Shown: positions 1 to 64,000 of the stretch, piece by piece
Layout: each line of letters opens with the position of its first letter
Numbering within the stretch: the stretch's first letter is position 1
Assembly (NCBI GenBank): GCA_965285935.1
Contig: OZ260663.1
Coordinates: forward strand, 90,954,001 to 91,018,000
Reading direction: 5' to 3'
From: Ophelia neglecta
Lineage: Eukaryota
Length of the DNA: 64,000 nt
Program-made: the position numbers and the translations under genes
Notes under the pieces: model-generated
What the model saw: the letters and a program-made list of their open reading frames with translations, nothing else
What the model was told of the DNA's origin: nothing
Databases searched by the model: none

Positions 1-166
1 CAGCCAAAGAAAGAATCTTAGCACACAAACTTTGTTGCTGTCTGTCAGCAGAGCAGTGATATATGAACTTTGCAAGAATTTTAAAATTTAATTTCTTGTG
101 GCAAAACCCCATTGAATTTTCTCTTGGAGACAGATCAATGTTTAGGGTACCAATGGTTTGTAAGTA

Positions 167-344
167 CAGTGAAACCTGCCTTACAGACCACCTCTATAAT
201 CAGACCACCTGGCAATTCAGACCACTAATCAGCATACAATACTGTACAATGTTAATTTAAAATAACCTGTCCAACCAGATCACCTCCATAATCAGACCAG
301 TATTTTCCAGTCCCTCAGGTGGTCTCAATTCACAGGTTTCACTG
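167..344. mobile_element. pogo/Tigger-like MITE (CAGTGAAACCTG TIR), copy 1
   Basis: TA+cagtgaaacctg...caggtttcactg with internal agaccacc repeats; homologous to 4419-4598 and 25288-25470. Confidence 0.8.
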
Positions 345-756
345 AAATTCAAAAGCTGATTTTTTTTTGCATTCGGCTCTTCATAATAAAGCCAAACTGC
401 ATGGTTTTATTTTCATCTAATGAGCATCATGTGAAAACAATAGAATGATATATTTAATGGTGCAAACACCTCTGGGCAATGTGTTGGGGCTACTGAATAG
501 ACACAGTCTGCTGGACAGTACAAGCTACTACTCTCTTGGCTCATACTACTGTCTGTTTGTCTTTCATTTTACTTTTTGACATTCTAATACCATCAGGCCC
601 AATTAATCTCATAACAGGACCGTCGCAGCGCTTGAAAAAAAAATGATGCTATATAATTTGGAGGGCTAATGTCAAGTAATTATATGTAATATGCGGTTTG
701 GTAAACAGCACCGCCATTTTGGTCTATATATATGCCCATTAACTCAAGTCCATCTG

Positions 757-831
757 CTACTAACTTTTAACTTTTTGTGGTCTACTAACTTTTAACTTTT
801 TGTGGTCTACTAACTTTTAACTTTTTGTGGT
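757..831. repeat. 25-bp tandem repeat x3
   Basis: ctactaacttttaactttttgtggt, three exact copies. Confidence 0.9.
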
Positions 832-1227
832 AAAGTCATATTCATATAACCTGATTGAGTTATTATTATCTGTATGTCCCAGCTGTCAATATATCTTCAG
901 GTGTATTTGCAACACTTTGCATTGGACATTATGTAGTAGAGAATGGATTAGTAGATTCTTAGATCTGAATTGCCAAGAAGTGAATGCACAGAGGAAGCTT
1001 GGTACATGTACTACAAATGGATCTGTTTTAGCAGCCTTTCTGTTATGTTGAATATTTTATATTATTTAGTGAGTCGGGTTTAGGTACACAAGACAATATT
1101 AATAGATTTGTGCATGGACATGCACACGAGGCACTCGACAATTCCATTGTCCTCAGTAGATTCTTGCTTCCGAATCTACTGAATGAACAATGAGGTGATG
1201 AAAATATCTAAAATAATGTTGTCTTAC

Positions 1228-3766
1228 TGAGAGGACGGATATATCTAGATCTCGGAGGTTGGTGCAGGTGTCAGCCACGGCCTGCAGTCCTGCCGGGGTT
1301 AGACTGGAGCAGTGACATAGGATCAGGGTCTCCAGCCTGGGACAGCTCTCACATATCATCTGAAAATAAAATCAGCATATAAAACTATAAAACATGACAT
1401 GCATGTGGGGGGGGGGGGGGGGGGGATGGGGAGGTTACTTGGTGGGACGTGGACATTTGCATTTGCAGGATGGGTTTACATGAAAAATAGGGGGGGGGGG
1501 GGGGGGAGAACAATCAAAGTGACCCAAGTTTTGTGTTGAAATTGAAAAATGGGAATTGCATAGTATACAAAAGAAAGCTGAAAGCCAATTGCTAATGAAA
1601 CTCGGGGATCTAGCTAATTCTCTTCACCCAGAGGGGTCTGGTGGAGAGCACTGTAGGGGCGACTGTGTTAAGTGTGTTTTAATGAAACTTTTCTTGTCAT
1701 TAGGAGGGGTATCATAAAATTGACACCAGTGGCAGGGGGGAGGAGGTTCAGTTCTGCCTCCCTTCCCCTATTCACTGGGCATAGTTTCAATTGCGAGAGA
1801 CACAGCACTGGAATAAATTGTGAAAATGGAGGTCCTTTCCAGCAGAAGACAGGGATTCAGATAGGCAAAACACTGGCTGGAATTACGTTTCTGTCTTAAT
1901 ACACCTCCCAAAATCAGCTAAATAAATTCGAACCAATCAACATGCTAGTTACAGTACACTGTCATGTTACCAACCACAAGTAGACTGGTAGATGGAAATG
2001 GAGAATTTTACAAAATCATGATCCATCATGGTCAATGATTTAATTTTCCCAGAGTCACCTCACAGTATATTCTCTCGATGCTAGTATCTATATCTATAAA
2101 ATATAAATTGAATATAGCATACCAGTGATTTATTAGGAATTATTGCAATTACATGTATATTAGTCTGAGACTTATCCAAACCTGTAGGTCCCGATCTGAC
2201 ATGCTGAGCCAGGCAGTTAGGTTTAACACTTCTGTGTGCTGAACTTTATAGCAACACAGATCTGATAGCATTTGTATCCCGGCATGTGATCGTGGTATCC
2301 AGCCTGATGACAGGTCCAATATTTTCCACAATTCTGGGGCACTGCTAACCTCATTCCAACGGCGACACACGCGGGCAGCTCTGTATAAAAAACAAGACTC
2401 AACAGTTAGTGCTTTATCAAAAAGTACAGAGTTGAGAAAAAGGCACTATTGAAATTCATCAGTTCCTCAATAGTTTTACGACATTAGTTTTCGCAAAAAA
2501 AGAGTTACAGTTATGCTACTACTATTAACTTGTCTTATGTCTAGCAGAAGATATTTAAGTTCAAATTTAGAATGAAATATTTCACAATACACAATTACAG
2601 TGTTTTATAAAAACATAGTTCACTGGGAGAAATAAATGTCCACTAAATGAGAAGATTATCTCACATTTCAATATTATCACAGCTAGAAATGGGACTGGCT
2701 GCTACATTACACAAACCAAGAGGTGCAATCATTGAAATGAGAATTCTCCCATTGCACTCTGTGGGTTTAATATGAATACCTATGGACCCAAAGTAAGTCC
2801 ATCTGACACTGGATTATGTTTGTATAGTGCTATCCTGTTGATCACTTTGAAAACATAATTGCATTTAGTGAGTTGAATTCACTAGCAATTACTACATTTA
2901 GTCCAAAGTGAGGCCATTAGGCTGACACTGGAGTATAGCATACAATAAAGCTGTCAATAACATCTCTAGCTAAAGCCAAATTCTATTGACTGCCCTTTAA
3001 TCTAACATATGAGCAAATCACATGGTCTGCTAAGTAAGATCTGTTTAGAGAGCAGATCGTATGATTTTCTCATGAATTAAGTGTTCATGCAACAGCAAGA
3101 ATTAAATCAGATTAAGAACACAAAGGTGTCATGAGTTGGAATGGCCTGAACACTGGTTCCTTGTTTCAAGTGACCACGGGTATACGATATTTACTTGCAC
3201 TGTGTTGGAACTTCATGATAAATTTATAAAGTGTGACTGTAGTGTCTTAATTGGCGACTAATAATTCTAAAAGTACTCGGAACTTGTACTCACATAGAAG
3301 TACTCGTAGTCGTACTTGAGTACATCCAGGATTTTTTTGTACTCATACTCATGTGATTGGCAATTACTCGTTCTTGTACTCGAGTACATTAGCCCTGTAC
3401 TCGCCCCAACCCTGGTATTAAATATGGCACAATATTAAGCAGATGTCTGGGTAACACCGTAATCAGTCACTTGTATCAGCGTGAGCCGCGCCCCTAGTGA
3501 TCTGGGCTACCCGTAATCTGGTAATGGGAGAAGAGTTGTCATTTGAGTTCTTACCTGCACAGAACAGGGACCGGTCCTCTTGGCTTGATTGCTTCCCTGA
3601 ATATTCTCAATAAAACTTCAGTTGGTAAATACTGCCCCCATCCACCACATGCACCAGGATCATTTTCCTCGTGCTGACCCCTGTCAATATTGGCTTGGAT
3701 TTTAGGCTCCAATTGGACATTCATCAAACAGGGCAAAAATGTGTCAAAGCCATTTTCACTTGACAT
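1228..3766 (-). CDS. FBXL6: F-box/LRR-repeat protein 6-like, 5' part (exons 3555-3766, 2182-2380, 1228-1359; continues beyond window start)
   Basis: Spliced product reads GWGQYLPTEVLLRIF...GPVPVLCR|AARVCRRWNEVSSAPELWKILDLS...|MICESCPRLETLILCHCSSLTPAGLQAVADTCTNLRDLDIS, matching my recollection of the FBXL6 F-box (GWGDRIP...GPMPFLGRAARVCRRW) and first LRRs. GT/AG sites are phase-compatible (2,0,0). ATG at 3766 is the likely but unproven start. Confidence 0.85.
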
Positions 3767-4418
3767 ATTTAACACACAAATCTAGATGTAACCTTAAATA
3801 TTAGTTTCCCCAACTAGCCAATGATATGATGATGCACAAGTGCATGTAAGTTCCTTATCCCCTCATAAGTTCATAGAGAACGTCGCTATGCTACTTTTAA
3901 TTGTTTTCACTAGACTTCCATCTTTTCATATAACTAAACGACTATTTGTAAACTTTGAGCACGCAGGTGCTATGTCACACTGTATAGCTGTACTTGATCA
4001 AGATGGCCTTGACTGAGAAATCATTAATCATTTATTTAACGCATGCGTCTTTGCGGCTGGCAGGTGTCATGGTTGTATTGGTATCGTTTTTTTGCCGTTG
4101 TGCTATGTGAACAACAAAATAAACCACTGAAAAAAAAACAGATTTTGTGCTACGACTGAGCCCAACATAAATCAAAAAAAAGGTCCGGAAGAATTATTTA
4201 GTACCATAACAAAGAGGAGATAGCAACCAGGGTAAGGAAAGAGACACTCTCACAATACTACTCACCCACGCAGTATAATTCCGAGTAGTATAATATAGTA
4301 CCTAGACTCATCATGTGGAAATTAACTTTCACATGGACGTATTAGTATTAACTTTTTTCAGAAACTTTACTGGTGAGTATTAGGCTAATGGCCATTGTTC
4401 CTGGTACGAACAATTATA

Positions 4419-4598
4419 CAGTGAAACCTGCCTTCAAGACCACCTCTACATTCAGACCAGCTGCAAATTCAGACCACTAATTTGAGGACCATATTAATAT
4501 ACACATTCACTGTAAAATACCCATGTAAACAGACCACCTCTACCAATCTTACCAGTAAATTTAAATCTTTGGGTGGTCTTAATTCAAAGGTTTCACTG
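4419..4598. mobile_element. pogo/Tigger-like MITE, copy 2
   Basis: TA TSD on both sides, same TIR and internal motifs; followed by (TA)n. Confidence 0.8.
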
Positions 4599-4619
4599 TA
4601 TATATATGGTAAGCATACA

Positions 4620-4675
<56 letters not shown>
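4599..4675. repeat. (TA)n microsatellite
   Basis: Interrupted TA run adjoining the MITE end. Confidence 0.9.
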
Positions 4676-4683
<8 letters not shown>

Positions 4684-5041
4684 CTTACCATTGCTGAATC
4701 AATTAATATTTGCAATTAATTTCTTTATCTTAGGGTTAATAAATGGTTTAAAATGGGGAATTTTTTATACTGGCTTTTTCATCCCACACATTGAAGTAAG
4801 TGAAAAAGTAACTTCAGGGAAAACTATTTTATTTTCATTTTGTGCAGTTTTGAAATTTTGAAAAGCCGTTACGGATTGCACTGTGTGCAGTGTGGTCCCT
4901 TGATAGATAGATTACAAGCTGTACTAGGCAGTGTCCTCTCTGTCCCTAACCCTTTTCCTAACCCTATCAATACCCACGGCCCTAGCCTTAGCCTTGCTGA
5001 CCATGATTTTCTTTGTGTTACTCAGAAATATCCATGACCTT

Positions 5042-5249
5042 CCGTGGCGGATTCAGGGGGAGGAGGGGGGGTGGGGGACCCAGCCCCCCGACTTTTTGCC
5101 AAAAAGTGGGCCTGGACCAGAGCCTATTTCTGGACCAATATGCAAGGTGGTTTCAGAAGGTTGGTAATGGGGACAATCCAGACATTGGCCTTGTCAGCCT
5201 TGGAAAATTTGCCCCCCCCCCCCTTCCTGAAAGCCTGGATCCGTCACTG
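5042..5249. mobile_element. G/C-tract MITE (gtggcggat...ggatccgtcactg)
   Basis: Inverted termini with poly-G and poly-C subterminal tracts; TSD ambiguous. Confidence 0.55.
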
Positions 5250-6600
5250 ACCTTCACCTCCAGGTAGCCTCCCCACCGCCATGTTTAATCCATTGCCTCC
5301 TGTTTCTAATTAAGAGCTGTGCTTTAACCAACATACAAGACCCCTGCCAAAATTAAGTCACTGAGGAAAATAAATCCAAACAAGAAATAATAATTAAAAG
5401 TATTTATTAGTATAATAAGTTCATAACATATATAGCCTACTTGCATACAAAGTGTACAACCACCCAGCAGACGTTTGTAGACCTGGTGTAAGACAAGTGG
5501 GTTGGTTGTCATGGTGACAGTGTCTCCCAGAGGGGGTTCTGGTGCTCCTCGGGGAGGAGACCACGGTCACGTCCTATTTGTCTAAAACATCTTATTGAAG
5601 AAAAGACAGCTTTGATTCCCATATAACTTTAATCCAATCCGCATATATATGTACAAACAATTCAATTATTCAAATATAATGAGCAACAGTCAACAAATTT
5701 CTCTTTATCAATTAAGTAACAAGGTGTAGTCTATTCATAAAATGTCAATGCAATTAAAATCCTTTAAATGTATACTATTCAAGTTTCATTTCAAGCACAT
5801 ACACAACACCTATGATCTAGCCTAGCAATCCCTGTAAGAGAATTTAAGTTATCACAAGGCTTGTTAATAGAAAAAATAGAACCAGGCTTTCAATAAGATA
5901 AGGTCATCTGCTTTATATGTAAGTACTAATTAATTTAAAGAATCGTGTGGCAACGAAACTGTAAAATGTGCTTCTGTCATAGTGAACATCATTTAAAGTT
6001 AGGCAATCACTAAAATAACACAAAATTAAATGACCATACCTATTCTTTTATCAAAAACATCCCATAATTAGACTGTTGTGTACCAGCAAATAGTTTTGCC
6101 GTAAACATGTCCGCTGCAAACACATTGCAGATATACTTTACACTAGCAAATAATTCTACGGTTGATTCATTAAATAAATAATCTATCAATGAACAAAATA
6201 AAATGTAAACTAAAATTATTAAAATGCTACATGTCTACAGTAAAAAAGTTTGTGCGCTTATGGAAAGAAATGTGAAAATTAATTCAGAGAAAAGAGTAAG
6301 TAGTGATTAAATTGGAGTCTGCAAAATTTACCAGGCAGTGTAGCTGCTGGACTATAGAACGCCTGCATTGTGTTAGAATGGTAGGAACTTATATATGTTA
6401 CCTACCTAATGCCATTTGAATGGTAAATCTAAGTGCATAACTAGCTGAACTACAGTTTACAAAAGACAAGCATGACTTGACTGACCTTACCCGGCCGTCC
6501 CCGGCTTACAAACTACAAGCAAGACTTGTCTGACTGTGCCTGGTTGCCCCTGGCTTTCTACTGGCTGAGAATCAACAGGTGTTTTTCCACATGGGAGTTA

Positions 6601-7247
6601 AAGGGGAAGTTCCCAGTTTCTGTTCGTTTGCCCAATTTACAAATTTCTAATCATGAAATAATGAAAAAAACTTGACATTTTCTTCAGAAGTCTCCTGTGA
6701 ACTTTACCTATCAAATACCTAACTTGGTATGTTAAATACTATGGAAGAAGGTCTACCTTGACACCAAAATCTGATTTCTACTTCTAGATCTAGTGTATCG
6801 AAAATTTGCGCATGCCATGCACCCATTTTCACAAATAATAGAGCACCGGACAAGGGCGTTCTAAAACTGAAAAACAGATGTCGCTGTGACTTTTGGATCA
6901 GGGGATGTAGGGCTAAAGTGTTGTGGCATGCATGAGTCGCATTTCAAAACTTACTGTCCGAGGGTCAAAAAGACAAAATTTTGCCTGAGAAATGGGTTTG
7001 TTGATGTTTTTGAGCGTGACAGATTGGCACAAGAAAATTACTTAGGCTATGCTTCATTGCACTATGGCAGCTGGCAGAAATGACCCTACTGACTTGTACA
7101 TGCGATTTGTCAGACACTGGAGCCAGTGCCCGCACACCAATAATTCTGAAATTTTGCCTGGTACCATGTTTAGGTCCAGAGGAAACCTGTGTAAAATTTC
7201 AGAATTCTATTTTCGGTTAAAAAAAATGGCCAATGCCAGGAACTTCC
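6601..7247. mobile_element. Possible Kolobok-like non-autonomous element
   Basis: ttaaaggggaagttccc start and partial inverted end ggaacttcc; right TTAA missing. Confidence 0.35.
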
Positions 7248-7634
7248 AGAATTACTAGCAGAAAAAACAAGGTAGACATCTTAAATACCTCTGACAAAAA
7301 GTATGGCAGTGGCTGGAAGAACATTTAAACATTAACTGGAAGTCGATATCTGCTTCTGTTAAGATTTATCATTTTACATAAAAACAATATTTTTTGTTCA
7401 TAAAATTCTACCTCTGGTGCTAAAATCACCATAATCAAACACCTTATCCAAAGAATATGGCTTTACAGGATGTGTGAAAATCTAAATGGGCTATGGCGAA
7501 AAATTCTGTCTTGTTAGGCACTTCACGCAAACCAGTGGAAAAATAAACAAACAATGTGACATGGGGGATGCCTATATAGAATGCCTATTGGCGTTCTATG
7601 ATTATTGAGGAAGGCTGATAGTTTAACCTTGAAA

Positions 7635-7828
7635 TACTGTAAAACCCTTATTTTTTTGAGCACTTTATTTTGCAATTTTGCTAGAAGGGACAATCTGCCA
7701 AATTAATGGGCCCACAAGCTAGAAGCTATTAAAAACACTAAATCACAAAAAAATAAAAAGCAGCAAAATATGATGAAATGTCAAAACCACCATTATTATG
7801 GACCATGCAATAGAAGGATTTTACAGTA
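7635..7828. mobile_element. TACTGTAAAA-type MITE
   Basis: tactgtaaaacc...ggattttacagta inverted ends; related fragments near 13010-13210, 34960-35250 and 52070-52340. Confidence 0.6.
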
Positions 7829-9102
7829 GCACATATTTAACGGCCCCCCAAAAAAAAGGGACTCAACTTCATTACGACTATTAAAAAATTGGAATGGATT
7901 TACCTGAAAAACTTAGATGTCATGTAGAGCCGAGCAAATGAGCTTTTTAAGATATGAGAATCATAATAAACTTTTTGGTGCTAAAAAAACATTGAGTCCA
8001 TAATAATCTGATCTATTCTAGTATTGAAAGTGACCTTTCTTTAAGACTGAATAATACATTTCTCGCAATTTTTCTCTCACCTGTATTGAGATTTCATAAA
8101 TAAAGGAACAGTTGTTTTGCACGCAGTTTTTGGATGATTCTGTAAATCCTGCTACTTGTATTGTATAATGTTAATATGGATATAAAAATAACTCTTTGAA
8201 TAATCTATTGTCACATTTACATAACATGATAAAGAGAGGACTCTGATGTAAAAAAAACACATTTAAGTTAGGAGTTTTTTTTTTTTTGGAGTAAGGTATT
8301 AAATAAGGTATGAACTGTCAAGGAGGGGGCAGGGTTACTGTATATTTAGTGGCTGATAGGCAGCATCAGCAAAATACATCCTGCCCCAAAACCACCAAGA
8401 AAATGACATAAAACAAAATGAAAGGCATCAAGCAATATTGTGGAGATGGACTAAAAGGCAGGCATTATTTTTTGAAAGTATATGAAGAACATAAATAACC
8501 ATATTTATACCATAATATAAAAACTGACCTATAGGCAGATGCTGGCAAATTGGTTATACCGTGACCTAAAATACCTTTATATAATACAAGCACTTGACAA
8601 TGATATGCCTTTGTGGGTGAATATGGTACAATTACATTGACTTTTAATATCTTCTAAAAAATAGCTCTGTTTTATCACTAATTCAACATGAATGAGATCT
8701 TGTTGTTACTTGTACCAGAAAATTCTGATTTGTTTTAAAGTATGGCCAAAAAATAATATTAATTTTTTGATTTTTCAATAAACCTTAAAATAACCTTCAC
8801 ATGTTTTGGTTTATTAAAACCAGATAGCAGTGTGTATAGAAATCTATACAAATATACATCTAATTTGTCTGCACCATCAGTAAGTACCATTATTTAATAT
8901 ATATAAATTGTTCAACAGGCTAAACATTCATAAATATATGAAAACTCTCAAAGTCCACTTAAACACTCTCACTGAATATAAAATACTTCCCAAAATGTTA
9001 CATAAATATTTCACATTGAAGCATGACTTGTAGCACAGACATCATACATCTCTCCTATTCTGATTGGTTAATTTCTTAATCTAACTAACATTGCACATGT
9101 TG

Positions 9103-17315
<8,213 letters not shown>

Positions 17316-18398
17316 TCACCACCCCAGTGATGGACCTCGGCACTCTAGCCAGCCACCAATGGCTAATGATTCTTAAGGTGTCTCACAGAAATATTAGCCC
17401 AAGTGGCTAGCGCTGTTGTCAGGAGAGAAGGCAACAGAAAACTGGATTTCTGTCAGTGTTTAATCAAAATTAAAGCAGTGATATCTTTATAATTATATTA
17501 AGGAGAGGGGCGCTGCACCTTAAAGGAAAAATGGCCACATTTGATGGGCTTATAATTTTGCTTCTGGTCGGGTCATACAAAACATCCAAACCGACCGAAA
17601 CCCAATGAAAACGACTGAAACTACCCCAAACTAAGTATTAAAATAAAGAATGGGGAGCCTAGGCAGAATCGTTTGCATGTTTTAAAATGGTTAAATTTGC
17701 CAAAATAAGAAATCTTAAATGATAAAGAAACAAGTTTATTCTAGTGTGTAATACACATGGGTTGTTATATGCCTCAAATATCTTAATGTCGGATTTGGTC
17801 GGTTTCAATGTTTAGTGTGACCGGATCGCTTCCACCAATTCCAGTTTTCATCACTTTGATTAGGGTACATGTGATAAGAAGCCAAGTGGGTACATGTGTT
17901 AATAGATAAATAGGATCAGAGCTAGGATTGATTCAGTATACATGTATCAGCACTGCCAGGTTTTAGCTGCTTAACTATGGGATATATAAATGGAGTAGCT
18001 AGGAGAAACACATTGTAAACCATTTGAGAAAAATAAAATAATTTTCACACCCATGAGTCAAATTACCAGTTAAAAACTTTGGATTTTCCTTGATTTTGTG
18101 TGAAAGGACATATGAAAATATTTTTTCATTTGTGTTTGAATGAATTTTGTTTCTTGGCAGCCCTGTCAGATAAAAGAGAATTTCTTCTGTTGCAGCCATG
18201 CTCCTAGACGGTTGATTTCATTTTGCAGTAAGGTCATCTAGCTAGCTAGAGTGCTGTTATTCATTGTGACTTACAGATTTGCAGATAATTTTGCTTTTTT
18301 TCTGTAGACTTAGCATGCCATTTTAATCAAGAAACTGATTTTATTAATCAATATTTTTATATGAAATTCTTTATAGAAATGTTCACTATTTATATTAC

Positions 18399-18413
18399 CT
18401 GAGCTATAGACAT
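18399..18413 (-). CDS. PQLC1: Candidate first coding segment of PQLC1 (MSIAQ)
   Basis: ATG TCT ATA GCT CAG|GTAATA joins in phase 0 to the exon starting at 17255 (AEKIFGD...). A strong acceptor lies ~95 nt upstream (~18508). An internal ATG near 17228 is an alternative start. Confidence 0.45.
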
Positions 18414-19982
18414 CTAAATGAGTTTCTGGCTACCAAGTTCAGCATTCAGATCAAAGTAATGTAAGAGGCATCGAACACAGTCAACACATCAAGTAAAACT
18501 GGTAAGCTGGCAAGAAAATGAATAAAACAACAGACAAATAATAATAATAATAATAAAACTGTGAAAATAAAACTAACGTTTTAAATGATTCTATGCTCCT
18601 GCCAGTGTGTGAGCGGGTAATACTTAATATTAAATCTGGCAGGAGTGAACAAAAGTTCCCTTAATTAAAGATGCTGTTAATTCACAAATGCCCACAAGGA
18701 CAGATTCGACTGTACGCTAGTATTATATGAAGCTTATGTAACTCTAGGCACAAAAGTGCAAATTAATAGATGTTACCCAAAAAACTACAAAGTCAAGAAA
18801 GATTTAAACTACATAGTCAAGAAAGATTTAAAATGTACAGTAATACAAACGACATGAATTCCAAATTTCTGAGACTAAAAAGAAAAAACAAAATACTCAT
18901 AATATGCACCAAATGGCAGGGTGGTGTCTAAATTTGGTAAGATGTTCTCCCCCTTTGGGATATTATCACATTTTTAGAACATATCCCCAAAGTGAGCATA
19001 TTTTCATATCTCTGCCTAGGCTGATCCCTGTCTTTGATCTTGAATCAATGATCAAAATCCGAGCATGGAATATTAATGCTTAAATTCCCGGAACACAGTA
19101 AATTAAAAAAGCCAATCCTGAGGGTGGGAAATTCCCCTAACCCCATCGCAGAGAGGTTCCATAGGCCTAAACGGTTGAAACCACATAATATATTCTCTTT
19201 TGGGGTGCATGCTAGGTGGGCTTCCTCTGTAGTAAACACATGCCATGACAGTCCTTCCTTGATAACAGGTTTTGAAGCTAATGGGCGATTAATTGACTGA
19301 GTCTAGAAAAACTTTGCCAGTCAAGCAAACTTCATCAAGGTATTAAAACTAATGCCATAACAGATGGGAGGCATAGTTCAAAAGTTTACTAAAAGAAAAG
19401 AAAAAGTTGGCTTCAAAGCATGTGTTCGTAGCTACCCTCTGAATATCACCTCGTCTACATATGAGTACCAGAGTAAAGACTCTGTAGTGAGTACTCAATA
19501 TCTAGAGACAGGTATTTATAAGCCAAAAATAGATAAACGATTATCCGAAGCAAGTACACACCCCTACTACATAAACGCGAGAGTCCTATCATATAAAGGT
19601 TTCCTATAGTTAGTATTTAGGTTGGAGCTGACGGCTTTTAAGTGCACTTAGCCTGAAGCGTTCTCACTGTGGTGTTGTGTCCATAAATTTGGCATGACAC
19701 CCTTGAAATAGTGTCGAACCACCATCTGACAATAATCTACTATAGATCTGATTTGGATCAGCTGCAGGATGTGACATGTATTCGTGTGCACTATTTTGCG
19801 TTCGAGCCTTTTTAAATACAAAATATATAGCCGAGTCTTTCTAAATTAAGCCGAATTATTTTCTTAACATTTACAAGGCATTCATGCTATCATCTGTTTC
19901 CAAAAATACATGTAGTTTAATGCATATGTACCTCTGCTCTGGAAAAGTTCAGGGTTCGGCTGCTACGTATGTGTCGGATATC

Positions 19983-21887
19983 GGTACGTACCGTTTGGCG
20001 GAAAACGCGGAAATCGTGGAAATCGCGGAAATCCCTTTTCTGACCCTAAAAAGGGTTTTTAAAGTGCAAAATAACTTTAACTTTCCTCTAACTATGTATC
20101 TGCTGCATAATAAACTTGAATTCAACCTATCTGTCTTCACGGCAAAATAATTCCGTGAAATATTATTTTTGGTAGTCTCCATTCAGACTTACCACTGGCC
20201 GCTTATGCAATGGACAATATTGGCGTGTATTCTAGCGGTCTTTAGGGTATATGTATGTATGTAATTACTCCTCAGCTTTTACGTTTGTAACTAATGTTTT
20301 CTTTGGCATATATATCCCACATTTTGATTACTATGCTTCTTCCGTTTTCACGCTGAATTACTATTTCCTTCCCTTATTAAGAGGAAATTTAATTGACAAC
20401 TGCTGTCACTGTCAATTGTTTCTTAAAACCACTGTGACAGCAACTGTCAATGGCCGGGTCAACTTTCTTTCACTGTGCTTATCATTAACCAGTTTAACCA
20501 ACTTTAATAAATAATTGTCACCTTCACCTTTAAGGCTTCGTTTACCAAATATTTCACGACATAAACATGAGGTTATTGGACATCTGAAACTGATTTTCAT
20601 ACATTTTTCACAAAGGTGCTTTTTATCAAATAGGCTTTCATAAGTTTTGTTTGCCAACTATTTTGTCGTGGTTTTCGTATTAGAATATCTTTTTTGTCTT
20701 GGAGAATTGCGAATATAGTTAATGTTTGAAGTGGGTTGTAGTAGACTGTCAGAACTGTAGAATTAAGTGACTGAGCAGAACTGACTTAAGGTGAAATTAC
20801 CCTTACTTATACCCTGCATTTGTCAGTGACTCAAATTAAAGCTGTTAAATTAATCTGATTGGTTAATAACTAATCCTAGTGGACAATGATTGGTTTACTT
20901 TGTTTCTACACTTTTGTCAGGTGCTAAATACAAACTAAGCAATTGAGCCCAAATGTGTGAAAATCTTGTTTCTTTTGATGCACCATCTGGACACTGATCA
21001 AAGTATAATCAAAGAAGTAAAACTCTTTGTGCTATATAAACATTGACTTAGTTTTTAATGTTGTCCTGTTATTTTTGTGTAATCTGCTAGTAGGGGTTCT
21101 TATACAATATAAAAACTGTAAAAAAAATTGGCTGTAAAAGCCATCACATACTCGCTTTGATGAATTGCATCTCTTTTAAATGTGTCAAATATTACACATC
21201 CAATTCAGTATAAACCACTAGATATGAATTGGTGAATGGAAGGCCCCATTCTTGAAAGTTTTAACTCTTTTAACTTTTTAACTAACCTTCTCTGCAAATA
21301 TATATATATACAGTGAAACCTGTGTTTGTGGAAATTATCTGGAGGACAACACACACACGAACAATAATCGAGCATCAGTTACATATTTAGAAATATTTTA
21401 TTCGACCAAAGAAAACAACCGCGCCAGTCTAGATGACCGTTTGCATCGCCTTTTGCATGATGTAGGGGGCCCTGGTCCGCTGTACAGGTTTAAGTGATGT
21501 TCCAGACTGCGAAAATGTCTGACACGAATGTTAGGTTTTTAGTCGTTTTTGAAGTGATTATGTAAAAAAAATTACCAAAGTGTTCTTCAAGGTGCAATTA
21601 CTTGATAAAAACAATTTCCGAGGTGGAAAACTATAATACATTAGCAACAAGGAACCTTAACTTGAGTAATAGATGTTTCCAAATTTCCGCAAATTGCGAG
21701 TTGACAGCCCGATTACAATATTTCTTGGTGTACACATTACATAGCTTTTTATAGAACAAAAACACTGGTGACAATTATATATACACATATTTATTGACAT
21801 GTAGCATTAAATTGGCCAAATGTGATCAGAAATGTGATATATAAGCATTTCCGCGTTTTCCGCGTTTTCCGCCAATCGGTACGTACC
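19983..21887. mobile_element. Non-autonomous TIR element with 9-bp TSD (Mutator/MULE-like), 1905 bp
   Basis: TIRs ggtacgtaccg(t/a)ttggcggaaaacgcggaaa at both ends with cgcggaaa subrepeats; perfect TSD tcggatatc at 19974-19982 and 21888-21896; no transposase ORF. Confidence 0.88.
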
Positions 21888-21896
21888 TCGGATATC

Positions 21897-22192
21897 TTCT
21901 TCCGGCAATGCGGACTTCAGCTGACGATTTTCGCTGATTGGCTGATAGTAGCGTAAATCTCAAATACAAAACCATAACATTTAGTCGGCATTAATGTTTA
22001 TATATTAAATTCGTAGTTAAGATTTTGAGGTATGTAATTTTATTGCTCAGAAACTATAAATGTAATTCATAAAGTCATTTAGTACCGCAAATTGAGACTT
22101 AAAGTATCTTTCAATACATATTTATTTTGCATGCTTTATCACATACCAGTTCACGGAATGCAATTCGTGTTTTAGGTTTTACTCTAAGCAAG
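21897..22192. promoter_or_regulatory. Probable ZRANB2 promoter / 5'UTR, part of a divergent promoter with PQLC1
   Basis: CpG-containing; ETS-like cttccgg, CCAAT (gattgg) and YY1-like caagatggc at the ATG; acceptor-like ttttag at 22175 implies a non-coding first exon. Motif-level evidence only. Confidence 0.45.
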
Positions 22193-25100
22193 ATGGCTTC
22201 TCCGCCAGTACCGAAGTACAAGCCAGGTGAAGGCGACTGGGTTTGCAGCGACCCAAAGTATGTAACAAAAAACCCAAATAATTTTTGTGAATATTTAGTT
22301 CCTCTAGCTTAACATGCAGTTACTTTCGCAATTCTCAAACATCATTTCTACGTCAATATGCTGCATACAAGTCGCCTGTGTGATGGGATTCAATGAGGAA
22401 TACTCGCATGTACCTCCGATTGAACACTGCAGTGAACCTTCTTTGGGGGGGGGGGGGGGGGGGTAGTCTAGATGTAGCTAGACGGGCAATGGTACTGAGG
22501 TGGCATCGCCATTTTGTTGAGTACTTTAGTATATGCAGAATTCTGTACCCATGTCTTATTTTTATTCAGGAATTGTCCGTAAACCTAAAAGTATTAACAT
22601 GGGATATCAGAATCTAGGGATTGGATGGTGGTAGCACCCTTTGATGTCATCTATCACTCACTATTGTTCTCGTGCTAGTTTAATATCAGTTATCTATCAT
22701 CCCTGGCAGTTCCCTTCATGTGCTTTTCGCCTGCGGTGTCGGTGCACATGCACCAGACCTGGGTGAAATCACTGATCCACAAAACTTTCTAGGTTCTAAA
22801 ATTTTTATCGTGTCTCTTAGAGCCTTGCTTTAGTTTTAGGGACTGCATAATAATAATAGCTTTAAAACTGTACCTGTATTTGTACTGTGAGGTTGATTGT
22901 TTTTTGTAAACTAAGAATAGCAAATAGTCAACATGATACACTGGCACAATTATAACCCAATCAAAGGGTGCTGGGATCATAGTCATGTCAATTGGATTGT
23001 GTCTACAATACTTTGTTAATACAATCAATTCATAGGTACTTAAGCACATACTACATTGCAATTGATTATTTCTGTCAATAATTAAGGTAATTAGTGTTTG
23101 TTTAATGAGCCCATATGGCCCATGATATAAGTATGGAGTTGTGCCCAAGTACATGTATTGAAGAGTGCGAATTCTTGTTACATAAACAATAGCCAACTTT
23201 GAAGTGGCTTTGAAGGTCTTCACTGTTTCCAATTACTGGTTTCTTTTATCCTAACTGTATGCAGAGATAGTATGGAGAGTATCTCTGCATGCCATAAATT
23301 TTTTTAATAGGGTTCACAGGATATATGTCTTTAATATTCTCATGCCCAGACACAATCCTTTACCGCAATATGCACGCCAGTTGTGTGTGGTGTCGGTATT
23401 GCGGTAAAGGATTGTTTCTTCAGAATGTGGGCAGAACAGCCAGATCAGGACTGGATACTTCGGCTGGCATAGCAGTCTAACCATGCTAACCCAGTGCTCT
23501 ATTTGGCCGGTTGCCTGGTCACTTCAGGCAACATGATACCAGCTATTGCGACCTGTTTCTCCCTGATAAGTCGCCTCATTTACTGCTGCCAGGCGAACAG
23601 GCATCTAGGCAAGCATTTAGCTAATCAAGCCAATTTCTTTGCGGCCCACTGGTCCAAATATTACTTAAAACATTTATTGTTATCTATCTCGAGAAGTTCT
23701 TGTTTATCCGACCTTACTTTTCACTTCCTGTAAGGAAAACACTGACCGTTAGTGGTGCTTTAGTCGACTAGCGTTGAAACTGGTCCATTGCCGTAATGCG
23801 CAACTGCTCATGTACTAGCGCACGTTGTATTACTTCAAGGAAGATCCAGTAGCGCATAGGTTTAGATTAGATACATTTGGTGTATCAAAACTCTGATCAG
23901 GCATCAAGCATGTCAGGTGAGCAAGACCATGAAGAATCTAAGGTGTGTGAGGATATTGAATCTACTAGTTCGCGGTCCTCTGTATCAGGATGGAATTTCC
24001 TCTTGAGTTCAGGCACAAAAAGGGGGTGTCTGGACTTTTCGAGCGGGCGCCAGTTCGAGCGGTGGCTATACTGGTCATTTTGACCAGGGACATCAAACGT
24101 ATCGAGCGGGGCCAGTTCTAGTTGTTTATAATTATAGTTAACACTTCCAGTTATATGTGATAACACTGTACACACGACTTTTCGAGCGGCGCGACTGCAC
24201 TTTTTGATCGCGGCGTTGGCTGATCGTATATATACATGGCGGACATGACTGCTAGTAGTTAAGAAAGTGATTGTGTAATAGTTTATGGGAGCTCCCTGTG
24301 AAACAGACTGATTTGAAAATGAAACAACAGGGTAAATATGCGGCCAACTTGTGCAAGTTCGAAGAAAATAAATGTGAAAAAGGTAGCAAGTCACTGTATT
24401 TAGAAAATATCAAAAAATAAACGAGATGCAACCGTTCAAAACGTCGACGGTGAACTTCCCAAATTATTGCCCACAAGGGGGGCTACAAGAGACAAACTGA
24501 ATATTAAGAGAATAGCAAACAATAATACAGTAATATTGCTACATTATCAAGATTTATTGGCTTAACACCTATAAAATGCCCCGCTCAAAATGTCCCCCGC
24601 TCGAAACGACCCCCGCTCGAAGTGTCCCCCGCTCGAAACGACCCAGAACCAAAAAAGAAATCACCAGCGGAGACATGGTGGTGGAATTAGAACTAATAAA
24701 ATAACTAATAAAATTATTGTGTTATATGTAATAAAATGCCTCCATTATTTATGGGCAACCAAATCTCTGCTTGGTCCACTAATTTTTGAGGGTTGGTGGC
24801 CCAAATGCTATTGCTTGGGCCACTAGCTGTTTTGACGAGTGTAGAGCAATGCTAACCGCTATGCCGGAAACCCTACATGGGTCTCACCCTCCTGCATTTG
24901 TCTTATTATCCCTTTTTGCACACACACCACTTATCCCCCCCACCTCCCCCCCCCCCCCCCCACAATGTACCTGTCCCACTAACCCACTTTGCTTATTTCT
25001 GTCTCCATTAAACTCCCATGCACATATATCTGCATTGCTGATATTATCTTTTCAGATGTGGTAATGTGAACTTTGCGCGTCGAGCCCAGTGTAACCGGTG

Positions 25101-28100
25101 TAACATGGACAAGGGGGCCATAGCCCCGGGGGATGCCAGCAGCCCGGCAGTGGTTAAAAAAGGAGGTATCGAGATCGGCAAGGCTATGGCAGAGAAGAGC
25201 CATGGCCTCTTCAGTGCAGACGACTGGCAGTGCAAAACGTAAGCTTGGCTTGAAAACTTAACTCTTTCTTAACATCCAAAAAAAATACAGGGAAACCTGC
25301 TGTAAAGACCACCTTTATATTCAGACCACCTGTCAATTCAGACCACAAATATAAATACCATACTGACCACTCTCATTGTAAAATAACTTGTCTAAACAGA
25401 CCACCTTCATAATCAGACCAGTATCTTATTTTCAGTCCCTTTGGGTGGTCTTAATTCACAGCATTCACTGTAGCTTTTTTTTAATAAAAACTAGAAAGGA
25501 TAGGCTAACAAATTTGAACATTTTATTCTTTAAAAAAAAACCTAGGGCAAGGTGTGAGAATAGTACAATCAACTTGCGGTGATCAGCAGGATAAGGGTAC
25601 ATAAAGTAGACCGGTATCGTTTAATATTAGTAAAAGTACACCATCGCTGTCGTCTATGATGCCCCTTTGTTATGGTATTAGTCGGAGTTTTTTTATCAAC
25701 ACAGCTGTATCAAGACAGTATGTGGGTTCTAAACACACCATATAATGGTCATGTGGATGTTGTAGCTCTCTGATTGCTTTTGTTTGGTCTGCTGTTGATG
25801 TACCCTTCGCAGCAGAGGCTAATGCTTATCGCATAGCTTCTCCGCATCACCCTCTGCCAAAAACCGAGGGAAATTTCCGAGAACCCGGAATTCGAAAACG
25901 AAGCCGTTTGACGTCATACATGGGGAAAGCCCTTTTCTATTAAATAGAATGACGCGCTGTGACGTAGTTGTGCGGAAGGCTACATCTGATTCGTCGATAC
26001 GAAGGTTTGGCGCTTGCAGAATATATATATGCCGGGTCAGTACGAGGTCACTTGAGGTAGCCTCGTACGCAATTAAGATAAGGGAATTCCCTATTGACAG
26101 ATTTCAGCAGAGTGCTACAGGCGAAGAAAGCGGAGCTGTGTACTCTGCTACGAAGGGAACTGTTGATGGTCATTGGTGTACTTTTGTTAGGTACTTATAT
26201 ATGCTTAGCAAATGCCATGTTTGAACCTGGCTTGAATCCCATGTTTCCCACCAGCCTAGAAATACTATGCCAATTGGCATTCTTGGCATGCATACAGGTT
26301 CGTAGAGCTGCTCCAATCCTGCACACCTGGCTGGAACTGATCAAATAGATTCTCCAGTTTAGGAAAATCCCCATGAATTTTCGTGTCAGGACCAATCTAT
26401 GATATACATGTACATGTAGTCCGGATGCCTGTAGTTGTACCCCTACCATAGACATTTGTAGAATAAATGGTTCAAAAAATGTTCAGTCTCACCCAGGCAC
26501 TGTCCTGATAATGTCAGGACAGTTACAGGGTATGAACTGAAAGTTTAATAAACTCACCTAGCCAATAACTATTCCTGTCTGTATTGTATTATTATATTTT
26601 TTCCATATTTTCCTGTGTTTAAATGAGTCTATTGTCTTGTACAGCTGCGGCAACGTTAACTGGGCTCGCCGTAACACGTGTAACATGTGTAGCACCCCCA
26701 AGTTTGGAAAAGTGGAGCAAAGAACTGGCTATGGTGGAGGCTACATGGAACGAGACGAAGTTGTGGAATATATCCAGCGTCCGGATTCCGATGATGATTA
26801 CGATGAGGTGAGTGGCTAGGCCCTACGCGGTTACATTGATAGGGCCTGCCTCCTGGAAGTCAGCAGGTCATGTCAATCTAAGTTGGCCAATGACATAAAG
26901 GTTATTCCACTGTTGAATTTGGGGGGAGGGCCTTGGAACCAATGACATAAAGGTTATTCCACTGTTGAATTTGGGGGGAGGGCTTTGGAACCCCCCCCCC
27001 CCCCACCCCTGTTACTATTTTTCTACATTATAGCATTTCCCAGTGCTGATCAGGGTTGGAAAAACCCGTCGGCCCGAGGCCGATAAATATTGCATCGGGT
27101 CGATAAAGTTCTCACCTAAGTGGCCCCGCGGGCTGGTGACCTGTCAGTGACTGATTTTATTAACTCTTCATGATTTTCTACACAAAAAAATTTGGATCTT
27201 GCAAGTCGTGGATATAGCTTGCTGCTGTCATGCATGTTTTCCACCTCATTGGAAGGAGCGATCTGATTGGCCTAGCCGGGCATGCCCCTGATCTCTTAGC
27301 CAATCACGCTGTTTGTAGCTTCTGACCTCCGGCACTACCACGCTTTGAATCAGTTCACAATTACCGAAATTTCTCTGCTCTTCACCACAGGTACGCAAGG
27401 CGACTATCCGCTACTACCTATAATAACTAATGGTTTGCAACTCTGCAGGGCGCCCAGTGTTAACACCCCACCGCTACATGGGAAACTTGTGGTCCTGCAT
27501 TAGGTCCTCGATATTGCGCCTTAGTCTTGGTACTCGGATGCCATAACAATGTTTGCTAATAAATACATATCAAAGGTGACGTATTCGAACCCTGCGTGTG
27601 TTTTAGTTCACTTTAAGACTATTTCGAGCCATTTCTGGCATTCGTTCAGTAATCTGAGATCAGCTACAACCCCTACTCCTAGGACTAAACACGGGTAATT
27701 AATCATATCTTTTGGTACATACACTATTTTTCTTAAATATTTATTATATACTTGATGAAGATTATCCTTATATTAAGATATTTTAAGGTTTTTTTAGGAG
27801 TTAAGCTACATTTTTCTCTTGCAGCAAACCAGTCAACCAACTTAATGTTTGTCACAGGTTGCAGTCAGACACTTCATTATCAACTGGGGCAACAATGTCT
27901 CTTAGCTACTTCCAATTAACCTATTCATTTGTTTGATTGATTCTGATCAAATTAAACAAGCCTGTCTTTGTCAATTTATAACAACCTGGTCAACAGAATG
28001 TCTGTGTGTGTTTGGGGGGGGGGACAGGTGATTGGTATATTTAGAATTAAAATTACAATTTTGACCAATCAGCGGCCGCATCAGATTCGAGCCCGGCGTC

Positions 28101-31100
28101 ACCTACTTGTTGACAATGATGGACGGTCTCCCATGGCTTGAACCGTGCATAGCCACAGCCAAATATGAATGGGTGGCTGGGATTTCATTCTTTTTTCATC
28201 AAGACGATTTCATTGTGGAATAAAAAAGAACACACATTCGAGTTAGTAGCTTTTGTGATACTTTTACTCGGGGAAGAAGCGATGTCTGCCGAAAATTACT
28301 GCTGGAGTGAATATATCGCGAAGTAAGGCAACGACCGACACGTTTCCAGCACAGCAACCGAGGAGTTGCAAACCTTTAGTTATTATAGGTTGTAGCGGAT
28401 AGACACCTCGCGTAACTATGACTCTTCTCATTGTTAAAATTGTGTTGAAAAATTAACGTATACTAGTATATATATATTTTTTTTTTCAGGGCCTATAACT
28501 TTTTGATTTACATGCCCTGATAGGGCCTGTAACTTTTTGATTTACATGCCCTGATGGGGCCTGTAACTTTTTGATTTACATGCCCTGATGGGGCCTGTAA
28601 CTTTTGGTCTGGGCTGTCATTTTTTAAGTTGCTGGCCCGATGGGCCTGTTACTCTCCACAGATTTTTCCACCCCTGGTGCTGATTGACCCCTATACCCCA
28701 TGTTTGCCCTACACGCACCCCCTAGTTTTCATTTCCTCCCCTCCCAAGAAAGTGAACCAAGGAATGTAATAAAAAAACGAGAAAATTGTTTTGCGCTCCG
28801 TGCAAAATGAAAAACTATCCCCTGTTGTTCATTAAGAGTTACCCTCTTCCCCCCCCCCCCCCCCCCCCGCTGATAAAAAAAACACCCCAAATATTTTATT
28901 TTCCCTCCAGGGTTGAACCACATCCCTGGCAATCATTTCCAGCATAGATAATGCCCCTTTTTCCTTACCCCCTGCCCCCGCCCGGGCTATTTTTCCTGAC
29001 CTCCCCTTCATTGTTGTATTCTCAATACATGTTGAGCTTGGTATTCTACAGACGTGTATTATGATAAATATTGTAGACATTGAGTCTGACAACTGGTTCA
29101 GACGATCGGTGACTGTCTTTGCTGACTGACAACAGGCTCAGTGAGTGAAGTTCAGTCATGAAAGTGTCAACGTAATAGTTTACAAAGTGCACAATGATAT
29201 AAAATTTATGCCATGTCACGTGATGCAACGCATCGTAACAGTTTATTACTGCTTTACTTAGAACTGCTTATAATATGCTCAATGGATGTTTTTAGTTTGA
29301 TAATTTGCAGGCGTTTTGTGCCACCGATTGTAACGCATATATTGATTTACTGTTTATTTCCTGCTTAATTTAGGAGTATTTAATTAGCTACCATGTTCTG
29401 ACCATGTTACTATTGATATTACTTGCCTATTGTCGTTGACAGATTATGATTACACAATGTTTGCTTCATCGTGATTTATCTTCGTATCTTGAATTTTGCG
29501 GTCCTCTTTAATTAAGTATAATAATTTTTGACCGTACATTTTGACGTCCAGTGTTGTCTTCATTTTCACAGTACTTTGTTTCTGCTGATTTATTTAAGAT
29601 ATAGCTGTTTTATTGTAAATCTGTTCATAATAATATCAATCATTTTGGATGTCATGTCCATTTCTCCCCTGTATATATGTATAAATGTCATAGGGCGTCC
29701 AGTCCTCACGGCCTCGGCTATTACTGGCGTCCTGGTGTTACTTTGTTTCGTCATCAATGTATTGCTAGTTTGTACATGTTGATGTGATGTCTATGTAGCA
29801 CCAAATAAACTCAATTCAATCAATCAATCAATTGTACATATCCCCTGCCCCCCTCCCCCCCCCCCCTCCCTAACAGGGATGAATTTTAGATTTTCCCACC
29901 CCATAAAAGAAATAGAAAATGGCTGCAATTCTTCAAGCTGACACAAAGATGGTTGTGAAGTAAGCTATAGCAAGAAATAAGCACTGTGTTTTTTTTAAAT
30001 ATTTGGAGAGTTTGCTTTCTGTTGATATTCAGCGAAAAATTCAGTGTGTCACTAGAGAATTCTGAAGAGTGAGCCATTCTGTCCACATAATACCATGTAT
30101 CTGCCAGAATTATGCTGATAGCAGTATGAAAAGTAGGATGTTTATGGCCTTTTTATCAGAGACAAACTGACAAGCCTTTATTGTTGTCCCTTCCAGTTTG
30201 GTAGGCTGAAGAAGAAGAAGAGGCGTGAGAGTGGCCCGGGCGTGGGTCCTGAGCAGGTCAACCCCCTGGACAAGGTCGAAGGTCAGGCAGAGGAACAGGA
30301 GGATGACGACGATGATGATGACGACGATGATGATGCCAATCTAGATCAATACAAACTTGATGACGATGATGATGATGATGTAGGTTTACATCTTTTAAAT
30401 ATATAAAATGATTTAAAGCATGGTATTACTGTAATGTAAAGTCAGAAACATTCTGTAGGAATTTATTTTGCAAATGCGAAATATAACTCCTGCAAAATGT
30501 TAAAAAGCGCCCTTGATCCTGTCCTGGTGGTATTATTTGTGTGAAATTAAATTCCAAGGAAAACAACACACTTCTTTTAAATTTGTGCAATGTTATTCCT
30601 GTAAACATTTCTGACTACAGTATATACAATGCTTTCTCTGGTGGGTAAAATAAAAAGCCTGTCTCGCATATAGGGGGGGGGGGGGGTGAATATCAAATGG
30701 CACGTCCTTAACTCATATCCTGAGGACTTGGGAGCCGTAATACCTTCAAGTTCAAGTGAAGTCACAGATGTGTTCGGGAGGTGCCCTTTAGAAATCATAT
30801 CACATTCACATGTATTGTCTGACGGTACTCTACTGACTGTATGGTAGCTCTAGTTAAATGGGGAGAAAATATGAGTTTCTAGTCAACAGGAAACAAACAC
30901 ACCTTGCCACAACCAACCTGGCCACAATCAAAGTGGCATTATGCATTCCCAGCCACGTGGCTTAGTAACGCCTGCAGAAAAGTAGGGTCCAACCAACAAT
31001 GGCTGTCATGAACCTATTAAATCTATTACTGGTTTGACAGTGTCCATTGCCGGCCTGGCTGGGTTGGTTTTGGTTGGGTACGATTAAGGTCGCGGCTCTT

Positions 31101-33869
31101 TGACCTGATCACATGGTGTTTCTCATAGCCAAAAGCAAGATCATGAGATTTTTCCAGCCAGGACAAGGAGATGGATTGTGGGTAGAAATTTTTCCATAAG
31201 TCAGACGCCTGTAAATACAATAGTCACAGACTTCCAGCATACATGAGTACACCAATAATGTTTCTAGATAATATACAAACAGTGTCACAGCAAATGTTAG
31301 AGCTTTCTTGTTAAAAGACCTATATATGTGTGCTGTAGGCATTTATGGCTAGTGATATTTCACAAACACATGACACATAAGTTAGCACACCTATAAGTTG
31401 GTCAGTCAGTCTTACATTCCATTGTTTCTTTTGGCTAAGACTGAATTGGTGATCACCCAAGTTATACACATTTGATTGGTGTTGTTAATAGGTGCTAATA
31501 TTGTCATCTTTGCAGTCATCTTCAATCTGGTTTTGAGTTCACTGGAAATGGTATGAACCTAAAGGTCCCTATATGAGATGCTGATACATCTTGTGTGCTG
31601 GGAGTACCCGGTATAACCCTATATTGTAGGGTAGCTTTGGAGAATATTTTGTATCTTTTGGGGATCGAGCACTTTTGGTGTCCTGGATAGGGGTTTTTGG
31701 GACAAAGGTTGCCCTAGATGTGAAGGTTTTCACAAGAAATTGCGTATGCCCCTTGGGGTCAATTTCTTGAACAGCCCTTAGTAACATTTGTGGAATGACT
31801 TGGTGTTTTGGGTATTCAGCAGCAGGATTTGTTTCCGATTATCTTTTACAGGACGAAGACGTTGATCTGGGTCAGTATGCCCTAGATTCTGATGATGCAG
31901 CAGAGATTTCGAAAGCAAAAGGGAAAAAGTCAAATTCCAGGTCATCTCGGTCAAGATCATCATCGTCAAGCTCCTCCAGGTCAAGCTCCAGCTCTAGGTC
32001 AAGGTCAAGGTCAAAACATGATAGGAAGAGGGATCACTCAAGATCTAGGTCAAGGTAACAAGGGTTAAAGGTCAAGGTCAATATCAGTTTTCATTGTTGT
32101 TCAAACACATGGACAACAGCTTTATCCATTTTTTAAATTGTTGTAGTAGTATGAATATTGTGACTTCCAAGTATTCATGTAATCAGCTGGTGACTTAGGT
32201 TAAGAGTTGTTAACTTAGGTTTCTTAAAAAGCCTACTGATTTTGAATTTTTTCCAATCCCAGTGCATAAAATGAAAGGCTAGAAAAGTAAAATTTACCTC
32301 AGTTCTGTTGGGCTAAATAACAATATTTGGTTATTTTTAAAGCCATAAATGTGTCATCCTTGAAGCTGTCAAATAGTATCTATGTTTTTGCTATTAACCA
32401 CTTGAGTGGTTTTAATAGTAAAATATACTGTGATAGTTTTGCTATGTATTTCAATATTGTGTCAGTGACAGGCAGTGAAAGTAAATCCTGCATTGCTGTG
32501 ACTTGGTGATATTTGAGAAACTGTTTTAGTCCGTCTGACAGTTGGCAATTCATCATTTTATTTAAGTTGTTATCAATGCGCACAACCTGTATGTGTTATA
32601 GGATAACATGTCCCTGTAACATAACATGTCCCTGTAACATAACATGTCCCTGTAACATAAAATCCTGTTACAAGATAAACTCCATCATTTACTATTGAGC
32701 ATGAGAAGAGAGTTTTATCCTAATGTCATGAAAAGATGGAACTTTGGTTATTGTCTACAAGCCCAGTCTTTGCGTTAAATGTCTCTTATCACACACATAC
32801 TTACTTTTGAGCAAATGCCATATTTCAAAAAATAATTATGATATTATGATATATAATGGATAAACTGACTTTAGATAACAAAAAAAAATACCATAAAAGC
32901 TTTGACCAACTTGATGTTGGATATATTTTATTAATTCCAAAAATGTAGAAATGTTTTTTGTTTTTATTTGTGAGTGAATATAAACATGGATATATTACCT
33001 AGGTTCCTATTTGTGAAGCAGATAATATTATATCTCTGTGTAAAAGTGGTCAGTGTGTGTGTGTGTGTTAACTGTCTGCCCATTCTCTTAGGTTCTTTGA
33101 TAGTTAGAACACAAACCAAAGTTGTAACAGTTCATGGCATAAGCAATGGTATTTGTATGAATCAGCTATCACTGTATTTTAACTTTGCCAGGTCTGCCTC
33201 TTCTGAACGGAAGCGCAGACGTCATTCTCGCAGTTCCAGCCAATCAAGGTCAAGTTCTAGGTCACGGTCAAGGGACAAAGGTCGCCGAGACAGCAAGAAG
33301 TCCACGAGGAGGTCGAGGTTTGGGGTTAAATCATCCGGCAGTGCTTATAAAACATCTCGGCTCTTAGACGTTAGACATTTTGAATCTGCTGAGAATCTTT
33401 ATTGCTGAATGGATTTTTAAAAGTCCGACCTGTGTTCTCTCTACCTGGAACAAATTTCAAATTTTAATGGCATTTTTCTTTTAATATAGTACAGTTTTAT
33501 TTTATTTGGCACATTCATCTTGGGGGAAAATATCGAACCACAGTTTCAAGGCCTATATTGATAAATAGAAAGATATTTCATGTTTAAGCACTGCTTGGAT
33601 AAAAAAAAAGTTTTATTTTCTTATTATATAGAAATTATTATACTGCTAAATAAAAATAATCTTCTAATTGCCTGAATTAATTTGACACCATGTTGTATTG
33701 TGTATAAGGCATGTGAATATATCAGATTTATCAATAATTTAACAGATGCTTCTTAAAGCATTATATAAATTTGCAATACACTTTATTGCCATATGAGTTG
33801 TTTTGATTTTTATCATGTTTATGTAGTATTTTTCTTCCCACCTCTTTCAGATCCAGTTCCAGATCTTAA
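22193..33869 (+). CDS. ZRANB2: Zinc finger Ran-binding domain-containing protein 2; exons 22193-22257, 25056-25238, 26645-26807, 30197-30379, 31852-32054, 33192-33317, 33851-33869
   Basis: Two RanBP2 zinc fingers (GDWVCSDPK|CGNVNFARRAQCNRC; SADDWQCKT|CGNVNWARRNTCNMC), RTGYGGGYMER, DEFGR..KKK, acidic tract and RS domain. All introns GT-AG and phase-consistent; TAA at 33867-33869. Confidence 0.95.
24025..24650. mobile_element. Degenerate TIR element with (tcgagcggg)n / (cccgctcga)n subterminal arrays
   Basis: Inverted arrays at 24038-24110 and 24578-24640; no clean TSD found. Confidence 0.55.
25288..25470. mobile_element. pogo/Tigger-like MITE, copy 3
   Basis: TA-cagggaaacctg...cagcattcactg-TA with the same internal motifs. 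Confidence 0.78.
25801..26159. mobile_element. 359-bp MITE with 9-bp TSD
   Basis: TIR tacccttcgcagcagag / ctctgctacgaagggaa (15/17); TSD ctgttgatg at 25792-25800 and 26160-26168. Confidence 0.82.
26887..26992. repeat. ~52-bp direct duplication
   Basis: ccaatgacataaaggttattccactgttgaatttgggggg..ttggaacc occurs twice. Confidence 0.85.
27394..28412. mobile_element. Tc1/mariner-like non-autonomous element nested in the hAT element
   Basis: ~50-bp TIRs (cgc[a/g]agg..ctatccgctac.acctataataactaa.ggtttgcaactc) flanked by TA on both sides. Confidence 0.8.
28489..28604. repeat. 33-bp tandem repeat x~3.5 (hAT subterminal)
   Basis: gggcctgtaactttttgatttacatgccctgat units with no spacers. Confidence 0.88.
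29030..29832 (+). mobile_element. 3' tail of a CR1/L2-like LINE in ZRANB2 intron 3
   Basis: Stem-loop gggcgtccag...ctggcgtcc, then AATAAA and a (CAAT)n tail; left boundary approximate. Confidence 0.5.
32603..32660. repeat. 18-bp tandem repeat x3
   Basis: ataacatgtccctgtaac x3. Confidence 0.9.
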
Positions 33870-35633
33870 AACTGAGAGAGATAAAGCAATGGTAGCCATT
33901 TTGTTAGCATTTGATGTGAAAGAAAACTGTTTAAAGAGGATGTTTGTAAATTTTGCAAGTTTTGGCATGCCCTGTACAAAATGATCCAATGGAATTTGAA
34001 ATGGAATTTGAAAATTTATTCAATCGTTGATCGTAAGAGTACTTAATGTTTGATCTATTTAACAGATACTGGTCCTGGGGATTTTTAAAGATATCTGCTA
34101 CCTCTGAAGATAATTATTCAGATCACAAGTAAACCATAATATCAAGATACATTGAAGTATTCAACCTCCATGAATTTGCGTATTATGTAAAATATTATGA
34201 TCAATATTATTACAGTGGGGGTAAGAGAAGTAGACGGAGATAAAGCTAGGGGAAGGGGGGTGGCCCAACCCAGGCAAGAAGGGGCCTACCCAGGTGCATA
34301 CCAATTTGGTCTTATTTTCCCCTCTTGTCAACAATTTCTGCCCCACCCCACCTCAAGGACAGAAGGTAGCCATGACATCTTAAACAGAAAAGAGATGAAT
34401 TTAGTAATGTTTTGGCCTTTTGAGTGTATGCTTCTCTTGTATTTTTGTTCAGCCAAAAATCCATTTATAATTATAAAGTGCTTATTTCCAAGATCAAGGT
34501 GACTTGTACAATAAATCATCTACTTGTAAGTAGTATGTACTAAAATGAAACGTCGCTGCACCAGTTAGTCAGCAGTATAATGGTGTAGCTAAGTTAAGTT
34601 CCATGAGACTAGATCTAGATGCATTTAGAAAATTAGATCTAGACTGTTCTTTTGAATATATAGAAATAGATCTAGGTTTGGTAGGCAATAAATACAGTCA
34701 ACCACCATTGTCAGACTCATTTTTACAAGCATTCAAGTTACTTTCTGATAAAAACTTGCATGGATATTAGCGTTTCCTGGTAAGTTCTATTCAGACTACA
34801 CTAAAAAGAAAGTTTGTTTAAATTCAGCCCTCCTGTTCAGTACCAATAGACACTGTTGAACCCTTCTATTTCATGAGCCTCTCATTTCGGCATTTCCCGC
34901 GTAGGGTCTAACCGGTTAATTGAAAAGATCATGCAAATATGGGCACAGTGAGGACATAGGCCTATTGCAGAAACCTCTAAAATGCAAATTAAGGGGCAGT
35001 GAAACAAGTTGTATGCCAAAAACGTGCACATTACTGGGCAGCAAATTTAAAGGGTTTACAATACATAATGGTAATATGTTTGTGGATGTTAAAATTTGAA
35101 GAAAATAAAATGGCGCTTGGCATGTTTCTAATTATGCAAAGGAATAATCAGGCTAAAATTTGCAAGTTTCGTGTTCGAGACCTAGCATTTTTTTTTGCAA
35201 AATTGGTGAATTTAAACCTGTGGGAACATTCTTACCGTTATGTACAGTATTTGACTCATTTTTAACACACAAATAAACATGATTTGCCGCTTGCCTCGGG
35301 CTGCAATTGGACGTCTGTAAGTATTGCTAAAAGTTCAGAGTGTGCACCCTGACCAAAAAGGTTCTATAGACTATCTGTAATGGTCAAATAATACAGCAGG
35401 ATTAATTGGCAATTTTTAGGATAACTGATTGGTTGCAAGATTAAAGCTCCCTGATATCGTAATTGTAAACATGTTTGTGCAGAATTAAATTTGTGCTTTT
35501 GCAAACAAAAATATTGTGTGTTTTATTTCATGGGTAGATATAATAAGGGCCACATGTGAATAGGATATTCATATGCATATACATCAGGGAAAGGGGTATT
35601 TCCCTATCCCATTAGTCTAGTGGGGATTTGTAT

Positions 35634-35967
35634 TGTGGTAGTCGAAATTCCCGCCCTGTTTAGTTCTTGTAATTACCACCGCCAGCATTAACGCCAAAAC
35701 TATTAGATATCCTCTTCTGATTGGTCCTACGTAGCCCACTGTGTTTGGCGGTATCCCACTAGAGGCATTCAGCCACTAGCTCCGCTAACCACAAGATGTT
35801 TTCAGCTCTCTTGGACACAATCCAGTTCCTTACTGGATTTATTGTTATAACTAGGTCTATTGCACGTGTTAACTGCACTGTACATAATGATGCTAGACGG
35901 AATAAAATTCCTATGAACCCAAATAACGATAGGCCTAGAGCATGAGTGTTCTTTTCTCTATACCACC
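35634..35967 (+). repeat. 5' LTR, copy 1 (334 bp)
   Basis: Matches 44246-44579 (3 differences counted) and 50463-50788; AATAAA at 35901; terminal CA mutated to CC. Confidence 0.93.
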
Positions 35968-35969
35968 AA

Positions 35970-36041
35970 TGGCGCCCGATGTGGGGCTCGAACTCACGAC
36001 CCTGGGATTAAGAGTCCCATGCTCTACCGACTGAGCTAATC
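35970..36041 (-). tRNA. tRNA-Lys(CTT)-derived sequence (positions ~5-76 incl. CCA) forming an extended Gypsy PBS; not a canonical tRNA gene
   Basis: Minus strand reads GATTAGCTCAGTCGGTAGAGCATGGGACTCTTAATCCCAGGGTCGTGAGTTCGAGCCCCACATCGGGCGCCA: D arm, CTT anticodon arm, T arm and encoded CCA; 5' GCCC missing. Confidence 0.88.
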
Positions 36042-36323
36042 CTAATCCTGCGCTTATCCCATTTTTGTTTTATTTCATTGATGTGACTGCATGATTGGTT
36101 ATATATATGCTCCAAATATTGAACTTATTATTTATGTTAGTTAAGTGACTAGGGTATTGTACCTTTTAGTGGTTCTCCCAACCTTGAGGCATCTCATCCC
36201 AAGTCACGAGTCGTGTGTGAAGTGAGGTACCTGTTAGATGGTGGTTTGGACTATATACCTGTTGGTATCCTGTTGTTGCGTATAAGAATAATTATTTTGC
36301 AAGTATTGGGTCATTCTTGCACT

Positions 36324-37465
36324 ATGTCTGATCTGGACGAAACTGAGATCACTAGAGATAACTTCTTAGCATTAAGAGAAGAATTGAATAACCTAAAGGT
36401 AAGCTATTATGAACTTAAGTCGAAGTCCGACTTGGGTGAGGTTAAGCCTGAAACATTGCCTAAGGAGATAATTGAGCATCAACAGGCTGTGGTGATATCC
36501 AGGGAAAAAAGTTTTCCAAATTATCTGGTCGGGCATGTATCCTGGTGATCCAAACGTGAAAGAGTGGATTCAAGATTTATCTCTGTACTTGAAATCCCAA
36601 AACTTGAATGATAATGAAAAAAGATCTCTTGTTCTTGAGCATCTAACTGGAGATGCAAAGAGAGAGGCTAGGTTTAGACTTCGTCCAAACACGACATATT
36701 CTGACTTGTTAGAAATTATTGGTGAAGTTTTCAGTGATCACCAATCCCTATCATCACTACAAAAAGAGTTTTATACAAGAGTTCAGGCTAAGGACGAGTC
36801 TTTACTTTCTTATTCTATCAGGTTATTAGATATGATGAATTGGATATCACAAGAGACTGGTATGTCTATGCAGGAGGTGGATTCTGCACTCATAGAGAGA
36901 TTCTCTGAGGGTATAATTGATGAATCCCTTAAGAGAGATCTTCGCAGACTCCACGAAGAGAGCCCTCGTCTCCTCTTCCATGAATTAAGAGACAAGGCTA
37001 TAAGGTGGACACTAGATGGTCAACCTACAGATAGAACTGCAAATATTCAGTCAAATTTAGTGTCTGCAAAGGCCGAAAGTAGTATTTTAAAGACCTTAGA
37101 AGAACAGCAAAAGCAAATTTCAATGCAGACTAATAATTATGGAAAAAATGTTAGATAGATTAGAACCTGGGTCTAGAAATAGGTCAAAGTCTAGGGCAAA
37201 GCAGGATCCCAAATCTAAGAGTGATACCAAGTCAAAGTCTGATACTAGGACTAGTAGTAAAGGTCGTGATCAACGCCCCAAGGTTGAAATAAAATGCTAT
37301 AATAGTGGAGGTCTCGGTCACAAAAGTCCAGACTGTCCATCAGCAAAGGGTATTCTTAAGGGTCGATGGACAGGGAAGGGTGATGGTGTTTCATACCAGA
37401 ATAAAGATAGTCCCACACAATACGAGGATGCTGGCAGCCGCGAGAACAGCCATTCGTCAAACTAG
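36324..37465 (+). pseudogene. Gypsy gag, frameshifted (copy 1)
   Basis: ORFs 36213-36548, 36535-37158 and 37139-37465 join by frameshifts; CYNSGGLGHKSPDC is a CCHC knuckle with C>S. Confidence 0.88.
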
Positions 37466-37479
37466 AGCCTCCCTACAAT

Positions 37480-40400
37480 GTGAGCCAATTGCAGGGGAAT
37501 GTTGAGGCAGGCTCGGTTGTTTTAGAAAACTGGTGTAGTTCCGCGGTTGGCCAGTGCCATCACGATGAAATATTATTAGGTGGTGTTTTAACAAAGTGCC
37601 TGTTGGACACAGGGGCCCATGGGTCCCTAATCAAGAATTCCTTCTTTATTGACAACTTTGAGAGCAAAATTGACAGTGTTCAAACCGATATCACTAATTA
37701 AAGGCTTTCAGCAGCAAATGGCATTAGCATTCCTTATTTGGGTATTGTCTGTCTTGATCTGGAAATTGGTGACCAAATATTTAAAGATCAAGTATTTTTT
37801 CTTGAAAATGCCAATGACTCTAGTAATAACGGCGCTGGTGTTACCATTGGTTGCAACATTTTTAGGAACATTGGTTCTTTTGGCAGTGCTGTTGCAAATA
37901 AACTGCCACCAGCATGGAAAAGTTTGGTATCTCTGTATGTAGACTCTGATTCTCAGTCCAAAGCATCACTGATCCAAATTGGTGGCCAGCCAGAACTTGT
38001 ACCAGCTAGGTCTGTTAAGATAATCCGTGGGCGATAATCTTTTACGACAGGTAAAATGGTCCGTGGCTTAGTGCAGGCAGTTAGTGGTAACTCTGGTTCA
38101 CTACCGAGAAACCTGATGATTGTTGATACGTACCCTGAGATCAGTAACAGAAATGTTAATGTTAAATGTGTCAATCTAAGTGATAATGATGTTTGGCTAC
38201 CAGCGAAATCCCTAGTGGGCGTATTGTATATAGATGCAAAGGCTGAGCAAACTCCAACACAGATTGATGTAGATGTAGTGAATGGAAATATAGAGATTTC
38301 TGTGCATAAAAATACGGTTGCTATTGAACAGTCAATTCCGCAGGTCCCGCAAATTACTAAGCTAGAGGATTGCCCTGATTGGCTAAGGGACGTTCAGTTT
38401 CCTGACGAATTTTCAGAATCTCAGAGACTGAGCGCTATGAACTTGCTTGGTGATAATTCTGACATTTTCTCCAATCAGAAGACACCAAATTGGGTTTTAC
38501 AACCTCAGTTACACATAAGATACAATTAACAGATGAAAAACCGGTGAAGATTCCACACAGACGAATCCCACCACAGCTTATTACAGAGGTCAAGGAGCAC
38601 CTAGACAAACTCCTTCAACAGAACATAATAAGACACAGCACAAGCCCTTATGCTGCTCCTGTAGTTCTTGTTAGAAAAAAAGACAACAGTCTACGCTTAT
38701 GCGTTGATTATAGACAGTTGAACAGTAAAACGGTAAAGGATGCTTATCCATTGCCAAGGATAGATGAGGTTCAACCTATTTTTCATCGTTGGACCTGAAC
38801 CAAGGATACCAACAAGTTCCTATGGATGAAGGTGATATTGCTAAGACTGCGTTTAGAGTTGGAACGGGAGGACTTTATGAATACTTACGGATGCCTTTCG
38901 GCCTTTGTAATAGCCCTGGTACATTTCAACGGTTGATGGAAATGTGCTTTCAACAACAAAATTTTGAAATCCTGATCTTGTTCTTGGATGATGTTCTGGT
39001 TTTCTCCAAAACTTTTGAAGAGCATATCCAACGCCTACAAACAGTATTTTCCATACTGAGAAAACATAATTTGAAATTGAAGCTTAAGAAATGTAATTTT
39101 TTTCAAAGCGAGGTGAAATATTTAGGCCACATTGTAGGAAAAGACGGCATAAAAACTGATTCAGACAAGACGAAAGCTATTGATGAATGGCCAGTTCCCA
39201 AGACAGAACCTGAACTACGTAGTTTTCTCGGTCTCGCCGGGTACTATAGGAAATTTGTTCACAATTTCGCTAAGATAGCTTTCCCTCTTCATAAGCTGTT
39301 GGGAAAAACTCCCAAGAAAAAAGGTCGCAAAAAGCAAGTGACAAATAACGAACAATTCCTCACGAAATGGAATGATGAGTGTACCACTGCGTTTGCCACC
39401 CTCAAAGATAGATTGGTAAATTCGCCCATTTTAGGTTATCCAGACTTTGGTAGAGAGTTTGTACTCGAAACCGATGCCAGTTTTCAAGGTTTGGGTGCAG
39501 TCTTAAGTCAAGAGCAAGAGCACGGGAAGGAAGTCATAGCATGTGCATCACGAAGTCTAAAACAGGCCGAAAATAACGAAAAAAAATTACAGTTCAATGA
39601 AATTAGATCTGTTAGCACTTAAATGGGCCATCACGGACAAATTCAAAGACTACCTCATTGGTTGTCCTGGTTTTGTAGTCTTTACAGATAACAACCCTCT
39701 GAGTTATCTACAATCCGCCAAGTTAGGGGCAACAGAAACTAGATGGGCTGCTCAATTAGCACAGTATAATTTCACTGTGAAATATAGGTCAGGCAATAGC
39801 AACGCGAATGCTGATGCCTTCAGTAGGAGGTCAGAAATAGATCAACAACAGGTAGAACATACGTTGCAAGACATCGGCGACACAACTGTCATTCCCCTCA
39901 CTGGGACATGTATATCTCAGGTCTCAATAAAACCAGAAATCCTCTCTGCTTGGTCCCAAGAATACACCCATGACCAACTAGTGGATTCTCAAAATACTGA
40001 CAGTGTTATTGGTCGCTTTGTAAAAAATCTTTGAAAACCCCAAACCTACTAAACGTCAAGTCTCAAAGGAAAACTGGGAAGTACGTAGACTCTGTAGTCA
40101 GTGGGAAAAACTCAGGCTTGATAATGGCCTCCTGTACAGAGTGGTGTTAAATGAAGGTGTTGAGCTTTGGCAGCTAGTAATCCCAGAAGCACTGAGAAAC
40201 CATATATTACAATTAGCTCATGATAACTGTTGCCATCAAGGCATTGAACGCACTTTCTCTCTTGTACGAAAAAAGTGTTATTGGGTAAAAATGCACAACG
40301 ACGTGGAAAAGTGGTGCTCCAAAGGTCGCCGATGCATGTTGGCTAAAAGCGCACCTGCAACCCCTTCTATTGATAACTTAATTGCTCAACAACCACTCGA

Positions 40401-41501
40401 AATTCTAGCGATAGATTTTACTATCCTTGACCAATCATCCGACGGCACAGAGAACGTTTTGGTTATGACAGATATATTTACCAAATTCTCTAAAGCTGTG
40501 CCAACAAAGAATCAGAAGGCAACTACTGTGGCTAAAATTCTCGTCAACGGATGGCTCGCCCACTACGGCTAACCTCGTAGGTTACACTCCGACCAGGGTA
40601 GAAACTTCGAAAGCCTAGTAATCCAAGAATTATGCAAGCTCTATGGTATTAAGAAAACCAGAACTACTGCATACCACCCAGAAGGAAATGGCCAAACAGA
40701 AAGATTTAATAGAACCATGCACAACCTTTTGCGCACTATCCCTATTGATCAAAAGAGAAAATGGCCCACCTATCTACCTGAACTTACGTATGTCTACAAT
40801 TGTACGCCCCACAAAGCAACAGGCTTGTCCCCTTACTATCTAATGTTTGGAAGAGACCCTATTCTCCCCATTGACATGGCATTGGGTGTTCAAGAATGTA
40901 CCGAAGTAAACTATTCCATAGATGAATGGCTTGAAAAACATCATGAAAATTTACAATCTGCATATGAACATGCACTATCTAAAATTGAGCAAACAGCCAC
41001 CAAGAGACGAACCAAATACAATGAAAAGTCTCACGTTAACGATAAAATCATTCCGATAGGTGCAAAGGTTTTTCTTCGAAAAAGAATACTTGGGAGAAAT
41101 AAAATACAAGATATATGGGATGCTGAACCATATGTAGTTATTTCCAAACCGAGTAACAATGTCTATACGGTTAAGCCTGTGTCCGATTCGGGTGTGACCC
41201 AAAATATGTGTAGGTCAGAAATATTGGACTCTAGAGAATGTTTCCAGGATTCTAGTTCTAATACACAGTCTGACCAGGAAATGATCACAGAAGATAAATC
41301 GATCGACAGCACTGATATTGACGAAAATACATCACTAAATAATGAAGATATTGGGGTCAAAATAACAATTCCTGGAAAAACTGTCCGCCTAGGTTATGTG
41401 CCTGATAATGTTATGTACCCCAATGAAAACAACAAATTGAACCAAGAAAACAATGATGAAAATCGAAATAGTGAAATAAATGAGTTAGGTGATGGTGAAT
41501 C
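37480..41501 (+). pseudogene. Gypsy pol, fragmented (copy 1)
   Basis: Protease, RT, RNase H and integrase motifs spread over about 8 ORF pieces. Confidence 0.92.
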
Positions 41502-42095
41502 AGGTGGATAGCTTCAGACTGGACGGACGTATTGTCTGGAGCTGCAAACGTTTTTCATTTTTTCTCTCATTGGAATGTTTTTTTCCGGTTGGAAAAGGGA
41601 TATTAACCTCATCGGCAGAGAAGAGAACCTGTAAGGGAGTTGTTTTGTCGAAATTATTTTCTTCTGGTGAGAAATTTAAACTTTTAAGCTTTTGAAGGCC
41701 CCGGTCCTCCCTATATCGCCCACTTTTAATTAATTCACTGCATAAACATAGGAACTATCCTGGACTTTAGCGGTTAAGGGGTGTGAAAGCCTATTTCGGC
41801 TCATGCCGACCACAAACAATACCCTGTGGCTTTCACAGTAAACCTGACACTACGACAAGGACGGTCATGTCAGATAGTGAGGAAAGCGGCTTTGAGGCCA
41901 CTCAAACGGAGGAGGATTTTATCAATGTGGTAAAAGAAAAATATGGAAAATTACCCCGTGAGGACTTTGTTACGGCTATTTGTGAGGATATTGGAGTAGA
42001 TGTCATTAAACAAACCCGTGGGGCTATATACGATTACTGTCGAGAGCATATACCCGACACACCCGTAGGGAGGTTGATTACAAGAAAGAACAAAG
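41502..42095. other. Unique 594-bp filler at the duplication junction, with a truncated ORF (ATG 41867, MSDSEESG...GRLITRKNK)
   Basis: No second copy seen in the window; the ORF is cut at the breakpoint and loosely resembles a non-LTR ORF1 N-terminus (impression only). Confidence 0.6.
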
Positions 42096-42462
42096 ATAGT
42101 ACAGTTTTATTTTATTTGGCACATTCATCTTGGGAGAAAATATAGAACCACAGTTTCAAGGCCTATATTGATAAATAGAAAGATATTTCATGTTTAAGCA
42201 CTGCTTGGATAAAAAAAAAAGTTTTATTTTCTTATTATATAGAAATTATTATACTGGTAAATTAAAATAATCTTCTAATTGCCTGAATTAATTTGACACC
42301 ATGTTGTATTGTGTATAAGGCATGTGAATATATCAGTTTTCATCAATAATTTAACAGATGCTTCCTAAAGCATTATATAAATTTGCAATACACTTTATTG
42401 CCATATGAGTTGTTTTGATTTTTATCATGTTTATGTAGTATTTTTCTTCCCACCTCTTTCAG

Positions 42463-42481
42463 ATCCAGTTCCAGATCTTAA
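42463..42481 (+). other. ZRANB2: Duplicated ZRANB2 terminal exon (followed by a 3'UTR copy)
   Basis: Same acceptor (cacctctttcag) and ATCCAGTTCCAGATCTTAA as 33851-33869, inside the tandem duplication. Confidence 0.85.
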
Positions 42482-44245
42482 AACTGAGAGAGATAAAGCA
42501 ATGGTAGCCATTTTGTTAGCATTTGATGTGAAAGAAAACTGTTTAAAGAGGATGTTTGTAAATTTTGCAAGTTTTGGAATTGCCCTGTACAAAATGATCC
42601 AATGGAATTTGAAATGGAATTTGAAAATTTATTCAATCGTTGATCTTAAGAGTACTTAATGTTTGATCTATTTAACAGATACTGGTCCTGGGGATTTTTA
42701 AAGATATCTGCTACCTCTGAAGATAATTATTCAGACCACAAGTAAACCATAATATCAGGATACATTGAAGTATTCAACCTCCATGAATTTGCGTATTATG
42801 TAAAATATTATGATCAATATTATTACAGTGGGGGTAAGAGAAGTAGACAGAGATAAAGCTAGGGGAAGGGGGGTGGCCCAACCCAGGCAAGAAGGGGCCT
42901 ACCCAGGTGCATACCAATTTGGTCTTATTTTCCCCTCTTGTCAACAATTTCTGCCCCACCCCACCTCAAGGACAGAAGGTAGCCATGACATCTTAAACAG
43001 AAAAGAGATGAATTTAGTAATGTTTTGGCCTTTTGAGTGTATGCTTCTCTTGTATTTTTGTTCAGCCAAAAATCCATTTATAATTATAAAGTGCTTATTT
43101 CCAAGATCAAGGTGACTTGTAAAATAAATCATCTACTTGTAAGTAGTATGTACTAAAATGAAACGTCGCTGCACCAGTTAGTCAGCAGTATAATGGTGTA
43201 GCTAAGTTAAGTAACATGAGACTAGATCTAGATGCATTTAGAAAATTAGATCTAGACTGTTCTTTTGAATATATAGAAATAGATCTAGGTCTGGTAGGCA
43301 ATAAATACAGTCAACCACCATTGTCAGACTCATTTTTACAAGCATTCAAGTTACTTTCTGATAAAAACTTGCATGGATATTAGCGTTTCCTGGTAAGTTC
43401 TATTCAGACTACACTAAAAAGAAAGTTTGTTTAAATTCAGCCCTCCTGTTCAGTACCAATGGACACTGTTGAACCCTTCTATTTCATGAGCCTCTCATTT
43501 CGGCATTTCCCGCGTAGGGTCTAACCGGTTAATTGAAAAGATCATGCAAATTAGAGGCACAGTGAGGACATAGGCCTATTGCAGAAACCTCTAAAATGCA
43601 AATTAAGGGGCAGTGAAACAATTTGTATGCCAAAAACGTGCACATTACTGGGCAGCAAATTTAAAGGGTTTACAATACATAATGGTAATATGTTTGTGCA
43701 TGTTAAAATTTGAAGAAAACAAAATGGCGATTGGCATGTTTTTAATTATGCAAAGGAATAATCAGGCTAAAATTTGCAAGTTTCGTGTTCGAGACCTAGC
43801 ATTTTTTTTGCAAAATTGGTGAATTTAAACCTGTGGGAACATTCTTACCGTTATGTACAGTATTTGACTCATTTTTAACACACAAATAAACATGATTTGC
43901 CGCTTGCCTCGGGCTGCAATTGGACGTCTGTAAGTATTGCTAAAAGTTCAGAGTGTGCACCCTGACCAAAAAGGTTCTATAGACTATCTGTAATGGTCAA
44001 ATAATACAGCAGGATTAATTGGCAATTTTTAGGATAACTGATTGGTTGCAAGATTAAAGCTCCCTGATATCGTAATTGTAAACATGTTTGTGCAGAATTA
44101 AATTTGTGCTTTTGCAAACAAAAATATTGTGTTTTATTTCATGGGTAGATATAATAAGGGCCCCATACATGTGAATAGGATATTCATATGCATATACATC
44201 GGGGAAAGGGGTATTTCCCTATCCCAGTCTAGTGGGGATTTGTAT

Positions 44246-44579
44246 TGTGGTAGTCGAAATTCCCGCCCTGTTTAGTTCTTGTAATTACCACCGCCAGCAT
44301 TAACGGCAAAACTATTAGATATCCTCTTCTGATTGGTCCTACGTAGCCCACTGTGTTTGGCGGTAACCCACTAGAGGCATTCAGCCACTAGCTCCGCTAA
44401 CCACAAGATGTTTTCAGCTCTCTTGGACACAATCCAGTTCCTTACTGGATTTATTGTTATAACTAGGTCTATTGCACGTGTTAACTGCACTGTACATAAT
44501 GATGCTAGACGGAATAAAATTCCTATGAACCCAAATAACGATAGGCCTAGAGCATGAGTGTTCTTTTCTCTATACCACA
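44246..44579 (+). repeat. 5' LTR, copy 2 (334 bp)
   Basis: TG...CA ends with a 7-bp terminal inverted repeat; followed by an AA spacer and the PBS. Confidence 0.95.
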
Positions 44580-44581
44580 AA

Positions 44582-44653
44582 TGACGCCCGATGTGGGGCT
44601 CGAACCCACGACCCTGGGATTAAGAGTCCCATGCTCTACCGACTGAGCTAATC
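44582..44653 (-). tRNA. tRNA-Lys(CTT)-derived extended PBS, copy 2
   Basis: Same 72 nt; T stem intact (GTGGG/CCCAC); CCA mutated to TCA. Confidence 0.88.
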
Positions 44654-44950
44654 CTAATGCTGAGCTCATCTCATTTTTGTTTAATTTCATTGATGTGGTT
44701 GCATGATTGGTTATATATATGCTCCAAATATTGAACTTATTATTTATGTTAGTTAAGTGAAATTTGATGTGATTTGACTAGGGTATTGTACCGTTTAGTG
44801 GTTCTCCCAACCTTGAGGCATCTCATCCCAAGTCACGAGTCGTGTGAAGTGAGTTACCTGTTAGATAGTGGTTTGGACTATATACCTGTTGGTATCCTGT
44901 TGTTGCGTATAAGAATAATTATTTTGCAAGTATTGGGTCATTCTTGCACT

Positions 44951-46093
44951 ATGTCTGATCTGGACGAAACTGAGATCACTAGAGATAACTTCTTAGCATT
45001 AAGAGAAGAATTGAATAACCTAAAGGTTAGCTATTATGAACTTAAGTCGAAGTCCGACTTGGGTGAGGTTAAGCCTGAAACATTGCCTAAGGAGATAATT
45101 GAGCATCAACAGGCTGTGGTGATAACCAGGGAAAAAAAGTTTTCCAAATTATCTGGTCGGGCATGTATCCTGGTGATCCAAACGTGAAAGAGTGGATTCA
45201 AGATTTATCTCTGTACTTGAAATCCCAAAACTTGAATGATAATGAAAAAAGATCTCTTGTTCTTGAGCATCTAACTGGAGATGCAAAGAGAGAGGCTAGG
45301 TTTAGACTTCGTCCAAACACGACATATTCTGACTTATTAGAAATTATTGGTGAAGTTTTCAGTGATCACCAATCCCTATCATCACTACAAAAAGAGTTTT
45401 ATACAAGAGTTCAGGCTAAGGACGAGTCTTTACTTTCTTATTCTATCAGGTTATTAGATATGATGAATTGGATATCACAAGAGACTGGTATGTCTATGCA
45501 GGAGGTGGATTCTGCACTCATAGAGAGATTCTCTGAGGGTATAATTGATGAAACCCCTTAAGAGAGATCTTCGCAGACTCCACGAAGAGAGCCCTCGTCT
45601 CCTCTTCCATGAATTAAGAGACAAGGCTATAAGGTGGACACTAGATGGTCAACCTACAGATAGAACTGCAAATATTCAGTCAAATTAAGTGTCTGCAAAG
45701 GCCGAAAGTAGTATTTTAAAGACCTTAGAAGAACAGCAAAAGCAAATTTCAATGCAGACTAATATTATGGAAAAAATGTTAGATAGATTAGAACCTGGGT
45801 CTAGAAATAGGTCAAAGTCTAGGGCAAAGCAGGATCCCAAATCTAAGAGTGATACCAAGTCAAAGTCTGATACTAGGACTAGTAGTAAAGGTCGTGATCA
45901 ACGCCCCAAGAGAGAAATAAAATGCTATAATAGTGGAGGTCTCGGTCACAAAAGTCCAGACTGTCCATCAGCAAAGGGTATTCTTAAGGGTCGATGGACA
46001 GGGAAGGGTGATGGTGTTTCATACCAGAATAAAGATAGTCCCACACAATACGAGGATGCTGGCAGCCGCGAGAACAGCCATTCGTCAAACTAG
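44951..46093 (+). pseudogene. Gypsy gag, frameshifted (copy 2)
   Basis: Homologous to copy 1, with an additional frameshift and stop. Confidence 0.88.
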
Positions 46094-46107
46094 AGCCTCC
46101 CTACAAT

Positions 46108-49100
46108 GTGAGCCAATTGCAGGGGAATGTTGAGGCAGGCTCGGTTGTTTTAGAAAACTGGTGTAGTTCCGCGGTTGGCCAGTGCCCTCACGATGAAATA
46201 TTATTAGGTGGTGTTTTAACAAAGTGCCTGTTGGACACAGGGGCCCAAGTGTCCCTAATCAAGAATTCCTTCTTTATTGACAACTTTGAGAGCAAAATTG
46301 ACAGTGTTCAAACCGATATTACTAATTATAGGCTTTCAGCAGCAAATGGCATTAGCATTCCTTATTTTGGTATTGTCTGTCTTGATCTGGAAATTGGTGA
46401 CCAAATATTTAAAGATCAAGTATTTTTTCTTGAAAATGCCAATGACTCTAGTAATAACGGCGCTGGTGTTACCATTGGTTGCAACATTTTTAGGAACATT
46501 GGTTCTTTTGGCAGTGCTGTTGCAAATAAACTGCCACCAGCATGGAAAAGTTTGGTATCTCTGTATGTAGACTCTGATTCTCAGTCCAAAGCATCACTGA
46601 TCCGAATTGGTGGCCAGCCAGAACTTGTACCAGCTAGGTCTGTTAAGATAATCCGTGGGCGATAATCTTTTTCGACAGGTAAAACGGTCCGTGGCTTAGT
46701 GCAGGCAGTTAGTGGTAACTCTGGTTCACTACCGAGAAACCTGATGATTGTTGATACGTACACTGAGATCAGTAACAGAAATGTTAATGTTAAATGTGTC
46801 AATCTAAGTGATAATGATGTTTGGCTACCAGCGAAATCCCTAGTGGGCGTATTGTATATAGATGCAAAGGCTGAGCAAACTCCAACACAGATTGATGTAG
46901 ATGTAGTGAATGGAAATATAGAGGTTTCTGTGCATAAAAATACGGTTGCTATTGAACAGTCAATTCCGCAGGTCCCGCAAATTACTAAGCTAGAGGATTG
47001 CCCTGATTGGCTAAGGGACGTTCAGTTTCCTGACGAATTTTCAGAATCTCAGAGACTGAGCGCTATGAACTTGCTTGGTGATAATTCTGACACTTTCTCC
47101 AATCAGAAGACACCAAATTGGGTTTTACAACCTCAGTTACACATAAGATACAATTAACAGATGAAAAACCGGTGAAGATTCCACACAGACGAATCCCACC
47201 GCACCTTATTCCAGAGGTCAAGGAGCACCTAGACAAACTCCTTCAACAGAACATAATAAGACACAGCACAAGCCCTTATGCTGCTCCTGTAGTTCTTGTT
47301 AGAAAAAAAGACAACAGTCTACGCCTATGCGTTGATTATAGACCGTTGAACAGTAAAACGGTAAAGGATGCTTATCCATTGCCAAGGATAGATGAGGTTC
47401 AACCTATTTTTCATCGTTGGACCTGAACCAAGGATACCAACAAGTTCCTATGGATGAAGGTGATATTGCTAAGACTGCGTTTAGAGTTGGAACGGGAGGA
47501 CTTTATGAATACTTACGGATGCCTTTCGGCCTTTGTAATAGCCCTGGTACATTTCAACGGTTGATGGAAATGTGCTTTCAACAACAAAATTTTGAAATCC
47601 TGAATTTGTTCTTGGATGATGTTCTGGTTTTCTCCAAACTTTTGAAGAGCATATCCAACGCCTACAAACAGTATTTTCCATACTGAGAAAACATAATTTG
47701 AAATTGAAGAAATGTAAATTTTTTCAAAGCGAGGTGAAATATTTAGGCCACATTGTAGGAAAAGACGGCATTAAAGCTGATTCAAGACGAAAGCTATTGA
47801 TGAATGGCCAGTTCCCAAGACAGAACCTGGAGTGACAAATAACGAATCATTTCTCACGAAATGGAATGATGAGTGTACCACTGCGTTTGCCACCCTCAAA
47901 GATAGATTGGTAAATTCGCCCATTTTAGGTTATCCAGACTTTGGTAGAGAGTTTGTACTCAAAACCGATGCCAGTTTTCAAGGTTTGGGTGCAGTCTTAA
48001 GTCAAGAGCAAGAGCACGGGAAGGTAGTCATAGCATATGCATCACGAAGTCTAAAACAGGCCGAAAATAAAGAAAAAAAATTCCGTTCAATGAAATTAGA
48101 TCTGTTAGCACTTAAATGGGCCATCACGGACAAATTCAAAGACTACCTCATTGGTTGTCCTGGTTTTGTAGTCTTTACAGATAACAACCCTCTGAGTTAT
48201 TTACACTCCGCCAAGTTAGGGGCAACAGAAACTAGATGGGCTGCTCAATTAGCACAGTATAATTTCACTGTGAAATAAAGGTCAGGCAAAAGCAACGCGA
48301 TGCTGATGCCTTGAGTAGGAGGTCAGAAATAGATCAACAACAGGTAGAAGATACGTTGCAAGACATCGGCGACACAACTGTCATTCCCCTCACTAGGACA
48401 TGTATATCTCAGGTCTCAATAAAACCAGAAATCCCCTCTGCTTGGTCCCAAGAATACACCCATGACCAACTAATGGATTCTCAAAATACTGACAGTGTTA
48501 TTGGTCGCTTTGTAAAAATCTTTGAAAACCCCAAACCCACTTAACGTCAAGTCTCAAAGGAAAACTGGGAAGTACGTAGACTCTGTAGTCAGTGGGAAAA
48601 ACTCAGGCTTAAAAATGGCCTCCTGTACAGAGTGGTGTTAATGAAGGTGTTGAGCTTTGACTGCTAGTAATCCCAGAAGCACTGAGAAACCATATATTAT
48701 AATTAGCTCATGATAACTGTGGCCATCAAGGCATTGAACGCACTTTCTCTCTTGTACGAAAAAAGTGTTATTGGGTAAAAATGCACAACGACGTGGAAAA
48801 GTGGTGCTCCAAATGTCGCCGATGCATGTTGGCTAAAAGCGCACCTGCAACCCCTTCTATTGATAACTTAATTGCTCAACAACCACTCGAAATTCTAGCG
48901 ATAGATTTTACTATCCTTGACCAATCATCCGACGGCACAGAGAACGTTTTGGTTATGACAGATATATTTACCAAATTCTCTAAAGCTGTGCCAACAAAGA
49001 ATCAGAAGGCAACTACTGTGGCTAAAATTCTCGTCAACGGATGGCTCGCCCACTACGGCTAACCTCGTAGGTTACACTCCGACCAGGGTAGAAACTTCGA

Positions 49101-50186
49101 AAGCCTAGTAATCCAAGAATTATGCAAGCTCTATGGTATTAAGAAAACCAGAACTACTGCATACCACCCAGAAGGAAATGGCCAATCAGAAAGATTTAAT
49201 AGAACCATGCACAACCTTTTGCGCACTATCCCTATTGATCAAAAGAGAAAATGGCCCACCTATCTACCTGAACTTACGTATGTCTACAATTGTACGCCCC
49301 ACAAAGCAACAGGCTTGTCCCCTTACTATCTAATGTTTGGAAGAGACCCTATTCTCCCCATTGACATGGCATTGGGTGTTCAAGAATGTACCGAAGTAAA
49401 CTATTCCATAGATGAATGGCTTGAAAAACATCATGAAAATTTACAATCTGCATATGAACATGCACTATCTAAAATTGAGCAAACAGCCACCAAGAGACGA
49501 ACCAAATACAATGAAAAGTCTCACGTTAACGATAAAACCATTCCGATAGGTGCAAAGGTTTTTCTTCGAAAAAGAATACTTGGGAGAAATAAAATACAAG
49601 ATATATGGGATGCTGAACCATATGTAGTTATTTCCAAACCGAGTAACAATGTCTATACGGTTAAGCCTGTGTCCGATTCGGGTGTGACCCGAAATATGTG
49701 TAGGTCAGAAATATTGGACTCTAGAGAATGTTTCCAGGATTCTAGTTCTAATACACAGTCTGACCAGGAAATGATCACAGAAGATAAATCGATCGACAGC
49801 ACTGATATTGATGAAAATACATCACTAAATAATGAAGATATTGGGGTCAAAATAACAATCCCTGGAAAAAATGTCCGCTTGGTTATGTGCCTGATAATGT
49901 TATGTACCCCAATGAAAACAACAAATTGAACCAAGAAAACAATGATGAAAATCGAAATAGTGAAATAAATTAGTTAGGTGATGGTGAATCCGATAATGAT
50001 AACGTTGAAAATCATTTAAATGAAATTAATGACTCGTTGATACCTAATCAACCGCCTGAACTACGTAGATCTCGGAGAGAGAATATTGGGAAACATCCAA
50101 ACCCCAACAATCTGCCCCGTTCCGTACTTAGTTCGAAGAGCATTGTTTGCACTGAAGATATTTCTAATCAGGAGGTTTTTGTGTAA
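46108..50186 (+). pseudogene. Gypsy pol, fragmented (copy 2)
   Basis: LLDTGAQVS, FLDD, TDAS and integrase core; C-terminal RRSRRENIGKHPNPNNLP, stop at 50184-50186. Confidence 0.92.
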
Positions 50187-50450
50187 CCTAAATTGAATAT
50201 CCTAAAATTTTCAATGTCCTACTTATTCCGTGTACTGTGTGATAGGCTATATTGTGTACTAAATACTGCACAAATTGATGCAGTGCAAGTGGAATATGTT
50301 TTGCTAGCTTATATTGAATTGCAGTGGAATTCCAGGCCGGCTGTATGATTCGGCTTAGTAATGTATTTAAATGCGCATTTGTAATTATGCTTTTATCATT
50401 ACAGAAATACCAAAAAAAAAAAATTATAATCATGAGATCATGATTTTTTT

Positions 50451-50460
50451 AGTGGGGAGG
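50451..50460 (+). promoter_or_regulatory. Polypurine tract of the Gypsy element
   Basis: T-run then agtggggagg, 2 nt before the 3' LTR. Confidence 0.85.
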
Positions 50461-50462
50461 TA

Positions 50463-50788
50463 TGTGGTAGTCTAGATTTCCGCCCTGTTTAGTTCTTGTA
50501 TTACCACCGCCAGCATTAACGCCAAAACTATTAGATATCCTCTTCTGATTGGTCCTACGTAGCCCACTGTTTTTGGCGGTAACTCATTAGAGGCATTCAG
50601 CCACTAGCTCCGCTAACCACAAGACGTTTCAGCTCTCTTGGACACAATCCAGTTCCTTACTGGATTTATTGTTATAACTATTGCACGTGTTAACTGCAGT
50701 GTACATTATGATGCTAGACGGAATAAAATTCCTATGAACCCAAATAACTATAAGCCTAGAGCATGAGTGTTCTTTTCTCTATACCACA
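50463..50788 (+). repeat. 3' LTR (326 bp)
   Basis: Preceded by the PPT; about 12 substitutions and 3 indels versus the 5' LTR by manual count. Confidence 0.95.
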
Positions 50789-53439
50789 GTCTTTTCCGTA
50801 ATTTGTCAAATTTTCCGTACGCATGTACTTGTAACCCCCTTGCCCACCCCCGTATCATGGTATACATGTACAATATTAGCGAGTTTTAATACCGCGACCG
50901 AGCAGTTTTTCGCCAATTTATCCCTCCCGAAAATCCTACAGCATTCCTATAGGCCCTATATAATATACTAAATGAAAATGGCTACAAAATAAAATAGTAT
51001 ATGAAGAGTCATTATTTGCAAAAGTGTGTCAAGTTTTAATCCCGCGCGTAGTCTACTAGTTGGTTTATGTGAACTGGTATTGCCAATCAATTTGTCTGCG
51101 TTCCTGTACTGTTACCAAAATTCCACTGCCCCCCAACCCACCCCCACCCCCATCAACATAGAGGGACACCCTTTTCAGAATGTATAACTATGAAACCTTC
51201 ATATTTCGCTGGCCCTTATTTCGTGAATTTTCGTGAATAGGATGAAACACTAGAATTAAATAGGTTTGCTAAAATTGGAAGCCTAGTGAGAACCTATTTT
51301 GAATGTCTCGAAAACTCGGAAAGGGAAGTGAAATAATGTGAAAATTAGACTAAAGGCAGAAAAATTAAAGGTTTGAAGATGCTTCATCAATTAATATAAC
51401 TCACGTGACACCGTTTACTATCAAATGACAAGCTGATATACAGACTAATCTAACGCTAAAAATGTTGGGGGTTTAAATTCCCGGCTTTTTGGCAAAATTA
51501 AAACGCGCGAATATTGAATTCACATGTATCTATAGGACCTACACATCTTTGAGCACAAAATTAAAAAATCGCAGCGTCTTATTTTGCGTAAACCCACGCA
51601 ATTATTTGCACTGTTACAGTATTTACAAAAAAACTATATTCATTCTGAAAACCTTGTATTTCATGTGCCTCTTATTTGTCAAATTTTGCGAGTAGGTCAA
51701 AATAACATTATAATGGGTTCCCACTGTTTTTGCTTTAGAGGTCCTTTAAAAAATACAGCTTTTAGATAGTCCCAGCCTTGTCTGATTTATATAACCATTC
51801 CCCAAATCGGCTGCTCTTAATGATTTTTATAGGAAAAGACCTCATGGTAGAAAATTAATAACTGGGTGAGTATTCTGCTCCCAGTACTGGCATAATTGCC
51901 CTTTTCTGCATGAGTTGTGTGTCCCCGTGTTGTAACCTAAGGTTTGTGTGTTTGGCTCGTTACAAATTTACAAGTTTAAACCTCCCAAGACCGGGAGGAG
52001 CCGTCATTCTCACCACTTACCATGATAAGGGGATCTCTTTATATTTCCTCCCAGCAGACCTGTAATCGCAATATTGTAAGCCCTTATATTTTGCTAGGCA
52101 AGCCCTGTTTTTTTGAATTCCGCAGGTAGGGTAAAAACCGCAAAATTTAAATATTAAGGCTTGTGAAAATTAAAGGCCAAGTAAGGACCAATTGTGGAAG
52201 CCTCCAAGATGCAAAATTAAAGGGCAGCAAAATGCTGTACACTGTTCGCATGGGTTTATTTCCGCGTTTTTTGCACGTTCTACCGTTGCAGAAATTTGTG
52301 TGCCAAAACATGACGGGCCGCAAAATTAGGGTTTTTCAGTAAACCATATGTAGGCTCACTTTTGGCACAGGCTAGGCCTAAGCATTGGCTACAAAGGGTC
52401 TATATAGCTGGACAGACATTCTCTTCTTTATTGGGTGCATGCTAGTACTTAGTCTGAAGTTATGGTAGAAATATAGCATTTTTAAAATTCGGGGCAGCTA
52501 CATGGTCGTTACACACCTAGGAAAACGGTAAAAAAGCATTATACCGATCTACCGGACAGTCGAAAAAGTAAATGAATTAAAATTTTACCCTCTTGCATGT
52601 AGTTAGTGTCTGCCCCAACTGATTAATGGTTGTAGCAAATAATGTTTGAAATAAAGTGTTTCACACTACTTCTTCAATTTGTTTACTCTTGTACAACATA
52701 CCGTCATTGTTCAAGCTCAAATGTTGACACATGATTTGATCTCTTGTTTTTACATGTAGACCACAGGTGAAAAATTAACTGGCACTAACAATTCATGTTC
52801 GCCTTCATCAGATTCAGCATCACCTGGGAATAATATAGGTTCTCTGTAAGTCTCTGGCCTCCTCAATAATTAAAAATAGTGAGCAATGTACAGTTTTTCA
52901 TGTTTCAAGTTTAATTCTTCAGATTTTTTTTAAATAAAGAAATGCCGTCAAAGCAATGTACAGTAATGTTAAAAATGTTCGCGAATTTCCCAAAAAACCA
53001 ATTGGTCGCGAAGTTGTAAGTTGTGAATCTTATATTTGAATGTAGTCACTTTCCTGCATATACTACAATATCGCCCATTTCTCCTGTTGTTGCGGCGGTC
53101 TTGGAAGCTGTGACGGCAAAGTGTAAAGGCCGCAGAGCTGTTCGTGGGGGTTCCAACCCCGCCCCCCCCCCCCCCCTCTCCCTGGGTTTCGGTGGCCGTA
53201 AAAAACATGACAAAAACCCGCGATAGCCTGAGATAAGGGGGTGAAAAATTCAATGCCTTTCCAGAGATAGGGGTCAGTTTTTAAGAGATGAACAAGCATG
53301 GGTACCCCATGAAATGGCGGAGTGGGGGGGGGGGGTCCGACATCCCCGACGCCGTGCTTAGTGGGCGCAACAGCGAAGCTAACCACCTGATTAAAGGATT
53401 AAAGCTCTGTTCTACATTTTGCAACATTCTAGAACCAGC

Positions 53440-55160
53440 GATGCCTGACATGATCCAAGCATACCTAGGTCAGCACCATGAGATTGCCGCCGTGGAAATC
53501 CGGACTAAGAGAAGCCGCACAACGCGTGGATCTGTGGATATGCCGCAGTGCTAATAGTAGGAGAACGACTGACCGAGACAATCCTGGCAGATGGGTTCTG
53601 GCCCCGAGGAACGTATGCCTGCCCATGGAAAGACTATTGTGGCTACCTATAAACGTTAGTGTCAATACAAATTCCTGAAAATGTCCATTCCAGTAACCAG
53701 CACACATCAAAGGGCAGCACACTTGACTTTAGCAACGATCAATTGCCAAGGCGCCATGAGAAATGCTCCGTCTCTACATCACTTACTCGAAACTTGTAAA
53801 ATAGTCATTACAGTAGTGCAGTAGTGCAAGAGCACTGGTTGTTCCCTCACAGCCTCAACTTCCTAGACAGTGTACATCCCCAATACAAGTCATATGGCGT
53901 AGTAGACGAGGGTTTAAACAGGAATAACCCATACAGAAAAGGGAAGGGGGATGTGGCTATAATGTGGAAAAAGAGTATGTCATGTGATGTGAAAAAGTTG
54001 CCTTATCGGAACGACCGTGTTGTGGGTATCCAGCTGCGGGTGGCTGAAAATACTTACCTCACAATCATCGGAGCATACATACCCTCATCGTATGCTCACC
54101 ATGAAACGTTTTTGAGAACCTGAGAGAGATGGAGTTCATGCCCTTACAGTACCTCCCACATAGAGATGTAATCATCATGGGGAACGTAAATGCTCAGGTC
54201 CACGGGGACTGGTGTACTGTGAGACCCCGTAATGTCAAAGACCCGGAGCTTGACAAATACGTGAAGGAGAATAACCTTATCTCCTTACCGACAGATAGAA
54301 GTTGCCCTAGGCCACATTACACATTCATTTAAGGAATAAAGGAAAGCCTCCGAAGTATAATTGACCAAATCCTAATCCACCAAAATAAACATGATGCAGT
54401 TTTGTGCTGGGAAGGGATCGACGAGGAATCAACAAACGTAAGTGACCATTACCCAGTTATGGCGCGAATTTCCTTGACACTATATGCTGTAAAATAACGC
54501 ATGAATATGCGACCGAAATATGTCGGAAATTGTGTCGGGTCTTAAAATTGTCAGCCGACAGAACTATACCGAAATCGCGCCCAAATGCCACATTAAAACC
54601 ATACTGGCGGGGTAGTGGGTTACCGGAACTGCATGACAAAATGAGAAGGGCAAAGCAAACATGGCACGCTGGGGGCAGACCCAGAGGTCCACAATGCAAT
54701 TCATACAGTGCATACAAAGAGGAATAGCGGAAATATAGATGGCTGAGGCGCAAGTGCGAGGCAGAGATGAAAGACAATTTTGAGAAAGAAATAGCAACGA
54801 CGGGTGAACGGACCAAAATAAATTATATTCATTACTAAAAACAGCCAAAGGCAAGCTGAGAAGATTTTTCTGAATTACGAACAGCGGACAAGGTGATAAG
54901 AGACAACGAGGAGATGAAAAGAGCTTGGCGGGAACATTTCGTAAAAGTGTACATGAATACTCCCAGTGTGGACAATGACTTAGACGCGGCCCATGAATTA
55001 AAGGTGTAAACAGAGTGCAATGAACTACAGCGTTGTCACAGAAGAGCAAGACCTAATTATGGGATAACCCCCAAGTGAAAGCGAGACGCGTCTTGCGATA
55101 GCGCAGTTAAAAGTGGTGAGGCGCCCGGCAATGATGAGTTACAGAATAAACATTTGAAAA
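53440..55160 (+). mobile_element. Degenerate non-LTR retrotransposon (CR1/L2-like): ORF1 remnant, APE endonuclease, start of RT
   Basis: LATINCQG (53723), QEHWL, KGDVAIMWK, IIGAYIPS, IIMGNVNA, YTF, IDQILI, SDHYPV, KPYW, then APGNDEL; multiple stops; RT core absent. Left boundary approximate. Confidence 0.85.
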
Positions 55161-55400
55161 CATCCTAGCGGTATTGAAGAAAACAAACTGGACGCATATG
55201 TGAACCACAAGTATATTTGTAGGACAACTTTGAATTTAAAGTTAAATTCTAAGAATAACATTATATTGTCAGTGGCGAAATAAATGTTCAAATATACTCC
55301 CCACAGACGGAGAACACATCCCTGTTGATAGAAATGATTTTTTAAATGCAACGTTTTGTGATATTGAAATTAATTATTTTGATTCCTTAATGAGCCATTC

Positions 55401-57651
55401 TCACGCTCTCGTCTGCGGTGTAGCGTCTAGAGCTCGCCTCATGCTATCGAGGGCGGTCCTGAACTCGGTGACGTTCACAGCCACATCTGCCCATTTCAAT
55501 GGGAAGTTAAATGACTTTAAAAGAAGGTTATGTTTATATGTCATCTCTAAAGTTGAGTTTGCATTTTGTTTTAATGCTTCTTCATACGATTTTCGGTTGA
55601 GGGTGGGAGTATTGTGTTCTACGACTATAGAAGGCCCATCTGCTCTTCTAGCATAGAATGATGGCCAATTGTCCCAAACTATTTCTACCATTGCTCGCCT
55701 GGACTTTGCATAAAAAAACCATTCAAGGCCGGCTCCCTGGACGCCCACCAGAATGTTTGTACAAGCAACCACCGACAACTGCCCTCTCAGACTAAGTTTC
55801 TCAAAGGTGTGAACTTTCGTGTGGATTAATCCCAACTCTTTCGCTGCTGTTACAAGCTGCTCAACATTTAGGATACGTCTGCGCATTCGTTGTATTATAG
55901 TCACTCGCATTTCTGGACATTTTCGTAAGTATTCAGGCGCAAGAATTTGTTGCTTCACATACAAGAGAGGTTCACCAGGTGGGTGGTTAACAGAGAACCC
56001 ACCAAAAACAGCTCGACTGAAGCATGAGTTTGTTGCAAGGTTCTGGTACCAGTCATGTTTGGGTAAAACCGACAAAGCAAAGAGGAAAGTCTCAAATCGT
56101 ACAATGTCATGTTCACTTGAAGCGCCGTGTCCCCATTCATCTTCTCGGTATAAGACCTGGTTTCCATTCGGAGCTCCTAGGCGTTTTGTGCCTTTCAGTA
56201 CACCATATAAACCTGAAAAATGCGAAGGGTTTGCGTAGAGAAATAAAAAACCTGACGTAACTATATAACCAAAGGCAGTCACTTTTTACAAACGTACATT
56301 TCAAGTTTAACTGAAGTAAATTCTTTTGAGTATCACTAGTTCTGTCTACTAACGAACAACGGCAAGGGGAGGCACAATCAGATAAACGGAGGGGGGGGGG
56401 GGGCAGAATGTGTTTGAAGAATAAGAAGTTTGTCGCCCTTACTTGGAAAGAAAACGTTTGTTTCCCAACTTCTGAAAAAGAAAGTTTGCTTTTTCCAAAT
56501 TAATTTTTTTTAAAGTACGTTTTTTTAAAACAAACCTAAACAAAGAAATTCCACGTTTCCGCTAAAATTTGAAGAAAAAGTTTTTTTTTGAAAAAGTGAC
56601 TTTCAGGCAACCCCCCCCCCCCCCCCGGTGTAGTGCCTTTGCGCCTTATGCAGGGTATAGATAGGACAAACAAATTCCTCCAAGAATTAAATACATGTAC
56701 AAAAGAATAATCCTTTCTCATCTGGTCAGATTTTCTGAATAGTCCTTTGTTTTATAAGGCTCGATCTGTATGCAAATAAAATGTAAATGAAAGTGGAAAC
56801 CTACCTTTGATTGCGTCGTACCAGAAATGAAACAAGTTCCCGTCTAAACCATGGGCTACAAAAAAGGTTGGTACTTTATTGTTAACACGGTGTGATTCTG
56901 GTATCTTATCCGTCCTGTATACAACATGCACTTCTTTGTTCCTGTCACTGTTTACTACCCATGTAGAGGGATTTATCCGCACCGGCAGTGTTTTATTTTC
57001 ATTGACTTTTGAATTATAAGCCACAAACCTCTTCACACATGAGCATAGCTTGTTGTTGCTGTTTTGACACTTGCATTCGTCTTCTATACATAAATCTGGT
57101 ATGATCTGCAACCCGTTGAATTTGATATTTCTAAATCTGTACTCCGGGACGCCCCTTCCGTTGTGGTTTCTTGTCCCTAGGTCGTCCTCAGTCCACACAA
57201 ATCTACCTCTACCGCCGGCAATCTCGTCTGACATACTTTGATTTCCTTGTTGTGTGGTTTTAACTTTGATCGCCCCTTCCTTGAATGTGGACACCTTAGT
57301 ATTGTTCTCGCTCCTCTCTATTATGTGTGCCTTCCCCGGTTGGCCTCTACCTGAAACGAAGAAAGAATTTGTAACATTCCGATAATTTGACCTAGTTCCA
57401 TCTGAGATATCGATGCCGAGTGGCCTAGAGTCTCTTTGATGTTTAGTCCGTACTGTTTCGGAGTAGAAGTTAGCATTGGGCACTTTCGGAAATACTGCCT
57501 TTTTTCCAGCAAAGATAACACCTTCATTGTTGGCTGGTTTTCTAAATCCAAAGGGGTCTATGCTCCTACCTACTGTAAAGATGAGAAATATTTGTAAGGC
57601 AAAATTAACTAGAATTGCGGCCACTACAGCCTTTATACACCTAGATTGCAT
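55401..57651 (-). CDS. Glycosyltransferase family 61 (DUF563; EOGT/POMGNT2-like) type II membrane protein; exons 56805-57651, 55401-56212
   Basis: N-terminal TM (AVVAAILVNFALQIFLIF), NLFHFWYD, RRRILNVEQL, FEKLSLRGQL...ILVGVQGAGL...VEI; phase-1 GT-AG intron 56213-56804. Confidence 0.85.
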
Positions 57652-60600
57652 CGAACTGATTTCGTGGCATTATCCACACAAAATTGGTATTGTGTTTGAT
57701 TTGCGCTACTGGTATCCAACTGTCCATTAGACTTCCCTTAACAACTAGCATCTGTCATTCCTAGCTATTGGGAGAACATACCAATAAAATACGACACATA
57801 TGTTCACACCCCAGTACACACTCTCCCAGCGTACACAGTACTTGAACTGAAATGAACTGCTGAAAGCGTTTAGACCGTAACCAGACCATGGCAGTAGAAA
57901 AAGTTTTACTACTGAAATTTGATGTTATAATTGTATCCAATGTATGTTCTATTAACACATTTTGGTGACTATAGTTCCTATAAGGAGTTTTTAGTATGTA
58001 CTAACGTTTAAGTAGACCATGGGATAATTTGTGATCGTTCCGGAATATCGCTCCCAGTTTACAGTGGTGCAAAGCGTCACGGCGATTGTACAGTCTGCTG
58101 CTACAGGGTGTATAAAAAACAATCACAGCATCAGTTTAGTTCTTTCAGTTTGCCGTACAAGTGATTTCAGCTTGTACCAGAGTATTCACGGTTACTTAGC
58201 TCGGGACCGATTTTTGTGGGCCTTCTTTGGGATTGGCCCTGATTTGGCCTGATTCAATGAATTGTTTATTAATCACCGACTGGTCCGTCTGCCGGATATT
58301 CACTCCCGTTTTTTAGGATTAAAATAAGTGTATGTCGGTTCAAATCATGGAAAAGATTAAATATATATATGCTGCTGATTTGATATATAAGCATATGTAT
58401 TCGTAAATAGGATAACATAGAATCAAAGGTAAATCTCCGATGAAAGACAGACATGTTTATTTATGTTTCATATTTCTTTATGCTGAATAGCCCACAGCTG
58501 TCCTTCCCAGGGTCCAGTTACAAAAAAAAACACAATACACAATAAATACATAAAAATAATTGCAAATGCAATAAAAATAAATAAACAGGCGTGTCTATTA
58601 CCACTCAAACATATAAATGGCTTAAAAGAGAATACATAAAGGTGAAAATGCGTAGAGGTTAAGTTCTCTATGCACGCTCGCGCGGGTTTGATATGTTTTT
58701 ATGCAAAGCCGAAAAATTTCATATATTTGACACATTGTCTTGGTATTGTTAAGTTTTATATTCCTGCATGAGTTTGTTGCGCTTGTTGCGATTCAGTATT
58801 AGAAAGAAGCTATAAGGAACACCAAACGCTACAGGTTTATAGCATTATTTATGGTAAATTTGGAACCTTAACATGTGTATTGAAAAATATACAGCCCTTA
58901 CCCACTCTTTTCAACTTTCCCAATAATTATTTGATGTTGCGGTAGAGAAATACGGTTTTGCCTCTCAGCATTTTGGCTTTACCAAGTCAGTCACCTAACT
59001 ACCTTTTCTTGCTTTGCAGCAGCAGAGATCACCAGCACTTTGGTGTAATGTGAAAGACTGTGGTGTGAAAGTTGCCTCTGTTACTAACTGATCATAAATG
59101 TCAGGAGTTGAGTTAAAATAATGGCTGTTCCCACATGTCCAAGTAGGGTACTTCTTTTTGTTACACGAGGTACGAACATCATTTGCACAGTACGATTCAT
59201 CTCTGTATAAAAGATGCATGCGCCTCGGTCTGTGCGTTTTCAAAGGGGAGTCAGCGGTCAGTGAACCGTGCCGTGCCTTTGATGTGTTTTAAGAGTCATT
59301 GCACTACAGAAAGCAGTGTCACTGTGGCGAGAAGATGTCACGGTCGCATTTCGATTAAATTTGTCCGATGTTAGACCGAGCTTCTTGCGACAGGGCTCAC
59401 AAAGAACTAAGTACATGTATATACACTTTGCGCCGGAGATATATATACTCTAGGCTAGTTCATTCACTAGTCAATTTTCATGCCCCAACAAAGAAGACAA
59501 ATGATGATCCAGCTTGGATTTTTCCTGTTTGTTATATTTATTTATCCAAAACAGCCACTTTGTTTGCAGGCAATCCCAGCTCGCCCTCTCCACATCTATC
59601 ATCCCACTCACTCACACTTTAAATACTTTCAGTTACATCATGTTTGAACTCGGCATACTGTGTCCTATACCGGCCTAGAAACTTGTTTTGGTGCTCCGCG
59701 TGTTGCCATTGTGGTTGTAGTTGTCTGTTGCTATATGTGCTGACCCAAGCCGAGGCAGCAGGGGGATTAATTAATAGTTATGGACCTTGGGATTGATGTT
59801 AAGTCAGCCTTTTTGTTCATGACTCCCAGAGACCTGACAATGCAGTTTTACACAGAAGATTTGGCTCATGACTTAGCTAGCTTACATCGAGGTGAAGCAT
59901 TGAATAATGAACTATTAACAGCCCACTTCGGGAAAGTCGAGTGTGTAATCTTTTGTTTAAATGTTGGCCTTATAAAAGTTGTTATTTGGAAAAACACACT
60001 TTTATTTTCATAGTTGAATCCAATTATCAAATATCTACGAGAAAAGTATTATCAAATATTAACGAGAAAGGAAGTTGCATGTTGTTTACATGTTGCAAAC
60101 GTTCTGTTTATAGCAAAACTAGTTTATCAAATGAAAGGCAACCAGCATTATCCGTTCCTCTACACCTACGTCTTTTCACTCTTCTGATCCCCATTTACCA
60201 TAAACAATATATTTTCCTTCTGATAGTTTCTCCTATCACTTTAGTGTTAATTCTATAGGCACTGCGAACATCAAAAAAAATTGCCTAGTAATGATAGGCA
60301 AATCTTCACGTGTGGTCTTTTCAATTGACACGACAATCCGCTGTCTTTCTTGCTGAAATCATTATTAACCCTTGGAAACAAAATTATTATTTATTAAACT
60401 CATATCTTTAATGTACACTGAATTTTGACAATGTTCTGATCTTAATTAGTTTCTACGCAACCCCACACACACAGTGTGTATGCAAATGCGTAACAACGGT
60501 GTGAACCTCATATAGAACCTAGTAGTCATGCTATTCCGCTTTGGGAAGTTCCACTGATAAGAAGAAACTGTTAGAATCCCAATCCCTTGCATTAAAAAGG

Positions 60601-60805
60601 GTGTTATTGGTTAAGAATCCTACCATTCAAATAGTTTTGTATATATAATTAAATATGCAGAATGCTATTTGCAAAAAATACCGTTCTCGTTGTCTTATGT
60701 TGTATATTAATAACATCAGTCAGTAAGCACGTTCGTTACATTCCTTATTCATTCTGTGCGATATCGAGATCTCGGAGTAATATTGGACAATAGACCATTG
60801 CCATT

Positions 60806-63800
60806 TTACGAAAACACATGTTCTGCAGTTTTCTCAGTATCCCGAAATGTGTCATAACTGTTTGTTAAGCCAACAATGGCTATAGTGCTACCCTCAGCCT
60901 GGTAATTCTGGAATGTAAGACAAAATAGATAATATATCGAAGAAATACTTAAGACACTGAAAACATATACTGCAACTCCCGGGGGGGGGGGGGGCACGCT
61001 GTATACTGAGGTTATTACATATGTGCCGCCGTTTCGACACCCCTTTTTCGACCTATGTAGAATTTCGACCCCTATATTTGGTTGAAATATAGAATTTTGA
61101 CCCCTATATCTGGCTTAAATGTAGAATATCGACCCCTGTTTTCAGCAATTTTGTAGAGTTTGCGCCTGTCATTTGATGACTGGGCGGCACATATGTACCA
61201 ATTTCCAGACTGAGTGCCCCCCCCCCCCCCCCGGGCTGCAACTGAACAAGCAATTGCACTTAAACTATTAAACAAATACATTATAAGGATGTCTTTATTT
61301 GCGTTTGGGTCTGTTTGACTAGTTTATTATTTAAGCTTACATCCCCAACTGAATACTTTTCTCTCTTGTCCGGATGTCCACGTATACATACTAGAAAACA
61401 AGGAACGATAATACAACAGAACATATAACAAACAAAGAACAGAAATATATCTGTGGTATGAACAGGTTAAATGTGGCTTGACTAGTAAGAATAATATGTC
61501 GGCATTTATACATGCAATATGGATCGAATGGAGCATGTTGTTTGGTTCAGCGATTGCTGCCATTTTCTCGTGGACATGTGGCACAGTTTGGCGAAATTTG
61601 ATGTTGACACCATGTTAAATAATACAATTATATCATATAATACAAGAATTATTACAATGTACATGCCTGATATAGAGCCAAGCAGGAGGCCTATGACCAT
61701 GGTAAGGCTCCAAGCCAGCGGAGCGTACAGTGGCGGAGAAAGGTAGTAAAGGTGACTGACATGGAAACTGGAACAAAGTGGATCGTTCAGGAGAGTTGGA
61801 AATTAAGAAAGGGAGGCAAGCAGCGACCTCTACTATTCTGTCTGTGGTTAACGCCATGGATGTCACACTTGCCAGTGCTCGGTAGCACTGTAGTTATAGG
61901 TTGCTATACAACTACTCCCCACAGGGTTTGTTTAAAAGGCTAAGTGTATAAGTTCAGAATACTATAGAAACATATCAATGGGGATATTGTGATGAAAGAA
62001 AACAAAGATACGGACCTGATTGGTTCAGGAATGTCAGTAGTAAAGATCCCACTGGTCCACGTGGTAGAAGCCACAGTAGAATAGTTGGCGACAGGGCAGC
62101 TGTCCGTTGATAGCGGTAGTTCCTGTGGCGCCAGCGGGGATGCAGGTCCAAAAATACTCCCCAGGGCGAGCCACATGGACAGCGCTAGGCTCGAGAGGTA
62201 CGCAATCATAGCACTCTGCAAAAAAATCATGCAACATGCTTCCTTATACTTTTTAATTTAACGGGCAATTCTTTTCCAAACCGAATTTCCTTTGTTGGGA
62301 GTCGAAATATTGGCCCGACTCTTCGCGTTAAGCCACAAAGGTTTGGTCCTACATTGCACTGCACATTTTTCTAAAATATCCACTTACCGGTGTATCTACG
62401 AATCTGGTGAAGACCCCTAGTGAAAAGACTCCCGCCAGAGGGCCTCCGATTGTACCCGTTAGTTTAATGGTTAGCGCGAAGACGGCCGAGTCCCTTAGTA
62501 GTAATACCAGCAATGCCAGACCGATGTTTATCACTCCGAATGCCAAGGCTAAAATACATGCATTATGGAATCGTTGTTATCAACCTATACCTTTGAGATT
62601 AATCTTGCTTATAATTAAAACATGAAGGTCCATTACATTAACAAATATCTGTCACATGGATATTCGTTAGTAGATGATTAGTGACGAGCCTATTTGTAAT
62701 GTCAATGAAAGACATCTCCTTGACTATGGGGCGAAGAATGTGGTTAAACAAGTGATAGCATATTGCTTGATAAGGAGTTCGAATTTGTCTACAATCGCCA
62801 AGAAATCACGTGGATTACATATGTATAAATTTGATAATAATCTGATTGGTGATTACACAATCCCCTAACTATGCCGATAGAGCTGGCTTCGTCCAGTGCT
62901 CGTCCAGCACACTTTTCATACAAAGGTTCAATGGTGTCTCTCAATGTCACAGCGGCCAAAGCATTCTGACCGGACGATATTGAACTGCAAATGACAAATA
63001 ATATACATAATGTACCCTCTTTTAACAAGTTCATGTGTAGGATATAGTTGCCATTGTTTTATCACTTATGCAGTAACAGACTGCAATGGCTTAGAGAGAT
63101 ATTCCGCTCATCCTTGAGTTTGGGGGCACGTGCATATGTTTCCTACAGATATAGCATAGTATGTTACAGATGCACATGTTTAATCACAATAAAAGCGTGA
63201 CTGGTTTATCATTTATTTAGTTAACAATTCATTAAACCAGCGAGGAGGTTTAGTACCACTCTATAGTAAATATGTAGGGACTTTTACATCCTTATCAGGC
63301 CTTCTTTTTATCGAGACAAATTCATCTCAAAATTATGAGAGAGCTTAGTCGACGATAGCCTCTCCTGGGAGTAATTTCATCTCTGTCCTATGCTGACCGC
63401 TGACTCGTTGTTTTGTTTGTGCTACGGCTCTCATCATGGGAAACTTTAAGGAAAATCTTATCTTCAAGGCAAGGCACAGACGTTTTTGCCTCATTTCATT
63501 ACAAGCTGCTTAAATGATTTATCTTAAATGTATTTGAAAAAAAAAACTAAATATCAATGTCCAAATATGTCATATGTTATCACATTTTATACAGACCTGA
63601 GTGCGGCTGCGCAGAGACTAGCCAAGAACAATCCGGAAACGCCTGGGTATTTACCCAGAATCTCCACTGCCAACAGTGGCACCAACTAGCGGAGAAATAC
63701 TTAAATGTATGTATTATATTTTTGACGAACATCACTGAATGGCCACACAGTTAATATATAGCAAAATATGTCCACATTTGTTATCCGTTTTGTAATAATT

Positions 63801-64000
63801 AAAATGCTGATGAATAGGCAGAACATGCATACAAATATTGAAAAGTTGTGCTATATTTAAAACAATAAGCATACATTAATTTATGAGAATAGTTGACATA
63901 TACAACAATACCTGATCCGTTCTTTCGATTACACCGGAAGTCAAGGGGTCACACTCTGCGTAATAAGAGTACATCACCATGCCAACCAGCCAAAAGAGAG
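60806..64000 (-). CDS. SLC5 sodium/solute symporter (SLC5A8/A12/A6-like), 3' part; exons 63912->64000, 63597-63685, 62857-62984, 62388-62548, 62016-62215, 61667-61767, 61341-61390, 60806-60907
   Basis: GMVMYSYYAECDPL...DQ|LVPL...YPGVSGLFLASLCAAALS|SISSGQNALAAVTLRD...|GGPLAGVFSLGVF...|LPLSTDSC...|HLYYLS...TMVIGLLLGS are typical SMCT/NIS-family motifs. The last two exons are less certain and need a GC donor. Confidence 0.88.
60978..61235. mobile_element. MITE with CCCGGG(G)n termini and 8-bp TSD
   Basis: cccggg(G)n-cac ... gtg(C)n-ggg; TSD ctgcaact at 60970-60977 and 61236-61243; internal acatatgtgccgcc/ggcggcacatatgt inverted repeat. Confidence 0.82.

What the first reader, a model, noticed from the sequence alone, without database searches (positions are those of the whole stretch)
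35970..36041. Gypsy PBS is a 72-nt antisense copy of almost the entire mature tRNA-Lys(CTT); the element may carry its own primer template or a Pol III unit
Seen: 2 nt after the 5' LTR, in both copies (35970-36041, 44582-44653), complementarity to tRNA-Lys(CTT) runs from the CCA through the T, anticodon and D arms to about position 5. The retained 5' GAT pairs perfectly with the 3' ATC of the acceptor stem (GCCCGAT/ATCGGGC), so this looks like a real isodecoder rather than drift. Established: LTR-element PBSs are normally <=18 nt because plus-strand copying of the primer stops at m1A58, and eukaryotic tRNA genes do not encode CCA. Inference: the sequence came from reverse transcription of the mature primer far past m1A58 and was fixed in the element. 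On the minus strand it keeps an A box (TAGCTCAGTCGG) and B box (GTTCGAGCC), and the first T4 lies ~63 nt into the LTR (35904-35907). Pol III could therefore make a tRNA-plus-antisense-U5 RNA that acts as a self-supplied primer or a regulator. Alternatively the sense genome could unfold or sponge whole tRNA-Lys or its fragments. This differs from tRNA/5S pieces lying inside the LTRs of TRIMs, because it sits at the PBS of a gag-pol element.
Basis: partly seen in the sequence, partly recalled or inferred. Interest (0 to 1): 0.85.

Follow-up and report, generated by a model that had tools for sequence, protein, structure and literature searches.

The report
Primer tRNA copied into a retrotransposon
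One degenerate Ty3/gypsy retrotransposon copy, later duplicated in tandem, carries a near-complete reverse-transcribed copy of its tRNA-Lys primer where about 1.2 kb of leader was lost; this is a scar of a known reverse-transcription error, not a built-in primer or Pol III gene.

Summary
Two bases after the LTR, at 35970-36041 and 44582-44653, lies a 70-72-nt antisense copy of tRNA-Lys(CTT), starting with the complement of CCA. The host's own tRNA-Lys(CTT) genes have a 26-nt intron and no CCA. The copy lacks the intron exactly, so it came from the mature primer tRNA.

The two "copies" are not independent. They sit in an 8.6-kb tandem segmental duplication that also includes 2.1 kb of upstream flank.

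About ten other 5' ends of the same family carry a 13-23-nt PBS followed by a 1.2-kb leader. The window copy has lost 1,175 bp of that leader, and the tRNA extension sits exactly at the deletion junction. No other copy in the genome shares this junction. The ORFs are fragmented.

This matches "deferred second-strand transfer", described for defective HIV-1 proviruses: plus-strand strong-stop DNA reads through the primer tRNA, then lands downstream.

At least eight further loci in this genome, several in related LTR families, show 44-76-nt intronless, CCA-bearing copies. Some are followed directly by truncated gag or RT.

The self-primer / Pol III reading is unsupported, and the claimed GAT isodecoder does not match the host genes. 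Interest is modest.

The parts
33483..35633 (.). Upstream flank 'X', copy A of the tandem duplication. It is not homologous to the family's internal region. Its last bases hold a PPT-like 9-mer (TAGTGGGGA).
35634..35967 (+). 5' LTR, copy A (starts TGTGGTAGTC, ends ...ATACCACC).
35904..35907 (-). First T4 run on the minus strand downstream of the tRNA-like copy.
35970..35987 (+). Canonical 18-nt PBS: complement of tRNA-Lys(CTT) positions 76-59, including CCA.
35988..36039 (+). Read-through extension: complement of tRNA positions 58 to 7, without the intron. 36040-36041 (TC) may be positions 6-5 with one mismatch, or filler.
36040..36052 (+). About 13 nt of filler between the tRNA copy and the point where homology to full-length relatives resumes. 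It contains a CTAATC repeat.
36053..41501 (+). Internal region of copy A (equivalent to L035 2033-7518). It holds gag (PNMA, zf-CCHC), RT, RNase H and integrase, all in fragmented ORFs. It is cut short by the duplication breakpoint.
41502..42092 (.). 591-bp filler at the tandem-duplication junction. It matches nothing else fetched.
42093..44245 (.). Upstream flank 'X', copy B.
44246..44579 (+). 5' LTR, copy B. This is the 5' LTR of the complete element.
44582..44653 (+). Antisense tRNA-Lys(CTT) copy B. The CCA complement is mutated to TGA. tRNA positions 73 to 7 are identical to the host exons.
44665..50449 (+). Internal region of copy B, colinear with L035 2033-7969, ending in the PPT.
50463..50788 (+). 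3' LTR of the element (K2P 0.038 to the 5' LTR), followed by the flank GTCT.

Best explanation
The stretch is a fossil of one faulty round of reverse transcription in a Ty3/gypsy element primed by tRNA-Lys(CTT).

Proposed sequence of events:
1. During plus-strand strong-stop synthesis the reverse transcriptase did not stop at A58 of the primer. The primer was still attached to the minus-strand DNA.
2. The enzyme copied the mature tRNA down to about position 7.
3. The extended 3' end could no longer pair at the PBS. It transferred instead to a site about 1.2 kb downstream in the leader, leaving about 13 nt of filler.
4. The integrated product is LTR - AA - 70-nt tRNA complement - filler - 3' part of the leader - gag-pol - LTR, with 1,175 bp of leader deleted.
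5. Later an 8.6-kb tandem segmental duplication (flank, 5' LTR and most of the interior) produced the second copy.

Shown: mature-tRNA origin, the deletion junction, uniqueness within the family, the duplication, and recurrence at other loci.
Inferred: the order of events in the particle (read-through, then aberrant transfer), and how the plus-strand version became fixed in both strands.

The structure has no demonstrated function.
For: 1. MATURE-tRNA ORIGIN
- 20 genuine host genes sampled (L049-L068) carry a 26-nt intron after position 37. They lack CCA and are followed by a T run.
- The window copy has the CCA complement, lacks the intron exactly, and is 67/67 identical to the exons.

2. DELETION JUNCTION
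- Against full-length relatives L035 and L036, the window matches the LTR and the start of the PBS.
- It then resumes at L035 2033 / L036 2285. L035 858-2032 is missing, and the tRNA extension fills the gap.

3. NOT A FAMILY TRAIT
- Other 5' ends of the family have 13-21 nt of complementarity plus the normal leader: L005, L006, L012, L013, L015, L024.
- Only the two window copies match across the junction.

4. OTHER PBS-ADJACENT REARRANGEMENTS IN THE FAMILY
- 20 nt followed by a 1.43-kb leader deletion (L037).
- 22 nt followed by an inverted leader (L022).
- 23 nt followed by unrelated DNA (L018/L038).
- In each case the complementarity is perfect up to the break. Most normal copies carry mismatches at PBS positions 14, 17 and 20.

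5. RECURRENCE ELSEWHERE IN THE GENOME
- L041-L048 carry 44-76-nt intronless copies with the CCA complement. Most follow related LTR ends.
- In L043 an ORF that starts inside RVT_1 begins 164 nt from the start of the tRNA copy (about 90 nt after its end). In L044 a gag ORF (PNMA) that starts at profile position 33 begins 83 nt from the start of the tRNA copy (about 10 nt after its end).

6. KNOWN PRECEDENT
- Defective HIV-1 proviruses carry tRNA(Lys-3) inserts of 7-54 nt that define the deletion junction. This is attributed to deferred second-strand transfer after read-through of m1A58 (PMC12657518).
- m1A58 and m5Um54 are the normal RT stop sites (PMC8599865).

7. ONE EVENT, NOT TWO
- The two window copies lie in a tandem duplication that includes non-element flank.
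Against: - The mechanism is reconstructed from the end product. No replication intermediate was observed.
- The 13-nt filler and the T at tRNA position 6 are not explained in detail.
- A PPT-like 9-mer lies just upstream of the 5' LTR. This hints that the original DNA may have had further irregularities.
- The target-site duplication is imperfect (GTAT vs GTCT).
- Sequence differences between the two tandem copies are locally concentrated around the junction: 10 substitutions in 120 nt against about 1.2% overall. This is unexplained.
Confidence: 0.85

Rival explanations
1. Reader's idea. The antisense tRNA copy plus U5 is a Pol III transcription unit. It would supply the element with its own primer or with a regulatory tRNA-antisense-U5 RNA.
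For: - A-box and B-box letters are retained on the minus strand. The first T4 lies 63-66 nt past the CCA, at 35904-35907.
- SINEs and the Helenus TRIMs show that tRNA-derived Pol III promoters can work inside retroelements (PMC10886601).
Against: - It is a single insertion event and not a family feature.
- tRNA positions 1-6 are missing, so no acceptor stem can form, and ARAGORN calls nothing. Without that stem, RNase P and RNase Z processing to a free CCA-3'OH is implausible (established tRNA biology), and a primer needs that free end.
- Copy 1 has a change in the first B-box base. Copy 2 has a mutated CCA complement.
- The element's ORFs are broken.
- The host has many genuine tRNA-Lys(CTT) genes.
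- Transcription itself is untested.
Confidence: 0.03
2. The long complementarity is a selected, extended primer-binding site. In the sense genomic RNA it would unfold and bind the whole tRNA-Lys, or sponge tRNA fragments.
For: - Extended primer-template contacts beyond 18 nt are known in retroviruses (PMC8599865).
- Normal members of this family already pair with up to 21 nt.
Against: - No other insertion has the long form with this junction.
- It coincides with a large leader deletion, as an error scar would.
- The long copies at other loci end at different tRNA positions and sit next to different deletions, including deletions into gag and RT. This is the opposite of a conserved functional module.
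Confidence: 0.03
3. An unrelated tRNA-derived SINE or tRNA retro-pseudogene happened to insert at the PBS, or the element recombined with a tRNA gene at the DNA level.
For: tRNA-Lys-derived SINEs are common in animals (own knowledge; PMC9223172).
Against: - The copy is antisense and starts exactly where the family's own PBS starts. It is in register with that PBS, beginning with the CCA complement 2 nt after the LTR.
- It has no SINE body or tail.
- DNA-level recombination with a gene is excluded by the absent intron and the present CCA.
Confidence: 0.03
4. Assembly artefact: a chimeric read or a mis-join created the junction, the tandem duplication, or both.
For: - The two tandem copies differ by about 1.2%. 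In a heterozygous genome that level could reflect two haplotypes placed in tandem.
Against: - The junction is present in both diverged copies, with private substitutions in each.
- Analogous structures occur at at least eight other loci on five contigs.
Confidence: 0.04

Closest known systems
Deferred (aberrant) second-strand transfer with primer-tRNA insertion in defective HIV-1 proviruses (Hardy et al. 2025, PMC12657518). From my own memory, Olsen & Swanstrom 1985 described the same kind of product for avian retrovirus DNA; that paper was not available here.
   Same: - The insert starts at the PBS and continues colinearly into the primer tRNA beyond position 58.
- It defines the 5' edge of an internal deletion.
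- The LTR is intact and the product is defective.
   Different: - The host and element differ: a germline-fixed Ty3/gypsy retrotransposon primed by tRNA-Lys(CTT), not a somatic lentiviral provirus primed by tRNA-Lys3.
- The inserts are longer: 52 nt beyond the PBS here, and the full 76-nt tRNA at other loci, against 7-54 nt reported.
- The missing tRNA intron gives an extra proof of mature-tRNA origin.
RT stop sites m1A58 and m5Um54 in primer tRNA, with PBS complementarity conserved up to one base before position 54 (Fukuda et al. 2021, PMC8599865)
   Same: - Normal family members pair with 21 nt, which is past A58.
- Three rearranged copies break after 20, 22 and 23 nt, which is inside the T loop near position 54.
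   Different: The modification status of this host's tRNA-Lys(CTT) is unknown. Nothing about it was measured here.
Helenus, Ajax and Cassandra (TRIMp3): non-autonomous LTR elements with tRNA- or 5S-derived Pol III promoters (Kojima 2024, PMC10886601)
   Same: A tRNA-like sequence with A and B boxes is physically part of an LTR retroelement.
   Different: - In those elements the small-RNA piece lies inside both LTRs and is a heritable family feature. It shows no complementarity to the PBS.
- Here it is at the PBS, antisense, in one insertion of an autonomous-type element, and it is not inherited by other copies.
Strong-stop-DNA model for the origin of tRNA-Lys-derived SINEs (Ohshima et al. 1993; title seen, content from my own memory)
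   Same: The minus strand here reads tRNA-Lys, then CCA, then 2 nt, then antisense U5. That is the arrangement the model invokes.
   Different: No dispersed SINE-like family with these boundaries was seen. The copies found are parts of LTR elements.

Membership tests
Ty3/gypsy (Metaviridae) LTR retrotransposon | Direct LTRs with TG...CA termini that flank an internal region | tested here: met
   The LTRs are 44246-44579 and 50463-50788, running TGTGG...CCACA.
Ty3/gypsy (Metaviridae) LTR retrotransposon | Domain order gag - protease - RT - RNase H - integrase (RT before integrase) | tested here: met
   Pfam hits, in order: PNMA gag at 36535-37158, a weak zf-CCHC at 37139-37465, RVT_1 with RNase H at 38789-40034, and Integrase_H2C2 at 40141-40572. 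There is a weak RVP hit in copy B. The ORFs are fragmented.
Ty3/gypsy (Metaviridae) LTR retrotransposon | PBS complementary to a tRNA 3' end just after the 5' LTR, and a PPT before the 3' LTR | tested here: met
   The PBS starts 2 nt after the LTR. A purine-rich TAGTGGGGAGGTA lies before the 3' LTR.
Ty3/gypsy (Metaviridae) LTR retrotransposon | Short target-site duplication | tested here: inconclusive
   Relatives have 4-bp duplications: L035 TTAA, L036 ATTA. The window element has GTAT against GTCT, 3 of 4 matching.
Deferred second-strand-transfer product (primer-tRNA insert at a deletion junction) | The insert is contiguous with the PBS and colinear with the primer tRNA beyond position 58 | tested here: met
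Deferred second-strand-transfer product (primer-tRNA insert at a deletion junction) | The template was the mature primer tRNA, not a gene | tested here: met
   The CCA complement is present and the 26-nt intron of the host genes is absent.
Deferred second-strand-transfer product (primer-tRNA insert at a deletion junction) | The insert marks an internal deletion relative to intact relatives, and the LTR is intact | tested here: met
   1,175 bp of leader (L035 858-2032) is missing.
Deferred second-strand-transfer product (primer-tRNA insert at a deletion junction) | Sporadic: not shared by independent insertions of the family | tested here: met
   About ten other 5' ends have 13-23 nt. Only the two window copies cross the junction. 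The genome search scores only the best candidates, so this count is a lower bound.
Functional tRNA gene / Pol III unit | A complete cloverleaf with an acceptor stem | tested here: not met
   ARAGORN finds no tRNA in the window. Positions 1-6 are missing.
Functional tRNA gene / Pol III unit | Transcription by Pol III | not testable with these tools
No RNA run holding the stretch was listed.
TRIMp3 (Helenus/Cassandra-like) | A small-RNA-derived sequence inside both LTRs of a short non-autonomous element | tested here: not met
   The tRNA copy lies outside the LTR. The third LTR has none after it. The element is about 6.5 kb and carries gag-pol remains.
tRNA-derived SINE | A dispersed multi-copy family with its own boundaries and a tRNA head | tested here: not met
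   The searches returned only LTR-element contexts. The searches are not exhaustive.

The most novel reading that the evidence does not exclude
In this genome, a clade of Ty3/gypsy elements primed by tRNA-Lys(CTT) reads through its primer unusually often. Three of eleven 5' ends in one family carry 69-76-nt copies, and at least nine loci are affected in all.

This would imply that the host tRNA-Lys(CTT) lacks an effective m1A58/T54 block, or that this reverse transcriptase bypasses it.

The resulting antisense units (tRNA, CCA, then U5) keep intact A and B boxes. They would be natural raw material for tRNA-Lys-derived SINEs, giving genomic support to the strong-stop-DNA origin model.
Probability: 0.1. 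Interest if true: 0.6.

Novelty: new member of a known kind. Interest (0 to 1): 0.3.

Why it matters
The locus is a clean natural example of a reverse-transcription error. It shows that reverse transcriptase can copy a whole mature, spliced, CCA-tailed tRNA primer. It also shows that the product can integrate in the germline and persist.

Practical consequences:
- Such scars can be mistaken for tRNA genes or pseudogenes, or for exotic "long PBS" elements, in annotation.
- A census of these scars gives a cheap readout of where RT stops on a native tRNA. The end points seen here are positions 1, 1, about 6, 7, 8, 8, about 14, 20 and 33.
- The same census shows how often the second strand transfer fails in a non-model host.

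The finding does not reveal a new system.

Tried and rejected
- ARAGORN on the window found no tRNA, so the copy is not a recognisable gene.

- I looked for independent insertions with the long form. None share the junction.

- I considered that the 2.1-kb stretch upstream of the LTR might be part of a long LTR or of an upstream tandem element. I rejected this as the main reading. The third LTR lacks it, and it matches no fetched family member. A PPT-like 9-mer at its end remains unexplained.

Only local scripts on files already fetched used them.

A full census of family B and of SINE-like copies was therefore not possible. Only the hit table was used.

- Papers by Olsen & Swanstrom 1985, Ohshima et al. 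1993 and Lauermann & Boeke 1997 are not held. They are cited from memory or by title only.

- The search of earlier findings returned nothing.

- The protein atlas gave only generic RT clusters and no useful taxon. The host organism remains unidentified.

Full report
1. WHAT IS THERE

The window holds three copies of a roughly 330-bp LTR, running TGTGGTAGTC...ATACCACA. They lie at 35634-35967, 44246-44579 and 50463-50788.

The stretch 44246-50788 is a complete element. It is colinear with full-length relatives elsewhere in the genome, such as L035 and L036.

The interior carries Ty3/gypsy domains in the expected order:
- a PNMA-type gag;
- a weak zinc knuckle;
- a weak protease;
- RT with RNase H;
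- the integrase zinc domain.

These are spread over many short ORFs. The longest ORF is 277 aa, so both copies are degenerate. The 5' and 3' LTRs differ by K2P 0.038 plus small indels.

2. THE TWO "COPIES" ARE ONE EVENT

33483-41501 and 42093-49990 form a tandem duplication at about 98% identity (K2P about 0.012). The two halves are separated by a 591-bp filler.

The duplicated unit contains:
- 2.1 kb of upstream sequence that matches no fetched family member;
- the 5' LTR;
- the tRNA copy;
- the interior up to the equivalent of L035 position 7518.

The two tRNA copies therefore descend from a single insertion. They do not corroborate each other.

3. THE OBSERVATION ITSELF

Two bases (AA) after the LTR, an antisense copy of tRNA-Lys(CTT) begins with the complement of CCA.

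I located genuine host genes for comparison (L049-L068; most lie in a cluster on contig C9). They have three relevant properties:
- They carry a 26-nt intron after position 37.
- They end without CCA and are followed by a T run.
- Their acceptor stem reads GCCCGGT, paired to ATCGGGC with a G6.U67 wobble.

The window copy lacks the intron exactly and has the CCA complement. Copy B is 67/67 identical to the exons from position 73 down to position 7. Copy A has one change, at position 52.

The source was therefore the mature, spliced, CCA-tailed tRNA.

The secure match ends at position 7 (70 nt). The next letters, TC, differ from the host's CC at position 6.

4. NOT A FAMILY TRAIT

A search of the host genome with the LTR plus downstream sequence found many family members. 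Reading their 5' ends gave the following:
- Six independent elements have 13 perfect bases, or 21 bases with 3-4 mismatches, followed by a leader.
- One has 21 perfect bases followed by the same leader.
- One has 20 bases followed by a 1.43-kb leader deletion (L037).
- One has 22 bases followed by an inverted leader (L022).
- One has 23 bases followed by unrelated sequence (L018/L038).

Only the window has 70-72 bases. No other locus matches across the window's junction. The search scores only the best candidates, so absence is not absolute.

5. THE tRNA EXTENSION MARKS A DELETION

Relative to L035 and L036, the window element matches the LTR and the start of the PBS. It then skips 1,175 bp of leader (L035 858-2032) and resumes at the motif TTATCCCATTTTTG.

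Between the two points lie the tRNA extension and about 13 nt of filler. The filler contains a short CTAATC repeat.

6. THE SAME SCAR OCCURS ELSEWHERE IN THE GENOME

Eight further loci carry intronless copies with the CCA complement. Their lengths are:
- L041: 69 nt
- L042: 76 nt
- L043: 76 nt
- L044: about 71 nt
- L045: 69 nt
- L046: 57 nt
- L047: about 62 nt
- L048: 44 nt

Most of these follow LTR ends of the ATACCACA-AA type, that is, related families.

L041-L043 share a nearly identical LTR but diverge right after the tRNA copy.
- In L043 an ORF begins 164 nt from the start of the tRNA copy, about 90 nt after its end. That ORF starts inside the RT domain (RVT_1 profile 60-203).
- In L044 a gag ORF begins 83 nt from the start of the tRNA copy, about 10 nt after its end. 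It starts at PNMA profile position 33.
- In L042 the full tRNA copy is followed by about 10 nt resembling the end of U5 and then a second, short PBS.

In the hit table for that family, eight 5' ends extend only 11-12 nt into the PBS, and three extend through the long form.

7. MECHANISM

The simplest account is read-through of the primer during plus-strand strong-stop synthesis, followed by transfer to a downstream site. The extended 3' end can no longer pair at the PBS.

This has been described for HIV-1. Defective proviruses carry tRNA(Lys-3) inserts of 7-54 nt that define the deletion junction. The authors attribute this to deferred second-strand transfer after failure of the m1A58 stop (PMC12657518). 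m1A58 is the primary RT stop and m5Um54 a secondary one, and retroviral complementarity is conserved up to one base before position 54 (PMC8599865).

Two local details fit this account:
- Rearranged copies in this family are perfectly complementary to the tRNA up to the break, as expected if that stretch was copied from the tRNA. Most normal copies carry inherited mismatches at PBS positions 14, 17 and 20.
- Three of the breaks fall after 20-23 nt, inside the T loop.

What is inferred rather than shown: the order of events inside the particle, the origin of the filler, and how the plus-strand version became fixed on both strands.

8. THE FUNCTIONAL IDEAS

A Pol III unit on the minus strand cannot be excluded by sequence alone. 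The A-box and B-box letters are there, and the first T4 is at 35904-35907. Several points argue against it:
- The copy lacks tRNA positions 1-6, so no acceptor stem can form, and ARAGORN calls nothing.
- A transcript ending in U5 would not have the free CCA end that a primer needs. This follows from established tRNA processing.
- Copy A has a change in the first B-box base, and copy B has a changed CCA complement.
- The element is dead, and the form never spread.

The sponge or extended-PBS idea fails on the same census. It also fails because the long copies at other loci end at different tRNA positions, next to different and destructive deletions.

I could not test transcription. Local scripts continued to work on files already fetched.

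9. COMPARISON AND NOVELTY

By mechanism, the closest known thing is the HIV-1 class of proviruses with a tRNA insert at a deletion junction. The window element meets every feature of that class that I could test.

It is not a Helenus- or Cassandra-type element. In those, the small-RNA piece sits inside both LTRs and is heritable (PMC10886601).

The minus-strand arrangement (tRNA, CCA, then antisense U5) is what the strong-stop-DNA model of SINE origin invokes (Ohshima et al. 1993; title, content from memory). No dispersed family of that kind was seen.

I found no paper describing such scars in germline LTR retrotransposons. The library is incomplete, so this is weak evidence of novelty.

I rate the finding as a new member of a known kind, of modest interest. 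The recurrence at nine or more loci is the most interesting aspect.

10. LOOSE ENDS
- A PPT-like 9-mer lies just upstream of the window's 5' LTR.
- The target-site duplication is imperfect (GTAT against GTCT).
- Substitutions between the two tandem copies are concentrated at 35967-36087.
- The host organism is unidentified.

Noticed in passing
L049-L068 (mostly G000 contig C9, 6.84-7.57 Mb; also C2, C12, C1): The genuine host tRNA-Lys(CTT) genes all carry a 26-nt intron after position 37 and occur in a large cluster. An intron in tRNA-Lys(CTT) is unusual for animals, as far as I know.
   Followed up: partly
L042 (G000:C2:95278924-95278993, minus strand): A complete 76-nt antisense tRNA-Lys copy that ARAGORN calls as a tRNA with CCA. 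It is followed by about 10 nt resembling the end of U5 and a second short PBS. The LTR pair is about 7.9 kb apart, so the interior may be largely retained.
   Followed up: partly
L043 (G000:C1:37465402-37465471) and L044 (G000:C1:12867859-12867928): In L043 the full-length tRNA copy is followed by an ORF that starts inside RVT_1, 164 nt from the start of the tRNA copy (about 90 nt after its end); the LTR pair is only about 4 kb apart. In L044 a copy of about 71 nt is followed by a gag ORF that starts at PNMA profile position 33, 83 nt from the start of the tRNA copy (about 10 nt after its end).
   Followed up: yes
L022/L025 (G000:C12:53345039-53345844): A head-to-head structure: LTR, then a 22-nt PBS, then an inverted leader, inverted PBS and inverted LTR end. 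It looks like a snap-back product of reverse transcription.
   Followed up: no
L037 (G000:C12:25512200-25520100) about 1140: A family member with a 20-nt PBS joined directly to the sequence just before gag, a leader deletion of about 1.43 kb. There is possible GGG(G)(C)TC microhomology at the junction.
   Followed up: partly
L038 (G000:C5:21160900-21170800) about 1347-1372: An LTR followed by AA and a 23-nt PBS, then sequence unrelated to the family. There is no interior and no 3' LTR within 8.5 kb. It could be a truncated copy or an integrated strong-stop-like fragment.
   Followed up: no
window 35967-36087 vs 44579-44700: The two tandem copies differ at 10 positions in about 120 nt around the LTR-tRNA-filler junction, against about 1.2% over the whole duplication. 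This is unexplained.
   Followed up: partly
window 35618-35633 and 44230-44245: The bases just upstream of the 5' LTR (TAGTGGGGA...) resemble the polypurine tract that precedes the 3' LTRs of the family. This may be chance, or it may be a retained PPT primer ('untidy end').
   Followed up: partly
window 41502-42092: A 591-bp filler at the tandem-duplication junction with no match to the rest of the window or to any fetched locus.
   Followed up: partly
family LTRs, e.g. L036 721-983 vs window 35836-35857: Most family members carry about 250 bp of extra sequence in the middle of the LTR. The window's LTRs and those of L035 lack it.
   Followed up: no
window 55401-56282 (-): An ORF of 293 aa with a Glyco_transf_61 domain (E 1.3e-9). 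It is probably an exon of a host gene. A neighbouring ORF at 56752-57651 (-) has no Pfam hit.
   Followed up: no
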